This document shows positions 1 through 64,000 of a DNA stretch of 64,000 nt, one piece after another; position 1 is the stretch's first letter; the number at the start of each line of letters is the position of its first letter. The translations under genes and the position numbers were made by a program. The notes beneath the pieces were generated by a model. The model saw only the letters and a list, made by a program, of their open reading frames with translations, was not told the origin of the DNA and ran no database searches. Origin of the DNA: an uncultured Candidatus Saccharibacteria bacterium (lineage in GTDB: Bacteria; Patescibacteriota; Minisyncoccia; Phycocordibacterales; UBA9973); the NCBI GenBank assembly GCA_964544225.1, contig CAZIZK010000001.1:207477-271476 (forward strand), given 5' to 3'.

Positions 1-774
1 CAGAACTTTCTTAAATCAAAAGGGGCTTTGGTTACTATGTGTAAGTCTGGGGAGATAGACAAAAATGACACAATCCTGGAAATAGGCCCTGGTAAGGGTG
101 CCCTGACAGAATACCTACTAAAAGAAGCTAAAAAGGTGATAGCTGTCGAGAAGGACCACGACCTAGCCAGCTTCCTGTCTGAAAAGTTTGCAAAAGAGGT
201 ATCCGAGGGCCAATTGGTACTAGTACAAGGTGACATATTGGATAAAAGCCTTTATATATATGGATTAAAAGACGGGCAGTACAAATTGGTGGCCAATATC
301 CCATACAATATTACAGGCTCAATATTCCGAAAGTTCCTCTCTGGGCCTATAAAACCGTCAAATATGACCGTTTTAGTCCAAAAAGAGGTCGCCGAGAGGG
401 TGGTAGCCCGTGATGGCAAGGAAAGTATCCTATCTATTAGTGTCCAAGTATATGGCACCCCAAAATACATAACAAAAGTAAGCAAAAAGTACTTTTCACC
501 TGCACCAAAGGTGGATTCGGCCATATTGCAGATTAAAAACATAACAAATCACGTATTCAAGGACCGTAAGTCTGAAGACTGGTTCTTTGAGGTACTCAAG
601 GCTGGCTTTGCTCATAAAAGAAAGGTGTTGAGGAGCAACCTAACTGCGACAGCTTCAAATGAAAGTATCCAAAAAGCTTTTGAAAAGCTATCTATCGCCG
701 ATAAAGCTCGCGCCGAAGATGTAAGAGCGGTGCAATGGATACAATTGGCGCAAATATTGTCCACAGAAAAATAG
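1..774 (+). CDS. rsmA: 16S rRNA (adenine1518/1519-N6)-dimethyltransferase RsmA/KsgA. 5' end is truncated by the window edge; the reading frame is open from base 1 (QNFL...).
   Basis: QNFL motif at the extreme 5' end plus the EIGPGKGALT SAM-binding motif typical of the KsgA/Dim1 family. Length of ~258 aa is consistent. Confidence 0.85.
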   Translation, partial: QNFLKSKGALVTMCKSGEIDKNDTILEIGPGKGALTEYLLKEAKKVIAVEKDHDLASFLSEKFAKEVSEGQLVLVQGDILDKSLYIYGLKDGQYKLVANIPYNITGSIFRKFLSGPIKPSNMTVLVQKEVAERVVARDGKESILSISVQVYGTPKYITKVSKKYFSPAPKVDSAILQIKNITNHVFKDRKSEDWFFEVLKAGFAHKRKVLRSNLTATASNESIQKAFEKLSIADKARAEDVRAVQWIQLAQILSTEK

Positions 775-822
775 TATAAAAATAAAAAAAATTATATAAT
801 ATGTATACACAAAAGTGTACTC

Positions 823-1719
823 ATGAACAAGAACTTCTTACCAAGTAAACAATTTTTTAAAAAGGCTGGTGTAATACTTACATTGGTAATTGTTGTGCTA
901 CTCGTCACCCAAGTCACTCCTTCTATAAAAAGTAAGCTACAAAGAGGTAATACTAACAGGCAGTTGTCTGTTAGTGAGCTTGTTGGCCAAGACAGTAATA
1001 ACAATGGTATCCAAGACTGGGAGGAAACACTCTGGGGACTAGACCCGAAAGGTGACGGTTCAGAGAACAAGAACTACATCGTAAATAAAAAGAAGCAATT
1101 AAACAATGGTACTTTGCCAATAGAGGATAGTGCATCACTTACAAACAACGATAAGCTGGCTCGCGAATTCTTCGCTATGATTATATCACTACAGCAGAGT
1201 GGTAACTTGAACGAAGATGCTATTAAAAATATTTCTAACTCTGTTGGTGCTAATGTGGTAGCCGAAGATATAAAAGATATCTATACAAAGGATATGTTAC
1301 GTGTACAGAGCACAACAACAATCACCGTAGGGAGCTACCAAAATGCTATGCAAAAAATAATGAGGAAGTATAGTGGAACTGACATAGGTGATGAGCTGTC
1401 CTTTATAGGCCAAGCAGTAGCAGGCAATGATCCGCAAGTTCTACGTGTTGGAACATCAATAGCAAATTCCTACCGATCACTAGGTAAAGACATAATGACA
1501 GTATCAGTTCCGAGCTCTCTTGCCACAACTCACCTAGAACTTGCAAACAATATGGAGAAAACTGCTCGTTCTCTAGAAAACATGAATAGATTATTGGAAG
1601 ACCCCATGTCTGGTATGACAGCAATAGTTCAGTACAAGAGGTACAATGATGCACTACTTCTAAATATGGAACAAATCCAAACATTTTTTATAAAAAATGG
1701 TATAATAAGTAACAATTAA
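823..1719 (+). CDS. Hypothetical membrane-anchored protein (N-terminal TM helix). First gene of the T4SS-like island.
   Basis: 298-aa ORF with a hydrophobic N-terminal segment (VILTLVIVVLLV). Its stop codon abuts the start of the next gene. No recognisable family. Confidence 0.5.
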   Translation: MNKNFLPSKQFFKKAGVILTLVIVVLLVTQVTPSIKSKLQRGNTNRQLSVSELVGQDSNNNGIQDWEETLWGLDPKGDGSENKNYIVNKKKQLNNGTLPIEDSASLTNNDKLAREFFAMIISLQQSGNLNEDAIKNISNSVGANVVAEDIKDIYTKDMLRVQSTTTITVGSYQNAMQKIMRKYSGTDIGDELSFIGQAVAGNDPQVLRVGTSIANSYRSLGKDIMTVSVPSSLATTHLELANNMEKTARSLENMNRLLEDPMSGMTAIVQYKRYNDALLLNMEQIQTFFIKNGIISNN

Positions 1720-4686
1720 ATGAAGATCAGTAGATACAAAACAATAGTATCAGTCCTGACACTTACCATGTTTGTATTTTCTACTATATTTACACCACTA
1801 GCTTATGCTTTAACAACAGGTACTGATGAAGCTACTACCAACAAAGCTGTATACACAACAGGTAATCCAGCATATACATTTAACATGCAAAACATCTCCA
1901 ATGTGTTGCCAGCTATCGTAGGGTGTACTGGCATAGTAAACAAGGTGAAGAAGTTTATGTTAAATACTTTTGATGGCGGAGCAGGTGTTCTAGAAGATAG
2001 CATTCCAGTATTCAAAGCAGGAACAGGTAACTATAAGGCCGGATATGATGATGGCAATGGAAGTGCTGACCCTGATGGGTTTACTGGTGGATACGCAATA
2101 GAGGCTGTACCGATTAATTCTACACAAGCAAACAAAGATACAAGTAAAATCGATACAAGTACAGAAAAATCTGCAAAAGAAGCTGAACAAAAGAAATTAA
2201 AAGATGAATGTCTAAATGGTGTCGCCTATGCACTAGCAAAAGCTCAGCTAGCATCTATAACAAATAAAACAGTTAATTGGATCAATAGTGGTTTCAATGG
2301 TGACCCATTATTTATACGCGACAGGGAATCATATTTTAAAAGTCTAGGTGACCAAACACTTCAAAGTTTACTTGGTCCGCTTTCAAGTGTTACAAATGCT
2401 ACCATATACCCATTTGGTGCAGACTTTGCAAGAACTGCAATACTTTCGGCTAAGACCAGTTTCCTAGATAGATCCAAATCAACTCTGACCAACTCACTAA
2501 AGCCGGGGGCAACTACTGATAGCTTTGCCACAGACTTCAGCCAGGGTGGGTGGGATGGCTGGTTCTCTCTCACACAAAACCCTCAGAACAACCCTCTGGG
2601 CTTCGGAATACTTGCATCACAAGAGTTAGCTGATAAAACAAATGCAAAAAAACAAGGAGCAAAAGAAGAGTTGGATCAAGGTGACGGATTCCTCTCACAG
2701 AAGAGGTGTGTAGAGTATGCAAAGGTGGATAACGGCACAGACCTAACTACAACTTCATCGAAGAATTATAGTGTTGTGTCGAACGATCCGAACACTCGAT
2801 TAACAGGCTTCTATATCAATACTAATTCTGTGAGCCTGGCTATTAAGTATAATGCGGGGGAGACAGGCACTATGGCTGCCAGTATTACAGATGCATCAGG
2901 TAACTCAAAAGGTGCGCAGACACTAGGTAAAACAAAAAAGGGTGAGAATAATCTAGGCACAACATTCAACAGCTTGTCTGCGTCTTCCTCATACAAGATC
3001 AAGTTTGCATATCAACCAGACGCAGGTAGTGAGAAGGAAATAATAATTATCAATATAACAACCACAGACAAAACTACGGGGAACCAGACACCCGACAGGT
3101 CAACCAATACATCTACCACAAGCACTGCTACTCCTGAATGTGTAAGGTGGGAGACAGTTACCCCAGGTACTGTGATAGCTGACCAGCTAAAGGTAAACTT
3201 GGGTTCATCTGTGCGCCAACTCGAACTTGCTGATAGTCTGAACGAATCACTTAGTGCAGTGTTTGAAGCATTGGTAAACCAGCTTATAAATCAGGGACTA
3301 TCTAGTCTAAGCAAGATAAATAGTGCAAATACTAATGGTCTTGGTGGTGCAGGTAGTAATAAAGTGTATGACACTGGTGGCAATAATGTTTCTGGTAAGT
3401 TATTGTCCGAAGATGGTGCAGGTGTTGGCTTGTCTATAAACAAAGGCACTGGGTGGTATAACGTAAATAATACTTTTGATATTACAAAAGACCTGGGTGA
3501 TACTTATAAAATGGAAAAGGGTAAGAAGGTTGTAATAAAGAAAGGTATCATATCTATACAATCCGACTACATAACTGCCGTAAAAAGCTCTATGAAAGAA
3601 TTGGATCCTATAATACCAGCACTTGGCGAATTGGACTATTGTATACCGGGACCAAATCCAAAGTGGAAGTCTCTCGCTGTACCAAATGTAAACAACACAA
3701 TGGAGATCCTACGAAACATAGAATCAGGGAAGGTAACTCCTAGCCAACTCACTGGATACGGCAAAGCTTTACCATTCCTGAGAAAGTTCAGTCCTGGATT
3801 CAAAATTAGTGAAAATATATATCGTATTACATCTAGTAGAAGACTGGAAAGTGAAGCAAAACAATTAGACCAATCGATACTGGACTCAATATTTGTATCA
3901 GAACTATTGATGAAATTCAATATCAAATTAGTAGGTGATCAGTATATATCTTACCGAAACAAAATGGATGAGTTGTATGGGCCAAACTCACCAATGCGTG
4001 ATGCTACGAGCGAGTGGTACTTGCCTATGGCGGAAGCTGGGTTGAACCTAACAAAGAACTTGATAGCTTATGATCAGAGCATGGGCGAAGTTATAAGTGA
4101 TTACACTAGTCAAATAAACCAAACAAATGCAAATATCTATAAACTAAATCAAATAAAGAAAAAGGTAGATGCTATAGTCCTAGCTGCAAAGAAGAGGCAG
4201 TTGGCTGACATAAGAAGTGGCAAGATAAAATTGAGTCCAGAATGTGCAAACTTGGCCCCACAAGATACAAATGTAGTAAATGGTGGTATATACACAGGCA
4301 ACAATACAGGCACTGGCACAAACACTGGTCCATCAGGTGGTACCACTGTAAAGTTTAAGAGCCCTGTTCCAAACTTTACTGTAACAACAAAAGAGGATTT
4401 GAGTAATTGTACATTTACATTACAAACAAAGAACACTTCTACAGATACTGTTGGACCATACAGGTGGGATATTTCATGGGGTGCACCTGCTTCAACAGGA
4501 GGGGCTACGCCAGAATATTCTATGGCAAAAGATTTAAATATGGGGCTTGTATCAAATGTTCATTATGGTGATATGTCTATAAAGCTAACCATCTCTGATA
4601 TTTTTGGCCAAGATGTAAGTATTACAAAGAAAATATCGACACAAAAAAGAACAAAGACATTATCAGGTGAAGCGTGTCCAAGATAA
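1720..4686 (+). CDS. Large secreted/surface protein (988 aa) with an N-terminal signal peptide. Function unknown.
   Basis: Signal-peptide-like N-terminus (hydrophobic stretch ending ...LAYALTTG), Thr/Asn/Gly-rich composition, and a long uninterrupted ORF translationally coupled to neighbours. Confidence 0.6.
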   Translation: MKISRYKTIVSVLTLTMFVFSTIFTPLAYALTTGTDEATTNKAVYTTGNPAYTFNMQNISNVLPAIVGCTGIVNKVKKFMLNTFDGGAGVLEDSIPVFKAGTGNYKAGYDDGNGSADPDGFTGGYAIEAVPINSTQANKDTSKIDTSTEKSAKEAEQKKLKDECLNGVAYALAKAQLASITNKTVNWINSGFNGDPLFIRDRESYFKSLGDQTLQSLLGPLSSVTNATIYPFGADFARTAILSAKTSFLDRSKSTLTNSLKPGATTDSFATDFSQGGWDGWFSLTQNPQNNPLGFGILASQELADKTNAKKQGAKEELDQGDGFLSQKRCVEYAKVDNGTDLTTTSSKNYSVVSNDPNTRLTGFYINTNSVSLAIKYNAGETGTMAASITDASGNSKGAQTLGKTKKGENNLGTTFNSLSASSSYKIKFAYQPDAGSEKEIIIINITTTDKTTGNQTPDRSTNTSTTSTATPECVRWETVTPGTVIADQLKVNLGSSVRQLELADSLNESLSAVFEALVNQLINQGLSSLSKINSANTNGLGGAGSNKVYDTGGNNVSGKLLSEDGAGVGLSINKGTGWYNVNNTFDITKDLGDTYKMEKGKKVVIKKGIISIQSDYITAVKSSMKELDPIIPALGELDYCIPGPNPKWKSLAVPNVNNTMEILRNIESGKVTPSQLTGYGKALPFLRKFSPGFKISENIYRITSSRRLESEAKQLDQSILDSIFVSELLMKFNIKLVGDQYISYRNKMDELYGPNSPMRDATSEWYLPMAEAGLNLTKNLIAYDQSMGEVISDYTSQINQTNANIYKLNQIKKKVDAIVLAAKKRQLADIRSGKIKLSPECANLAPQDTNVVNGGIYTGNNTGTGTNTGPSGGTTVKFKSPVPNFTVTTKEDLSNCTFTLQTKNTSTDTVGPYRWDISWGAPASTGGATPEYSMAKDLNMGLVSNVHYGDMSIKLTISDIFGQDVSITKKISTQKRTKTLSGEACPR

Positions 4687-4698
4687 TATTATAAAAAT

Positions 4699-6039
4699 AT
4701 GGATAAAAACCCACGAAAAAGTAAAGCTCTCGTAATCACCTTTGTACTAGTACTAGGCCTATTAATAGGTATGTACTTTGTATTTACGAGTGACACCTTG
4801 TTTGGGGTGAACAATAGTGTTGGTAAGAAGTTCTCGCCATTCCTGATAACCCCAAAGGAGAAGGACTTGAACCTAGTAGAGGACCCAAATGCAATCAATA
4901 CAGACAATTCAACAAATACAGATACTGATAATCCGGACAACAATACAAACCCAGATGGTGGCCTTATCGCAGGGGGTAATGACTTCTCGGGTAATGTTGG
5001 TAGTGGTGGTGTAGGCACTGGTATATATATGAACCCGGCTGGTGGGTCAGTTGCCTTACCTGGTGGTAGGGGGACTATAACACCTTCGAACTTCGTAGCA
5101 CAATGTAAGGATGGTAGGGATAATGATGGGGACAGTCTTGTGGATACATCCGACCCAGGCTGTCATACAGATGGTGATGCAACAAATGCAAAAAGTTACA
5201 ACAAGGATCAGTATCTAGAATACAACTTTATACCAGCATGTAGCGACGGAGTAGACAATGATAAAGATAAGCTGATAGATGATAAAGATCCCGGCTGTCA
5301 TAGTGATAACAATGCGAAGAATACAAAGACTTATACACCCAATTACGGATATGAATCCGATAACCAACTGACCAAAGGCAGCTCTTCTGGCGAGTGTACT
5401 GTCGACGACCTGCCACTCATATTTACAGCAGAGGAACAGGCACAGCTCGATGAGCTGACTCGCCAGTTCTACCGCCTAGCACCAACACTGAAATCAATAG
5501 ATGATATATTAGTAGAAGAAAAAGCAAGACAAAGCTATATAGACATAACAGATAATGCAAACACTCTGACAAATGAATGTTACGAGCAAACATACAATGA
5601 TAAATACTTGGCAAACAGTGGTGTTGTTATAACAGAAGGACATGAGCAATTAAATACACGATTTGATCATAAAGAACAAAAAACGCCTTATACTGGTGAC
5701 ACGAAAGTATCAATAGACACAATGGTGCCTTATTTGTGGGATAATAACAAAACATTATTAACTGGAATGCCCGGACTAAACAATGCTACACAAATCCCTA
5801 TATATGATTATGCAAGCAAGAGCTGGATTAACAAGGGTAGGACAGAAAGACGAGGGAACCCTTATATTGATTTAAAACCAACATCTTCCTACTGGCAAAT
5901 ATATGAAACCAAAACAAATGCAAAGAATGGGGACAACGGTGTATATGTAAACCATCGTGGTGATGTATGGAACAATACTCCGATAGGTAATGCTTACTTC
6001 CCTTGGGCTGATTGGGAAAATATGATGGGTATATGGTAG
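4699..6039 (+). CDS. Membrane-anchored protein with two Cys-flanked Asp-rich repeats (C-x-DG-x-DND-x-D...DPGCH), putatively calcium-binding and thrombospondin-type-3-like.
   Basis: N-terminal TM helix. Duplicated motif CKDGRDNDGDSLVDTSDPGCH / CSDGVDNDKDKLIDDKDPGCH. Confidence 0.5.
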   Translation: MDKNPRKSKALVITFVLVLGLLIGMYFVFTSDTLFGVNNSVGKKFSPFLITPKEKDLNLVEDPNAINTDNSTNTDTDNPDNNTNPDGGLIAGGNDFSGNVGSGGVGTGIYMNPAGGSVALPGGRGTITPSNFVAQCKDGRDNDGDSLVDTSDPGCHTDGDATNAKSYNKDQYLEYNFIPACSDGVDNDKDKLIDDKDPGCHSDNNAKNTKTYTPNYGYESDNQLTKGSSSGECTVDDLPLIFTAEEQAQLDELTRQFYRLAPTLKSIDDILVEEKARQSYIDITDNANTLTNECYEQTYNDKYLANSGVVITEGHEQLNTRFDHKEQKTPYTGDTKVSIDTMVPYLWDNNKTLLTGMPGLNNATQIPIYDYASKSWINKGRTERRGNPYIDLKPTSSYWQIYETKTNAKNGDNGVYVNHRGDVWNNTPIGNAYFPWADWENMMGIW

Positions 6040-6115
6040 TTATAAACAACGCGTTATAAAAACGCGTTGTTTATGTATAGTAACAGCAAGCTTGAAATGC
6101 TATAATATTTAAAGC

Positions 6116-8878
6116 GTGAAGAAATTCTTGCCATACATTTTAATACTAGTTGTTGTCGTGAACCTCCTCGCGCCATTTAGTGTTGTATGGAAGGATAATC
6201 AACTCCCAAAAATCGCAAAGAATGAAGCAAAGGCAGAAGCTAACCGTTTTCCTGGAAGTAGTATTAAAACAAATGACATGTTGTCTGGGGGTGTTGACGG
6301 ACAATCTGTTAGTATTGATTTCGAAATAATACTAGATACTGGGTTAAAAAGTGGAGATGATACATCTGGTATATGGGATGATATACAACATGTAGGAGTA
6401 TGGAACCCGCTTACTACAAATAGTTTTGATGAGAAATCTTTTTGGTTAGAAATAATAAAAGCAGACTCAACAACTGTTATACCTGATACTTATATTGTTT
6501 CAGATAGTAATTTGGCAAACGATGGTTATGTAAGTTTAACTCGTCCATTATTAGGGAATAAGGTTGGTAACAATCTGGGGCAAGACTGGATAGATAGTTA
6601 TCCAAACGGGCCATCTAAAATTAAAATAGATTATCTAATTGGAAATAAAAGTCAGGGGTATCCTATTGATACTATAGATAATTTAAAACCTGATACAGAA
6701 TATTTAGCTAGGGTAATATACTACTTAGATGGTAATGCTGTACCTAACACGATGGCAGAAGTACGTTTTAAAACACCTGCTCCAACAAAACTTGAAGGGA
6801 AAATTGGTGATGGTAAAACATTAGTAGAGGGGGGTAAATTATTATTACCAGGATGTGAGATAATACCAGACTTTGATGACGGGACGAGCTTCTCTGGATG
6901 TTTTGTGCAGTTAGCTTATTGGGGTTTATATGCTCCGACTGCATATTTGTTTGGTTTAGCTGGAGTATTTTTTGATGCTGTTTTTAAATATTCAATAGAT
7001 GATTCCTCTTATAGAACTACATTTGTTACCCAAGGTTGGGCTATTGTACGTGATATGTGTAATATATTCTTCATATTTGTACTACTATATGCTGCATTCA
7101 AAATGATATTTGGTTCACACGGTGCTAAATCTGTAATTGTTAATGTGATAATTATAGGCTTGTTAATAAACTTTAGTCTACTAACAACCCAAATATTAGT
7201 AGACACTTCAAATATTCTAGCTAGGTTATTTTACAATTCACAAGCAATAAAAATAGAAACAGACAATGCATCTGGGGCTGTAACACACGGGGGACAAAAT
7301 TTAACTGAAAATTCAGGTAATAATCAGATATCTCTTTCATCTGCATTAATAAATAAAATAAACCCGCAGAACCTAATCCTCAGTGCTAGTAAAGTAACTG
7401 TTTCAGACGATGCTGGTCACACTGGTACAGCTTCTGCAACAGACGGGATAGGTGTAGGAGGATACTTCTTAGTAATATTTTTAGCCTCTATAGTAAACGT
7501 AATCGGCTTCTTTGTATTTATATCAGTTGGTTTAATATTTGTGGCCCGAGTTGTTAGTATTTGGATGGCTATGGTATTTGCACCCTTTGCATTCTTTAGT
7601 TATACAGTACCAGCACTTTCGAAAGCAAAAATTATCGGTTGGAAGAACTGGTGGAGTGACTTACTAGGTATTTGTTTTATTGCCCCACTATTCATGTTCT
7701 TTATGTATTTAATAATATTATTCCTAGAAAAAGGATTTGCGAACTTTCTTGATAGTACAAAGAATGGACCAAACTTCGTATTGGGTATCATTATTCCTTT
7801 TGCTTTCATTATGATTTTGCTTTTGACTGCAAAGAAGTTAGCAAAAGAATACGCAGGCTCTATTGGTCAAACTGTTACCGGTGCGGTAACAGCGGTCGGA
7901 GCAGCAGCACTCGGTGGTGCAGCGTTGGGTGCAGCAGTAATAGGAAGAAATACTGTTGGGTCTCTTGCAAAATTTACACAAAATGACGGTGCGAGAAAAA
8001 ATGCCTTAACATATCAAAATACGCAAAATGCGGCAGCTAAATTAAAAGGTTGGGGTGCAGTAAATCCATTTAATTATCTTAAGGTAGCAGGAAGTGCTGT
8101 AGGAGATACAGTAAAACTACCTGCGGCAAGTGCTGGTTATTTAGCTTCTAGGATTGGAAGAAAGAAAGATCCGCATACAGGGAAAGAAACAAGCTGGTTC
8201 CAAAGAGAGGGTTCAAAAGTTGTGGATAAAAGTCATGCAGCACATGTACTTGATGAAAAAGCACAAGCATTGAAAAATGATAAATCAGCTACATATAAAG
8301 ATCTTACTGATGATGAAAAGAAAACTGTACGTGAAAGAATAGACAGAGATATCGTATCCAAAGAAATGCATAATAAAGTGTATGAAAAACTTAATGGAAC
8401 AGAAAGAGCTAATGTCGATGGCATGAGAGTAGCAGGAGATCCAAATGGTGAGTGGTCTCAGGGAGCAAATATGGCAAAAGGTGTTGCCGCTACTAGAGGT
8501 GATCATGTTCACACTTCAGAAGATTTGGGTAAGGCAGTAAAAGTAGATACTGCTGTAAGTGAGTTTGTAAATGCACTGAGAAAAGGTAGTTATGATGTAA
8601 GAAATCTATCAAAAACAAAATCAGTAAGTGGTGGTTTAGCAAAACTAGGAGTTGGCCTTGCTGCATCTGTTGCATTAGGTGTTAGATCGGGTCTTAAATC
8701 ACTGGTTGGTATTAACCATGGAACAGGTCAAAAAGATGTCATGAAAGACTTAAAGGATGTTTTAACAGAAGCATTGAAGGGTGTGAAAATTCAGATGCCT
8801 AGTGGGGGAGGTGACCATGGAGGAGGGCATGATGATCACGGTGGTGGGCACGATGACCATGGTGGAGGGCATCATTAG
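6116..8878 (+). CDS. VirB6/TrbL-like polytopic inner-membrane T4SS channel protein (920 aa) with a large N-terminal extracytoplasmic domain and a C-terminal hydrophilic tail ending in a His-rich repeat.
   Basis: Multiple central hydrophobic helices (AYWGLYAPTAYLFGLAGVFF..., IFFIFVLLYAAF..., VIIIGLLINFSLL..., YFLVIFLASIVNVIGFFVFISVGLIF..., etc.). C-terminus is GGGDHGGGHDDHGGGHDDHGGGHH. Sits beside a VirB4 ATPase gene. Confidence 0.5.
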   Translation: MKKFLPYILILVVVVNLLAPFSVVWKDNQLPKIAKNEAKAEANRFPGSSIKTNDMLSGGVDGQSVSIDFEIILDTGLKSGDDTSGIWDDIQHVGVWNPLTTNSFDEKSFWLEIIKADSTTVIPDTYIVSDSNLANDGYVSLTRPLLGNKVGNNLGQDWIDSYPNGPSKIKIDYLIGNKSQGYPIDTIDNLKPDTEYLARVIYYLDGNAVPNTMAEVRFKTPAPTKLEGKIGDGKTLVEGGKLLLPGCEIIPDFDDGTSFSGCFVQLAYWGLYAPTAYLFGLAGVFFDAVFKYSIDDSSYRTTFVTQGWAIVRDMCNIFFIFVLLYAAFKMIFGSHGAKSVIVNVIIIGLLINFSLLTTQILVDTSNILARLFYNSQAIKIETDNASGAVTHGGQNLTENSGNNQISLSSALINKINPQNLILSASKVTVSDDAGHTGTASATDGIGVGGYFLVIFLASIVNVIGFFVFISVGLIFVARVVSIWMAMVFAPFAFFSYTVPALSKAKIIGWKNWWSDLLGICFIAPLFMFFMYLIILFLEKGFANFLDSTKNGPNFVLGIIIPFAFIMILLLTAKKLAKEYAGSIGQTVTGAVTAVGAAALGGAALGAAVIGRNTVGSLAKFTQNDGARKNALTYQNTQNAAAKLKGWGAVNPFNYLKVAGSAVGDTVKLPAASAGYLASRIGRKKDPHTGKETSWFQREGSKVVDKSHAAHVLDEKAQALKNDKSATYKDLTDDEKKTVRERIDRDIVSKEMHNKVYEKLNGTERANVDGMRVAGDPNGEWSQGANMAKGVAATRGDHVHTSEDLGKAVKVDTAVSEFVNALRKGSYDVRNLSKTKSVSGGLAKLGVGLAASVALGVRSGLKSLVGINHGTGQKDVMKDLKDVLTEALKGVKIQMPSGGGDHGGGHDDHGGGHDDHGGGHH

Positions 8879-8914
8879 ATAAATTAATTACGAATTAATA
8901 ATTACGAATTACGA

Positions 8915-10162
8915 ATGGATCAACAACAATTACAACAAAAGATCGCTGAATACTTTAGCAAGCTTCCACCAAATGCTCAAGAGTATTTCGCCAAGATGGA
9001 TTGGATGAATACTCTGCAAACTATTGCAGGTAAATACCAACTGAATGAACAACAAGTGGCAAGCCTAGGTACTGAAACAACACTATTACTACTAGGTATA
9101 GTACACCCAGATGAATATACAAGTTTCCTAAAGAAAGATATGGCTATGGAAGATGGTACAAGTATTCAGATGTTCAACGAGATAGATACTCAGATAGTAG
9201 GTGGCTTGCGTGGCGACTTGGCAGATACACATATGAAGAATTCTATCGAGCTTGCCGACAAGGAATACGGTGGCAGTATGAAGCTCGATGAGAGGCTAGC
9301 AAGCCTACCTGATGAAGTGAAGGACGCAATAGTTAACTCAGACTATCAAGCCAAGCTTTATGCTATTGCCGGTAAATATAAATTGTCTATCGAACAGATG
9401 GGAATGCTGGAAAATATTACAAACAAAGTCATGCTCGGAGTATTGCACCCAGATGAATACGCGAAGAGTGTCGCGGACAAGCTGGGTATGCCAAACGACA
9501 AGGTAAATGAATTGGTAGGGGAGGTAAACGAAGGTGTGTTCAAGAATATCAGAGAAGGATTGAAGTCCTATATGGAAGTAAACAGTTCCACTCCTGAGGC
9601 CCCTGTTCCACCTTATGCGCCTTATGCACCTGCATCTAGTATGCCCGAGGTGGCAAAAGTAGAGTTACCTGCACCTATGACTAAGAGTACTATACCCGAG
9701 GCTCCAATACCTGCTTACAAACCTGCCCCTGATGCAATAGCAAATGTGGCTATACCTGTTGTAGCCCCTGAAGCAAAGATAGTTGTAGAAACAGCATTGA
9801 ACAAAACAACTCCTAAAGATGATTCCAACATACTATCTGGTGCTGGTATCGAAATGGTACAAGACATGAATAGTAATAACACTATGGGTAGCCAGCCAAA
9901 AGTATCGCCATTGGTGGAAAGGGGGTTCAACACTGCCGACAGGTTCATGGAATCAGGTATCGATGTAATACCAGACCGTGTTGCTGATAAAGTTTATTCA
10001 ACCAACTCTGCCACAGGTGCCGAGACCCTGTCAGGTATCAACAACCCTACAGCTGGTGTCAGTAGTATGCTTGCCGACAAATTAGGTAAAACAACAATCA
10101 ACCCAACTCCTATAATAAATCAAAGTCTTACAAAGGACCCATATAAGGAGGTAATAGAATAA
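8915..10162 (+). CDS. Hypothetical protein with an internally duplicated ~100-aa N-terminal module and a Pro/Ala-rich C-terminal half.
   Basis: Repeats ...LQTIAGKYQLNEQQVASLGTETTLLLLGIVHPDEYTSF... and ...LYAIAGKYKLSIEQMGMLENITNKVMLGVLHPDEYAKSV.... Three TTACGAAT octamers overlap the start codon. Confidence 0.5.
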   Translation: MDQQQLQQKIAEYFSKLPPNAQEYFAKMDWMNTLQTIAGKYQLNEQQVASLGTETTLLLLGIVHPDEYTSFLKKDMAMEDGTSIQMFNEIDTQIVGGLRGDLADTHMKNSIELADKEYGGSMKLDERLASLPDEVKDAIVNSDYQAKLYAIAGKYKLSIEQMGMLENITNKVMLGVLHPDEYAKSVADKLGMPNDKVNELVGEVNEGVFKNIREGLKSYMEVNSSTPEAPVPPYAPYAPASSMPEVAKVELPAPMTKSTIPEAPIPAYKPAPDAIANVAIPVVAPEAKIVVETALNKTTPKDDSNILSGAGIEMVQDMNSNNTMGSQPKVSPLVERGFNTADRFMESGIDVIPDRVADKVYSTNSATGAETLSGINNPTAGVSSMLADKLGKTTINPTPIINQSLTKDPYKEVIE

Positions 10163-10200
10163 ACATTAAAATCCCCACAATATGTGGGGATTTTAATGTT
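10162..10200 (+). terminator. Perfect 18-bp inverted repeat hairpin (aacattaaaatccccaca / tgtggggattttaatgtt) immediately after the stop of the 8915..10162 gene.
   Basis: Read directly: the reverse complement of the left arm equals the right arm, with a 3-nt loop. Only a weak U-tract follows. Confidence 0.5.
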
Positions 10201-10211
10201 ATAATATTTAT

Positions 10212-10613
10212 ATGCAATTTAAAGTTCCACAATTTATCGACATAGAGGACAAGTTATTTGGTCCTTTTACATTCAAGCAATTTACCTATCTGGCCGGAGG
10301 TGGGGGTTTGGTATATGTATTGTATAAATTGTTGCCTATATATCTAGCTATCCCACTGATCATACCGGTTGCAATACTAGCAGGATTGCTAACATTCTAC
10401 AAAATAAATGGCAAACCCTTCCTTTACTACCTACAAGCAAGTATTACATACGCGGTAAAGAGCAAGCTGTATGTATGGAAGCAACGTTTGGAAAAACCAG
10501 AAATGAAGAAAGAGGTTCCCAGCTTGCCCAACCAGACATCTGTTGTGCCTACGCTTTCAGGTAGCAGACTAAAGGATTTATCGTGGAGCCTCGATGTTCT
10601 GGATAAAAAGTAA
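10212..10613 (+). CDS. Small two-TM membrane protein, PrgI/VirB3-like (T4SS inner-membrane component).
   Basis: 133 aa with two hydrophobic helices (LAGGGGLVYVLYKLLPIYLAIPLIIPVAILAGLLTF). Sits immediately upstream of VirB4-like genes, as in Gram-positive T4SS operons. Confidence 0.4.
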   Translation: MQFKVPQFIDIEDKLFGPFTFKQFTYLAGGGGLVYVLYKLLPIYLAIPLIIPVAILAGLLTFYKINGKPFLYYLQASITYAVKSKLYVWKQRLEKPEMKKEVPSLPNQTSVVPTLSGSRLKDLSWSLDVLDKK

Positions 10614-10658
10614 TTTCCCACTTATAAATTAAACCTTTTACATGTTACAATAAATATT

Positions 10659-11306
10659 ATGGCTCTGGATGCAAGAAGATCACAAGAATTTGTTCCAATA
10701 AAAGAAGTTCGCGATGGTATCATTATTTTAAAAGATGGTGGGCTTCGTGCTGTATTGGTAGCTTCTTCTATCAACCTATCTCTAAAGTCTAGCGACGAAC
10801 AGAAGGCGGTTATAGCCAACTTTCAAAACTTTCTAAACGGGCTCGACTTTTCTATACAGATAGTGGTCCAGTCACGTAGGCTCGATATCCGCCCTTATCT
10901 ACTAACTCTAGAAGAGAGGATGAAAGTCCAAGTAGAACCCCTGATCAAGATCCAGACAAAGGAATATATGGACTTTATCCAATCTTTTACAAATGAAGTA
11001 AACATTATGACAAAGAGCTTCTTTGTAGTGGTGCCATATAGTGGTAGTACATTTAAATCCGACGAGAGTATTGTCGAGAAGGTGTTAGATATGAAGAAGG
11101 CAAAGAAGGGTAGCACAAAGAAAGAGGAGGACCTAGCAAGTTTCGAGGAGAAGAGGTCACAATTGGACCAGCGTATTGCTATGATAAGCCAGGGTTTGGG
11201 TGGGTTTGGAGTTCGTAGTTCACAGCTTGGCACAGAGGAGATAATCGAGATGTTCTACAAGACATTCAACCCCGGTGATATTAGTCAGGGTATTAAATTA
11301 GAATAA
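10659..11306 (+). CDS. VirB4 N-terminal-domain-like protein (215 aa). Possibly the N-terminal fragment of a split VirB4.
   Basis: Pattern DGIIILKDGGLRAVLVASSINLSLKSSDEQKAVIANFQNFLNGLDFSIQIVVQSRRLD resembles the N-terminal region of Gram-positive VirB4/TraE-type proteins. It ends 7 nt before, and in a different frame from, the VirB4 ATPase ORF. Confidence 0.4.
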   Translation: MALDARRSQEFVPIKEVRDGIIILKDGGLRAVLVASSINLSLKSSDEQKAVIANFQNFLNGLDFSIQIVVQSRRLDIRPYLLTLEERMKVQVEPLIKIQTKEYMDFIQSFTNEVNIMTKSFFVVVPYSGSTFKSDESIVEKVLDMKKAKKGSTKKEEDLASFEEKRSQLDQRIAMISQGLGGFGVRSSQLGTEEIIEMFYKTFNPGDISQGIKLE

Positions 11307-11313
11307 TTATTAT

Positions 11314-13149
11314 ATGGGAATATTTTCATCAATTTTTGGCTCAAAGAAGACTGACACACCACAAGGCCGTGTTGTTTTACCTGTACTACCAAATGAAATA
11401 TACCAGGCGGCCACACTCGAACTCCAAGACATCATAGCCCCATCTGCGTTACAAATCAGTCCTAAATCACTGAACCTAGGCGACAAGATATCTCGCACAT
11501 TCTTCGTCATATCATACCCACGATACCTAACCGACAACTGGTTCTCACCAATCATTAACCTCGACAAGATATTCGATGTTTCTATATTTATACACCCTAT
11601 CGATACTGGGGAAATACTCCGCTCTTTCCAAAAGAAGGTGGCCGAAGTACAAAGTCAGATATCTATCCGTGAATCAAAAGGCCTCGTTCGTGACCCAATG
11701 CTAGACACTGCATACGGCGACCTCGAGGAACTTCGCAACAACCTGATGCAAGCCCAGGAAAAGATGTTCGATGTAGGCCTATATATCACTATCTATGCTG
11801 ATAATGAAGGCGAATTGTACAAAGCCGAAAACGAGATCAAATCACTACTAGAATCAAAGCTTATATATCTAAAGCCTGCACTTTTCCAACAAGAGGAGGC
11901 TTTTAAAAGTGCTATACCTACAGGCACCGACCTGCTAGAGATAGGGCAGAAATTAAATACTGAACCCCTTTCAAGCGTCTTTCCTTTTGTATCGTTCGAC
12001 CTTACTTCCGACAAGGGCATACTTTATGGAGTAAATAGGCATAACTCGAGCCTTATAATATTTGACCGTTTCTCACTACCAAACTATAACTCTATAACAT
12101 TTGCTACATCTGGTGCTGGTAAGTCATACGCTACAAAGCTCGAGATTATTCGTACACTCATGTTCGATACAGAAGTAATAGTTATCGACCCAGAAAGGGA
12201 GTACGAGTTCCTCGCTGAAGCTGTGGGTGGTAGGTATTTCAATATTGCCCTTTCTTCCGAGCACCATATCAACCCATTTGACCTACCGATACCTAGTGAG
12301 GATGAGACAGGTGCGGATGTCCTACGTTCCAACACTATCAACCTCGTAGGCCTATTCCGCATAATGCTCGGAGGACTAACTCCTGAGGAGGATTCCATTA
12401 TAGACCGTGCTATCACCGAAACATACGCACTCAAAGACATCACAGCCGAGAGCGACTTCCGTAACATCGAACCACCACTGTTGTCCGACTTCGAGATGGT
12501 TTTAGCCGGTATGGAGGGTAGCGAATCTGTAATACAAAGGCTTACTAAATACACTCGTGGAAGCTGGGCATCGTTCCTGAACCAGCCTTCAAATGTAGAT
12601 ATCAATAGGAAGTTCGTAGTGTTCTCAGTGCGCGACATGGAGGACGAGTTGAAGCCAGTAGCCATGTATATAGTCACACACTATATATGGAACGCGATAA
12701 GGAAGAACATAAAGAAACGTCTATTGGTGGTGGACGAGGCTTGGTGGATGATGAAGTCCGAGGACACAGCATCATTCCTATACTCTATAGCAAAGCGTGG
12801 CCGTAAATACTATCTGGGCCTTGCAACTATAACCCAAGACGTAGGCGACTTTATGAAGAGCCCGTATGGTATACCTATAGTTACCAACTCTTCACTCCAG
12901 TTACTACTGAAGCAGTCACCGTCAACTGTGGACCTATTGCAAAAGACTTTCAACCTAACCGATGAGGAGAAGTACCTACTGCTAGAAGCAAATGTAGGGG
13001 AGGGTATATTCTTTGCAGGACTCAAACACGTAGCGGTTAAAACTATCGCATCATATACCGAGGACCAGATCATTACATCTGACCCTTCGCAGATACTAGC
13101 TATAAAGAAGGCAAAGGATGATCTACTTTCGAACGAAACAGGGGCTTAA
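11314..13149 (+). CDS. virB4: Type IV secretion system ATPase, VirB4/TraE/TrsE family.
   Basis: Walker A FATSGAGKSYATK; Walker B LLVVDEAWWMM (the DEAW motif characteristic of VirB4). A CagE/TrbE-like region lies upstream of the P-loop. 611 aa. Confidence 0.8.
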   Translation: MGIFSSIFGSKKTDTPQGRVVLPVLPNEIYQAATLELQDIIAPSALQISPKSLNLGDKISRTFFVISYPRYLTDNWFSPIINLDKIFDVSIFIHPIDTGEILRSFQKKVAEVQSQISIRESKGLVRDPMLDTAYGDLEELRNNLMQAQEKMFDVGLYITIYADNEGELYKAENEIKSLLESKLIYLKPALFQQEEAFKSAIPTGTDLLEIGQKLNTEPLSSVFPFVSFDLTSDKGILYGVNRHNSSLIIFDRFSLPNYNSITFATSGAGKSYATKLEIIRTLMFDTEVIVIDPEREYEFLAEAVGGRYFNIALSSEHHINPFDLPIPSEDETGADVLRSNTINLVGLFRIMLGGLTPEEDSIIDRAITETYALKDITAESDFRNIEPPLLSDFEMVLAGMEGSESVIQRLTKYTRGSWASFLNQPSNVDINRKFVVFSVRDMEDELKPVAMYIVTHYIWNAIRKNIKKRLLVVDEAWWMMKSEDTASFLYSIAKRGRKYYLGLATITQDVGDFMKSPYGIPIVTNSSLQLLLKQSPSTVDLLQKTFNLTDEEKYLLLEANVGEGIFFAGLKHVAVKTIASYTEDQIITSDPSQILAIKKAKDDLLSNETGA

Positions 13150-13188
13150 TTAATTGTTTAGAACCTTTAATTATCGTATAATATAGTA

Positions 13189-14178
13189 GTGAAAAAAAGG
13201 TTGCTACAACTTACACTATTAATACTTATCCTAGTAAGTATTATGCCTATGTCTATAAATGCCGAGGCTCTTCAGGTAACATCTGCAGATATAAATATCG
13301 AGACAATACCCGACAACCCACAGCCCTATACTGACGTAACTATGACTATCACAAGTTATGCAACCGACCTAAATAAGGCCCTAATAACATGGAAGAGTGG
13401 TGACGACACTATACTATCGGGTATTGGTCGTACTAAATACGTTTTTAAAACAGGTGCTCCAAATATCAATACTTCCTTTACAGTATCTATAACACCAGCA
13501 GGGAGCTTTGCTTCTGTTGAAAAGAGCTTTGTAATCAGCCCTTCGGAGGTAGAGATGCTGTGGCAAGCCATTGACTCTTATACACCACCATTCTATAAGG
13601 GCAAGAGCTTCCCCACATCTGAGGGGTCAGTGCGTATTGTAGCTATGCCAAACACTGTGGGTATATCTAGTGGTAGTAACAAAAGTATGGCGTACTATTG
13701 GAAGCTGAACTACGATAGCGCCCAGGATGCATCGGGGTATGGCAAGGATTCCTTTACCTACAAGAACAGTTATCTAAATGATACCGATCATATTGGGGTA
13801 TCGGTATCTACAACCAATGGTTCCTACACAGGCAATGGCACAATAGACATACCTATGTACAATCCAGAGATGATCTTCTACAAGAAGTCTCCAACTGAAG
13901 GTATAAAGTACAACGAGGCTGTAACAGGCGAAGTCTACATGAATGAGGACGAGATGACTCTTGTAGCGGAGCCATACTTCCTAAACAATTCAAACGGTAC
14001 AAATGATCTAACTTATAAATGGAAGATAAACAACAACGACATCAGTACACCACGCAACCCTCGCGAACTGACAGTCCGCCCTACATCACGTGGGGGATAC
14101 GCCAACATAAATATTTCTATAAGTAGTATTAGTAAACTATTCCAAAACATTAATAAGTCTATAAAAATTAATCTGTAA
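13189..14178 (+). CDS. Secreted hypothetical protein (signal peptide) in the T4SS-like island.
   Basis: N-terminal MKKRLLQLTLLILILVSIMPMSINAEA signal. 329-aa ORF. Confidence 0.5.
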   Translation: MKKRLLQLTLLILILVSIMPMSINAEALQVTSADINIETIPDNPQPYTDVTMTITSYATDLNKALITWKSGDDTILSGIGRTKYVFKTGAPNINTSFTVSITPAGSFASVEKSFVISPSEVEMLWQAIDSYTPPFYKGKSFPTSEGSVRIVAMPNTVGISSGSNKSMAYYWKLNYDSAQDASGYGKDSFTYKNSYLNDTDHIGVSVSTTNGSYTGNGTIDIPMYNPEMIFYKKSPTEGIKYNEAVTGEVYMNEDEMTLVAEPYFLNNSNGTNDLTYKWKINNNDISTPRNPRELTVRPTSRGGYANINISISSISKLFQNINKSIKINL

Positions 14179-14183
14179 AAATA

Positions 14184-14611
14184 ATTAATGAAAAAAATAT
14201 TATTAATAATATTTATAGCAATAGCATTTTTAGGAAATTTTAATATTTCAAGTGCTGAATTCTTGGACCCTATACAAACACAAGCTGTACAAGAAGACTA
14301 TAGTTTATTGGCACCAATTCCAGGTGTAAATAAAATAGATAATACGAATACACTAGGCACATATCTTAACTTTTTCTTTAAATTCGCTATATCTGTGTGT
14401 GCTGGATTGGCAGTACTTATGATAGTTATATACGGGGTACAGTATATGGGAGATGGGTCAGTATTTGGCCATACAGAAGCAAAGAGTAAAATAGGTTCTG
14501 CTATTATGGGATTATTGTTAGCACTTGGTGCATATGCACTACTAAATACTATTAACCCAGATCTGGTGGGGAGTAATGGTATAAAGATTAAACAGGTGAC
14601 GATAAAACTCC
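14184..14611. repeat. Direct repeat copy 1 (~428 bp, 100% identical to 15100..15527). It covers the 5' 141 codons of the first hydrolase-like gene plus 4 bp upstream.
   Basis: Nucleotide-by-nucleotide comparison of the two segments in the sequence shows no difference. Divergence begins right after ...gtgacgataa. Confidence 0.85.
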
Positions 14612-15099
14612 AGTCGATGGATATCCCTCAAGAAGTACAAAAAGATGGAACATATGTTGGAACAACTTATAAAAAGGGTGAAATTTGGCCAGACGATCAA
14701 AAAACAAGAGATGACTTAAAAAAAATAAATATTTCAGTTTCTCCAACAAAATGCACAACAGTAGGACAAAGTGGTTGTACAACTGTTTACGGATTAAACA
14801 CTGCTTTTGTTTCAAAGTTAAAAACAACTTGCCCAACTTGTGATATAACCATAACAGAAGGTACTGGATTTTGGAAACACATAGCTAATGTGTATAAAAT
14901 ACATTATCCGGGTGGGTGGACTGTAGACATGCGTCAAACAACAACACTTTCTACATTTATACACTCAAAACCAAAAACTCCTTTTAGTTGGGGAATTTGT
15001 TATGATATTGGTAATGGTTTAGGTATAGTGGAAGAAAAAGACCATTTCCATGCATTTAGCTTAACAGGTGGATGTAATACTTCTAAGCAAGGTGTTTAA
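14188..15099 (+). CDS. Membrane-anchored putative peptidoglycan peptidase (LAS/M15-like zinc peptidase signature). N-terminus has a signal peptide plus two hydrophobic helices, i.e. VirB2/TrbC-pilin-like topology.
   Basis: The N-terminal 141 aa are shared identically with the next gene. The C-terminal domain has H-x7-D (IHYPGGWTVD) and HxH (DHFHAF) spacings reminiscent of LAS-family D,D/L,D-peptidases. Tentative. Confidence 0.5.
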   Translation: MKKILLIIFIAIAFLGNFNISSAEFLDPIQTQAVQEDYSLLAPIPGVNKIDNTNTLGTYLNFFFKFAISVCAGLAVLMIVIYGVQYMGDGSVFGHTEAKSKIGSAIMGLLLALGAYALLNTINPDLVGSNGIKIKQVTIKLQSMDIPQEVQKDGTYVGTTYKKGEIWPDDQKTRDDLKKINISVSPTKCTTVGQSGCTTVYGLNTAFVSKLKTTCPTCDITITEGTGFWKHIANVYKIHYPGGWTVDMRQTTTLSTFIHSKPKTPFSWGICYDIGNGLGIVEEKDHFHAFSLTGGCNTSKQGV

Positions 15100-15527
15100 T
15101 AATATGAAAAAAATATTATTAATAATATTTATAGCAATAGCATTTTTAGGAAATTTTAATATTTCAAGTGCTGAATTCTTGGACCCTATACAAACACAAG
15201 CTGTACAAGAAGACTATAGTTTATTGGCACCAATTCCAGGTGTAAATAAAATAGATAATACGAATACACTAGGCACATATCTTAACTTTTTCTTTAAATT
15301 CGCTATATCTGTGTGTGCTGGATTGGCAGTACTTATGATAGTTATATACGGGGTACAGTATATGGGAGATGGGTCAGTATTTGGCCATACAGAAGCAAAG
15401 AGTAAAATAGGTTCTGCTATTATGGGATTATTGTTAGCACTTGGTGCATATGCACTACTAAATACTATTAACCCAGATCTGGTGGGGAGTAATGGTATAA
15501 AGATTAAACAGGTGACGATAACTCTTT
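15100..15527. repeat. Direct repeat copy 2 (~428 bp, 100% identical to 14184..14611).
   Basis: See copy 1. Confidence 0.85.
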
Positions 15528-16213
15528 CTCCAGGTCAACAATACAGATTGTCTGAAACCCAAGCCACAACAAAAAAGTTTGCTAGGACTAAATACTATGA
15601 CACAATAAAAGCAACTGCTGCAAAAAAGGAGTACAACATTCCACACTGTTTGTTGCAAGTTGCAATACAAAGAGAGTCTGGTGGGGTAGCAGGTTTAGTT
15701 GGTCACGACGAAGAAGCTCCTGCTTTTGGTATCCCGTCCAGAAAGAATTTTGTAAATTCAGGTAAAAAGTATAGCGGGACAACATTTACATCTAGCCAAT
15801 CATTAATAACAGACAGGGGGTTCCATAACGACGATCATAAGGGAAATAATTTATTCTCTGCTTCCAAGCCAACAGCTGTTGATTTAGGGTTGGATTGGCG
15901 ATATTCACATGCAATAGGTATGTTTGGGGTAACATTTTACCCAGCAGGGGAAAGTTATGGTGATTATACTAAAGGTATATATATGGTAATATTAAAAAAG
16001 ACAGTCTTCCCAAAAGATTTGTTTAATACTAATACAGATATATTAGTAGCTGCTGAAATGATGAGTAGTAACTACAAACTTTGTAATAATAATGTGGAGC
16101 AAACATATAGGAAATATGGCTCTGGTCGTTGTGATGGGAGTAATGCATTTACTAATGTAGAAGCCCCTCTTAGAAAGAATTTATACGATCAGTGCGTAGC
16201 TCAAGATAAATAA
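15104..16213 (+). CDS. Membrane-anchored putative lytic transglycosylase (VirB1/SLT-like) sharing its N-terminal module with the preceding gene.
   Basis: Identical N-terminal 141 aa. C-terminal region IQRESGG...AIGMFGV resembles the SLT catalytic Glu and GLMQ-type motifs. The ORF-track start at 15068 is an upstream extension; the true start is inferred at the conserved MKKILL (15104). Confidence 0.5.
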   Translation: MKKILLIIFIAIAFLGNFNISSAEFLDPIQTQAVQEDYSLLAPIPGVNKIDNTNTLGTYLNFFFKFAISVCAGLAVLMIVIYGVQYMGDGSVFGHTEAKSKIGSAIMGLLLALGAYALLNTINPDLVGSNGIKIKQVTITLSPGQQYRLSETQATTKKFARTKYYDTIKATAAKKEYNIPHCLLQVAIQRESGGVAGLVGHDEEAPAFGIPSRKNFVNSGKKYSGTTFTSSQSLITDRGFHNDDHKGNNLFSASKPTAVDLGLDWRYSHAIGMFGVTFYPAGESYGDYTKGIYMVILKKTVFPKDLFNTNTDILVAAEMMSSNYKLCNNNVEQTYRKYGSGRCDGSNAFTNVEAPLRKNLYDQCVAQDK

Positions 16214-16214
16214 A

Positions 16215-17537
16215 ATGAAAAAAACAATTATCATTATAATACTTATACTAGCCACCGCAGGTGGGACACTTTGGTATATACAAAGTAAACAAGCTACAAA
16301 TAATACGAGTACCACTGACACTGGTACAGGATTTTTGAAATCTTTCTTTTCTTTCAATCAAAACAATACTTCAAACACAACAACTGATACTAACAGTACA
16401 GATGGCACAGGCACTGATACGGAAACAGGGGATGCAACAGATACCGAAACACCAAATACCACAAATACTAATAAACTTGTTCAAGTAACTGACTTTCCAA
16501 TATCAGGCCTTGCTAGCTTTATCGACACACGCCCTCTACCAGAAAGTGCTATCCCAGTAACAACTACACCAGTAAAAGATGCAAAGGGTAAGATTGTGCA
16601 GGCAAAAGTTATAGCCCCATCAGTCGAATCTGTATCTGCATTACGATATGCAGCCCGTGCAAATGGCCATATATATAGCCAGTACCTAGACACTGGTGCA
16701 AGTGCAAAGATATCTAACGCAACCATTCCAAGTATTTACGAAACATATTTCGGTGACAATGGTAAGGCTGTGGTGTATAGATACCTAAACAACAACGACC
16801 AAACTATCCAAACATTTCTAACACATACCGATGGGTCAAAGGGTGACTTTCTTCAGGAAGATATCTCTGGTATTGCAATATCACCAGACAGTAATTCACT
16901 CTTCTACCTGGCACCGCTTGGTAGTAATGTGGCAGGGTACTATATGAACTTTAAAGACAACAACAAGATACAGGTATTCACATCTGCATTTACCGAGTGG
17001 CTACCACAGTGGGCAGGGACTTCTACTATATTCCTAACTACAAAGCCTTCTTGGGACACTGTAGGCTCTATATACGCTACAAATATTGGGAAGAACAACT
17101 TTATAAAAGTATTTAGTGGGTTAAAAGGTTTAACGACTCTTGCATCTAATAATGCAGCCAATATCCTATATAGCAGTACTTCCAATATTGGCCCCGAGCT
17201 CGGTGTATACAATATCGACAAGCATGAGTTCACAAAGCTACCTGTAAGAACACTCGCAGACAAATGCGTATGGAGTCGTGATGGAGTACGTGCATATTGT
17301 GCAAAGCCAAATAATATAGAGGGTAATAAGTACCCAGACAATTGGTACAAAGGAATCGTGTCATTTAATGACAGTATTATATCTATAGACACTGCTAACA
17401 AATCATACTCTACTTTAGTAAATACAGAAGATGTACAAGCAATAGATGCGATCAACCTAACACTTTCCCAAGACGAGAAGATATTGTTCTTCTTAAACAA
17501 AAAAGACTCCACAATGTGGAGGCTAGACCTAGAATAG
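16215..17537 (+). CDS. Membrane-anchored protein with a Thr/Asp-rich linker and a possible beta-propeller (TolB/PD40-like) C-terminal region.
   Basis: N-terminal TM (IIIIILILATAGGTLWY), low-complexity TDT repeats, and recurring SPD/SRDG-type motifs. Weak assignment. Confidence 0.45.
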   Translation: MKKTIIIIILILATAGGTLWYIQSKQATNNTSTTDTGTGFLKSFFSFNQNNTSNTTTDTNSTDGTGTDTETGDATDTETPNTTNTNKLVQVTDFPISGLASFIDTRPLPESAIPVTTTPVKDAKGKIVQAKVIAPSVESVSALRYAARANGHIYSQYLDTGASAKISNATIPSIYETYFGDNGKAVVYRYLNNNDQTIQTFLTHTDGSKGDFLQEDISGIAISPDSNSLFYLAPLGSNVAGYYMNFKDNNKIQVFTSAFTEWLPQWAGTSTIFLTTKPSWDTVGSIYATNIGKNNFIKVFSGLKGLTTLASNNAANILYSSTSNIGPELGVYNIDKHEFTKLPVRTLADKCVWSRDGVRAYCAKPNNIEGNKYPDNWYKGIVSFNDSIISIDTANKSYSTLVNTEDVQAIDAINLTLSQDEKILFFLNKKDSTMWRLDLE

Positions 17538-17545
17538 GGGATAGA

Positions 17546-17577
17546 AAAAGAGGAGACTAAATCTCCTCTTTTTCTTT
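17546..17577. terminator. Bidirectional hairpin (aaaaagaggagactaaatctcctcttttt) between convergent genes.
   Basis: GC-rich stem flanked by A/T runs on both sides, between the 16215..17537(+) gene and the 3' end of jag(-). Confidence 0.55.
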
Positions 17578-18024
17578 GTATTTAATTACTACGTGTCTAC
17601 CTGGGCCCATACCTGCTGACTCTGTAACAATGTCTGGAATATTCTCTAGAAACATATGCACAATACGGCGTTCGTATGCTGGCATTGGCTCGAGCTCTAC
17701 ACTGTTCTTGAAATACCTTGCTCGCTCAGCTAGCATATGTGCTGTGGTCTTTAGGCTGTCGAAGCGCTTCTTATTATAACCATTTATATCTATCATTAAC
17801 ATTCCGGCTTCATCTTCGGATACAGTCTTCTCTATCATCTTACGGACAAGGTGGTTGAGTGATCGTAGGGTCTCACCCTCACGGCCAATCATGTATCGTG
17901 AGTCAGGTGTAGATATGGAACACCATATCATGGAACCCTCATCGGTAAATTCACAGGATGTGAGGGTACACGCTGTGTGTTTGAATATATCCTCTATTAT
18001 ATTTTTTATATAATCTTTATCCAT
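17557..18024 (-). CDS. khpB: Jag/KhpB RNA-binding protein (KH + R3H domains).
   Basis: GREGETLRSLNHLV (KH-like) and ERRIVHMFL...ESAGMGPGRHVVI (R3H). Canonical position next to yidC. Confidence 0.8.
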   Translation of the reverse strand: MDKDYIKNIIEDIFKHTACTLTSCEFTDEGSMIWCSISTPDSRYMIGREGETLRSLNHLVRKMIEKTVSEDEAGMLMIDINGYNKKRFDSLKTTAHMLAERARYFKNSVELEPMPAYERRIVHMFLENIPDIVTESAGMGPGRHVVIKYKEKEEI

Positions 18025-18037
18025 ATATTTTATAAAT

Positions 18038-18799
18038 TTATTTTACTTCTACGGCCTTTACCATAATAGTTCCATCCTCTTTCTTTAAGCTCCTCTTTAC
18101 ATACCACTCTTGGATTATTGTAAACACGTTACTTGTAACCCAATACAAAGCCACAGCTGCAGATATCTTGTAAGCTATAAAAGCTATAAATATAGGTAGT
18201 ATGTATTTCACATTCATGGACATACTGTCAGACATTTGTTCTTGGAAAGTCTTTGCCTTGGCTGGTATTGTTGGGTCAGCTTTTGGCTTCTTTGGAAACA
18301 TCAGGTATCCTTGGACAAATTGTGACACACCAGCAAGTATTGCAAGTACTAATGACTTGCCATGTATATCTATAACACCAAGGAACATTGTGTGTAAGTT
18401 CGTAGGCATACTAACGAATGAGTATAGCGGGTCAGTGCCAAGGGCCAAGCCTTTATAGAAAGCGTAATATAGGGCAAATATCACAGGAAGCTGTATCAGT
18501 AGAACAAGGCATCCAGAAAATGGGTTAACTTTGTATTGTTTATATAATTCGAAAGTCTTCTTTGCTTGTTCTTCTTTGTTTGGGTAATCTTCCTTGATCT
18601 TTTTGAGCATTGGCTCGATCTTCTTCATTAGAAACTGGCTACGGATAGACTTCTTTGAAAGAGGGAATAGTATAAGCTTTACAATAATAGTAAGGATTAT
18701 TACAGCAAAACCAACATCACCAAAGGTAATATTGTCTATAATAAAGATAAGTGCGTTATAAATAGGTTGATAAAATAGATTAGTCCAAATTGTTTGCAT
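18038..18799 (-). CDS. yidC: Membrane protein insertase YidC (short form).
   Basis: 253-aa polytopic membrane protein in the conserved rpmH-rnpA-yidD-yidC-jag array. Confidence 0.85.
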   Translation of the reverse strand: MQTIWTNLFYQPIYNALIFIIDNITFGDVGFAVIILTIIVKLILFPLSKKSIRSQFLMKKIEPMLKKIKEDYPNKEEQAKKTFELYKQYKVNPFSGCLVLLIQLPVIFALYYAFYKGLALGTDPLYSFVSMPTNLHTMFLGVIDIHGKSLVLAILAGVSQFVQGYLMFPKKPKADPTIPAKAKTFQEQMSDSMSMNVKYILPIFIAFIAYKISAAVALYWVTSNVFTIIQEWYVKRSLKKEDGTIMVKAVEVK

Positions 18800-18842
18800 T
18801 CAACCATTGTAACGCAATAAAGTCTAAAATCAAAATATTTCT

Positions 18843-19049
18843 TTATTTTAAAGGGTCTAAACGGTTTTTCTGCCACGGGTGGCAACGAAGAATCCTTTCC
18901 ACACCTTTATACACACCTTTAAAAGACCCATATTTCTCAATAGCCTGTTTGGTATATTCCGAGCAAGTTGGCACAAAAACACATGCATAGTGGGCACGGG
19001 TTGGGGTCTTTTGGTATATATTTATAAGCCAGATTAGTAATTTTTTCAA
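18843..19049 (-). CDS. yidD: Membrane protein insertion efficiency factor YidD.
   Basis: PTCSEY motif. ~68 aa. Confidence 0.8.
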
Positions 19050-19050
19050 T

Positions 19051-19380
19051 TTAAGCCTTTATTTTAGGGAATAATTGGGTCAGGTCGGCCTTGATTTCAG
19101 GAAAAGTGGCTTCTTTTGCCTGTTTTTTATAAAAAACTATATAAATAAAGCCTTTTTTAGGATTTATACCCGACATAGCCCTATAACCCTGTCTTCGCAG
19201 GGAAATACGCTTTGAAGCCAGCTTGGCTATGGATTTCGGGGCTACAAAAGCTAATTTATAGTCCGAATTACCAGAAAAAGCCTTATAACGCAAAGTAAAA
19301 AGAGGGCTATGTAGAACATTGCCTTCTTTTATTACAGAATCGAATAACCCTTTTGTTACCCGTCTATCCTTTGAAATCAT
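19051..19380 (-). CDS. rnpA: Ribonuclease P protein component RnpA.
   Basis: Basic ~109-aa protein immediately downstream of rpmH. Confidence 0.75.
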
Positions 19381-19382
19381 GA

Positions 19383-19523
19383 CTATTTTGAGACTGTGAG
19401 TTTTGCACGACCCTTTTGGCGTCGACGAGCAAGTATCTTGTTACCACCAGCTGTCTTTGTACGAGTCAGGAAGCCGTGAGTCTTTGCTCTTTTTCTTTTG
19501 TTTGGTTGGTATGTTTGAGACAT
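19383..19523 (-). CDS. rpmH: 50S ribosomal protein L34.
   Basis: [46 protein letters not shown]. The ORF-track start at 19574 is an upstream extension; the real start is at the MSQ Met. Confidence 0.9.
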
Positions 19524-19544
19524 ATAGGAAATATATACTATAAT

Positions 19545-19633
19545 GTACATTATTGCAAATCCACACGTTATCAACAGGTTAATTAAGAGTTTGTAATTAT
19601 TGGTTATAAGTAAATACGAGTATAATAAAAACT
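19545..19633. promoter_or_regulatory. rpmH-dnaA intergenic region with DnaA-box-like sites (AAATCCACA at 19557-19565, TTATCAACA at 19568-19576).
   Basis: Read directly. Each is one or two mismatches from TTATCCACA. Confidence 0.5.
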
Positions 19634-20980
19634 ATGAATAATGAAAAAGAGTTGTGGGAAACATGCCTAATAGATATCGAATCCAGTATTTCACGTGCCA
19701 ATTTCACAACATGGTTCAAGAACACTTCTATAGTAAAAGAGGATAGTGGCACACTACACATAGGTGTTCCGAACGAGTTTGTAAAGGATTGGTTGTATAA
19801 CAAGTTCCACAAGCTTATATTAAAAACTCTTATGACACACAAGGACGATATCCGAGGTGTGGAATATGTAATTGTTAGACACGATTCAAGTAAAGCTCAA
19901 GCTGTCACAGTACCAACACAAACAAACAACAAAGAGCTTCCACTAAACGATCTATATATTAATAAAGACGACAATCTAAATCCGAAATACACATTCAACT
20001 CTTTTATTGTTGGGCCATTCAACGAACTTGCTTATGCTGTATGCCAAGCCATAATAAACAGTCCAGGGCAGAGTTATAATCCATTCTTTGTATATGGAGG
20101 AACAGGCTTGGGTAAAACTCATATGATCCAAGCAGTAGGGAACACTATCAAAGCAAAATTTCCAAACAAGAAAATATTTTATGTTAGTCTAGAGAGGTTC
20201 TCTATAGACTATATAAATTCTTTAGCGAACAAGACTCCAAATGCTTTCAAGGAAAAGTATAGAAAATACGATGTAATAATCATGGATGATATCCAGTTCA
20301 TATCAGGTAAAGATAAAACTCAAGAGGAGTTGTTCCACCTATTCAACACATTACACGAGAGTAATAGGCAGATCATATTCTCATCCGACAAACACCCAAA
20401 CTTTATCCAAGGGTTAGAGGAGAGGTTGCAATCACGATTCGCTTCTGGTATGACAGTGCAGATAACCGAGCCAGATTATGAATCACGGATAGCTATAATA
20501 AAGGCTAAGTTACAGAATAATAACTGTGATGTGGATGAAGACGTGGTTTCTTACCTCGCAGCGTCTCTTGAGGGAAATATACGCGAATTAGAGGGTAGTC
20601 TGAACGCTATTGTCTGCCAATCACAACTAAAAAACAAAAGTATTAGCCTAACAGAAGCAAAACAACTTATAAAAAACAATATCAAACCAAAAAAGACTGT
20701 AGCTATAAAAGATGTTGTAAAGATAATAGCTGATTATTATGGTATAGAGGAGGAAACTATCTATGATAAAACAAGAAGGAAGGAGATAGTTCGTGCCCGC
20801 CAAGTAACAATGTATATATTGCGTGAAGATTTCAATGTGTCATATCCATTAATAGGTCAGAAGATGGGTGGTAAGGATCACACAACGGTTATACATTCAC
20901 ACCTAAAGATAAAAAAGGATTTAACAACAGACCCATCATTAGTACAAGAAGTGGAGAAGATTCGGATCATGTTTAAATAG
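19634..20980 (+). CDS. dnaA: Chromosomal replication initiator DnaA.
   Basis: AAA+ Walker A GGTGLGKTHMIQAVGN, and the C-terminal helix-turn-helix region ...RARQVTMYILRE.... Confidence 0.95.
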   Translation: MNNEKELWETCLIDIESSISRANFTTWFKNTSIVKEDSGTLHIGVPNEFVKDWLYNKFHKLILKTLMTHKDDIRGVEYVIVRHDSSKAQAVTVPTQTNNKELPLNDLYINKDDNLNPKYTFNSFIVGPFNELAYAVCQAIINSPGQSYNPFFVYGGTGLGKTHMIQAVGNTIKAKFPNKKIFYVSLERFSIDYINSLANKTPNAFKEKYRKYDVIIMDDIQFISGKDKTQEELFHLFNTLHESNRQIIFSSDKHPNFIQGLEERLQSRFASGMTVQITEPDYESRIAIIKAKLQNNNCDVDEDVVSYLAASLEGNIRELEGSLNAIVCQSQLKNKSISLTEAKQLIKNNIKPKKTVAIKDVVKIIADYYGIEEETIYDKTRRKEIVRARQVTMYILREDFNVSYPLIGQKMGGKDHTTVIHSHLKIKKDLTTDPSLVQEVEKIRIMFK

Positions 20981-21194
20981 TTGTGGATAAGTTGGTATAA
21001 AGTTGTTTATAAATGTTAATAAAATTAATTTATTAAGTATTATTAAAAATAAAAGTATTTAAATTAAAAGTTATCAACATTTCAAAATATTAAAAATTCA
21101 AAAATATATTTATAAATAAAGGTTTAAAAAGTAATCCACATAATACAGACAATAATAGTAATAATAATGTATTAATAGATAATATAAACAATAT
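20981..21194. promoter_or_regulatory. Candidate oriC: an AT-rich dnaA-dnaN spacer with DnaA boxes.
   Basis: tgtggataa at 20982-20990 is the reverse complement of a perfect TTATCCACA. TTATCAACA at 21071-21079 and TAATCCACA at 21132-21140 are each one mismatch. The surrounding sequence is extremely AT-rich. Confidence 0.6.
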
Positions 21195-22292
21195 ATGAAA
21201 ATCGAAACAACAATAGAAAAAATAAAAAAAGCTTTAAACATATCAGAAAGGATGACTGGTAAGAACCTAACACTACCAGTATTAAACTCCATACTAATGG
21301 TTGTTGAAAACAATAACCTAATACTAAGAGCTACTAACTTAAGTATTGGTGTGCAAATATCAATACCAGTAAAAGTTGAAAGCACTGGAACCGTAGCCAT
21401 AAAAGGTGATGTATTGAGTTCTATGTTTTCAAATATAAATACCGATACAAATGTTGTATTTACACAAAAAGATAATAATCTAAATATTAAAACAAAAAGT
21501 AATAATATAACACTAAAGACACTTCCACACGAAGACTTCCCAACACTACCGACAGTTACTGGTGAGAGCTGTACTATACCAGTAAATAAATTTGTAGAAG
21601 GTTTGAAGTCTGTTTATTTTAGTGCATCTGTTTCAGATATTAAACCAGAGATAGGCAGTGTTTATATTTACCCACAAGACGACAATCTTGTGTTTGTTGC
21701 CACTGATTCGTTCAGATTAGCCGAAAAGAAAGTAAAAATAAAACAGAACTTGAATTTTAATGGAATACTAATACCATTTAAAAATACAATAGAACTTATA
21801 AGGGTGTTCGAAGGTGAGTCTGGTGATCTAGATATTGTATTTAATAAAAACCAAGCATCATTTACTCTAGGTAATGTGTATATAACATCACGTGTTATTG
21901 ATGGAGTGTTTCCAGACTATAAACAAATAATACCTAAACAACCAACCACAGAAGTTGTTATATTAAAACAAGACATAATAAATGCATTAAAGGTGGCAAA
22001 TGTTTTATCTGATAAATTCAATCAAATAATATTCTCTATAAATCCAAAAGAAAAAAAGTTTGAAATAGAATCAAAGAATACTGATGTGGGGGAGAATATA
22101 ACAATAGTTGCTGGAGCTCTAAAAGGGGAAGAGGTAAACGCTTCATTTAATTATAGGTATATATTAGACTCGTTTCAATCAATATCAGCAGATAGTGTAT
22201 CTTTTGAATTAACAGGTGGTAATAAGGCAATGGTTATACGCCCTGTGAGTGATAATACATTCCTATACCTAGTTATGCCTATGAATAGGTAA
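21195..22292 (+). CDS. dnaN: DNA polymerase III beta sliding clamp.
   Basis: 365 aa, downstream of dnaA. Three-domain clamp-like organisation. Confidence 0.85.
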   Translation: MKIETTIEKIKKALNISERMTGKNLTLPVLNSILMVVENNNLILRATNLSIGVQISIPVKVESTGTVAIKGDVLSSMFSNINTDTNVVFTQKDNNLNIKTKSNNITLKTLPHEDFPTLPTVTGESCTIPVNKFVEGLKSVYFSASVSDIKPEIGSVYIYPQDDNLVFVATDSFRLAEKKVKIKQNLNFNGILIPFKNTIELIRVFEGESGDLDIVFNKNQASFTLGNVYITSRVIDGVFPDYKQIIPKQPTTEVVILKQDIINALKVANVLSDKFNQIIFSINPKEKKFEIESKNTDVGENITIVAGALKGEEVNASFNYRYILDSFQSISADSVSFELTGGNKAMVIRPVSDNTFLYLVMPMNR

Positions 22293-22296
22293 ATAT

Positions 22297-22557
22297 ATGG
22301 ATTACAGGCCAATATCAAGCCTTTTAGATAGGGTAAAGAATATTATCTCGGCAGGAGATATACAACAAGATCTAATACAAAGTATTATAAAAGATTCAAT
22401 CAAAAAGGAGATTCCACGCGAGAAGATTGTTTTCAAGAGGGGAGTATTGAGTTTCAATAACCTAAGCCCTGTTTATAAAAACGAAATTTTCATAAACAAA
22501 AAAAAGATTATAGAGAATGCAAAAATAGTAAATATTAATATTATTGATATTAAATAA
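22297..22557 (+). CDS. Small hypothetical protein downstream of dnaN.
   Basis: 86-aa ORF, tightly spaced after dnaN. No family recognised. Confidence 0.35.
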   Translation: MDYRPISSLLDRVKNIISAGDIQQDLIQSIIKDSIKKEIPREKIVFKRGVLSFNNLSPVYKNEIFINKKKIIENAKIVNINIIDIK

Positions 22558-22558
22558 T

Positions 22559-25063
22559 CTACTCTACTTGCATTACAACTTCAGCTACACCAGTGTTACC
22601 ATAAGAGTCATATATTAGGGCTCTTATTTTATTTATATTAGATACACCAGGGATTTCGCTCGGGGTAATAGAGAATGTTCCAGGAGTTGAACGCATAGAT
22701 GTTATATATGAATTATTCATAAAAATATCTATCTTTTGTATTGGTATAGAACTTGTAGATGTTACTGTAAAATTTTGCTTTGTAGATTTATTGTAAACAA
22801 CACTTTCGTCTATTCCAGATATATAAACAACAGGTTTACTGTTGTTTGTGTGTATTGTGTCGTAAGTTGTTGGTATATCAGTATTTGTTATTATTGGGTA
22901 TTTGTGTTTATTGTTGTTCCACCATTTCTGCACCCCGTACTCCCACCGACTGTATTGTGAGTCACTTTCTGGGTTATTTGGTTTACCACCTGTTGGATTG
23001 TTTTTATTGATCCAATACAGTATTGTGTGCACGTTTGTAACCGATGTTTCCTTCTTTGTTGACTCTGGAGTATTAATTGTTGCAAGTTTGCCAGAGATAG
23101 TGTCTATTGTAAATGTATCACCACCTTGCCAGTAGCCACGTAGTATTGGTGACAGATTGTTGTCTATTTGGTCTGGTTTATTAAAGCTACCTCCTGGGTA
23201 CAATATTGAACCCTCTGTTATTATTTTGTTCCATATTGGACCCGCAAGCGCCGCACCACCTTTCTTCATTGGAGTATTTTCGTTATTACCAACCCAAGCA
23301 CCCACAACAATAGATGGGGTATAACCAATAGTCCAAGCGTCTTTGTTGTTGTTTGTTGTACCAGTTTTTACTGCACTTGCAATACTACCTGTGTACAAGC
23401 TCGAGTGCGTACCAAATGTGGGCACACGAGCCGAGTCATCTGACAAGATGTCAGATATTATCCTTGTTGTGTTTACTGGTAGAACAGTTGAATTATTGTC
23501 GGTGTATTCTTCCATCTTTACACCCTCTTTATTTTCAACTGAAAGTATACCCGTGTATGGGTGGCGGATACCCTCGGTAGCAAATACTCCATAGGCAGAT
23601 GTCATATCAAGTAGACTTACCTCACCACCTCCGATCACAAGTGATAGACCATAACGAGTCGGGTCATTTAGGCTGGTTACACCCATGTCGTGTGCAAGCT
23701 TGATAGAGTCTGTTACACCGACAAGATACAACAACTTCACAGCCACAACGTTGATAGATTGTGCTAATGCATCACGTAGACTAATCGGCCCTCGGAAAGC
23801 GTTATCATAGTTGTCAGGCATATAACAATTTGTTTTAGTGTTACCTCTCAGTGGGTTACCAACAGCATCACAAGAGTCTGAGAACTGGGTTTGGACATCG
23901 AACAACACAGTCTTCTCGGTATAGCCATTATTAAATGCGAGTGCATATACAAAAGGCTTGAATGATGAACCTGGTTGCCTCTGGGCTGTTACCACATTGA
24001 AGTTACCCTCTATTTCCTTGTCGAAATAATTGCGTGAACCAACCATAGTTAATATTTGGCCGGTCTTTGAATCTATTACTACTGCTGCAGCGTTCTTACC
24101 ATTTGCACTTTTCTCATTTTCTTTTGCTGCTTGTGCAACTATTGCCTCGGCCTTTTCTTGGAGCTTTGTATCTATCGTTGTTATAACTTTCAAGCCACCA
24201 ATATCCAAAGCTTCAGCACCATACTTATTCTCTAAGTAATCTTTTATAAAGAATACAAAGTGTGGAGCCTTTATATTTACTGGTTGTTCTGGTAGAAAGA
24301 CAACAACTTCGTTCTTTGCTTTTTCATAATCTGCACTGTTTATGTAACCCAAGTCCAACATTCTTTTTAGAACCAAGTTCTTTCTGTTGTCTAATTCGGC
24401 CTTGTGTTTTCTGTATGGTGAGTAGTATGTAGGGGAGTTAGGTATAGCAGCCATGTATGCAGATTCTGCTAGGGTTAGGTCTGCTGGTTTCTTACCAAAG
24501 AACATTCGGGATCCTTCTTCTACACCATAAACAGTTCCTCCATAAGGAGCTTCGTTTAGATAAAGACTCAATATGTCGTCTTTACTCATAATACGCTCAA
24601 GTTTTATAGCTAGTATCCACTCCTTTACCTTTCTTGTTAGAGTTTTTTCTTGGGTTAGAAGAGTGTTCTTTATAAGTTGCTGAGTTATAGTTGAGCCACC
24701 TTGTACTTTACCACCGAGGAACCGTGTCCAGACTGCTCGTATAATAGATGTGATACGTATGCCTTTATGGTTATAGAATTCAGAGTCTTCGATGGCTATA
24801 GTTGCGTTCTTTATGTAGGTACCCATTTCATTGTATGGGATTACAGTACGTCGGATATCTTTGTGTACATCGTATAGAAGTATTTGGCCTGTGCGGTCGT
24901 ATATCTTGGTAGAGTTAGCTACTTTTCTGTCGGTAAAGGATTTGAAATCTGGAAGCTGAAGAGTACTCAATAGTATTATTAATAATCCAAGGAATAGACA
25001 TATTGCCCCTCCTACAAGCATAAGCCAGAAGCCTTTTTTATGAGATTGTTTATTTATTTTCAT
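22559..25063 (-). CDS. mrcA: Class A penicillin-binding protein (PBP1A-type bifunctional transglycosylase/transpeptidase) with an extra C-terminal domain.
   Basis: N-terminal TM. GT51 region (RIMSKDDILSLYLNEAPYGG). Transpeptidase motifs SSFKPFVY (SxxK), SRN and KTGTT. Confidence 0.9.
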   Translation of the reverse strand: MKINKQSHKKGFWLMLVGGAICLFLGLLIILLSTLQLPDFKSFTDRKVANSTKIYDRTGQILLYDVHKDIRRTVIPYNEMGTYIKNATIAIEDSEFYNHKGIRITSIIRAVWTRFLGGKVQGGSTITQQLIKNTLLTQEKTLTRKVKEWILAIKLERIMSKDDILSLYLNEAPYGGTVYGVEEGSRMFFGKKPADLTLAESAYMAAIPNSPTYYSPYRKHKAELDNRKNLVLKRMLDLGYINSADYEKAKNEVVVFLPEQPVNIKAPHFVFFIKDYLENKYGAEALDIGGLKVITTIDTKLQEKAEAIVAQAAKENEKSANGKNAAAVVIDSKTGQILTMVGSRNYFDKEIEGNFNVVTAQRQPGSSFKPFVYALAFNNGYTEKTVLFDVQTQFSDSCDAVGNPLRGNTKTNCYMPDNYDNAFRGPISLRDALAQSINVVAVKLLYLVGVTDSIKLAHDMGVTSLNDPTRYGLSLVIGGGEVSLLDMTSAYGVFATEGIRHPYTGILSVENKEGVKMEEYTDNNSTVLPVNTTRIISDILSDDSARVPTFGTHSSLYTGSIASAVKTGTTNNNKDAWTIGYTPSIVVGAWVGNNENTPMKKGGAALAGPIWNKIITEGSILYPGGSFNKPDQIDNNLSPILRGYWQGGDTFTIDTISGKLATINTPESTKKETSVTNVHTILYWINKNNPTGGKPNNPESDSQYSRWEYGVQKWWNNNKHKYPIITNTDIPTTYDTIHTNNSKPVVYISGIDESVVYNKSTKQNFTVTSTSSIPIQKIDIFMNNSYITSMRSTPGTFSITPSEIPGVSNINKIRALIYDSYGNTGVAEVVMQVE

Positions 25064-25132
25064 GTATTTATCATACCATAAACAACAAGGCTACAAAGGA
25101 CAACAAAAGTAAAATATGTTAAAGTAGTTTAT

Positions 25133-26335
25133 ATGACAAAAGATGAAATTCAAAACAATACTTTATTGACCAGAGGGGTTTCTGCTGTTTACCCATCTGT
25201 TGATTATGTTTCTGCTCGTATTAATCGTGGGGAAAAACTGACTATATACTTAGGTATCGACCCAACAGGCCCAACACTACACTTGGGTCATGCTATTGCT
25301 TTGCGTAAATTGGGTGAGTTCCAGCGTGCAGGGCACAAGATCATAATGCTACTTGGGGATTTTACAGCTATGATCGGTGACCCAACAGACAAGGCCGCTA
25401 CTCGCAAACAACTTACTCATAAAGACGTAATGAAGAACCTGAAGAATTACAAGAAGCAAGCTTCGAAATTGATATCTTTTACTGGCAAGAATAAGGCTGA
25501 GGTGAAATACAACTCAAAGTGGCTAGGCCGTATGAAGTTCGAAGATGTTCTGAACCTGGCATCTAATATGACAGTTAGTCAGATGCTAGAGCGTGATATG
25601 TTCGAGAAGAGGATAGAGGAAGGTAAGCCAGTGTTTATACACGAGTTCATGTACCCACTTATGCAGGGGTATGACTCTGTGGCTATGAATGTAGATGGTG
25701 AGATAGGTGGTAATGATCAGACATTTAACATGCTTGCAGGGCGTGACCTTATGAAGTTATTGAAGAATAAAGAGAAGTTCGTGATCACTATGAAGTTGCT
25801 CGAAGATAACACAGGCAAGAAGATGGGTAAGACCGAGGGTAACATGATCGCCCTTTCAGATTCATATACAGACATGTTCGGTAAGGTAATGAGCTGGAAT
25901 GACAACCTAATAATCCCAGGGTTTGAACTATGCACTGATGTACCTATGGAAACTGTTGCATCTATCGCAGGTGATATTACACGCGGAGCGTTGAATCCCC
26001 GCGATGCAAAGATGCACCTTGCTCGTGAAATAATAAAGATGTTTTATTCTGAAGACCAGGCTACTTTTGCTCAAGAAAGTTTTACAGCAACATTCTCTAA
26101 AAAAGAAATCCCAGACAATATAGAAAGTGTTGTTGTAGGTGCTGATGAATTACTCATAGACGTATTTGTAAAAGAGAAGTTGATAACTTCAAAGAGTGAT
26201 TTCCGTAGGCTTGTAGAGGAGGGTGCTATAACAAACCTAACTACTGATCACAAGATCACTGATAGTAATGCAAAGGTAGGTTCTGGTGTTTATCGAATAG
26301 GGAAGAAGAGGTTTATAAAAATTGAAATCAAATAA
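25133..26335 (+). CDS. tyrS: Tyrosine--tRNA ligase.
   Basis: HIGH motif PTGPTLHLGHAIAL. KMSKS-type KMGKTEG. C-terminal S4-like region. Confidence 0.92.
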   Translation: MTKDEIQNNTLLTRGVSAVYPSVDYVSARINRGEKLTIYLGIDPTGPTLHLGHAIALRKLGEFQRAGHKIIMLLGDFTAMIGDPTDKAATRKQLTHKDVMKNLKNYKKQASKLISFTGKNKAEVKYNSKWLGRMKFEDVLNLASNMTVSQMLERDMFEKRIEEGKPVFIHEFMYPLMQGYDSVAMNVDGEIGGNDQTFNMLAGRDLMKLLKNKEKFVITMKLLEDNTGKKMGKTEGNMIALSDSYTDMFGKVMSWNDNLIIPGFELCTDVPMETVASIAGDITRGALNPRDAKMHLAREIIKMFYSEDQATFAQESFTATFSKKEIPDNIESVVVGADELLIDVFVKEKLITSKSDFRRLVEEGAITNLTTDHKITDSNAKVGSGVYRIGKKRFIKIEIK

Positions 26336-26337
26336 AT

Positions 26338-26362
26338 AAAAAATCCCCATATGGGGATTTTT
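26338..26362. terminator. Rho-independent, probably bidirectional, terminator hairpin aaaatccccatatggggatttt followed by a T-run.
   Basis: Perfect stem with flanking A and T runs, between convergent tyrS(+) and the 26366..26554(-) ORF. Confidence 0.7.
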
Positions 26363-26365
26363 TAT

Positions 26366-26554
26366 TTAGTACATGTCGTCTTCACTTAGTAGTCCTGTGT
26401 CTTCTGCTAGATCGTCTTCATCTTCTGCTAACAAATCTGGTGCCAAGTCATCGTCTAGAAAGGCATCATCAAGAACGTCCTCTGATAAATCTAAATCAGC
26501 ATCATCTACACCTTCTTCATCTTTTATCTCATCATCACTATAACTCATGTTCAA
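26366..26554 (-). CDS. Small (62 aa) extremely acidic protein downstream of ruvC. Function unknown.
   Basis: About 50% Asp/Glu with periodic DD/EE. Shares a bidirectional terminator with convergent tyrS. The opposite-strand ORF is a His-rich shadow. Confidence 0.4.
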   Translation of the reverse strand: MNMSYSDDEIKDEEGVDDADLDLSEDVLDDAFLDDDLAPDLLAEDEDDLAEDTGLLSEDDMY

Positions 26555-26644
26555 TATTTTTATTTAAAATAAACGACCCCATTAATATGCACTATTTGTA
26601 TCAAAATAGGAAACTCTTTGCAACTCTTGTATATTGTGGAAAAC

Positions 26645-27124
26645 TTATTTAAACCTCTCTCGGGCACAACATGTCAGGGCAATAGCCACCGCGTCGAGCT
26701 CGTCGTCTGAGTTGGTCACCTTATCCATCTTACACAATTTGGGTACCATAGCCATAACCATGTCTTTTGTAGCCTTGCCATAGCCTGTGATGGCTATTTT
26801 GATCTCACCTGGAGTGTATTCATATATACCCAGACCTGCACGGCTAGCCTCGTATATTACGACCCCACGGGCCTCGGCCACATTCATGGCGGTCTTTTGG
26901 TTGTTGGTTATATACAATTTTTCTATTGCCAGAGCCTTTGGCTTGTAGCTTTCTATTATCTTTCGGATCTCTTCACCCAATAGGGCCAATCTTTCATGGA
27001 AGGGTATAAGGGGTGATGTATGGAAGCATTCAGAGTGAATAACCACCTCTTTACCAGTAAGGGGTTTGTCTATTATTGCTATGCCGAGCCTTTCAAAGCC
27101 AGGATCTATTCCAAGGATTCTCAT
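26645..27124 (-). CDS. ruvC: Holliday junction resolvase RuvC.
   Basis: [19 protein letters not shown]-terminus. 159 aa. Confidence 0.9.
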
Positions 27125-28125
27125 TTTTCAATAAACTCGAAACCCAAATGCTCGTACGCTTTCTTTGTAGCTGTGCGTCCACGAGGTGTACGCTCTAGAA
27201 AGCCCATTTGGATCAAGTACGGTTCTATCACTTCTTCTATAGTTGCCTCTTCTTCACTTGTAGCGGCTGCGATAGTTTTCAGCCCTACTGGTCCACCATT
27301 GAACTTCTCTATTATTATTTCTAGTACTTTTCTATCTGAGTATGTTAGTCCGTACTCATCTATCTCCAATAGTGCCAATGCCTTCTTTACTGAATCTTTT
27401 GTCATGTTTGTTTTGTGGACTTGGGCAAAGTCGCGACAGCGCTTTAGGAAGTAGTTGGCTGTACGTGGTGTGAAGCGCGCACGCAGTGCTATCTCGTCGA
27501 GGGCTTCGTCTTCCAGAGTGATGCCGAGTATCTTCGCAGAGCGAGCCAATATCTTCTTTATCTCATCATGTGTGTAGAACTCTAGGCGAAAGACTCCACC
27601 CGAGAAGCGTGATCGTAATGGGGAAGAGAGTAGTGCAATACGAGTCGTCGCTGCGATCATTGTAAATGGTGGCAGTTCGAGCTGGATAGTTCGTGCCGAT
27701 GGACCCTTGCCGATAATGATATCAAGCACTCCAGACTCCATAGCAGGGTACAGGACCTCTTCTACCATTTTGTTTAGCCTGTGTATCTCGTCGATAAAGA
27801 CAATATCACCCGGTGAAAGGTTCGTAAGTATGGATGCCAGGTCACCCACCTTCTCTATTGCAGGGCCGGAGGTGATCTTCATCTGCCTACCTGTTTCTTT
27901 GGCTATTAGGTGGGCCAAAGTTGTCTTGCCCAGGCCTGGTGGACCATAGAAAAGTATATGTTCTGGTGGGTGGTTGCGCTCGCTCGCCGCTTGCAATAGT
28001 ATTCGCAAGTTCTCCTTTATGTTATTTTGGCCTATATAATCGTCCCATATAGAAGGTCGAAGAGTATGGTCTAGAAACCCTTCATCTTTTGGCTCAATAT
28101 TTACTTTTTCATCAGGACTTGACAT
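27121..28125 (-). CDS. ruvB: Holliday junction branch-migration ATPase RuvB.
   Basis: [15 protein letters not shown] Walker A. AAA+ fold. A 4-nt overlap with ruvC indicates an operon. Confidence 0.95.
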
Positions 28126-28390
28126 AAAAATATTAATATGCTATACTCTTTTCAGATTGGTTTAAGTATTTTATATATAAAGAAGTATATCACTTCTTGT
28201 TCAAAATTTCATATCAATGCAAAGAGGACATTAATCTCTAAGCAATCAGCCCCTGGCTCTATATTTGTGCGTAGGACGCCCTGGTTTATTTTTAATATTA
28301 CTGGGACCATCCTGCAATCCTGTGTTACTTTAGTGGTCTTGTATCATTAAAGGATTGTTTAGAGATTTATGTCTTTTTTAGTTTCTGTTT

Positions 28391-28425
28391 AAATAAAAAC
28401 ACCAACAAATTTTGTTGGTGTTTTT
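28391..28425. terminator. Hairpin aaaaacaccaacaaaatttgttggtgttttt downstream of pilB.
   Basis: 10-bp stem flanked by A and T runs. Confidence 0.6.
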
Positions 28426-28441
28426 ATTTTTGTATAATATT

Positions 28442-30142
28442 TTAGGCTTCGTAGAAGTCGACGACACTAGCTACCTCTTCGTATGAGGTGATACCTGTTA
28501 GGATCTTTACCACACCGTCCTCCTTCATATTTAGTATGCCTTGGTTTGCAGCTACTTCGCGGATCTCGCGTTCGCTTGGGTTCTTTGGAATTATTGCTTC
28601 TATATTTGCATCGTTTTGGATTGCTTCGAATAGTCCCATACGGCCTTTGTATCCTGTCATGTTGCATTTGTCGCAACCAACGGCTTCGTACAATTTAATA
28701 CCAGATTCGATATTTACCCCATAATCCGCAACATTTTTATTGTGAGCTTTGGCGTCAGTGATGATATCATTTATTATTTTCAATTCTTCTTCAGTTGCTA
28801 CCTTTTCCTTCTTACAATTTACACAAAGCTTGCGGACAAGACGCTGAGCGATAGATAGTGAGAGTGCAGATACCAATATCTTTGGGTTTACATCCAGATC
28901 TATAAGGCGGGGGATCACACCAGCAGCGTTGTTAGTGTGAAGTGTTGAGAATACTAGGTGACCAGTAAGGGCAGACTCCACAGCGATCTTTGCTGTTTCT
29001 GCGTCACGGATTTCACCCACCATGATTACATCTGGGTCTTGGCGAAGTGATGAACGTAAACCTTCGAGGAATGTATAACCCTTTTCATCGCTTGTCTGTG
29101 TCTGGGTAATACCTGGTAGGTGGTATTCGATAGGGTCTTCGATAGTTATTATCTTGATCTCGCTTGAATATATTCTTTGCAAGAATGCATAGAGTGTGGT
29201 TGTCTTACCAGAGCCTGTTGGACCAGTTAGTAGGATCATACCATTTGGCTTTTTGATCTCGCGCATGAATATTTCGAAAAGTTTTGGTTCGATACCCATA
29301 TCCTCGAGCTTCACCCTTATAGATTTCGGATTCAATATACGCATTACTACACCCTCGCCATATGCGCCTGGTATAAGTGATACACGCACACTGATCTCTT
29401 CATTACCTAGCATGATACTGAATCGGCCGTCTTGGGCTGTGCGCTCGCTACTTATCTTGACCCCTGACAATATTTTTATACGAGAGTTTAGGAAGCGGTG
29501 GATCTCGTGAGGGATCTCGGTAACTTCTTGCAATACACCGTCGAGGCGGTATCGAAGTCGGACTGTACCTTCTTCGGGTTCAAAGTGTATGTCGGATGCG
29601 TCGATAGCGATAGCACCAGCCAGTATTACTTCGAGTATGTGTGATGTGGTGTGTACTTTATCCTTCTCGACTTCTTCCACCTTCTTCTTCACATCCTCGA
29701 GGTTCTTTATGTTTTTACCTATTTCAGTTAGGACATCGCCAGATATATCAATACTACCTGCGTGAGATTGTTCTGCATAAGACATTTCTTTGTATCTTTC
29801 CCAAGCTTTAGTCAGGCTTGCGAGTGACGCCATGTAAAAGTGGGGGACAAAGCCGTGACTTTTGAAATACTCAGTGAGCTTTGTGATATGTTCAGGCATG
29901 GGTGAGCGTACAGCTACGTGTAGCTCGTGGCCGAGCACCTTGAAAGGGGCGACTTGCTCCTCCAGAGCGTCTTTTTCCTTCATGGCACGGAGTGCATCGT
30001 TCTCTATCGGTAGGTTGGCTAGGTTAATATGGGGGATATTGTACTTACTTTCGGCAAGCATCGCCACCAGCTCCTCCTCTTCATCTTTTCTTAAATCTTC
30101 GAGCTCTTTTTCGCTCTTGTCGTCGTCAAATTGAATGGTCAT
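28442..30142 (-). CDS. pilB: Type IV pilus assembly/extension ATPase, PilB/GspE family.
   Basis: Walker A LLTGPTGSGKTTTLYA. GEIRD motif. C-terminal tetracysteine (CVNCK...CDKCN). Confidence 0.9.
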   Translation of the reverse strand: MTIQFDDDKSEKELEDLRKDEEEELVAMLAESKYNIPHINLANLPIENDALRAMKEKDALEEQVAPFKVLGHELHVAVRSPMPEHITKLTEYFKSHGFVPHFYMASLASLTKAWERYKEMSYAEQSHAGSIDISGDVLTEIGKNIKNLEDVKKKVEEVEKDKVHTTSHILEVILAGAIAIDASDIHFEPEEGTVRLRYRLDGVLQEVTEIPHEIHRFLNSRIKILSGVKISSERTAQDGRFSIMLGNEEISVRVSLIPGAYGEGVVMRILNPKSIRVKLEDMGIEPKLFEIFMREIKKPNGMILLTGPTGSGKTTTLYAFLQRIYSSEIKIITIEDPIEYHLPGITQTQTSDEKGYTFLEGLRSSLRQDPDVIMVGEIRDAETAKIAVESALTGHLVFSTLHTNNAAGVIPRLIDLDVNPKILVSALSLSIAQRLVRKLCVNCKKEKVATEEELKIINDIITDAKAHNKNVADYGVNIESGIKLYEAVGCDKCNMTGYKGRMGLFEAIQNDANIEAIIPKNPSEREIREVAANQGILNMKEDGVVKILTGITSYEEVASVVDFYEA

Positions 30143-30294
30143 AATAGGCTTATTATACAGTATTATTTCACTTTTTTAGTACTTGACAAATCCTTTAAAT
30201 TTGATATAATAGGTGGTGAAAGTGATTCTACTATTTGTATTGGTAAAGACAACGAGCCTTTTCGCTGTTTTTGCCAATATAAATACTAGACATC

Positions 30295-31452
30295 ATGAAA
30301 AATAAAATCGCGATCTTCGTAATCACGCTTCTCTCCCTTTTTGGGATCGATGGAGCACAAACACTCAAAGCAGAAAGTGCCGAAAGCGACAATGGACAAT
30401 GGTTCCGTTTTGCTGATCAAAATTACCAGGTAACAATGGACGATGTTAATGACATTGCATTGTTATCAGACCAAGGTAACTTGGTAGCTGGTAAACTGTT
30501 CCAGACTCGGTCTGGTATGAAATTCTACACCAAATACCCAAATCAATGGAGGACCAGAGAGCTGGCAATATTGAGCAAGGTACGTGGTACACAAGTAAAC
30601 TCTCTGGTTGATGGTTTCAGCGGTGGAACTATCGTACCGTTCCAGAATTTATCAAAAACTAAAAATTACTACATCAACAATGGAGTAGAAGGTTTTTTTG
30701 ATAATTACAATGGAGGTATTGGAATACGCACTGTGGTGATCAACGGGTATCCTGTTATGAAAGTTGGAGCACCTTGCTTCAACCCAAATGACCCGTACAT
30801 AACCACAACTACCGTTGCAACACCACCACCTACTGTGGTATACGTACCTGCCCCTAGGGTAGACACTGTATATCAACCTGCGCAAACAGGTTGCCCGTGT
30901 AGCACTTATGTTGCTTGTACCACTTGTGGAGGTAATCTTCCGATGAGTGCTGTAAGTGGCATGAGCTTCAATCAGTATTACCAGTTGCAACAGACCACTT
31001 TTGGTCAGTTGCCAACAAGTAGTACCGACAGATGGGGGTCTTTCCAAGGTGCATACGGTAATATGTATACATCTTTAGGACAGACACCTGGTTATCAGAA
31101 TGCAGTTTACTCTGCGACATCTGGACAGAACATGGTTCTAGCTTTCAATGGTCAGTACTCACAACAATGTTGCGTAACGCAACAACCAATTGTTGTGCAA
31201 AATCCTTGCCCGCAACCATGTCCGTGTGGAAGTACAGTACAACCGTGCCCATGTAACAATCAACCCGCCGCACCCGCACCTGTTGTAAAACAGAAACGTG
31301 GAATTGGTGGATGGATCGTTGCTGGAGTTGTTGTTACAGCTGTTGCATTGTATGCAATACTAACTGGACAAAAAACTGGTACAGACACTGGTGGCCCTGG
31401 AACACAAGGTGGAGGACTCTCTACCGGTGGCCCTGGAACACAAGGTCCGTAA
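30295..31452 (+). CDS. Secreted Cys- and Pro-rich protein with a C-terminal TM anchor and GGPGTQG repeats.
   Basis: Signal peptide. Many Cys (CPCSTYVACTTCGG, CPQPCPCG). TM anchor WIVAGVVVTAVALYAIL. Confidence 0.5.
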   Translation: MKNKIAIFVITLLSLFGIDGAQTLKAESAESDNGQWFRFADQNYQVTMDDVNDIALLSDQGNLVAGKLFQTRSGMKFYTKYPNQWRTRELAILSKVRGTQVNSLVDGFSGGTIVPFQNLSKTKNYYINNGVEGFFDNYNGGIGIRTVVINGYPVMKVGAPCFNPNDPYITTTTVATPPPTVVYVPAPRVDTVYQPAQTGCPCSTYVACTTCGGNLPMSAVSGMSFNQYYQLQQTTFGQLPTSSTDRWGSFQGAYGNMYTSLGQTPGYQNAVYSATSGQNMVLAFNGQYSQQCCVTQQPIVVQNPCPQPCPCGSTVQPCPCNNQPAAPAPVVKQKRGIGGWIVAGVVVTAVALYAILTGQKTGTDTGGPGTQGGGLSTGGPGTQGP

Positions 31453-31572
31453 TTTGAGTGTGAAATTATTCGTTGGAGCTACGTCATTGTATGTAGTTCC
31501 AACACTTTTTTAAGTCTTGAACCGAAAAGTCGTCGTGTTAAAGATTTAAAATTGTAATTAAGTAAAAAAATT

Positions 31573-34161
31573 ATGAATAAATTTATTAAAAAAGTCGTAT
31601 TTATCTTTGCATTTGCTGTACTATTCAGTGCACCAAGTGTTTTTGCCGCGCCATTCAACACAGATCCAAAAGATTGTGCAACTGGTGCTATTGGCAATGC
31701 AACCACTGGCGCAGGAGTTCCTCCTAGTTGGTTAATGGATTGTCAGAACTGGAATTTAACAAATGTTTCAGCAAGTGCTGGCGATACTATAAAGGTCCAT
31801 GTTTATTTCCACAACACGAGTTCTTCTCCTGCTACTAATGTAACTATTAGGCTAAGTCAGTCACCTTCAAGTGGAGCCTCAAACAACTTTAACTTTGCTG
31901 GTGTGTTGAGTTCAGCTCAAGGTTCAATACCATTTAATCTAAGTACTAACATTTCTACTTCTCAGACACTTAGTGTTGTAAGTGCAACATTGGCAAAAAC
32001 TCAGGCAGATTTAGCTACCCCAACAACTGTGTCAGCGTCACAAATAATGTCTAGTGGTATAAATATTGGGACTGTTGGTACAGGCTGGGCGAACCAAGGT
32101 GACCTTGTGGTTACATTCCGCGTTGGTAGTACTGTTGTAAACAACTGTAATCTAACAAGCTTTACTGCGAACCCATCATCTATAAATGCTGGAGCTTCAA
32201 GTGTATTGTCTTGGACAAGCACTGGTTGTACATCGGTAACTATCCCAGGAGTTGGAACATTTGGTCCAAACGGTAGTACAACAGTAACACCAAGTAACAC
32301 GACGACATATTCTGCAACAGGTGGCCCAAGTGGCAACACCCTATCTACAACTGTATCAGTTAACTCTGTATCTGCTTGTTACATTACATCATTCTCTGCA
32401 TCACCTACATACATTACATCTGGACAGGCAAGTACACTGTACTGGTCTACAACTGGTGCAACAAATGTGACTATTAGTTCTATCGGAACATTTGGTCCAA
32501 CAGGCAGTCAGACAGTATACCCAACAAGTACAACAACCTACACACTAACAGCTAACTGTATTAATGGTTCCACTGCTGTACAAACAGTTGTAGTTACTGT
32601 AAATGGTAATAATGGCACTGACCCATCTGTACGTACAGACTCACCAACAGGTGTAGATGAAGACAGTGCGACACTTCGTGGCTATGCCGATGGTAACGGT
32701 AGCCTGATAGATGCATGGCTCGAGTTCCCATGTCGTGGTACACGCTATGACTATACTTATGGTGTGTCAGATACAAACCTACGCTATACAATATACTCAC
32801 TATCACCTAACACAACATACTACTATTGTGCAGCTGCGCAGAACTCTTACTCTGGCCGTGTAATACGTGGCAGGGAAGTATCGTTCACTACAGATGGTCA
32901 GAATAATAACAACAACGATCCAGATGTGGTAACAAACCCAGCTACAAATGTAGGTACAACATATGGAACTATCAACGGTGACGTAGATGGTAACGGTAAC
33001 TATACAACTACATGGTTCCGCTACGGAACAAGCTCTGGAGCTTTGACTATGTATACAAATACTGTTAGTCATGGATCAGGTTCTGGTGGAATATCTGCCA
33101 ACCTTACAAACCTTGCACCCAACACAACATATTATTTCCAAGCTGTTGCGAACACTACAACAGGTGGAACAATATATGGAAATATAAGAAATTTCACAAC
33201 CAATGCCTCTGTTATAGTTAACAGTTCAACGAGCGTAGTCACAACAATAGCTACAAATGTTTCTCGCAACAATGCGACACTAAACGGTATATTACTAGAC
33301 ACATCAGGTCTTTCAACAGACGTTTACTTTGAGTACGGTACTAGTGTTAACTTGGGTGCACGTACAAATTCAAAGAACCTAGGTGCTGGTACATCACTAC
33401 CATTCAATGAATACATCGGTAACTTGGCACCGAACACTATATACTTCTTCCGTGCAATGGCAAACAATGCAAATGGTATTGCAAAGGGTAATATCGAAGT
33501 ATTTCGTACACCAGGTGGCGGTGTAACACCACCACCAGTAAACCCACCAACTGTGGATTCAAAGATAATGTTAAAGATCGAGAACCGTTACCAGTTCGTA
33601 TCAGTTGGTGACACTATCGACTACACAATTACTTATCAGAACATCAGTAAGACAAAGATCACAAAGCCACTATTGCAAGTAATAGTTCCACGCTATGTAG
33701 CGTACTTGAACTCTTCACGCGGTACATTTGCAGCCGACACTAACACACTCAATGTACAGGTGGAGGACCTTGCCCCAGGTGCGGGCGGAGTAGTATATCT
33801 ACAAGGCCGTGTACTGTCACTTCCTGAGAATAATGCAGATATAGTAACAACAGCATATATTGCTTATACTAACGGATCAGGTGCACAAGACTCTGCCATG
33901 GCTTATGTACTGAACAGTCCACGTGCGGGTAACAACCTAACTGCATCAGCATTTGGTGCTGGGTTCTTCCCAGGTTCACTTTGTGGATGGTTGCTATGGG
34001 TGGTGATAATACTACTTATACTATGGGCATTGCGCGAAATATTCCGCAGTCGTAATATGAGAAAGAATTATTATTACAACAACAATGTGCCAGCACAACC
34101 CCCACGCCCAATAGGTGCGAACCCTGAACATTCAGATTCACAGGGTGTGCCACATACTTAA
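31573..34161 (+). CDS. Large surface adhesin-like protein (862 aa): signal peptide, tandem Ig/fibronectin-like repeats, a DUF11-like region and a C-terminal TM anchor with a basic tail.
   Basis: Tandem homologous modules (CNLTSFTANPSS...TYSATG / CYITSFSASPTY...TYTLTA). Repeated ...YGTS...L modules. Anchor CGWLLWVVIILLILWAL + RSRNMRK. Confidence 0.6.
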   Translation: MNKFIKKVVFIFAFAVLFSAPSVFAAPFNTDPKDCATGAIGNATTGAGVPPSWLMDCQNWNLTNVSASAGDTIKVHVYFHNTSSSPATNVTIRLSQSPSSGASNNFNFAGVLSSAQGSIPFNLSTNISTSQTLSVVSATLAKTQADLATPTTVSASQIMSSGINIGTVGTGWANQGDLVVTFRVGSTVVNNCNLTSFTANPSSINAGASSVLSWTSTGCTSVTIPGVGTFGPNGSTTVTPSNTTTYSATGGPSGNTLSTTVSVNSVSACYITSFSASPTYITSGQASTLYWSTTGATNVTISSIGTFGPTGSQTVYPTSTTTYTLTANCINGSTAVQTVVVTVNGNNGTDPSVRTDSPTGVDEDSATLRGYADGNGSLIDAWLEFPCRGTRYDYTYGVSDTNLRYTIYSLSPNTTYYYCAAAQNSYSGRVIRGREVSFTTDGQNNNNNDPDVVTNPATNVGTTYGTINGDVDGNGNYTTTWFRYGTSSGALTMYTNTVSHGSGSGGISANLTNLAPNTTYYFQAVANTTTGGTIYGNIRNFTTNASVIVNSSTSVVTTIATNVSRNNATLNGILLDTSGLSTDVYFEYGTSVNLGARTNSKNLGAGTSLPFNEYIGNLAPNTIYFFRAMANNANGIAKGNIEVFRTPGGGVTPPPVNPPTVDSKIMLKIENRYQFVSVGDTIDYTITYQNISKTKITKPLLQVIVPRYVAYLNSSRGTFAADTNTLNVQVEDLAPGAGGVVYLQGRVLSLPENNADIVTTAYIAYTNGSGAQDSAMAYVLNSPRAGNNLTASAFGAGFFPGSLCGWLLWVVIILLILWALREIFRSRNMRKNYYYNNNVPAQPPRPIGANPEHSDSQGVPHT

Positions 34162-34190
34162 TAAGTAGAAAGTAGTAGGTAGTAAGTACA

Positions 34191-34230
34191 AACAAAAAAT
34201 CCTCTTTATTTTAAAGAGGATTTTTTGTTT
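34191..34230. terminator. Hairpin aaaaaatcctctttattttaaagaggatttttt after the adhesin-like gene.
   Basis: Perfect stem with symmetric A/T flanks. Confidence 0.65.
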
Positions 34231-34242
34231 GTGTGTATAAAC

Positions 34243-34278
34243 CCATTGACGTCACATCTGTGTGTGGTACGATTTATG
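34243..34278 (+). promoter_or_regulatory. Candidate sigma70-type promoter (TTGACG, 17-nt spacer, TACGAT) upstream of the acyltransferase gene. The -35 element sits within a TGACGTCA palindrome.
   Basis: Read directly. Spacing and hexamers fit the consensus moderately. Confidence 0.3.
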
Positions 34279-34303
34279 CAAACAAAATTGAAAATTAAAT
34301 ATC

Positions 34304-35272
34304 ATGAGACATATAAGTAAAAAAACATCGAGCCTTGAAACTCGAGTCGCCGACTTTGTTGTTGTTAACCTGACATTCTTCATTGTTATTGTTTTAATAC
34401 CAATGATTTTAAGGGAAAACACAATTAGAGTTACCCAATACATATTCCTAGGACTAGTTCTTGAGGGTGTGTTTACAAACAATTTTAAGGAGGTTTTTCA
34501 TGTAATTCCTTATTCTAAGAAAGAAGTAATTTTTGACAAATGTGTAACCCCATTTTTGTGGTTATCTTTTATCACACTTTTGCTTTTTTCAGTACTAATA
34601 ATTCCAGCTATGATAGTTTTTCTCGTTTCTAAACAAACAAGAAAAATAAATGATGGAATTCTTTTCTACTTAGACAAAGCATGCTTGCGTACATTGGCTA
34701 TCAAAGTTCGTATACACGGATCTTTCCCAAAAGGTTTATTTGTTGGAGCAGCTGATCACGAGTCATCTTTTGATTACTTTTGGATTATTTTAGCTTTACG
34801 CTTTGCGGCTTCAAAAGTTGTTGCTGGTAGTAATTTATTAAAATTACCGATCTTCAATATTTTTATTGGACTCAAGTGTTTATTTGTAAACAGACACGAC
34901 AGAAAATCAAAATATAGAATAGTTGATAAGGCAATAAAATGCTTGAATCAGTTTATGTCTGTTATATTTTTTGTTGAAGGCACAAGGAAACGTAAAAAAG
35001 ACATAGACAACGGAATTGTTTTAAAAGATTTTTTACCTGGTGCGTTTGAGGTTGCAGTAAATACAAACACTCAGATCGTGCCTATTGTTGTTCACGGTGC
35101 GGCAAAGTGCAAACCCCCCATGAAGGGTGATGCTACTAATAAACAATGGTGGAGCTCTCCTGGAATAATTGATGTTTACATTTTAGACTCAATACAAATT
35201 GAATCAAGAAATAAAACTCAACTAAAGGAATTTACTCGCGAAGTCATGTTGGACTTCAAGAGTAAGATTTAA
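34304..35272 (+). CDS. Membrane-bound acyltransferase, PlsC/LPLAT family (1-acyl-sn-glycerol-3-phosphate acyltransferase-like).
   Basis: H-x4-D motif (ADHESSFD) and the FFVEGTRK motif. N-terminal TM helices. Confidence 0.6.
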   Translation: MRHISKKTSSLETRVADFVVVNLTFFIVIVLIPMILRENTIRVTQYIFLGLVLEGVFTNNFKEVFHVIPYSKKEVIFDKCVTPFLWLSFITLLLFSVLIIPAMIVFLVSKQTRKINDGILFYLDKACLRTLAIKVRIHGSFPKGLFVGAADHESSFDYFWIILALRFAASKVVAGSNLLKLPIFNIFIGLKCLFVNRHDRKSKYRIVDKAIKCLNQFMSVIFFVEGTRKRKKDIDNGIVLKDFLPGAFEVAVNTNTQIVPIVVHGAAKCKPPMKGDATNKQWWSSPGIIDVYILDSIQIESRNKTQLKEFTREVMLDFKSKI

Positions 35273-35302
35273 AAAATAAAATATTTGCATAAAAGGCAGC
35301 CC

Positions 35303-35331
35303 TATCGGACTGCCTTTTTTTATACCTGAAA
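35303..35331 (+). terminator. Hairpin aggcagccctatcggactgcct followed by a T-run.
   Basis: Read directly after the acyltransferase stop. Confidence 0.55.
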
Positions 35332-37763
35332 TGCTATACTGGGGGTATATGGCAAAGGATAAAGACAATAGAAAGAGGTTAGTATTGCTCGATGTGCACG
35401 CTATTATTCACCGTGCCTATCACGCCCTCCCAGACTTTATGAACAGCCGTGGCGAGCCTACAGGGGCCTTGTATGGCCTGTCTACAATGCTGATGAAGAT
35501 AGTATCTGAGTTGAAGCCCGACTATATAGTGGCTTGCTACGACCTGCCAAAGAAGACTTTTCGCCACGAAGCCTATGATGGCTACAAGGCTGGCCGTGCA
35601 AAGACCGACGATGCCCTAGTTGCCCAGCTGATCAATTCACGCAAAGTGTTCAAGGCCTTCTCCATACCTATGTACGAATGCGAAGGGTTTGAAGCCGACG
35701 ATCTGCTCGGTACTATCACCTCACACATATTAGAAGACAAGAAACATTCAAAAGAAGTTCAAGTGATTATTGCATCCGGCGACATGGACACTATGCAGCT
35801 AATCGATGGTGACAATGTGTTGGTATATACACTAAAGAAGGGTATCAATGACACTATATTATATAACGAGAAGGCGGTGACCGACCGCTTTGGCTTTGTG
35901 CCAAGTTTGTTGCCAGACTACAAGGGCCTGCGTGGTGACCCGTCAGACAATATTATCGGCATAAAGGGTATCGGCGAGAAGACTGCTACAACTATCATCA
36001 CAGCATTTGGAACTATCGAGAATTTATATAAAGCTCTGGCTAAGAAAGGTGCAGATGAGGAATTCAAAAAAATAGGTTTAACTGATCGTATCATTAATTT
36101 ATTGAAGGAAGGGGAAGAGGAGGCCCTGTTCTCTAAAACTTTGGCTACTATCCGTCGTGATGCACCTATTGATTTCCATTTGCCTACACAGACATGGCAA
36201 GAAGGGGTACAAGTGCCCGAGGTGGAAGCATTGTTCCGCGATCTAGAATTCAAAAGTCTAATGACACGCTTCCACCAAGCCCTAGGTAGCACAGGCGCCA
36301 ATAATACAGAGGAGGGTGGTAAGGTTGAGGTAAAGAAGGAGGTGCAGGATTTTGATATACAAAAAATGGCCGAGGCAAAGATAGCACTTTGGATACTGAA
36401 CTCTGAAGTAACCAACCCAAGTGACGACGATGTTTTGTATTACAAAGGGGCAAAAGATTTTGCCGATGCATATGACAAGATCCACAAAGACATCATCGAC
36501 ACACACCAAGACTTTGTCTTCAATAATATCGAGCTACCTATTATGCCGATAATAAAGTCTATGCAAGATAGGGGTATTGAGGTAGATGTAAAATATCTCA
36601 ATAAACTTTCTGCCGACTACCACACCGAACTATCAAAGCTCGAAGGCGAAATATGGGGGATGGCTGGTCAGGAATTCAATATCAATTCACCAAAACAATT
36701 AGGGGAGATAATCTTCGACAAGATGGGCCTAACTGCAAAAGGTTTGAAGAAGTCTGCAGGGGGTGCCCGATCCACACGCGAGAGCGAGCTTGAAAAGTTG
36801 CGCGACTTGCACCCGATCATCGGCAAGATATTTGCCTATCGTGAATTGCAGAAATTATTGTCCACATATATAGACACTATCCCAAGTCAGGTCAGTGCCG
36901 ATGGCAGGCTACATGCCGAGTTTATCCAGGCAGGGACAACTACTGGACGCTTCTCGTCAGCGAATCCAAACTTGCAGAACATACCAGTAAAGAGCGAGTT
37001 GGGTAAGAACATTCGTTACGCTTTTGTCGCATGCCAGGGGCACACACTTATGTCCTTTGACTATTCACAGATCGAGTTGCGTGTAGCCGCCCTATTATCT
37101 CAGGACTCATATTTCATACAAGTTTTCAAGGACGGTAAGGATATTCATGCAGCTGTTGCTTCACGTGTGTTTGGTGTAGAGGAGGCTGATGTTACAGCCG
37201 ACATGCGTCGTCGTGCAAAGGTGATCAACTTCGGTATCCTATACGGCATGGGGGTCAATGCTTTGCGTCAGAACCTAGGTGGCGAAAGGAAGGATGCGCA
37301 AATATTCTACGACAATTATTTCGCCCAGTTTCCAACTATCGCAAACTATCTGGAAAGTGTAAAAGACTATGCAAAAGAGTATGGCTATACAAAGACTTTA
37401 TTTGGGCGCCGCCGATACTTCCCAGGTATAAAGTCGAAAATTCCTTTTATAAAGGCCATGGCCGAGAGGATGGCTATCAATGCCCCTATCCAGGGCACAG
37501 CCACTGCTGACATAATAAAGATAGGTATGAAGAAGGCCCACGACGCACTCGTAGCCGAAGGCCTAATCGATGATGTGCATATGGTTCTACAGGTTCATGA
37601 CGAATTGGTATACGAGGTCAGGGATAGTGCTATTGATAAAGCAAAGGAAATCATTGCCAACTCTATGCGTAATGCTGTTCCTGAAGAGTTCCTAAAGGGT
37701 ATAGAGGCCGTGCCACTAGAGGTGAGTGTCGGAGTAGGGCACTCCTGGGGTGACCTGAAGTAG
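35331..37763 (+). CDS. polA: DNA polymerase I (5'-3' exonuclease + family A polymerase domains). It appears to lack a full 3'-5' exonuclease domain.
   Basis: N-terminal FEN-like region. Pol A motifs RRRAKVINFGILYGMG and VHDELV. 810 aa. Confidence 0.92.
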   Translation: MLYWGYMAKDKDNRKRLVLLDVHAIIHRAYHALPDFMNSRGEPTGALYGLSTMLMKIVSELKPDYIVACYDLPKKTFRHEAYDGYKAGRAKTDDALVAQLINSRKVFKAFSIPMYECEGFEADDLLGTITSHILEDKKHSKEVQVIIASGDMDTMQLIDGDNVLVYTLKKGINDTILYNEKAVTDRFGFVPSLLPDYKGLRGDPSDNIIGIKGIGEKTATTIITAFGTIENLYKALAKKGADEEFKKIGLTDRIINLLKEGEEEALFSKTLATIRRDAPIDFHLPTQTWQEGVQVPEVEALFRDLEFKSLMTRFHQALGSTGANNTEEGGKVEVKKEVQDFDIQKMAEAKIALWILNSEVTNPSDDDVLYYKGAKDFADAYDKIHKDIIDTHQDFVFNNIELPIMPIIKSMQDRGIEVDVKYLNKLSADYHTELSKLEGEIWGMAGQEFNINSPKQLGEIIFDKMGLTAKGLKKSAGGARSTRESELEKLRDLHPIIGKIFAYRELQKLLSTYIDTIPSQVSADGRLHAEFIQAGTTTGRFSSANPNLQNIPVKSELGKNIRYAFVACQGHTLMSFDYSQIELRVAALLSQDSYFIQVFKDGKDIHAAVASRVFGVEEADVTADMRRRAKVINFGILYGMGVNALRQNLGGERKDAQIFYDNYFAQFPTIANYLESVKDYAKEYGYTKTLFGRRRYFPGIKSKIPFIKAMAERMAINAPIQGTATADIIKIGMKKAHDALVAEGLIDDVHMVLQVHDELVYEVRDSAIDKAKEIIANSMRNAVPEEFLKGIEAVPLEVSVGVGHSWGDLK

Positions 37764-37784
37764 GTCTATTAATATTTATATTTT

Positions 37785-38303
37785 GTGGTATTATTGTTCT
37801 GTATGAGTAATCCTAACGAAGTTTGTATAATTCCAAAAGAAGAGAAGAAGGGTATGATCCATGTAGTACTAACGCATTCGTATTTCATGTACCTACTGGC
37901 TATAATATTTGGCCTTATTTTAGATAAGGTATTGAATACATCATACAACTCGAATACTTTTACTATTGCAGGGTTCGTTACCATGACACTCGGTTCATTA
38001 CTGATATATTGGGCACAAAAGACTACAAACTGCACAAAGAAAGAGGTGATGTCTGGTGCAAAGAAGGAGCGTGATTTTGAACGTGGTCCGTATAAATACA
38101 GTCGCAACCCTACACATATAGGGTTATCACTATTAACACTCGGCTTTGGATTGTTGGCTGGCAGTGTGTTTGTAGTAGTGCTTATGGTTTTTACTTTTAT
38201 TCTTACAAAGACAGTATTCTTGCAACAAGAAGAAAGTATTCTAGAGAAGAAATACGGCCAAGCTTATTGTGAATACAAAGCAAAGGTTAACACTTGGTTA
38301 TGA
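37785..38303 (+). CDS. Isoprenylcysteine carboxyl methyltransferase (ICMT/PEMT)-family membrane methyltransferase.
   Basis: Polytopic. ERGPYKYSRNPTHIGL motif typical of this family. Confidence 0.6.
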   Translation: MVLLFCMSNPNEVCIIPKEEKKGMIHVVLTHSYFMYLLAIIFGLILDKVLNTSYNSNTFTIAGFVTMTLGSLLIYWAQKTTNCTKKEVMSGAKKERDFERGPYKYSRNPTHIGLSLLTLGFGLLAGSVFVVVLMVFTFILTKTVFLQQEESILEKKYGQAYCEYKAKVNTWL

Positions 38304-38932
38304 TAACTTTCATCTACGGCAACGATACAAAGTCTAAAAGCCTCGAAATAAATAAAATCTCAAAAGGGGTGATACCACTTGTAATACCGGCAAAGCAAAT
38401 ATCAAAAGATTTGGTTTTGTCTTATGCATCACAGAGCTCACTATTCGGTGAAAAGCAGATAGTGGTCATGGAAAATGTATTGAATGAGTCCGAGATAGTA
38501 TTCGATGAAGACCTATTAAAAATATTAAAAGATTCCGAGACACAATTCATATTCAGCGAAGACGCGATCACTGCAACCGAGCTAAAGAAGTATAAGAAAT
38601 ATTTCGACAAGGAAATAAAATTTGAATTAGAAAAAGTTGTATCAAAGAAGTCCAACCCATTCGATATAGCTAATGCATATGGTGCAAAGGACAAGATCAA
38701 AGCTTGGACATTGTATGTATCTATCATCGAAGGTGGGGAAGCCCCCGAGGCTGTGGCTGGCATGCTGTTCTGGAAGATCAAGACTCTTTTGTCTGGGTAC
38801 TCACCGAAGCCTTTTACAAAAGATGAATTATTGCAGGCTTCAGCCGAGCTCGTAGATATATATCACAAGTCACATAGGGGGCAGTGCGATATGGAACAGG
38901 CTCTCGAGCAGTTCATATTGAAAACTTTATAG
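38294..38932 (+). CDS. Hypothetical protein, possibly a short DNA polymerase III delta (HolA)-like protein.
   Basis: N-terminus ITFIYGND resembles the HolA start. Otherwise unassigned. 212 aa. Confidence 0.35.
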   Translation: MVMITFIYGNDTKSKSLEINKISKGVIPLVIPAKQISKDLVLSYASQSSLFGEKQIVVMENVLNESEIVFDEDLLKILKDSETQFIFSEDAITATELKKYKKYFDKEIKFELEKVVSKKSNPFDIANAYGAKDKIKAWTLYVSIIEGGEAPEAVAGMLFWKIKTLLSGYSPKPFTKDELLQASAELVDIYHKSHRGQCDMEQALEQFILKTL

Positions 38933-39262
38933 AAATAAAAAGACAATAGAAAAAGGCCTGGAGTATAATTCTGAATTCCTTCAGAAACATGCTCCAGGCC
39001 TTTGCCTTAATTTAGTCGTGTATAGCCTCTATCTTATGCCTACACATAATGTACAAATTTTAATCAGTTTTTACTCATTCCCAATATTTATATTTTCCCT
39101 AGTCGAGGGACACGTTGGAAGATACATAAAACTTTTAACTTGCTTACATTATATGACGCTTATGCTAGAATAGCAAATGTTAGCTGTGGATAATATAATT
39201 GTGGTCAGGCATATTTTTCTGGTGAAAAATTGCACGACCCTGGCTCGCGTCGTCACGCTCCG

Positions 39263-39290
39263 CCTCGCACAAAATATCCCATATTTTGTG
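39263..39290 (-). terminator. Hairpin gcacaaaatat-ccc-atattttgtgc directly 3' of tRNA-Lys.
   Basis: 11-bp perfect stem adjacent to the tRNA 3' end. Confidence 0.5.
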
Positions 39291-39361
39291 CGCCCGGTAG
39301 GAATCGAACCTACGACCATCTCCTTAAAAGGGAGCTGCTCTACCGACTGAGCTACGGGCGC
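39289..39361 (-). tRNA. tRNA-Lys (anticodon TTT).
   Basis: Manual cloverleaf: acceptor GCGCCCG/CGGGCGC, T-arm GGTTCGATTCC, anticodon loop CTTTTAA. Confidence 0.85.
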
Positions 39362-39431
39362 ATATGTGAACTTTATATTAAAGTGTTGTAAAATATCAGT
39401 ATTCGGTTGACCCGCTACAACTAGCTACGGG

Positions 39432-39956
39432 GTGCATAAGGTGATACATCAAAAAGTACCATATTTAATGACAAAAATCAATAAAAACAAACAAATAATA
39501 CTTATCCTGCCGGATATAAGGAGTGCCCAGAATGTGGGGGCTATCTTCCGTACATCTGATGCGGTAGGGGTAAACAAGATATATCTGACAGGCTACACAC
39601 CGCAACCATTGGATAAATACGGGCGCCCTCGAACCGATATTGCCAAAGCAGCGCTTGGCGCTGAACTTTCTGTACCATGGGAGTACAAGAAGTCTCTAAC
39701 AATACTAGTAAAGAAGTTAAAGAAAGATGGTTATAAGATAGTAGCTCTAGAACAGAGTGATAAATCTATAGATTATAAAAAGTTAAAGATAGGGGATAAG
39801 ACAGTTTTGATATTGGGCAACGAGGTAGATGGTGTAAATAATAAAATCCTAAACCAGTGCGACACAGTCATCGAGATCCCTATGCTAGGAATAAAAGAAT
39901 CATTGAATGTATCGGTTGCCACAGGGGTGGCATTGTTTAGGATTTTAAATATTTAA
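39432..39956 (+). CDS. SpoU/TrmH-family RNA 2'-O-methyltransferase.
   Basis: SAQNVGAIFRTSDAVGV motif. 174 aa. Confidence 0.8.
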   Translation: MHKVIHQKVPYLMTKINKNKQIILILPDIRSAQNVGAIFRTSDAVGVNKIYLTGYTPQPLDKYGRPRTDIAKAALGAELSVPWEYKKSLTILVKKLKKDGYKIVALEQSDKSIDYKKLKIGDKTVLILGNEVDGVNNKILNQCDTVIEIPMLGIKESLNVSVATGVALFRILNI

Positions 39957-40129
39957 TTACCATAAGGCTCCAGTGGGCCTGTTGGGTCTGTGTACGGTTT
40001 GATGAATGGGCCTTGTTTGGTTGCTTCACGGTTCTGGCCACCACTGGCTAACCATACAAAAAACAATATTAATAATACAATTATTAATATTCCTAGATCG
40101 CTAATACCTCCGCCTCCTCCGTGTGACAT
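39953..40129 (-). CDS. Possible small (58 aa) Gly-rich single-TM membrane protein. Below the ORF-track size cutoff.
   Basis: Hand translation of the minus strand gives MSHGGGGGISDLGILIIVLLILFFVWLASGGQNREATKQGPFIKPYTDPTGPLEPYGN. Confidence 0.25.
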   Translation of the reverse strand: MSHGGGGGISDLGILIIVLLILFFVWLASGGQNREATKQGPFIKPYTDPTGPLEPYGN

Positions 40130-40241
40130 ATATATTGTATTACTACATAAAATATTATTTATTTCTTAAAACAATATTTTATTTCGCGAATAGTTATTTG
40201 GATGTAAATAATTAATAAAAAATATTTTACTTCACATCTTA

Positions 40242-41171
40242 TTAATAAAATATTTGGTGCTTGGGGCAGAAGTGTGCACTTCGGCCACCGATGACCTTTC
40301 TTATTATAACACCACCACAACGCGCCTTGCTACACTTGTGTGCAAGCTTCCTGTATACATTGTGCTGGTTCTGAAAGTCACCCCTCTTGCCATCTATGTC
40401 CCTGTAGTCACTCATCGAGTCACCACCAAAGTCTATGCCTTTGTTCAATACATCACGCATAGCTTTGTATAGAATCTTTAATTTATCTTTTGGTATCTTA
40501 TTTGTTTTTGACTCTGGGTGAATACCTGACGCCCATAGCATCTCGTCGGAATATATATTGCCAATCCCTGCGATAACTTTTGGGTCCATTAATACAGACT
40601 TTATCACACCACTCTTTTTACCTGATATTATTTTTATAAATTTATCTACAGTAAAGTCGGCATCTAGTGGCTCGGGGCCGATACCTTTTAGGTGGATGCT
40701 GTCATGAGCTGTGTCGCTAGGGACTATGGTAACCTTGCCGAACTTGCGTGAGTCGCAGAATGCTAATTGTTTATTGTTATTGAAAGTAAATACAAAATGC
40801 ACAAACCTATTGTAGGGGTCATGTAGTGCTTCGCGTTCATCTTTGGCTGGGGTCCAGGTATTCTTACTTTTGTTGTATACGTACTTGCCAAATATTAGGT
40901 GCCCAGTCATCTTCATGTGGATGATGATGGTTTTTTTATTGGATAGGTGTATTAGTATGTTCTTTGCACGGCGTTCTACACTTGTAACTTTTGAATTGGT
41001 CACCACTTCTTTGAACTGGTTAAAGAAGGCCAGGCTCTTTATAGTGTGCTTGAAGTCTGGGCGGGAAACTTTATTCTTTGCCAGGTCTGTCCAGACATCT
41101 TTTATCATAAGTTTGGGCAAGACACGCTTCAGGCCATTTACGGTTGTTGTGACTTCTGGAAGTTCGGGCAT
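40242..41171 (-). CDS. mutM: Formamidopyrimidine-DNA glycosylase (Fpg/Nei family).
   Basis: MPELPEV N-terminus and C-terminal zinc finger (C...C...CPKHQ). Confidence 0.85.
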   Translation of the reverse strand: MPELPEVTTTVNGLKRVLPKLMIKDVWTDLAKNKVSRPDFKHTIKSLAFFNQFKEVVTNSKVTSVERRAKNILIHLSNKKTIIIHMKMTGHLIFGKYVYNKSKNTWTPAKDEREALHDPYNRFVHFVFTFNNNKQLAFCDSRKFGKVTIVPSDTAHDSIHLKGIGPEPLDADFTVDKFIKIISGKKSGVIKSVLMDPKVIAGIGNIYSDEMLWASGIHPESKTNKIPKDKLKILYKAMRDVLNKGIDFGGDSMSDYRDIDGKRGDFQNQHNVYRKLAHKCSKARCGGVIIRKVIGGRSAHFCPKHQIFY

Positions 41172-41172
41172 A

Positions 41173-41745
41173 CTATTTGTTACTCAATAACTTTAGAGCT
41201 TCTTTCACGCGTGCACCTGTGTCGACAATATTTGTCGGAACCTCTTTCAGTGCTTCACGTGCTTCACGCTGGGCATAGCCTAGGGATTGTAGTGCTTCGA
41301 GGGCATCGGCTTCATCACGAAGTGAATAGTCGTTATCATTTGTATTTGCAGACATTTTGTCGCGGAGTTCGATAACAATTTTTTCGGCAGTCTTCTTACC
41401 TATACCAGATACTTTGGTTAGGTAGCTAGTGTCACCAGTGGCAATAGCCCGTGATAGTGTGGTAACAGTGGTAATACCCATGATACCTAGGCCGGATCGT
41501 GGGCCAATACCAGATACAGATATAATCAGCTCAAAGAAGTCGAGCTCGGCCTTGGTCTTGAACCCAAATAGTTCTATCGAATTCTCACGAACAGCCATAT
41601 ATGTCCACAGGCTACAGGCCTGTTCGGGTGTAACCTCCAGCAGGACATCTGGGGTGGTGTATACATTGTACCCAACACCGTTTACGTCCAATACGAGCCT
41701 TTTCTCATCTGCGTATATGCAATTGCCTGAAATGTATGAAATCAT
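41173..41745 (-). CDS. ruvA: Holliday junction DNA helicase subunit RuvA.
   Basis: MISYISGNCIYADEKRLVLDVNGVGYNVYTT and an HhH region. Adjacent to and co-oriented with fpg. Confidence 0.85.
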   Translation of the reverse strand: MISYISGNCIYADEKRLVLDVNGVGYNVYTTPDVLLEVTPEQACSLWTYMAVRENSIELFGFKTKAELDFFELIISVSGIGPRSGLGIMGITTVTTLSRAIATGDTSYLTKVSGIGKKTAEKIVIELRDKMSANTNDNDYSLRDEADALEALQSLGYAQREAREALKEVPTNIVDTGARVKEALKLLSNK

Positions 41746-41877
41746 GATTTTATTATATCAGATTTGATAATTATGTGCTTTTCTGTTATAGTAACCATAT
41801 TCAAATGTGCCTGTGTCTCGGGTCTTTGGGTAACAAAATTCGTAAATCTTAATTAATAACTAGTAATTTAAATAAAT

Positions 41878-42132
41878 ATGCCAATAACAAAATCAGCAAA
41901 AAAGGCTCTTCGTGGTTCAATGAAGAAGAAGATGGTAAATGACCGCAAGAAGAAAGCTATGAAGGATACTATCAAGAATGTTGAGAAGCTAGTAAAGGAC
42001 AAGAACAAGGATGAAGCAAAGAAGCTTCTACCAAAGGCTTACAGTGCTATCGACAAGGCTGCGAAGACTGGAGTATTGAAGAAGAATACTGCATCTCGCA
42101 AGAAGGCTCGTCTTTCAAAGATCACTAAATAA
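41878..42132 (+). CDS. rpsT: 30S ribosomal protein S20.
   Basis: Lys-rich 84-aa protein (SAKKALRGS...ASRKKARLSKI). Confidence 0.85.
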   Translation: MPITKSAKKALRGSMKKKMVNDRKKKAMKDTIKNVEKLVKDKNKDEAKKLLPKAYSAIDKAAKTGVLKKNTASRKKARLSKITK

Positions 42133-42133
42133 T

Positions 42134-42166
42134 AAAAACCCCTGCAGAAATGCAGGGTTTTTATTT
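42134..42166 (+). terminator. Rho-independent terminator aaaaacccctgcagaaatgcagggttttt.
   Basis: Perfect stem plus T-run after the rpsT stop. Confidence 0.7.
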
Positions 42167-42177
42167 ATAATATTATT

Positions 42178-42465
42178 TTGTATAATACACATATGACTAA
42201 CGATAATCATTTACTTTTCTTTTACGGTGACGGTTGCCCGCACTGCAAGAGGATGGAGGTACATTTAAACAAGCTCGAGTCTGACCACGGGGTAAAAGTG
42301 GCAAAGCACGAGACTTGGAATAACGAAGACAATATTACTTTTATGGAAACTCTGGATAAGGAACCTTGTGGGGGAGTCCCGTTCTTCTGTAATACAAAGA
42401 CCGGCAAGACCATCTGCGGGGAAGCCAGCTTCGATGAGATAAAGGATTGGGCCGATTGTAAATAA
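42178..42465 (+). CDS. Small thioredoxin/glutaredoxin-like protein (CPHC active site).
   Basis: FFYGDGCPHCKRM motif. 95 aa. Confidence 0.6.
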   Translation: MYNTHMTNDNHLLFFYGDGCPHCKRMEVHLNKLESDHGVKVAKHETWNNEDNITFMETLDKEPCGGVPFFCNTKTGKTICGEASFDEIKDWADCK

Positions 42466-42473
42466 AAAAAAGA

Positions 42474-42503
42474 AAACGAACCTGAGAGGGTTCGTTTTTT
42501 TTT
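42474..42503 (+). terminator. Rho-independent terminator aaacgaacc-tgagag-ggttcgttt followed by a T-run.
   Basis: Read directly. Confidence 0.7.
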
Positions 42504-42519
42504 GAATGGGGGGTGAAGG

Positions 42520-42897
42520 TTACATAAATATAGACCTTAATAGTAGTTTCCATTGTAGGCTATCGTCTAACTTTATAAGTTCCATGTTTATTTTTTTGAA
42601 AAATACAAACATGTTCTTAAATGGAAAATTTTCATTTGCGCTATCCGCAACAAAAGGCCCAATCTTTACATCTACACTTGCCCTTTTGATCGCTATCTTC
42701 ACATTGGTTTCGTGATGGTAGGAATCAGCCGAGGATTTTTGAATCTCCCCAGGTATTTCTACCTTGAAGTCTTTTGGTCTTATGATTCTGTTTAGAAAAA
42801 CAAGAATCCAAATAATAGGGTTCGAGAGTTTCTTCTCAATAGATTCTTTTAAAAGACGGTACTTACTAAAAGAAGTTATTTTTTGCTCATTGTCCAT
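42520..42897 (-). CDS. Hypothetical protein (125 aa).
   Basis: ORF only. No motif recognised. Confidence 0.35.
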   Translation of the reverse strand: MDNEQKITSFSKYRLLKESIEKKLSNPIIWILVFLNRIIRPKDFKVEIPGEIQKSSADSYHHETNVKIAIKRASVDVKIGPFVADSANENFPFKNMFVFFKKINMELIKLDDSLQWKLLLRSIFM

Positions 42898-42983
42898 GGT
42901 AAAAAGTATTAAATTTGTTTGTATAAAATTCTACGCTTTTATAATGGGAAGTCAAATACAAAAAGCCCCGAAGGGCTTTATTT

Positions 42984-43055
42984 GTGATCCCGGCAGGAAT
43001 CGAACCTGCATCGCAACTTCCGCAAAGTTGCGTCCTATCCATTGAACGACGGGAC
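42984..43055 (-). tRNA. tRNA-Arg (anticodon GCG).
   Basis: Manual cloverleaf: acceptor GGTCCCG/CGGGATC, T-arm GCAGGTTCGATTCCTGC, anticodon stem CAACT/AGTTG, loop TTGCGGA. Confidence 0.7.
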
Positions 43056-43097
43056 CATTACCCGTCTAATTTATAACAAAAATCACGTTTTGGCAAG

Positions 43098-43559
43098 TTA
43101 TAACCCTAATTTGTCTGCGAGCATCATTGATTTGGATTCAGATATCTCTACTTCTGGCAGGTGGCTTGGGAGCATGAGCTTCACCTCATTCTCGGCATAT
43201 TGTGGTAGTGGGATAGTCAGTATAGGCAGGAAGTATTTAGATGTTTCTACTAATAGCTTTGGCTTTTCACCTTCGATTATTTTATAACCCTTGAGGCTTT
43301 TAAATTCATACATATTGTCATCCATCTTGATACCAGTTTCATTGATCTCTATATTGTATTCGTGTGGGGGAGTGACTTTGAAATAAATTAGTAAGAACCC
43401 AGATATAAGTATAAAGATAGCGAACAGATATGTGTGGAAATATACTGCCACCCCTGCACCCACCACAGCCACAAGCCCTAGTGTCCATAGCCAGTCGTTC
43501 GACTTTGGTTTGTGTTCATACTCGAAAGCTTTCCAAGTTAAAGTTTGTTTGTTGTCCAT
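43098..43559 (-). CDS. Hypothetical membrane protein (two TM helices).
   Basis: WLWTLGLVAVVGAGVAVYF...FAIFILISGFLLIYF. Confidence 0.45.
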   Translation of the reverse strand: MDNKQTLTWKAFEYEHKPKSNDWLWTLGLVAVVGAGVAVYFHTYLFAIFILISGFLLIYFKVTPPHEYNIEINETGIKMDDNMYEFKSLKGYKIIEGEKPKLLVETSKYFLPILTIPLPQYAENEVKLMLPSHLPEVEISESKSMMLADKLGL

Positions 43560-43629
43560 ATTTATAATTATATCAGTATATGTACAAAAGGCTATACCTA
43601 ATTATTTAATATGTTATAATCTTCGTATT

Positions 43630-44055
43630 ATGAAGCATATAGTAAAAAGTGATGTTGTAAAAGGTTTTAGGGAGTTTGTGATCAGAGGGAACGCTATTGA
43701 TCTAGCTGTTGGTATTGTTGTAGGAGCAGCCTTTACGTCGGTTGTAAATGCTCTAGTAAAGGGCCTGATTACTCCGCTTATTGGTGCCATTGCTCGGGTT
43801 CCTGATTTTTCTGGATTGTATTTCACATTTCGTGATAGTAAGTTTATGTATGGCGATTTTATCAATACTCTTATTTCTTTTGTTCTATCCGCGGCAGCTA
43901 TATATTTCTTTGTTATTGTACCTATGAATAGTTTGAAGAAGAGAATAGATAAAAACAAACCCAAAGAGGATCCAACAACAAAGGATTGTGCTGAGTGTAT
44001 GAGTACTATACACATAAAGGCAAAGCGCTGCGCACATTGTGGGCAGGCGGTTTAG
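43630..44055 (+). CDS. mscL: Large-conductance mechanosensitive channel MscL, with an unusual C-terminal CxxC...CxxC zinc-ribbon-like tail.
   Basis: GFREFVIRGNAIDLAVGIVVGAAF signature. The ORF-track start at 43432 is an extension overlapping the convergent gene; the true start is the MKHIVK Met. Tail is DCAECMSTIHIKAKRCAHCGQ. Confidence 0.85.
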   Translation: MKHIVKSDVVKGFREFVIRGNAIDLAVGIVVGAAFTSVVNALVKGLITPLIGAIARVPDFSGLYFTFRDSKFMYGDFINTLISFVLSAAAIYFFVIVPMNSLKKRIDKNKPKEDPTTKDCAECMSTIHIKAKRCAHCGQAV

Positions 44056-44187
44056 GGGAAGTAGGGGAGATTCGCCGATACTTTAAAAACGGGTGGACCG
44101 CGAGTATGCTTTTCGAACCTTACAGGTTCAGCACACCTTTTCCATTCGCGAATACACTCATAAGGAAAAGGTTTTCGAATCCCCCAC

Positions 44188-44260
44188 GCAAGCAAATAAA
44201 TTTGCTTGCTCGCCGCAAAAAGAAAAAGCTCGACATGATGTCGAGCTTTTTCTTTTTGCG
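44188..44260. terminator. Two consecutive hairpins: a 9-bp stem (gcaagcaaa/tttgcttgc) and a perfect 20-bp stem (cgcaaaaagaaaaagctcga / tcgagctttttctttttgcg) abutting the tRNA-Ser 3' end.
   Basis: Read directly. They lie between mscL(+) and tRNA-Ser(-). Confidence 0.6.
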
Positions 44261-44345
44261 GAGGCGGGGGGATTCGAACTCCCGGACCGCGTAAACGGTC
44301 TCTTGTTTTCAAGACAAGTGCCTTCAACCACTCAGCCACACCTCC
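44259..44345 (-). tRNA. tRNA-Ser (anticodon TGA), long variable arm.
   Basis: GGAGGTG acceptor, anticodon loop CTTGAAA, long extra arm, T-arm GGAGTTCGAATCC. Confidence 0.85.
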
Positions 44346-44367
44346 GTATTAACACCATACTATTTAT

Positions 44368-44595
44368 TTATACCTTTCTTTTAAATATTGCCTTTATGTC
44401 TGACATTTTCTTATTTGCTACTTTAAACAAATAATATATGTCCAAGATACTAAAAGTATTCAATACTATCAAGGCTATAAACCAACGCTTGTGGCCCATA
44501 CGAGCTGCTGTCCATACAGCGTAACCCTTCCAAAACAGTACCCAAATTACTATTAATACAAGACCTATAGAAATATCTATATTTGTTGGTATCAT
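44368..44595 (-). CDS. Small hypothetical membrane protein (75 aa).
   Basis: Two hydrophobic segments. ORF only. Confidence 0.3.
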   Translation of the reverse strand: MIPTNIDISIGLVLIVIWVLFWKGYAVWTAARMGHKRWFIALIVLNTFSILDIYYLFKVANKKMSDIKAIFKRKV

Positions 44596-44649
44596 GGGGC
44601 TACTATACCAAAAATAACCTTTTTCTGCAATTATGCTAGACTAATACAT

Positions 44650-45075
44650 ATGAAAACTTTGGGAATCGATTATGGGTCTAAAAGGGTGGGGGTGGCCATG
44701 TCTGACGACGGTGGAACTATGGCTTTTCCATTTGGGGTCCTTTCTAATAATCCAGAACTAATAAATGATATAGCAAAACTGGTTACCGAGCATGAAGTTA
44801 CCGCAATAGTACTCGGCGAGTCTACTGACAGTAGTGGCAAGGCCAATAAAATAATGGGTAGCATCGAGAAGTTTAAGCAGAATATAGAAGCCGACCTAGA
44901 CGTACCTGTTTATTATCAAAAAGAGTTCATGACCAGCCTGCATTCTGGTAATACACTGACCAAAGATATCTTTTCCGACCGACAAATGAAGAAGGATAAG
45001 GAGGTAAAGGATGACTCCAAATCCGCCGCCCTAATATTGCAAAGATATTTAGACAAGAAGAATATAAATAAGTAG
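44650..45075 (+). CDS. ruvX: Putative pre-16S rRNA nuclease / Holliday junction resolvase-like YqgF (RuvX).
   Basis: MKTLGIDYGSKRVGVAMSD N-terminus. 141 aa. Confidence 0.85.
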   Translation: MKTLGIDYGSKRVGVAMSDDGGTMAFPFGVLSNNPELINDIAKLVTEHEVTAIVLGESTDSSGKANKIMGSIEKFKQNIEADLDVPVYYQKEFMTSLHSGNTLTKDIFSDRQMKKDKEVKDDSKSAALILQRYLDKKNINK

Positions 45076-45083
45076 TAAGGAAA

Positions 45084-46832
45084 ATGAATCAAAAATCAGA
45101 AACAAAATCATGCCAAAATTGTAAAAATGACTTTACTATCGAGCCGGAGGATTTTGTGTTTTATGACAAGATGGCTGTACCTGCTCCAACATTCTGCCCG
45201 CAGTGTCGCTTTCAAAGGCGATTGGCTCATAGGAATGACAGGTCTTTATACAGAAGGGAATGTGGACTATGTAATAAGAAAATTTTAAGTATTTACCACA
45301 AGGATTCTGTGATTAAAAATGTATTTTGTCCCGAGTGCTGGTGGGGTGACGGCTGGGACCCATTTAATTACGGAGTAGATTATGATTTTTCGAAAGATTT
45401 CTTTACTCAATATTTTGAATTTAAAAAGAATTCTCCACACCAAAGTGTGTATCATGTTAATTTTGTGAATAGTGAGTATTGTAATTTTGGCCACAGTTAT
45501 AAGAACTGCTATTTAGTTTTTGGTGGATATAATAATGAAAATGTTTCGTATGGAAATTTGATAGGGGATATTATGGATTCCTCTGATGTTTCTTTGTCTA
45601 CCAACTTAGAGATGTGTTATGAGGTGAATAATTGTTTCCACTCATCGAAGCTAAGATTTTGTAATAGTTGCGAGGATTCCAGCGACCTTACTTTCTGTAC
45701 AGATTGCCGAGGGTGCGTATCTTGCTTTGGTTGTGCTGGTTTGCGAAATAAACAATACAATATCTTCAATCAACAATATTCTAAAGCTGAATATGAAGAA
45801 AAATTAAAAGATCTAAACATATCAAGTTTTAAAAATAAAATAGAAATAGAAAATTATTTTAAAAATTTTGCATTACAATACCCGTATCGATATACCAGAA
45901 CTCGTAATGTTGTAGATTGTACTGGGGATGATATTACCAACTCTAAGAACTGTAAAGATGGTGTTTGGGGCCACGGGATGGAGGATTCCAGGTATGTATT
46001 CTTTACTGTAAATGCAAAAGAATGTTATGACATTACCGCTGTTGGTACGTTAACAGGCGGAACAGAACTATTATACGAAGTATCGAGCTCATTTGGTGGA
46101 CACAGGCAGATGGTGGGTATACGTACAGTGGGTGATAGAAATTCTTTTTACAGTGAAGACTGTCATAATTGTAATGATATTTTTGGTTGTATTGGGTTGA
46201 AGAAAAAGTCTTATTGTATCTTTAATAAACAATACTCAAAGGAAGAGTATGAAGAATTGTTACCAAAGATTATTGAACAAATGAAGGCTATGACTTATAC
46301 AGATAAGATGGGGCGTGTTTACGGATTTGGCGAATTTTGGCCTATTGAATTGTCACCGTTTGGCTACAATGAAACAAAGGCTATGGAGTATTTTATTTTA
46401 AATAAAAATGGAGTTCTGGATAAAAGGTTCAATTGGTATGAAAAAGAAGTAAATACTTATGAAGTTACAATGCAGAATATTAATATACCAGACGACAGTA
46501 GTAATGTAGACGAATCAATATTAAATGAAATAATAGAATGTGCACATAGTGAGTGCAATCATGGCTGTACAAAAGCTTTTAAGATAAACCCAAATGAATT
46601 CCAGGTTATAAAACAGTTAGGGGCACCACTACCGAGGGCTTGTCCTAATTGTCGTCATTATGAAAGATTGGACAAACAACAACCTATACAATTCTGGCAG
46701 CGTTCTTGTATGTGTGAACTAACGAACCATGAGCACGAAGGCAAGTGTCAGGTTGAGTTCCAAACTACTTACTCACCTGACAGACCTGAAAAGGTGTATT
46801 GTGAAAAGTGTTATCAACAGGAGGTGGTATAA
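45084..46832 (+). CDS. Cys-rich multi-zinc-ribbon protein, paralog 1 of 3 (582 aa). Family unknown.
   Basis: N-terminal CQNCKNDFTIEPEDFVFYDKMAVPAPTFCPQCRFQRRLAHRN...CGLC. An internally repeated module C-x2-C...FGC-GL-[RK]NK-Y-[CN]-IFN-[KQ]-QYSK-[AE]-EYEE occurs twice. A C-terminal ribbon homologous to the N-terminal one (FKINPNEF...PLPRACPNCRHYERL...CEKCYQQEVV). Confidence 0.6.
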   Translation: MNQKSETKSCQNCKNDFTIEPEDFVFYDKMAVPAPTFCPQCRFQRRLAHRNDRSLYRRECGLCNKKILSIYHKDSVIKNVFCPECWWGDGWDPFNYGVDYDFSKDFFTQYFEFKKNSPHQSVYHVNFVNSEYCNFGHSYKNCYLVFGGYNNENVSYGNLIGDIMDSSDVSLSTNLEMCYEVNNCFHSSKLRFCNSCEDSSDLTFCTDCRGCVSCFGCAGLRNKQYNIFNQQYSKAEYEEKLKDLNISSFKNKIEIENYFKNFALQYPYRYTRTRNVVDCTGDDITNSKNCKDGVWGHGMEDSRYVFFTVNAKECYDITAVGTLTGGTELLYEVSSSFGGHRQMVGIRTVGDRNSFYSEDCHNCNDIFGCIGLKKKSYCIFNKQYSKEEYEELLPKIIEQMKAMTYTDKMGRVYGFGEFWPIELSPFGYNETKAMEYFILNKNGVLDKRFNWYEKEVNTYEVTMQNINIPDDSSNVDESILNEIIECAHSECNHGCTKAFKINPNEFQVIKQLGAPLPRACPNCRHYERLDKQQPIQFWQRSCMCELTNHEHEGKCQVEFQTTYSPDRPEKVYCEKCYQQEVV

Positions 46833-46839
46833 TCATCTT

Positions 46840-48555
46840 ATGGTTCGAGAAACAAGAAATTGCCAAAACTGTAAGAATGACTTTACTATCGAGCCGGAGG
46901 ATTTTGTGTTTTATGACAAGATGGCTGTACCTGCTCCAACATTCTGCCCAGATTGTAGGCTTCAACACCGCCTTGCTATTTACAATGAACGATTCCTGTA
47001 TCACTCAAATTGTGAAAATTGTTCTAAAAAAATAATAACAATATATAAAACAGATTCAGGATTCAGGCCATTTTGTGAAGAATGTTTTTCTTCTGACAGC
47101 TGGGATGCAATTGACCAGGGGAGAGATTTTGATTTTTCTCGAGATTTTTTTACCCAATACAGAGATTTGCAAAGGAGCATTCCGGTGAATTATCGTGCCC
47201 ACCTAAATGATATTAATAGTGACTTTTCTAATCAATGTTTCCGTACTAAAAATGCGTACCTTTCTTTTAGTGTTATTGGGGTAGAAGATGTTTTGTATTC
47301 TAAACTAATCAATAGGCCATCTAGGCAGATAATAGATTCATTAAATGTTCGTGAATGTGAAATGTGTTACGAGCTTGTAAATACAACGAGTTCATACGGA
47401 TCCACTTTCTTAACAAATTGTAGGCAATGTGTGACATCACACTTCCTGATCGACTGTGTTGGATGCACTGATTGTTTTATGTCATACAACCTTCGTAATA
47501 AAAGTTATGTGTTTAGAAACAAACAACTTTCAAAAGAAGAGTATTATGAAGCTTTAAATGGGTTAAATAAGAATAAATACTCAGCTCACAAAGAACTTTG
47601 TGAGGAATATAAGGAAATGGCAAATAAAGTTATATATAAATTTTCCACTATTGTTAAGTCAGATGATTGTACTGGTAATATGATAGAAAATTCTCACAAT
47701 GCTAAAAATACTTTTAACTCCTTTTCTGTTGTAGATAGTAAATATATAGGTTTTTCTACAAAGCCAATAAGTGACTCTTATGACGTAACTATAATCGGGC
47801 AAACTGATCAGTGTATAGACATTATTGCTTCTGGTCGTGGTAATTATAAAGTAAAATTTACTTCTGGGGCAGGAGCTTCTTCATCTATGGAATATACTGA
47901 TTGGTGCAATGATTGCCAAGATGTATTTGGTTGTGTGGGATTGCGCAATAAAAAATATTGTATCTTAAATAAACAATACACAAAGGAGGATTATTTTGAA
48001 ATGCGTGAAAAAATAATAGAGCATATGAATAGCAATCCTTTTGTCGACAAGCGAGGTGTTGTTTATAAATACGGAACGTTTTTCCCAATACAACTCTCAC
48101 CATTTGCATATAATGAAACAGTAGCTTTTGAAGAATTTCCACTCTCAAAAGAGGAAACGATAGATTCTGGTTTTGTTTGGTATGAGCAGACAAAGAAGGA
48201 ACATATTCCAACAATACTTAGTACGGATTTGCCAGACAGTATTCCAGTAGATGAAAGTGAAATTCTGAATGAAATCATATCTTGTCCAAATAACGGAGAT
48301 ACAATACGTAATTGTACAGGGGCGTATCGTATTATAAAAGACGAACTTATGTATTATGATAAACTAGGGTTACCATTACCAAGATTCTGTCCTAACTGCA
48401 GATATTATGAAAGAAATGGAAGAACTTTACCATGGAGACTATGGGATAGAAAATGTATGAATAATGGGTGCGAAAATAAATTCCAAACCCCATATGCACC
48501 CGATCGGGCAGAGTTGGTTTATTGTGAAAAGTGTTATCAGCAGGAGGTGGTATAA
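46840..48555 (+). CDS. Cys-rich multi-zinc-ribbon protein, paralog 2 of 3, in tandem with paralog 1.
   Basis: Same architecture. The start is chosen at MVRETRN because the ORF-track extension overlaps paralog 1. A 74-bp block is 100% identical with paralog 1 (45126..45199 vs 46876..46949) and the last ~36 nt are near-identical. Confidence 0.6.
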   Translation: MVRETRNCQNCKNDFTIEPEDFVFYDKMAVPAPTFCPDCRLQHRLAIYNERFLYHSNCENCSKKIITIYKTDSGFRPFCEECFSSDSWDAIDQGRDFDFSRDFFTQYRDLQRSIPVNYRAHLNDINSDFSNQCFRTKNAYLSFSVIGVEDVLYSKLINRPSRQIIDSLNVRECEMCYELVNTTSSYGSTFLTNCRQCVTSHFLIDCVGCTDCFMSYNLRNKSYVFRNKQLSKEEYYEALNGLNKNKYSAHKELCEEYKEMANKVIYKFSTIVKSDDCTGNMIENSHNAKNTFNSFSVVDSKYIGFSTKPISDSYDVTIIGQTDQCIDIIASGRGNYKVKFTSGAGASSSMEYTDWCNDCQDVFGCVGLRNKKYCILNKQYTKEDYFEMREKIIEHMNSNPFVDKRGVVYKYGTFFPIQLSPFAYNETVAFEEFPLSKEETIDSGFVWYEQTKKEHIPTILSTDLPDSIPVDESEILNEIISCPNNGDTIRNCTGAYRIIKDELMYYDKLGLPLPRFCPNCRYYERNGRTLPWRLWDRKCMNNGCENKFQTPYAPDRAELVYCEKCYQQEVV

Positions 48556-48639
48556 TATAAAATCAATTCGATAGGAATAGGACGGCCGTCTCTATTAAGA
48601 ATACTTTGATTTATATAGAGTAAGTTGTAATATGGATAT

Positions 48640-49014
48640 ATGGAATACGTAAAATACGAAGAATTTAAAAAGATGGATATAAGGGTAGGTACTATAAAAG
48701 AGGTAGAGGCCGTGCCTGATACTGACAAGCTACTAAAATGCATGATCGACTTTGGCGAGGTGGAAGAGATTGGTGAGGGGGAGGATGTAACTGCAACATC
48801 GAAATTGCGCCAGATAGTTTCTGGGATCAAGGAGTATTACCCAGATATTGAGAATCTTGTTGGTAAACAAGTTCTATATATAGTGAACCTAGAACCACGA
48901 AAGATAAAAGGCTACGACAGCAACGGCATGCTCATGGCTGTAGATGGGTTAGATGGCAAGCCTGTATTCCTAATTCCTGAGGGCGAGGTTGCCCCAGGTG
49001 CACAAGTAAGATAA
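48640..49014 (+). CDS. tRNA-binding protein (CsaA/Trbp111/EMAP-like OB-fold domain).
   Basis: MDIRVGTI...DKLLKCMIDFG...RQIVSGI...LVGKQV...NLEPRKIKGYDSNGM matches the tRNA-binding Myf domain. Confidence 0.75.
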   Translation: MEYVKYEEFKKMDIRVGTIKEVEAVPDTDKLLKCMIDFGEVEEIGEGEDVTATSKLRQIVSGIKEYYPDIENLVGKQVLYIVNLEPRKIKGYDSNGMLMAVDGLDGKPVFLIPEGEVAPGAQVR

Positions 49015-49604
49015 TGCTCGACCCAATACAAATAGTTCAAACAGCTGGATTGATAGGAATATTTCTGATTATATTTGCTGAGTCTGGAGTGTTCTTTGGG
49101 TTCTTCTTACCTGGCGACTCACTCCTTTTTACGGCAGGAGTATTTGCCCATCTTGGATTCTTTAATATTGAAGTACTTATTTTTGGATGCATTGTGTCTG
49201 CCATACTTGGTGGATTTGTCGGTTATTATACCGGTAAAAAGTTGGGACCAAGGTTGTTTGTCAAAGAAGCATCTATTTTCTTTAAAAAGAAATATGTTTT
49301 AGAAGCTGAATATTTTTATAAAAAACATGGGAATGCGGCCATACTTTTAGCCCGATTTATTCCTATTGTACGTACTTTTGCACCGATTATGGCCGGTGTA
49401 GGCAAGATGAAATCATCAACTTTTTCTATATTAAACATAATAAGTGGAATCATTTGGCCACTTGTTGTAACAGGATTGGGTTATTATATTGGAAGCAAGA
49501 TACCGAATGCCCAACACTATCTACTACCTATAAGCTTGGGTATCATACTATTATCGGTAACACCTGTGATATTACGATTCACACGAAAGTTTTTTTCTAA
49601 GTAA
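49014..49604 (+). CDS. DedA/VTT-family membrane protein.
   Basis: LPGDSLLFTAGVFA motif. Polytopic. 196 aa. Confidence 0.8.
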   Translation: MLDPIQIVQTAGLIGIFLIIFAESGVFFGFFLPGDSLLFTAGVFAHLGFFNIEVLIFGCIVSAILGGFVGYYTGKKLGPRLFVKEASIFFKKKYVLEAEYFYKKHGNAAILLARFIPIVRTFAPIMAGVGKMKSSTFSILNIISGIIWPLVVTGLGYYIGSKIPNAQHYLLPISLGIILLSVTPVILRFTRKFFSK

Positions 49605-49646
49605 ATTTACTTCATATCTTTGTATTATTATCGTATAATAATAAGG

Positions 49647-50723
49647 ATGAAGAGTCTTCATAATAAAAACTTTCCTATACCACGATACTTGTCGATGTCG
49701 TCATGCGCTTTGGACATATCTGACAAGTCTATTAAGTATGGGCGCCTTGTACCTGACTCACAGGGCTTACGATTAGAAAATTATGACAGCGTTAAGATCG
49801 CCGACGGTATAATATCTGCAGGTAAGATAATAGATGAACTAAAATTGATTGAAGTATTGAAGTCTATTCGTATCAAACACAATCTAAATTTTGTCCGTAT
49901 TGCTCTCCCCGAAGAACAGATGTATATATTCAACCTGGTCCTTCCAAAGACTGATGGGGTAGACATACAGGAGACAATCCTACTCCAACTCGAAGAACAT
50001 ATCCCTATCTCTGCATCCGAAGCAGTCTTTGACTTTGATATTATTAGTGAGACAGACTCAAATGTTCTTGTTCAAATAGCCGCATCCGACGCTTCATTTT
50101 TAGAGAGCTACCTTTCTGTATTTGAAAGGGCGGGACTACATCCACTATCCTTTGAACTCGAGGACCAGGCTATTGCGCGCGCAGTAGTGCCATTTGATTC
50201 TACCGAGACAGTCATGATCGTCGACTTTGGTCAGACACGTACAGGTATATCTATTGCTTCCGCTGGACGAGTCATGTTCTCATCTACATTTGACATGGGT
50301 GGTCATGGGCTGACAGACATGGTGGCCAAAGCTTTCAATGTGTCATTCGACGAAGCCGAGAAGCTAAAGAGGGCATACGGTAAGAACCAAGGCACCCCGA
50401 ACGACTTGCTACCTATTATCATTAGCAATATTTCAGTTTTGCGCGATGAGTTGAATAAACACTATTCGTATTGGCACAGCCATGATAGTGAGGATGGCAA
50501 GCCTCATCCAAAGATTGAGCGAATATTATTGTGTGGTGGCGACTCGAACTTGATAGGTATTGTGCAGTACCTCGGCGCAAGTATGAAAGTGCCCGTAGAG
50601 TATGTGAATACTTGGGTCAATGTTATGAATATAGAAAGAGATGTCCCACAAATGCCTTTTGTGGACTCACTTAGTTATACTACAGTTATAGGGCTTGCAT
50701 TAAATGATTTTATGCACGAATAA
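49647..50723 (+). CDS. pilM: Type IV pilus assembly protein PilM (actin-like ATPase fold).
   Basis: N-terminus ...ALDISDKSIKYGRLV. Size. Followed by pilN/pilO-like genes. The start is placed at the MKSLHNK Met. Confidence 0.7.
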   Translation: MKSLHNKNFPIPRYLSMSSCALDISDKSIKYGRLVPDSQGLRLENYDSVKIADGIISAGKIIDELKLIEVLKSIRIKHNLNFVRIALPEEQMYIFNLVLPKTDGVDIQETILLQLEEHIPISASEAVFDFDIISETDSNVLVQIAASDASFLESYLSVFERAGLHPLSFELEDQAIARAVVPFDSTETVMIVDFGQTRTGISIASAGRVMFSSTFDMGGHGLTDMVAKAFNVSFDEAEKLKRAYGKNQGTPNDLLPIIISNISVLRDELNKHYSYWHSHDSEDGKPHPKIERILLCGGDSNLIGIVQYLGASMKVPVEYVNTWVNVMNIERDVPQMPFVDSLSYTTVIGLALNDFMHE

Positions 50724-50726
50724 TTT

Positions 50727-51266
50727 ATGATCAACGTATTACCTACAGAAGAAAAGCAATCAATAAAGAAAGAGTATTATCTGCGCCTAGCGACAATACA
50801 CTTTTTCTTCATAGCATTGATGGCGCTTGTAGCTTCCGGTTTATTAGTACCATCATACTTGTATTCCAACACAAAGATAGATTTATTAAAAAATAGACTA
50901 GCTGAAATGAACAAGACCCAGCCGGACCTGAATGAAGAAGATCTATCAAAGATAATTAGCGATATCAACAACACACTATTGTTGCTATACAAAGGCAATA
51001 GTAAGTACGATATATCCAACAATGTTCTAGGTACTATCCTCGCATTACGTACACCTGGAGTAACCTTTAATCATATTGGTTATATAGAGCGCAATGATGC
51101 CAATAGAATAGTAGAAGTATTAGGTATTGCCCAGAGTCGCGAGGCCTTGCGTGTATTCCAAGACAAGCTCGAGAAGGACCCACGTATTGCAGGGGTAGAC
51201 TTGCCGATATCGAACTTTACAAAACGTACCAATATCGACTTTAAAGTTACAATAAAGATGAAATAA
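50727..51266 (+). CDS. pilN: Type IV pilus assembly protein PilN-like.
   Basis: MINVLPTEEK (the INLLP-type motif) followed by a single TM helix. Confidence 0.65.
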   Translation: MINVLPTEEKQSIKKEYYLRLATIHFFFIALMALVASGLLVPSYLYSNTKIDLLKNRLAEMNKTQPDLNEEDLSKIISDINNTLLLLYKGNSKYDISNNVLGTILALRTPGVTFNHIGYIERNDANRIVEVLGIAQSREALRVFQDKLEKDPRIAGVDLPISNFTKRTNIDFKVTIKMK

Positions 51267-51267
51267 T

Positions 51268-51819
51268 ATGCCAAACAAGAAAACATATATAATATTTACA
51301 ATATCATTATTTGCCACCTTACTAATGTTGGGAGTTTTGATATTTGTATTTTTACAAGTAAAGACAAAGAACGAACAGGCTTCAGTAATATCACAACAAA
51401 TTAGCAGAAAGGTAACCGAAGGTGAGAATGTGGAAACATTGAGGAATGTAATAGAAGATACAAAGGAAAAGAGGCAACAATTAAAGTCTTATGTTGTAGA
51501 CGAAAGTCGTATCGACGAATTCGTAGGCCAGATAGAGAGTGAGGGCGAGTTGATAGGTTTACCGATAACTATCAATAGCGTAGCACTGTCACCAACAAAG
51601 AAGAATGTTCTAGCCGTATCATTCTCTGGATCTGGAAGCTTTGATAAAGTTATGAAGATGGTGTCACTCGTGGAATATTCACCTTATCAGATACATATAA
51701 ATAATCTTGCTTTGAATAAATATACAAAGTCACTAGGTGATGCAAAGAAAGAGATAATCATCACCGAGTGGGATTTCCAAGTCGACTTCGAAGTAGTTAG
51801 TGATAATTCATTTAAATAA
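51268..51819 (+). CDS. pilO: Type IV pilus assembly protein PilO-like.
   Basis: N-terminal TM plus coiled-coil region. Synteny after pilM-pilN. Confidence 0.5.
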   Translation: MPNKKTYIIFTISLFATLLMLGVLIFVFLQVKTKNEQASVISQQISRKVTEGENVETLRNVIEDTKEKRQQLKSYVVDESRIDEFVGQIESEGELIGLPITINSVALSPTKKNVLAVSFSGSGSFDKVMKMVSLVEYSPYQIHINNLALNKYTKSLGDAKKEIIITEWDFQVDFEVVSDNSFK

Positions 51820-52144
51820 TATGAAATTACCAGATTTTAAAAACATTTTTCATAATAAGCCAAAGAAAGCTAAATTGGCAAAAGGTATAAATCCGCAACA
51901 TGATTGGGGGGTAACACTAAAGACGTACATGATAGTAGGTATAGTACTAATTATTTTTAGTTTGTATTTCCTAGCCAAGCTGAAAAATGACGAATTCTTT
52001 AATTCCAACGGATCTGGCAACAGTAGTCCAGCTACAATAGATCAGAAAATGCTCGATACAATACTTTCATCTTTCCAGAACAAGGCAAAGATGGTAAATG
52101 ATATCAAACTAGGGGACAAGGTCTTCGTAGACCCAAGTAGGTAA
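51800..52144 (+). CDS. Hypothetical single-TM protein downstream of pilO (possible PilP-like accessory).
   Basis: TM helix TYMIVGIVLIIFSLYFLA. ORF only. Confidence 0.35.
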   Translation: MIIHLNNMKLPDFKNIFHNKPKKAKLAKGINPQHDWGVTLKTYMIVGIVLIIFSLYFLAKLKNDEFFNSNGSGNSSPATIDQKMLDTILSSFQNKAKMVNDIKLGDKVFVDPSR

Positions 52145-52148
52145 ATTG

Positions 52149-52220
52149 TGCCCTCGGCAGGAATCGAACCTGCAATAACGGCTTAGAAGTCCGCAGTTAT
52201 ATCCATTTAACTACAAGGGC
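52149..52220 (-). tRNA. tRNA-Arg (anticodon TCT). One non-canonical pair in the anticodon stem.
   Basis: Manual fold: acceptor GCCCTTG/CGAGGGC, T-arm GCAGGTTCGATTCCTGC, anticodon loop CTTCTAA with stem GCGGA/GCCGT (an A·G at position 31-39). Confidence 0.6.
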
Positions 52221-52233
52221 AAGGGGTTTGGAT

Positions 52234-52309
52234 TGGTGCGCGATGCAAGACTCGAACTTGCGACCTTCCCGGTGTAAACGGGTTGCTCTACCAACTGAGC
52301 TAATCGCGC
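52234..52309 (-). tRNA. tRNA-Val (anticodon TAC), CCA encoded.
   Basis: GCGCGAT acceptor, D-arm GCTCAGTTGGTAGAGC, anticodon loop TTTACAC, T-arm GCAAGTTCGAGTCTTGC, 3' CACCA. Confidence 0.8.
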
Positions 52310-52334
52310 ATATTTACATTTATCTTAAAACTAA

Positions 52335-52400
52335 AGCACTTTACGCTCTTTGGTCCCATACCTACCAAGACAGCTAATCGCGCATATTTACATTTGTACT
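52335..52400 (-). pseudogene. Decayed 5' fragment of a tRNA-Val-like gene, including a 24-bp direct repeat (agctaatcgcgcatatttacattt) of the tRNA-Val 5' end plus its upstream flank.
   Basis: 52375..52386 repeats the first 12 nt of tRNA-Val. The adjacent sequence retains a D-arm-like GTCTTGGTAGGT, but no T-arm or acceptor is present. Confidence 0.45.
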
Positions 52401-52483
52401 AAAACAGCTAATAACACATAAGCACAAGATAGATAATAGCATATTTTTAATATATTTCAACCTTATGCTAGTATGTAACTATA

Positions 52484-53281
52484 ATGAAAATAACTACACT
52501 ATATGAAGATGCAAATGTTTTGGTTATAAACAAACCAGCGGGTATTGCTGTGCATGGTGATGGCAAGCCCACAAAGTCCATGACTGTTGCTGACTTTGTA
52601 TTGGAAAACTACCCAAAATTGAAAAATGTTGGCGAGCCGATGGAGGTGGCCCGTGCCGGTGGAAAGGTGGAGAAGATCCCTCGCCCTGGTATTGTGCACC
52701 GTATCGACAAGGAAACTTCAGGGTGCTTAATAATAGCAAAGAACAATAAAACTTTTGAATTACTAAAGGAACAGTTCCAGAACCATGAAGTAAAGAAGGT
52801 GTACCGAGCTTTTGTGTATGGTAAAGTTGCGGACCCACGTGCATCACTTGCTACAGGTATGAGGGGTAAGATATCGGCCCCTATTGGCCGTAGCCCAAAC
52901 GATGTTCGTATGTGGACAGCAGGGCGCGGTGCACGTGAGCCGGTTCGTGATGCCACAACCGAGTATATTGTATTGGACAGGTTCTATGACACAGATAGTG
53001 CGGTGGATATGAAGTCTGCTGACCACCAGTTTTCATACATTGAGGCGTATCCAAGGACAGGGCGTACCCACCAAATACGTGTACATTTCCGATATATCAA
53101 TCACCCAATAGTCTCCGACCCACTTTACCGCAGTAGCAAGGACATGGCCCTCGGCATGAAGCGCCTCGCATTGCATGCAATGAAGATCACCTTTACCTTA
53201 CCTAATGGCAAGCCTATAACAGTCGAGGCTCCACTACCGACAGACTTCAAAAAGGTCATAAAAGAGCACAATCTTGCTTAA
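52484..53281 (+). CDS. RluA-family 23S rRNA/tRNA pseudouridine synthase.
   Basis: HRIDKETSG catalytic-Asp motif. 265 aa. Confidence 0.85.
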
Positions 53282-53723
53282 AATAGGCATATATGCTAAA
53301 GTGGGCCTTATGGAAAAAGGAAATATAATACTAACTCCAGTAGACATATCAGATCGCAAAAAGCTTGATTTCAAGGCTGGTGACACTGTTCGTGTATGGA
53401 GTAAAATCATAGAAAAGGGTAAAACTCGTCTTCAAGCATTTGAAGGTCTAGTTTTGGCTCGTAAACATGGTACAGAAATAGGTGGTACATTTACAGTTCG
53501 CAAGGTAGCAAGTGGTGTAGGCGTAGAACGTATCTTTCCACTATATTCACCAAACATCGACAAGATAGAAATAATCAAGAAATCAAAGACTCGCAAGAGC
53601 AAACTATATTACATCCGTACAAAGGCTGTGAAGGAAGTAAAGAAGAGACTAAAGAGTATCACGCTTTCAAAAGAGGAATCAGCTGAACAATCATCTACAT
53701 CTGAGGAATCAAAATCTGAATAA
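53274..53723 (+). CDS. rplS: 50S ribosomal protein L19.
   Basis: [34 protein letters not shown]...[21 protein letters not shown]...KLYYIR. The start may be at the internal Met (MEKG, 53310). Confidence 0.85.
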
Positions 53724-53729
53724 TAAATA

Positions 53730-53765
53730 AACCACCCCGACGAAAGTCGGGGTGGTTTTGTATTT
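53730..53765 (+). terminator. Rho-independent terminator aaccaccccgac-gaaa-gtcggggtggtt followed by a T-run.
   Basis: Read directly after the rplS stop. Confidence 0.75.
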
Positions 53766-53815
53766 ATTGAAAAATATTACCAAAAAGGCTATACTCATAC
53801 CGTTGTTTATAAAAT

Positions 53816-53899
53816 GCACGGGTGGCGAAACTGGTAGACGCACTACCTTGAGGTGGTAGCGGGAGCAATCCCATGGAAGTTCAAGTCTTCTCTCGTGCA
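53816..53899 (+). tRNA. tRNA-Leu (anticodon GAG), long variable arm.
   Basis: Acceptor GCACGGG/CTCGTGC, anticodon stem CTACC/GGTAG with loop TTGAGGT, long extra arm. Confidence 0.8.
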
Positions 53900-53935
53900 C
53901 AAAATAAAAATAAATATTTATGTTACACTTCTTTT

Positions 53936-55681
53936 ATGACCCAAGAGGAAGCTTTAACAATTCTAAAAACTGGAGCCAATGTGTTCCTCACTGGTGAGCC
54001 TGGTGCGGGTAAGACTCATACTATAAATGAATATATAAATTATTTGCGGGCTCATGAAATAGAGCCGGCTATTACTGCATCCACCGGTATTGCTGCGACG
54101 CATATTGGGGGCCTGACTATTCACTCATGGAGCGGTATTGGTATAAAGCCGAAACTAACCAGGTACGATATAGACAAGATAGCTACAAATGAACACTTGG
54201 TGCGCCGTATATCTAAAACCCACGTTCTAATTATCGATGAAGTTTCCATGTTGCCACCCGACACACTAACATCTGTGGATATGGTATGTAGGGAGATAAA
54301 GCAGACTAACGAGCCTTTTGGTGGCATGCAGATAATATTTGTCGGCGACTTCTTTCAGCTCCCACCCATCATGAAGAAGGAGCCCGTGGTTAGTAAAAGT
54401 GACCCATATAATCAAGACATATTCGAAGATGGTGCCATGCCGAATCAGAGCGTCCGCTTTGCCTATGGATCAAGTGCATGGGAGAGTGCCCGGCCGATTA
54501 TCTGCTATATATCTGAACAGCACCGCCAAGATGATGATACATTCCTATCGCTACTGTCAGCTATCCGTCGCAACGAGTTCAACGAGGACCATATGGAATA
54601 TATACAGGAACGTGTGGTGGAAAGGGAGGAGTCAAAGAAGCATTATCCAAAGCTTTTCTCACACAATGTAGATGTGGATACTGTAAATACCGAAATGCTA
54701 GGCAAGATAGATGCCACCCAACAAAGCTACCAAATGAAGTCCGCTGGCAATACAACGCTCGTTGCAATATTGAAGAAGGGGTGCTTGTCACCAGAACTTT
54801 TACATCTGAAAGTTGGGGCCGAGGTAATGTGTACAAAGAATAATATTAAAGATGGATATGTAAACGGAACATTGGCCAATGTTGTAGGCTTTGCGCCAGA
54901 TTCGAAATACCCAATTATTAAAACTCCAAATAATAAGATCATTACTATCGAGCCTGCCGAGTGGTTAGTAGAGGAGAACGGCAAGATAAAGGCAAGTATT
55001 AGTCAGATACCCCTGCGTCTTGCTTGGGCCATAACTGTGCACAAGAGTCAGGGTATGAGTATGGATAAAGCGGTGATGGATTTATCTGGCGTCTTTGAAT
55101 ATGGTCAGGGCTATGTAGCACTTTCCCGTGTTCGCAATCTGGCAGGGTTATATATCCTAGGCTACAACGCCCGTGCATTCCAGGTACACCCTGAAGTGCT
55201 GAAGAAGGATATCGAGTTCCATACACTTTCCGATATTGCCGAGGAGAAGTTTGCCAACCTGCCGAAAGATGAATTGCAAAAAATGCACGAGAATTTTATC
55301 TTGGTATCTGGTGGGGTAGTGGTGCCAAAAAATAATTATAAAAAGAAAGATTACCTTACCAAAGAGAAAAAGCTTCACACCACAGAAGTTACCTTGAACT
55401 TGTGGAAAGAGGGGAAGGATGTATACCAGATAGCTGACGCGAGGGCCCTTTCTGCCAAGACTATTTGGGGGCATATTGAAGAACTAATAGAGGATGGCAA
55501 GATAGTCTACCCGGATATGAATAGGTTAATAACAAAAGAGATAAAGAAGTCCATGCCTGAAATAATCAAAGCTTTCAAGAAGCTCGATACCGACAAGCTC
55601 TCGCCATTATTTGAGCACTTTGATGGCAAATATTCCTACGACGATATACGTGTAGTGAGGATGTTGATGAATGTACACTAA
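53936..55681 (+). CDS. PIF1/RecD-family (AAA_30 + UvrD_C_2-like) ATP-dependent DNA helicase.
   Basis: Walker A LTGEPGAGKTHTI, a DEAS-like box (LIIDEVSM), and the family-typical C-terminal ITVHKSQGMS. The start is placed after the tRNA-Leu because the ORF-track start overlaps the tRNA. Confidence 0.75.
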   Translation: MTQEEALTILKTGANVFLTGEPGAGKTHTINEYINYLRAHEIEPAITASTGIAATHIGGLTIHSWSGIGIKPKLTRYDIDKIATNEHLVRRISKTHVLIIDEVSMLPPDTLTSVDMVCREIKQTNEPFGGMQIIFVGDFFQLPPIMKKEPVVSKSDPYNQDIFEDGAMPNQSVRFAYGSSAWESARPIICYISEQHRQDDDTFLSLLSAIRRNEFNEDHMEYIQERVVEREESKKHYPKLFSHNVDVDTVNTEMLGKIDATQQSYQMKSAGNTTLVAILKKGCLSPELLHLKVGAEVMCTKNNIKDGYVNGTLANVVGFAPDSKYPIIKTPNNKIITIEPAEWLVEENGKIKASISQIPLRLAWAITVHKSQGMSMDKAVMDLSGVFEYGQGYVALSRVRNLAGLYILGYNARAFQVHPEVLKKDIEFHTLSDIAEEKFANLPKDELQKMHENFILVSGGVVVPKNNYKKKDYLTKEKKLHTTEVTLNLWKEGKDVYQIADARALSAKTIWGHIEELIEDGKIVYPDMNRLITKEIKKSMPEIIKAFKKLDTDKLSPLFEHFDGKYSYDDIRVVRMLMNVH

Positions 55682-55731
55682 TTGACAAAGGCACCCCTTT
55701 TCTATAAGCTGAGCAAAAAAGAACATAGAAA

Positions 55732-57066
55732 ATGGTAGAAAAACTAAAAGATGTCGTCATCGCCAAATTTGGTGGTACTTCAAATGCAAATGCGGAACAG
55801 ATTCAAAAAGTTCTGGGGATTTTAAAAAATTATTCCAAGGCCAAGACTGTTGTGCTTTCTGCACCAGGGAAAGAAACATCTGACGATGTAAAAGTTACCG
55901 ATTTGTTAATTCAAATTGCAGATAAAGCTTGCGCTGGTGAGCCTTGGGATTATGTTTGGGAAGATGTTGCAAAACGCTTCCATAATATAATCGACGAGCT
56001 CGGGTTACCAGATGGACTGAAAAGCTTCGTTGATAGAACCAAAAAACAGATTGCCAAAACGCCTTATAGAGATTTTATTTTAAGTCGAGGAGAGTTTCTT
56101 CAGGCTTATATATTTTATTTCTTTTTGGAAGATGTAGGAATCGATACTAAGTTCGTTGATGCAAAGAAGTGTATTTTTTTTACAAATTCTGGAGAGTTAG
56201 ATGAAAAATCTATTTCGATTAATATCAGACGGTTTAAAAATACTGATTCTTTCCATATCGTGCCTGGTTTCTATGGGTTAGATTTTTTCAATCGAATAAA
56301 GACTTTTTCACGTGGAGGGTCGGATCTAACTGGTGCAATTATTGCCTCTTTTGCTAAAGCTTCCGTTTACGAAAACTGGACTGATGTTGACGGCTTCTAC
56401 ACAGCTGACCCAAGACATGTGCCAAACGCACGTCCTAACAAAGAGATGACTTACGAAGAGGTAAGCATACTTTCCTATGCGGGCTCGAATGTTTTACATG
56501 AAGATACTATGACGATTCTTCAGGAGCATAATATTGTTCTCCACATTCGTAACACCAATAACCCAGAAGCTCCTGGCACAAAGATAGTGCCCAAGATGCA
56601 AGTTCGTAATAAAGGCTTGGTTGGTGTTGTTGGTCAGGAAGGTTTTACTGTTATCAATATCAGTAAGATCGGGGCTCAGTATCAAACAGGCTTTGGTGCA
56701 GGGATATTGGATACACTTGTTGAGTTCGATATTTCGTATTCGTATGAATTACCATCTGGGCGCGACAATTCCAAATTTGCTATTAAGTCTGAGTTACTGG
56801 AAAAGGTTGATGTGTTTGCACTTCAGGAAAGAATTAAAGAAGTTGTGAACCCTAAAACTATTTCAATCGTGGAAGAAGTGGGTGTAATAAATGCAATTGC
56901 ATATAACCCTACCGATTTTACCGACATTTTGTTGGTGTTGGAACGCAACGCTATCCCCGTGCGTACAAAAAGTCATGACGATGACACAGGCCAGATTATT
57001 ATCACACTACCCGAAGGGTATGTGAATAGGGCTGTATGTTTGATCCATGATCGATTTTTTCATTAA
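55732..57066 (+). CDS. lysC: Aspartate kinase (amino-acid kinase domain plus C-terminal ACT-like region).
   Basis: N-terminal VVIAKFGGTS motif. 444 aa. Confidence 0.7.
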   Translation: MVEKLKDVVIAKFGGTSNANAEQIQKVLGILKNYSKAKTVVLSAPGKETSDDVKVTDLLIQIADKACAGEPWDYVWEDVAKRFHNIIDELGLPDGLKSFVDRTKKQIAKTPYRDFILSRGEFLQAYIFYFFLEDVGIDTKFVDAKKCIFFTNSGELDEKSISINIRRFKNTDSFHIVPGFYGLDFFNRIKTFSRGGSDLTGAIIASFAKASVYENWTDVDGFYTADPRHVPNARPNKEMTYEEVSILSYAGSNVLHEDTMTILQEHNIVLHIRNTNNPEAPGTKIVPKMQVRNKGLVGVVGQEGFTVINISKIGAQYQTGFGAGILDTLVEFDISYSYELPSGRDNSKFAIKSELLEKVDVFALQERIKEVVNPKTISIVEEVGVINAIAYNPTDFTDILLVLERNAIPVRTKSHDDDTGQIIITLPEGYVNRAVCLIHDRFFH

Positions 57067-57886
57067 AATTTCATTTTACATTATCACAACGGTTGCCTAT
57101 ATGGTGACCGTTTTTTATTTATGGTATTATTTTTCTATGGATAAATTAGATTCAATAGAACAAATAAAGCAAAAATGGGGTAAAAATAAAGTAGTCCCAG
57201 TTCACCTTGAGGAGGAGTTCTACAATGTAATACAATATTACCCAGAACTTGAAAATACTTATATTGTTGTTATCGAGACCATTTTCTATGGAACATCAAA
57301 TACTTTGCGTGCGTACCCACCGCTCCTTACTTATTTTTATAAAAACAAAGACAGGGTGTATTCAATAGTTATAAATTTGAATAAAAAAGTACCGATACCA
57401 TTTTATTCACTTTCGAAAAAAGACAAAGAGGGGATGCTGGCTCACGAGCTTGCCCATGTTTCTGATTATGCAAAGAGGACTCAATTTAGCCTAATATGGA
57501 TGGGGATTCATTTTTTGATTTCAAAAAGATACGTTCGCGAGATGGAGCATTCTGCAGACAGGAAAGTTGTAGAAATGGGGTGTGGAGATTTACTTCTTTC
57601 ATATAGAAAATATTTGCTTGAAAAATCTGACTACGCTCATGCAAGCTATATAAGGAATATGTACCTTACTCCAAAAGAAATATTAGATGAAATGAAAAAG
57701 TATCCTTCTTTATATAAAATCGATTTATATAAAATAGATTTACAATACGAGTCTTTAAATCTTAAGATTCATAAAAAAAGTTTATTAAATAGAATAAAGC
57801 ACATGTTTAAAGTGATATTAGGTTTTATCCCTGCTATTGCTGAAATGATGTATCTACTACATATCAAAAGGATACATAGAAATTAA
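57047..57886 (+). CDS. Putative membrane-anchored zinc metalloprotease (HExxH...ExxAD, M48/HtpX-like).
   Basis: N-terminal TM. HELAHV followed by EHSADRK. Confidence 0.45.
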   Translation: MIDFFIKISFYIITTVAYMVTVFYLWYYFSMDKLDSIEQIKQKWGKNKVVPVHLEEEFYNVIQYYPELENTYIVVIETIFYGTSNTLRAYPPLLTYFYKNKDRVYSIVINLNKKVPIPFYSLSKKDKEGMLAHELAHVSDYAKRTQFSLIWMGIHFLISKRYVREMEHSADRKVVEMGCGDLLLSYRKYLLEKSDYAHASYIRNMYLTPKEILDEMKKYPSLYKIDLYKIDLQYESLNLKIHKKSLLNRIKHMFKVILGFIPAIAEMMYLLHIKRIHRN

Positions 57887-57934
57887 TATATAGAATTATC
57901 TAATAACTTTCACTCATGTGTTAGAATAATCTAT

Positions 57935-58492
57935 ATGCAAATCTTGTATCTATTTTTAATTGTTGTATCACTTGGGCTTGTAACTCTCATGGCCTTATGG
58001 GCATGGACAGGGCTCACTGCTCGCGTGCCTTTTGTGCCAGTACCTACTTCGATGTTAAAAGATATCAACAAAAGCCTCGATGCACATACTGGTGATGTTG
58101 TTTATGACCTGGGTTGTGGTGATGGCCGAGTTTTATTGTATATGGCACGGCTCAATAAAGGTATTCAGTACATAGGTATCGAGAACGGGCCCTTCCCGTA
58201 TATATTGGCCAAATTCAGCGCATGGCTTGATCGTGTACGGGGCAAGTCCGATGTACAGATTATATATGGCGACTTCTTCAATCACGATATATCTTCCGCT
58301 ACACACATATATACATATTTATATCCACAAGTTATGGATGACCTACTCGGTAAGTTTGACAGGGGGTTGAAGCCAGGTTCACGACTTGTATCTAAAGCTT
58401 TTAAATTTACTTTAAAGAAGGAAGTGGGGGAGGTGGACTTGGCTCGTAGCAATAATCAACTTGCACACAAATTATATATTTATGAATTCTAA
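57935..58492 (+). CDS. Class I SAM-dependent methyltransferase with an N-terminal TM helix.
   Basis: Motif I VVYDLGCGDGRVLL. Confidence 0.65.
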   Translation: MQILYLFLIVVSLGLVTLMALWAWTGLTARVPFVPVPTSMLKDINKSLDAHTGDVVYDLGCGDGRVLLYMARLNKGIQYIGIENGPFPYILAKFSAWLDRVRGKSDVQIIYGDFFNHDISSATHIYTYLYPQVMDDLLGKFDRGLKPGSRLVSKAFKFTLKKEVGEVDLARSNNQLAHKLYIYEF

Positions 58493-58498
58493 TTCATA

Positions 58499-60499
58499 GT
58501 GTATAATATAAATATGATTAATGATGAAGTACTTTCTTATATAACTACGCAGAAGATGCGTGGAGTATCTCGCGAAGTAATACTCGGCAAGCTTCTATCT
58601 GCTGGATGGTTGCCAGGTGATGCACAAGAAGCAATGGACAAAGTATTTGTTGTGGTAAATGCCACACCTGTTATCAGTACACCTTCATCTATATACAATG
58701 CAAATATCAATACTAATATATCTGAAAGTATTAGTACTAAACCAAAGGTTGATGATAAATATCTAGAACCAATCGAGGAGGTGGCCAAGCCTGCCGCAAA
58801 GGAGCAAGTGTTTGCTATACCAAAACGTGAGGAATTTATCCCCACACTTATGCCAAAGGCACAGTTTATACCACCAGTTCGACCTTTGTCTAACAACCAA
58901 GTTTCACCAAAGACAAGTGAGCCCGTTGCTAATACTTCTTTCCAGTCATTTCGCCCAGCTGCTGCCCCAGTGCCAACTGCCGAGATACTGACTCCAGACA
59001 CATACTCACCAAACCCAAAGATGGCCGTAACTTCTTCGTATCAGAATGATTATAAAGTTGCCCAAGCTACAAATTCGAAGGTGAATGCTTTTAGGTTTAT
59101 AAAGAAGCTAGGCTTGATTGTGGTGATACTTGGTATTATCGGTGGTGGTGCGTGGGCGTATACAAAAGGGTACATAAAGCTACCATTCAATATACCTCTT
59201 ATGAGGCCTGACCCTCATCAGGTATTGGCATTGGTACCACAAGCCCAAAGCAAGGTTACAACTTTCAAATTCGAAGGGGATATTGAGTTTACTTTCCCAT
59301 CTGTATATAGCCTGATCGGCATGATGATGTCTGAAAATAGTGCCAAAGCTTCTGATATGGACAACTTGTCTTTGCGTAATACTGGATCGTTCGGACGAGG
59401 GGACAATAGTATGCCAATATTTAATATGAACTTTGCAATCAACTCATCCTTACTAGATTCAAAGATAGAGTCCGAGGTGCACACCAAAGATGGCAATATA
59501 TATATGCTGTTCCCAGATCTTTCTAGCGCAATACCACGCATACCATTACAGAGTGGGTGGGTTTCCATGAATGCCAATGACACAGACGCAGTCATCAACA
59601 TGCTACCGATGAATGTAAACAAGTTTCAGCTACGCATGCAAAAAGACTTTTTACTAAAGTCTAACAAAGATGCAATGTGGCAAAGTGTTATGAAGATTTT
59701 GGCGGACACAATGTCCCAGGCCGAGATAACTGACAAGGGTGACGAAGTGGTGCGAGGAGTTGATGTGTCACACTATAGTATTACACTCGACACACAAGTG
59801 GTAAAAGACACAATACTCTCTGTTATGAAGGCAACCCCTGACTTATTTACCGAAGAGGATACTAACCAACTTTCAGATGTTTTGAATACATTGTCTGTAA
59901 AGAGTATGGAAGTGTGGATAGGTAAGACAGATAATTTGATATACAAGTACTCTTTCGAATTATCACTACCAATGAGTAAGTTGCTAAGTATCGATGCACA
60001 GAATCTTTCAGAAAGCATGGCCACAGTAAAAGTAACACAGACTTATTATGATTATGGTTCAGTTGTATCGCCAAATATTCCAGACTCTGCAACTTCAGTA
60101 CTTCAATCATTGCAAGATGCACGTAATGAATCTATAGACAATCAGAACCGTGTTGCATTGCAGGTTAACTTGCCAAATGCTATCCGCGACCTAAAGAAGG
60201 TACAAGGTAGTTATGGTACCAAATCTAACAAAACAGGGGACTGTACCAACCCTGTATCAGGGTCAGTGTTCTCACCACTGGGCCACAAGGCTGGTGCTAT
60301 CAATGCTGTTGGCTCAATATCTGAGCAAATATTATTAATACTTGGTAATACTGATGGAGTTGGTTCATGTTACTCTACGCCTAGCGCTTGGGCAGTGGCA
60401 GTACCATTGAAGGCAAAGACCGACACAATGTTCTGTGTAGACAGTTCTGGCAAAGCCCTAGAATTATCAAAGCCTATTACCGGCGCAATGTGTAAATAA
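58499..60499 (+). CDS. Hypothetical protein (666 aa) with a central TM helix.
   Basis: ORF plus TM LGLIVVILGIIGGGAWAY. No family recognised. Confidence 0.5.
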   Translation: MYNINMINDEVLSYITTQKMRGVSREVILGKLLSAGWLPGDAQEAMDKVFVVVNATPVISTPSSIYNANINTNISESISTKPKVDDKYLEPIEEVAKPAAKEQVFAIPKREEFIPTLMPKAQFIPPVRPLSNNQVSPKTSEPVANTSFQSFRPAAAPVPTAEILTPDTYSPNPKMAVTSSYQNDYKVAQATNSKVNAFRFIKKLGLIVVILGIIGGGAWAYTKGYIKLPFNIPLMRPDPHQVLALVPQAQSKVTTFKFEGDIEFTFPSVYSLIGMMMSENSAKASDMDNLSLRNTGSFGRGDNSMPIFNMNFAINSSLLDSKIESEVHTKDGNIYMLFPDLSSAIPRIPLQSGWVSMNANDTDAVINMLPMNVNKFQLRMQKDFLLKSNKDAMWQSVMKILADTMSQAEITDKGDEVVRGVDVSHYSITLDTQVVKDTILSVMKATPDLFTEEDTNQLSDVLNTLSVKSMEVWIGKTDNLIYKYSFELSLPMSKLLSIDAQNLSESMATVKVTQTYYDYGSVVSPNIPDSATSVLQSLQDARNESIDNQNRVALQVNLPNAIRDLKKVQGSYGTKSNKTGDCTNPVSGSVFSPLGHKAGAINAVGSISEQILLILGNTDGVGSCYSTPSAWAVAVPLKAKTDTMFCVDSSGKALELSKPITGAMCK

Positions 60500-60500
60500 T

Positions 60501-60920
60501 ATGAAAGTCCTAATCATACACGCAATCATAATTGCTTTAGGACTTTTTGGATTTTTGTTGGCATCTTATATCCACCGCAAAAAGTCTGCAAAGAAGAAGT
60601 TAGTGTGCCCAATGCGTAGCAACTGTGAGACAGTGATACATAGTGACTATTCAAAGATCTTGGGTGTTCCCGTCGAGGTCTTGGGTATGTGCTACTATGC
60701 ATTTATTGCATTGTCGTATGGGGTGTACCATATCACATATACATCACCAATATTCCTAATTGTATTGTCTGGGATTAGTCTGTCTGCTGTTATATTCTCA
60801 ACATATCTTATATCTCTACAAGCATTTGTTATAAAGCAATGGTGCACTTGGTGCCTATGCTCGGCTATGACATCGGCTATTATATTTGGCTTGTCATCAC
60901 TAGCAACATCTTGCCAATAA
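60501..60920 (+). CDS. Vitamin K epoxide reductase (VKOR)-family / DsbB-like disulfide-bond-forming membrane protein.
   Basis: CPMRSNCETVIHSDYSKILGVPVEVLGMCYY (the VKOR loop motif) and the C-terminal CxxC WCTWC. Confidence 0.7.
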   Translation: MKVLIIHAIIIALGLFGFLLASYIHRKKSAKKKLVCPMRSNCETVIHSDYSKILGVPVEVLGMCYYAFIALSYGVYHITYTSPIFLIVLSGISLSAVIFSTYLISLQAFVIKQWCTWCLCSAMTSAIIFGLSSLATSCQ

Positions 60921-60982
60921 GCTTTCTTTTTAAACGTTTTTCTGGTATAAAAGAGTAACTTGAGTAAAATCAAGAACAATAT

Positions 60983-61055
60983 GGGGGTTATGGTGTAACG
61001 GTTAACACTGAGGTTTGTGGAACCTTCGATCTGGGTTCGATTCCCAGTAGCCCCC
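60983..61055 (+). tRNA. tRNA-His (anticodon GTG) with the characteristic extra 5' G(-1) paired to C73.
   Basis: Manual fold: G-1, acceptor GGGGTTA/TAGCCCC, D-stem GTGT/ACAC, anticodon loop TTGTGGA, T-arm CTGGGTTCGATTCCCAG. Confidence 0.85.
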
Positions 61056-61097
61056 CAATAAAAAAGCCGCTTTCGAGCGGTCTTTTTTATTGGGGGG
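61051..61097 (+). terminator. Long composite hairpin (outer 16-bp stem ccccccaataaaaaag / cttttttattgggggg enclosing ccgct-ttcg-agcgg) overlapping the tRNA-His 3' end.
   Basis: Read directly. The reverse complement of the left arm equals the right arm. Confidence 0.6.
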
Positions 61098-61114
61098 CTA
61101 AGAAAGACACTTGA

Positions 61115-61320
61115 GTGTCTTTCGTCTGGGTGAGCTGTGTTAAGGGGAACCCTTTAGGGAAACACAGCGCAAGACCTTGAACATTTTGTACTCAAAAAGT
61201 GAAAGGTGTACAGTTTCTGTAAGAAAACGAAAGACCGTTAGCGATGTAATCGCCGATACGCGTACTCGCGGTCCCAGTTTCTCCTGTAAGGTTCGATAAG
61301 CGTACTCGCGGTCCCAGTCT
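61115..61320 (+). ncRNA. Candidate structured RNA or regulatory leader. The region is GC-richer than its surroundings, shows long-range pairing (gtctttcgt ... acgaaagac), nested hairpins (gctgtgtt...aacacagc; ccc-ttta-ggg), and a 2x direct repeat gcgtactcgcggtcccagt.
   Basis: No ORF of meaningful size. Multiple complementary segments were read directly. Class unassigned; no match to the tmRNA, RNase P, SRP or riboswitch consensus I can recall. Confidence 0.3.
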
Positions 61321-61374
61321 GTGTATTTTATGCTATAATTGTTCCATTAACAGTTTATTTCAATTTTTATTTAT

Positions 61375-61770
61375 ATGACAACAGGATTATTGATCGCATT
61401 GCTCGGAGCTGTAGTTAGCTTCCTTTTGGGCTGGTTGTGGTATTCAAAGTTTATGTTTGGTAAGTTCTGGATGGCCGAGATGGGCATAACAGCAGAACCA
61501 ACAAAGGCCGAGAAGAAGGCTATGATGCCAAAGATGCTTGCCCTAGGTTTATTCGGTGACTTTGTAAGGTCTTTTGTTTTTCTATTACTTGTGGCTACAC
61601 TTCGTGCTAACCAGTTCTACCTTGGTGCATTTATCTGGCTTGGATTTATATTGCCAATGTTATTGAACGCAGTTATGTACGAGAAGAAGTCATGGAGACT
61701 ATTCCTAATCCACGCTGGTTACTACCTAGTATCTATCATGGCTATTGGTTTCGTATTTTCATTCTTCTAA
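61375..61770 (+). CDS. Polytopic membrane protein of unknown function (131 aa).
   Basis: Four hydrophobic helices. ORF with a downstream terminator. Confidence 0.55.
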   Translation: MTTGLLIALLGAVVSFLLGWLWYSKFMFGKFWMAEMGITAEPTKAEKKAMMPKMLALGLFGDFVRSFVFLLLVATLRANQFYLGAFIWLGFILPMLLNAVMYEKKSWRLFLIHAGYYLVSIMAIGFVFSFF

Positions 61771-61800
61771 TAGCTAAACAATCTTAAAAAACACAATGTC

Positions 61801-61856
61801 CCACAATAGCCACGGCCGTGGCTATTGTGGTGTTTGCATTGTATTTGCTTTATTTT
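61801..61856 (+). terminator. Perfect 15-bp palindrome ccacaatagccacgg/ccgtggctattgtgg followed by a T-rich tract.
   Basis: Read directly after the 61375..61770 stop. Confidence 0.7.
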
Positions 61857-61878
61857 GGGCGAGTTGTAATATGGAGAT

Positions 61879-63555
61879 ATGGAATACAATAGTGAAAATA
61901 AGATATGTCAGAACTGCAAAAACGACTTCCAAATCGAGCCGGATGATTTTGGCTTTTATGATAAGATCGGGGTCCCAGCACCGACTTGGTGTGTAGATTG
62001 TAGGCAGCTTCGCCGTTATGCATGGAGAAATGAGAGGACACTATATAGGCGCAATTGTGACTTGTGTAGTAAATCTACAGTAACAATATATTCAGCCGAC
62101 AAACCATACAAAGTATATTGTGTGTCTTGCTGGTGGAGCGACAGCTGGGATGAAAGTGAGTACGGAAGGGACTTTGATTTTACCCGACCCTTCTTCGAGC
62201 AGTTTGCCGAACTGCAAAGGGATGTTCCTCGTATGGCACTTCTGACAAAGAACAGTACAAACTCAGAATATACAAATCACTCAGGTAACAACAAGAATGC
62301 TTATATCTCTTTTGCTACTTTTGATAGTGAAAATATTTTATATGGAACATGGGTTATGGACTCACGCGATTGTACCGACTGTAGCTTTGTTTATGAAAAA
62401 GGCGAGAAGTTGTACGAGTGTATCGATACGCATAATTGCTATAAATCACAGTACTCTGTCTTTATGAACAGCTCTACCGACTGTATGTACTGCTTTGATG
62501 TGAATGGTTCTGGCAATTGTTTTATGTCTTGCAATCTACGTAGTCAGAATTATGTTTTTAGAAATCAGAAATATAGCAGAGAAGAATATTTAGAATTGGT
62601 GGGCCAATACGACTTATCATCTTATGCTGTCCGCCAAGAATTGTTCAAGGAATATATAGATATGGTTAGGAACCAGGCTATACATAAATACATGCAAGGG
62701 GAGAGGAATATAAATTCTTTTGGGAACTTACTATTTTCTTGCAAGAATACGATCAATTGTTTCGAGCTTGATCGTGCCGAGGATTGTAAAAATCTTTATA
62801 GTGGTTTAGACATCAAGGATTCTATGGATCTGTACCATGTAGGGCGCAAAGTAGAACTATGTTATGAATGCCAAGGGTCTGTTGGAATTTACAATACACA
62901 ATTTTGCCACCTTTGTTATGACAATTCACACCTGATGTATTGTGACTCTTGCCAGAATAGCCAGAACTTATTTGGCTGTGTATCTGTAAAGAAGGGCGAG
63001 TACATGATATTTAATAAAAAGTATTCAAAGGAAGAGTACACAGAGTTAAAGAATAAGATAATTGAACACATGAAAAGTACTGGCGAGTTTGGCGAATTTT
63101 TCCCTATAGAGATTGCCCCAGTATATTTCAACGAGACTCGTGCGATGATATATATGCCAATGGGAAAAGACGCAGTTCTGGCTAAAGGTTGGAACTGGGA
63201 GGAAAAGGCCCCAGGAGTATTTGGCAAAGGCACGACAGATATGAATGAAGTTCCAGACAGTATCAATGATGTTGATGAGGAATATATAAAGAATATTTTT
63301 ACCTGTATAGATTGTGATAAAAATTATAATATAACAGCTGAAGAGTTTGCCTTTTATAAGAGGGAGGTTGTGCCACTTCCACACAAATGTCCAGATTGTA
63401 GAGAGAAGGGTAGAATAGCTCAGAGGATGGAAAGGCACCTATGGCATCGTGGTTGTTCCAATGATGGATGTACAAATGAATTCGAAAGTCCTTACGAGCC
63501 AAACCGGCCCGAGAAGGTGTATTGTGAGGATTGTTATAAAAAGGAAGTATTATAA
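61879..63555 (+). CDS. Cys-rich multi-zinc-ribbon protein, paralog 3 of 3 (558 aa).
   Basis: N-terminal CQNCKNDFQIEPDDFGFYDKIGVPAPTWCVDCRQLRRYAWRNERTLYRRNCDLC. Two internal modules (...CFMSCNLRSQNYVFRNQKYSREEYLEL / ...FGCVSVKKGEYMIFNKKYSKEEYTEL). C-terminal FAFYKREVVPLPHKCPDCREKGRIAQRMERHLWHRGC...RPEKVYCEDCYKKEVL. Confidence 0.6.
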   Translation: MEYNSENKICQNCKNDFQIEPDDFGFYDKIGVPAPTWCVDCRQLRRYAWRNERTLYRRNCDLCSKSTVTIYSADKPYKVYCVSCWWSDSWDESEYGRDFDFTRPFFEQFAELQRDVPRMALLTKNSTNSEYTNHSGNNKNAYISFATFDSENILYGTWVMDSRDCTDCSFVYEKGEKLYECIDTHNCYKSQYSVFMNSSTDCMYCFDVNGSGNCFMSCNLRSQNYVFRNQKYSREEYLELVGQYDLSSYAVRQELFKEYIDMVRNQAIHKYMQGERNINSFGNLLFSCKNTINCFELDRAEDCKNLYSGLDIKDSMDLYHVGRKVELCYECQGSVGIYNTQFCHLCYDNSHLMYCDSCQNSQNLFGCVSVKKGEYMIFNKKYSKEEYTELKNKIIEHMKSTGEFGEFFPIEIAPVYFNETRAMIYMPMGKDAVLAKGWNWEEKAPGVFGKGTTDMNEVPDSINDVDEEYIKNIFTCIDCDKNYNITAEEFAFYKREVVPLPHKCPDCREKGRIAQRMERHLWHRGCSNDGCTNEFESPYEPNRPEKVYCEDCYKKEVL

Positions 63556-63558
63556 TTT

Positions 63559-64000
63559 ATGAAAAAGTTTATAAACATAGAAAATAGTGAAAAGATTGAA
63601 TTTAACTCCAGCGATTTACCAATGCTTATTCATGGCAAGGATAAAACAGGTTCTTCACTTTTTTCTATTACTGTTGCTGTGCATCTGCATACTCAAGGTA
63701 ATAAGCTTTTAATATTTACTGCATATTCAATGGCAAAGGATGAATTCCTACTTCAGGTAGGGAGCGATGCTTCTGTTTTTTATTTAGAAAATATAGATGA
63801 CATATCTAAAGCGCAAGAATATCAAACTATAATAACTAAAAGTGGGAACAAGGATTTATGTGAAAAAACTCTGGCCAAGATTGCAGATATTGATTCAAGA
63901 ATACTTTTTATAAAGAACGTTGATCAGATGCTAAGTAGTGATATAGTAGAAAATATGAAGCAGGGGAGTGGACTATTAATTTCTGGTGACATTGATTTAT
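63559..64000 (+). CDS. Hypothetical protein, 3' end truncated by the window edge.
   Basis: Open frame with no stop from the ATG at 63559 to the window end (hand translated: MKKFINIENSEKIEFNSSDLPMLIHGKDKTGSSLFSITVAVHLHTQGNKLLIF...). Confidence 0.45.
   Translation, partial: MKKFINIENSEKIEFNSSDLPMLIHGKDKTGSSLFSITVAVHLHTQGNKLLIFTAYSMAKDEFLLQVGSDASVFYLENIDDISKAQEYQTIITKSGNKDLCEKTLAKIADIDSRILFIKNVDQMLSSDIVENMKQGSGLLISGDIDL

Follow-up and report, generated by a model that had tools for sequence, protein, structure and literature searches.

Introduction

The folded attC sites of integrons conform to the R/L core consensus GTTRRRY. Integrative elements that target tRNA genes are recognized by hallmarks of another sort: partial tRNAs, tandem insertion, and the pushing outward of older elements by newer ones (10.1101/2020.12.28.424599). 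The DNA described here invites comparison with both. It lies behind a tRNA-His gene in a 64-kb window (the whole stretch of 64,000 nucleotides that was analysed) and belongs to an undescribed family of hairpin-rich DNA elements located just 3' of tRNA genes; a search of the literature found no description of the element. The bacteria of the candidate phyla radiation have tiny genomes, and gene exchange among them is poorly understood; to our knowledge, few mobile elements have been described in them. What follows sets out the anatomy of the element, its relatives and its turnover, and weighs the readings that these facts allow.

The element behind tRNA-His

All coordinates in this section refer to the plus strand. 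The tRNA-His(GTG) gene occupies 60984-61056 (ARAGORN; Rfam tRNA, 61.4 bits). Its last ~21 nt consist of the T-loop TTCGATT, the T-stem 3' strand CCCAG and the acceptor 3' strand TAGCCCCCC, and this is the sequence that is copied within the adjoining element, which spans 61057-61318. Gene and element overlap in a long perfect hairpin (61048-61100; inverted repeat I1, 19 nt, 100% complementary) with a GC hairpin inside it (61067-61080). The left arm (61048-61066) is the tRNA acceptor 3' strand followed by an A-tract; the right arm (61082-61100) is a U-tract followed by GGGGGGCTA (61092-61100), the same acceptor strand in antisense. The hairpin is predicted to be a bidirectional terminator for tRNA-His, with terminator-like sites on both strands.

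Beyond the element lies a DUF1761 gene (Pfam PF08570, 61375-61770). An extended -10-like promoter candidate for it, TGCTATAAT, can be read at 61331-61339; a simple promoter scan missed this site because a -35 element is absent. Since TGCTATAAT is downstream of the element, the latter would fall outside the DUF1761 5' UTR. The first-pass annotation saw no open reading frame between tRNA-His and this gene, rightly, for the single candidate there is a 40-aa ORF with a TTG start that is not credible. It also called the region markedly GC-rich; the rise exists but is modest (45-47%, against 36-44% in the flanks). Compared with shuffled sequences, the fold of the plus strand is marginal (z = -2.0) and that of the minus strand scores z = -4.0.

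Between the anti-acceptor and the anti-T-stem segments sits a 9-bp hairpin, GAAAGACAC-TTGA-GTGTCTTTC (61102-61123; inverted repeat I3), found in identical form at locus L035. Its 3' arm contains the GUCUUUC that had previously been assigned to a long-range pairing; a 9-nt complementarity is indeed present (61117-61125 with 61227-61235), but relatives support the local hairpin instead. The 5' strand of helix P1, GTCTGGG (61124-61130, placed by CM alignment and pair counts), is the T-stem 3' strand CCCAG in antisense and pairs with TCCCAG at 61272-61277 (or at 61312-61317); the MFE fold joins 61126-61130 to the first CCCAG. An insertion of ~95 nt follows (61131-61226), delimited by module-by-module comparison with L018 and L021 and restricted to these two loci and the window's tRNA-His copy. 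It holds an extra hairpin, Px (61131-61173), a P2-like hairpin with a UACU loop (61174-61207), a junction GTACAG (61208-61213) and a P3-like hairpin TTTC-TGTAA-GAAA (61214-61226). The Px stem, GCTGTGTT/AACACAGC here and GCTCGGG/CCCGAGC in its counterpart, is fully compensated, in a comparison of two distinct sequences only; the gctgtgtt...aacacagc hairpin noticed at first pass exists here, at 61131-61171.

Past the insertion, ACGAAAGAC (61227-61235) is a degenerate antisense T-loop plus junction (canonical form, AATCGAAAGAC), and the canonical P2 is deleted. P3, GCGA-TGTAA-TCGC, lies at 61241-61253 (CM alignment row), followed by CGATAC (61254-61259), a sense copy of the T-loop TTCGAT. P4, GCG-TACT-CGC (61260-61269), and GG-TCCCAGT (61270-61278), a sense copy of the T-stem 3' strand, respectively begin and end the first copy of an exact 19-mer, GCGTACTCGCGGTCCCAGT. 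The match to CM R1 covers 61215-61279 (28.9 bits, E = 1e-4). A second, partial 3' module (61281-61318; direct-repeat family D1) then presents a degenerate P3, CTCC-TGTAA-GGTT (61281-61293), CGATAA (61294-61299), another P4 (61300-61309) and GGTCCCAGT (61310-61318), without a 5' partner strand of its own. The same layout, a unit plus an extra 3' module, recurs in L034, L022 and L031.

The two 19-nt copies reported at first pass are thus real, although its coordinates were 2 nt off: GCGTACTCGCGGTCCCAGT stands at 61260-61278 and 61300-61318, shuffled sequences give 0 matches, and the full repeat is 34 nt long (61245-61278 and 61285-61318, 85% identical, spacing 40). Of the 18 genome hits to the 19-mer, 9 are chance occurrences within GC-rich coding DNA. 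Judged by its modules, the twofold repeat is a duplicated 3' module (P3, P4 and T-stem copy). The ggttcgat that had been taken for the end of a spacer copies the tRNA T-stem and T-loop. The segment 61057-61318 as a whole is a rearranged family copy that carries no cargo gene.

Relatives behind other tRNA genes

The window has two further copies, both on the minus strand. Behind tRNA-Ser(TGA) (44258-44345) lies a family member at 44091-44261 that matches CM R1 with 86.7 bits (E = 1.6e-19) and comprises a long hairpin (44213-44261), a 9-bp hairpin (44188-44209) and a canonical 97-nt unit (44091-44187), the 5' end of which, GGGGGATTCGAA, is an exact 12-nt reverse complement of the T-loop and T-stem 3' strand. 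Behind tRNA-Lys (39288-39361), sequence comparison places a variant, "type B" element (39201-39270) that begins with GTGCG, antisense to the final 5 nt of tRNA-Lys, and has the core AGGCGGAG-hairpin-GAGCCAGGGTCG-hairpin-TGACC; this variant core also follows tRNA-Arg, tRNA-Glu and tRNA-His at other loci (L026, L031, L024, L027, L013, L015). The gene beyond each of these two copies is convergent.

Elsewhere the family is seen only beside tRNA genes in Paceibacteria/Nomurabacteria, on the same strand as the tRNA throughout. Its members are non-coding and about 0.1-0.25 kb long, mostly ~0.2 kb, and their parts follow a regular order. The acceptor 3' strand of the tRNA begins the element; next comes the terminator, its stem extended by the antisense acceptor copy, and then the 9-bp hairpin, the antisense T-stem 3' strand and T-loop, two conserved hairpins, P2 and then P3 (loop UGUAA), the T-loop in sense orientation, P4 (loop UACU) and finally the T-stem 3' strand, likewise in sense. 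Often the acceptor strand and trailer then appear once more, in decay. Pairing between the antisense and sense copies (P1/P1b) lets the folded strand restore the final ~20-35 bp of the tRNA gene, here as a duplex that bears side hairpins. The resulting topology is tRNA-like: acceptor 5' strand, hairpin, T-stem, an expanded "T-loop", T-stem, acceptor 3' strand.

A search with CM R1 over ~250 kb of related loci and the window found full units beside tRNAs only, on the tRNA strand (His, Glu, Pro, Ser, Leu, Val and Arg). All strong matches in the ~250 kb adjoin a tRNA or lie in an array at a tRNA end; the one exception away from a tRNA is a marginal pair (13.7 bits, E 0.86; L008/L025). The copied sequence is that of the neighbour. 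Most tRNAs that bear an element are followed, 53-78 nt downstream, by the reverse complement of their T-loop and T-stem 3' strand, with 0-2 mismatches; three His loci, the window's included, deviate. tRNAs without an element show 3-5 mismatches to this word. The word varies with the tRNA: GTAGGACTCGAA goes with Val and GGGGGATTCGAA with Ser, and the two tRNA-His types have CTGGGAATCGAA or CTGGGATTTGAA. The anti-acceptor 8-mer is likewise present with 0-1 mismatches in most element-bearing loci and in none of the empty sites. One unit, L019, lies between co-oriented tRNA-Val and tRNA-Arg genes with no terminator and with an 8-bp closing stem, and is therefore transcribed there.

Conservation of the fold

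The structure of the element is genuine and conserved, and its fold is under selection. In the unit, 93.1% of cells are paired, against 72% in shuffles (0 of 500 reach 93.1%); 23 of 26 pairs have changed on both sides, that is, in a compensatory manner, and slid controls are at most 47% paired. Pairing of the 9-bp hairpin is 100% across 18 homologues, and both sides have changed at 8 of its 9 pairs. P4 pairs covary (GCG/CGC, GGC/GCC, GTG/CAC, and ATG/CAT in L034). The loops UGUAA (P3) and UACU (P4) are invariant and a tandem G.A motif is conserved in P2. G.U and A.C combinations, counted in an attempt to assign the strand, number 4 and 5 of 609 cells. Covariation among relatives, one of the checks proposed at first pass, thus came out strongly (93% of cells paired, 23 of 26 pairs compensated); another, against Rfam, gave no match beyond tRNA.

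The absence of a match to tmRNA, RNase P, SRP, 6S or riboswitches, recorded at first pass, is borne out, for the element fits no Rfam family. At the gathering threshold of Rfam 15, only tRNA passes in the window and 17 related loci; at permissive limits (E <= 5-10), the elements behind tRNA-His, tRNA-Ser and tRNA-Lys give matches in the terminator hairpin only, well below threshold. ARAGORN is negative for tmRNA, neither it nor Rfam finds a cloverleaf or tRNA-like domain, and no Rfam match exists for RNase P, SRP or 6S. The same holds for hammerhead, twister, pistol and HDV-like ribozymes, whose core motifs, in a comparison by eye, are not conserved. A primer-binding site is set aside because the antisense segment fits the genomic trailer and not the added CCA, and an IS110 bridge RNA because the segments that resemble guides overlap on one set of target positions and no recombinase gene lies alongside. 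ToxI-like repeats of type III toxin-antitoxin systems are tandem, ~36 nt long and directly upstream of a toxN-type endoribonuclease gene; here there are only two copies, they form part of a larger unit, and the downstream gene is DUF1761. A minus-strand small RNA sharing the bidirectional terminator was attractive because of the z of -4.0 on that strand. It was set aside because the tandem G.A would become C.U, no promoter is conserved and the L019 copy lies in a tRNA operon.

Presence, absence and cargo genes

Orthologous tRNA-His sites were sampled through synteny with the upstream VKOR gene. The element is present at 4 of 9 (the window, L034, L035 and L042) and absent from the other 5 (L039/40, L041, L043, L044 and L045), which have plain trailers without an anti-acceptor; tRNA-Leu, tRNA-Val and tRNA-Ser sites also have it in only some genomes. 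Three of the filled sites (the window, L034 and L035, with VKOR 78-86% identical) differ in their internal modules. By these sequence comparisons, turnover of the element is rapid.

At three loci, the tRNA 3' end recurs as direct repeats of 10-21 nt on either side of a single gene, and the module lies on the side nearer the tRNA. Behind the tRNA-Glu of L004, a 21-nt repeat (20/21) encloses a gene for a 171-aa protein that its sequence marks as a P-loop protein; behind the tRNA-Leu of L013, the repeat is GCACAATAATAA (12/12) and the cargo a putative 286-aa multi-pass membrane protein, assigned in the same way; behind the tRNA-His of L020, TAGGCACCCA faces TAGGACCCA across a phosphoribosyltransferase gene (Pfam). 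Cargo-less units have decaying acceptor copies directly behind them (10/11 in L042, 7/9 in L035, and in L012, L008 and L031), although a right-hand direct repeat is not recognizable in the window's own tRNA-His copy. In L013 the outer direct repeat has decayed less than the one beside the unit, which does not fit a simple rule that older is further out.

Tandem periods occur in L011, L009 and L020, each array period with its own terminator ahead of it. A gene X is present in L009 and L018 and missing from L021. One P2 subtype is common to tRNA-Ser (window), tRNA-His (L011, L028) and tRNA-Pro (L026), and the L028 unit has at its end the acceptor sequence that belongs to the other tRNA-His type. 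Short-read contigs break within tRNA-His, as expected at a repeat, and the family is a cause of breaks in short-read assemblies at tRNA genes. In and beside the copies examined, no integrase, transposase or reverse transcriptase was found, and inspection by eye recognized none among the window's 55 ORFs; the cargo-less copies have no ORF, and the cargo genes are not integrases. The element, if mobile, is therefore non-autonomous. Searches of phages, plasmids and viral contigs returned no match to it.

Interpretation

The model that best accommodates these facts, and to which we give somewhat better than an even chance, is that of a non-autonomous element that integrates at tRNA 3' ends, with a module that folds into a mimic of that end. 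We infer, then, non-autonomous, site-specific integrative elements. Recombination would occur at the tRNA 3' end, with the crossover at or just past the T-stem/acceptor boundary (CCCAG|TAG) and a recombinase acting in trans; the element would supply a replacement tRNA end and terminator, and the old end would be pushed outward and then decay. Repeated insertion and unit-to-unit recombination could generate tandem and partial copies, such as the twofold repeat in the window, and some copies would carry one cargo gene. The recombination substrate is probably the module in its folded form, if integron attC and the CTX-phage attP(+) hairpin are a guide; transcription of the element would be passive read-through from the tRNA. 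Counting against this model are the lack of an integrase gene in or beside the copies, the missing right-hand repeat of the window's tRNA-His copy and the well-kept outer repeat of L013. In addition, the invariant UGUAA and UACU loops and the conserved tandem G.A are also expected of a functional RNA, and the L019 unit is transcribed between two tRNAs.

These last features speak for another reading, possible though clearly less probable, in which a read-through transcript of the tRNA 3' trailer folds into a functional multi-hairpin RNA. P1 and the acceptor-like stem would imitate the adjacent tRNA's acceptor/T-stem minihelix; a stable RNA could be freed by RNase P, by RNase Z, or by RNase III acting on the long hairpin, and could serve tRNA maturation, quality control or sensing. 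The strong covariation and the tRNA-like topology suit such an RNA, as does the tandem G.A/A.G of P2, sensible on the tRNA-sense strand only, and the two loops are complementary over GUA/UAC and might make a kissing contact. The structured small RNA suggested at first pass survives to this extent: the region is structured and covaries, but a free-standing RNA is doubtful because most copies stand behind a strong terminator, as each array period does, without a promoter of their own. The pairing, moreover, includes only 4 G.U pairs in 609 cells, unusually few for RNA; the duplex copies the T-loop, which is single-stranded in tRNA, and therefore points to copying at the level of DNA and not to mimicry of tRNA shape. 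The acceptor 3' copy decays freely and is missing from the window's tRNA-His copy, the element is dispensable at about half of the orthologous tRNA-His sites, and an RNA function leaves the cargo genes and direct repeats unaccounted for.

Almost purely Watson-Crick pairing would be expected of a local by-product of palindrome formation, neither mobile nor functional: fold-back or inverted duplication at the tRNA terminator hairpin, then tandem duplication and gene conversion among copies within one genome, with hairpins persisting only because unpaired antisense tRNA sequence would disturb tRNA folding. The sense-antisense-sense layout about hairpin centres, the partial and degenerate copies and the lack of a recombinase in or beside copies are all in keeping with it. 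It is nonetheless unlikely, because it explains neither the near-identical internal modules at different tRNAs in different genomes, nor the invariant loops, nor the single-gene insertions between 10-21-nt tRNA-end repeats, nor the foreign acceptor sequence that closes the L028 unit. Least probable by far is a cis-regulator of DUF1761, whether a riboswitch or leader or an operator/iteron pair formed by the 34-nt repeats, as had been put forward at first pass. The region is structured and the repeats end 13 nt before TGCTATAAT, but that promoter-like site lies past the element, convergent genes lie beyond the same unit at tRNA-Ser and tRNA-Lys, downstream genes are unrelated between loci, L035 has an MFS gene between element and DUF1761, and no Rfam riboswitch matches even at E <= 10. 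Nor do the repeats resemble iterons: they are the duplicated 3' module of a folded unit, single in most loci, whose hairpin is kept by compensation.

The integration model can be carried further, to a version that we regard as doubtful: Paceibacteria would practise an integron-like gene capture anchored on tRNA genes, by means of a ~200-nt single-strand module whose recombinase is encoded elsewhere and which retargets by swapping its tRNA tail. The fold would then reproduce in duplex form the final ~35 bp of the tRNA gene and add three side hairpins, the module would be recombined with the matching tRNA 3' end, and single-gene cassettes or empty modules would be delivered behind many different tRNAs. 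As it stands, the family is multi-copy and tRNA-anchored, has a covarying fold copied from its own target and marks single-gene insertions that vary; it accounts for an otherwise puzzling class of "structured intergenic regions". It would constitute a concrete, testable route of gene flux in candidate phyla radiation bacteria; were the RNA reading true, it would be a new RNA class linked to tRNA 3' ends.

Comparison with known systems

Like REP, BIME, REPIN and MITE sequences, the family consists of multi-copy, non-coding, intergenic hairpin formers, often at terminators, non-autonomous and assembled into mosaic clusters. Unlike them, it is not dispersed between genes but bound to tRNA 3' ends and tRNA orientation; its ends copy the neighbouring tRNA, it has no terminal inverted repeats with a short target duplication (the 8-bp closing stem of L019 apart), and no RAYT or transposase was seen. 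With tRNA-like RNAs (the tmRNA domain, YrlA, plant mitochondrial t-elements) it shares an acceptor-like stem, a hairpin, a T-stem-like helix and a place beside tRNAs. Unlike those RNAs, it is missed by ARAGORN and by the Rfam tRNA-clan models, has no D or anticodon arm, replaces the T-loop with ~85 nt and does not conserve the acceptor 3' strand.

The likeness to tRNA-targeting elements of lambda-type attP/attB logic, the tycheposons of Prochlorococcus among them (10.1101/2020.12.28.424599), is closer: the 3' ends of many tRNA genes are occupied with the tRNA left intact, and a partial tRNA copy marks the far boundary. An intact tRNA with a far direct repeat is found at L004, L013, L020, L042, L035, L031 and L012. 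Tandem insertions that push older ones outward, degenerate remnants, small accessory cargo and presence/absence differences between relatives (four tRNA-His sites filled, five empty) are further points in common. Unlike tycheposon-type elements, this family has no integrase of its own or other mobility gene, most of its copies measure no more than ~0.2 kb, roughly what an attP by itself would, and it adds an antisense copy of the tRNA end and conserved, covarying hairpins. We know of no such addition described for tRNA-targeting integrative elements.

It is here that the integron attC and the CTX-phage attP(+) hairpin (XerCD) become the apt comparison. Unlike attC, the family has no evident R/L-box consensus and no IntI gene nearby; unlike both, it has sequence-conserved loops, its target is the end of a tRNA gene and not attI or dif, and single-strand recombination is for this family wholly inferred. 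As in both, inverted target copies on either side of a spacer pair into an imitation of the duplex target (here antisense and sense tRNA-end copies, in P1/P1b and the long hairpin, with covariation), the structure is kept through compensatory change, and side hairpins or bulges lie at the centre of the site. As in integrons, sites form arrays and some accompany single-gene "cassettes". The family would add a new example of structure-encoded recombination sites.

A hairpin element at the ends of tRNA genes

The gap between tRNA-His (tRNA gene call, 60984-61056, plus strand) and the DUF1761 membrane-protein gene (61375-61770, from an ORF and Pfam domain search) holds no credible ORF, as the first-pass annotation had claimed, and the 19-mer GCGTACTCGCGGTCCCAGT that it singled out is present in exactly two copies, starting at 61260 and 61300 (0 in shuffles). 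The direct repeat is real, but it spans 34 nt rather than 19-22 (61245-61278 and 61285-61318; 85% identity between copies), and "GC-rich" overstates a GC content of 45-47%, compared with 36-44% nearby. The plus strand of the region folds slightly better than its shuffles (z = -2.0); for the minus strand, z = -4.0. A perfect 19-bp inverted repeat (61048-61066 and 61082-61100), with a GC hairpin and U-tract inside, joins the acceptor 3' strand of tRNA-His to GGGGGGCTA by pairing. The Rfam scan proposed at first pass, run on the region at gathering scores and at E <= 10, matches tRNA only and assigns no routine family; phage and plasmid searches yield no match to the element, and no published description of it was found in the literature.

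A scan for the 19-mer, with each species represented by a single genome, gives 18 loci. Nine are chance matches within GC-rich coding DNA; the other nine, from Paceibacteria/Nomurabacteria or unnamed bins, have the motif just 3' of tRNA-His (tRNA-Glu in one), with only a partial tRNA-His 3' end retained beside it in L015 (related loci from genome, metagenome and Logan contigs are designated L001-L045). A degenerate-pattern search adds 14 metagenome loci and 0 viral contigs. The element is tied to tRNA genes in position and orientation: R1, a covariance model of the folded unit built from an alignment of 16 simple units, finds full units beside tRNA genes only (His, Glu, Pro, Ser, Leu, Val, Arg), on the tRNA's strand in every case. 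One P2 subtype is found at tRNA-Ser, tRNA-His and tRNA-Pro of different genomes.

The window itself holds a canonical full-length copy (44091-44261, minus strand) after tRNA-Ser (44258-44345), consisting of the long hairpin, the 9-bp hairpin and a 97-nt unit (~44090-44187; R1, 86.7 bits), its ends matching tRNA-Ser. After tRNA-Lys (39288-39361) lies a variant core, type B (39201-39270, minus strand; AGGCGGAG-hairpin-GAGCCAGGGTCG-hairpin-TGACC), which has no Rfam match and, like the main type, begins with the last bases of the tRNA in antisense. With the tRNA-His copy, 3 of the 7 window tRNAs therefore bear an element. Type B cores also occur in L026, L031, L024, L027, L013 and L015, are found beyond the window after tRNA-Arg, tRNA-Glu and tRNA-His, and are often joined to the P4 plus T-stem 3' module of the main type. 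ORFs resembling yidC, rnpA, dnaA and dnaN (18038-22292, recognised by their N-terminal sequences) indicate a probable replication origin near 19.4 kb; on this placement replication would travel with tRNA-His and its element and meet the copies at tRNA-Ser and tRNA-Lys head-on, so that orientation follows the tRNA and not the replication fork. Three paralogous cysteine-rich proteins of ~560-610 aa (61879-63555, 45084-46832 and 46729-48555), whose ends resemble treble-clef zinc fingers and which have no firm assignment in Pfam or NCBIfam, are encoded within a few kb of element-bearing tRNAs, as are cysteine-rich proteins in L026 (2-943 and 10357-12051); this nearness may be coincidence.

A fold built on copies of the adjoining tRNA

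Read outward from the tRNA, the element opens with the terminator (A-tract, GC hairpin, U-tract), after which the acceptor 3' strand is repeated in antisense. The 9-bp hairpin separates this from a second antisense segment, copied from the 3' strand of the T-stem and from the T-loop. Then come P2, which is a long hairpin whose tip varies, a junction (G-T-A-C-(T/A)-G or TACCTG) and P3, with a 4-5 bp stem and the loop TGTAA. The T-loop sequence follows in sense orientation (TTCGAT or TTCAAA), then AA, P4 (GCG-TACT-CGC) and GG, and then the T-stem 3' strand, also in sense; acceptor strand and trailer often lie beyond it. Antisense and sense copies pair mutually as P1 and P1b, and both are matched to the adjoining tRNA, whose identity they track: the antisense word is GTAGGACTCGAA at tRNA-Val, GGGGGATTCGAA at tRNA-Ser, and CTGGGAATCGAA or CTGGGATTTGAA at the two types of tRNA-His. 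The reverse complement of T-loop and T-stem 3' strand recurs with 0-2 mismatches 53-78 nt 3' of most tRNAs that bear an element, although L018, L019 and the window each have a His locus that deviates; at element-free tRNAs the best antisense match has 3-5 mismatches.

The fold of the unit is under selection. In A2, an alignment whose fitting to the model biases it toward structure, 93.1% of cells are paired versus 72% in shuffles, still a large margin (the observed value is attained by 0 of 500); both partners have changed in 23 of the 26 pairs, and sliding the partner by 1-3 columns leaves at most 47% paired. A gap-free alignment of 18 sequences shows the 9-bp hairpin 100% paired, 8 of its 9 pairs being compensated. 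The covariation in relatives that the first-pass annotation proposed to look for is thus strong, and it overrides the long-range pairing suggested there, which uses one arm of this conserved hairpin. Watson-Crick pairs make up 94%; since 4 G.U stand against 5 A.C among 609 cells, the strand cannot be told from wobble pairs. One P2 subtype has a conserved tandem G.A/A.G that suits the tRNA-sense strand only.

The tRNA-His copy departs from this plan. Its long hairpin (61048-61100), 9-bp hairpin (61102-61123, identical in L035) and P1 5' strand (61124-61130) are followed by a ~95-nt insertion (61131-61226), otherwise only in L018/L021, that contains an extra hairpin, a P2-like hairpin, GTACAG and a P3-like hairpin, in that order. 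Next come a degenerate anti-T-loop and junction (61227-61235), where the canonical P2 is deleted, then P3 (61241-61253), the T-loop copy (61254-61259), P4 (61260-61269), GG-TCCCAGT (61270-61278) and a partial second 3' module with a mutated P3 5' strand (61281-61318). The two-copy repeat is therefore a duplicated 3' module, and the low R1 score of the region (28.9 bits) reflects its being a rearranged copy. The closest relative, L034 (86% identity in VKOR, the gene upstream of tRNA-His), likewise has a unit plus extra 3' module, its second P4 altered to ATG-TACT-CAT with pairing retained. A direct-repeat search finds the right boundary of the window copy decayed beyond recognition.

Gain, loss and cargo at tRNA sites

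Sampling tRNA-His sites without bias, through homologues of VKOR, establishes gain and loss at orthologous sites: four are filled (the window, L034, L035, L042) and five empty (L039/40, L041, L043, L044, L045). At the empty sites the trailer is plain and lacks the anti-acceptor extension, which is therefore part of the element. Internal modules differ among the window, L034 and L035, and a unit in L028 terminates in an acceptor sequence that belongs to the other type of tRNA-His. Four Logan short-read contigs are cut off in tRNA-His or at its edge (the beginning of L001 corresponds to about window 61001, within the gene; L036, L037 and L038 stop within it at ...GAGGTTTG), assembly breaks of the kind expected at a multi-copy repeat.

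At three loci a single gene has the module on one side and, on the other, a direct repeat covering the tRNA's 3' end and trailer: in L004 (tRNA-Glu, repeat 20/21 nt) a 171-aa P-loop protein and in L013 (tRNA-Leu, repeat GCACAATAATAA, 12/12) a 286-aa multi-pass membrane protein on the opposite strand, both as judged from sequence, and in L020 (tRNA-His, repeat TAGGCACCCA versus TAGGACCCA) a phosphoribosyltransferase (Pfam). In L004 tRNA homology restarts precisely with TAG, where the acceptor strand begins, and this boundary, CCCAG|TAG, is also where units end. Cargo-less units are often directly followed by a decaying copy of acceptor strand and trailer (L042, 10/11; L035, 7/9; also L012, L008 and L031). 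A 198-aa gene adjoining units in L009 and L018 is missing from L021. In L015 a block of GIY-YIG nuclease, Mrr-type restriction endonuclease and DUF4238 genes (2672-5083) abuts the partial tRNA-His 3' end CAGTAGGCACCCC (~2400-2500), followed by an array; there is no intact tRNA within the 8 kb examined, and the arrangement resembles the right-hand end of a larger island integrated at tRNA-His. The promoter-like motif TTTTCTGGTATAA, which precedes tRNA-His in every related locus (window 60938-60950), also lies 3' of a truncated unit (GTCTGGGAATCGAAAGAC-TTTTCTGGTATAT) in L009 and L018, where it drives the gene that follows, a pattern suggestive of recombination at the CTTTTC that the two contexts have in common.

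Recombination module or RNA

A leader or riboswitch, and iteron-like sites controlling the downstream gene, were among the first-pass readings. Both are contradicted by the copies at tRNA-Ser and tRNA-Lys, which face convergent genes (for tRNA-Ser, the 3' end of an MscL-like gene, 43630-44055), by downstream genes that are different in every locus, with an MFS gene between element and DUF1761 in L035, and by the location of the promoter-like TGCTATAAT 3' of the element. The main rival is a functional RNA made from the tRNA trailer, for which invariant loops and the GUA/UAC complementarity between them speak, as does the L019 copy within a tRNA operon: a unit (197-352) lacking P4 and terminator, closed by an 8-bp stem (TAATGAAC/GTTCATTA), lies between tRNA-Val and tRNA-Arg, which are 13 nt apart in the window. 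By its placement this is the sole copy that must be transcribed. However, a terminator stands ahead of each unit, units have no promoter, few pairs are G.U, half of the sites can do without the element, and what is copied is T-loop sequence, not tRNA shape.

We rate the element a tRNA-site integrative element without an integrase, carrying a folded module that mimics its target. Site-specific recombination at the tRNA 3' end would be carried out by a recombinase acting in trans (none was found in or beside the element copies), and the element would replace both the end of the tRNA and its terminator. Its folded strand rebuilds the terminal duplex of the tRNA gene with three side hairpins. The published hallmarks of tRNA-targeting integrative elements are partial tRNAs, tandem insertion and outward displacement (10.1101/2020.12.28.424599). 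By analogy with integron attC and CTX-phage attP(+), where a folded strand is the substrate, the target-mimicking fold may itself be what is recombined.
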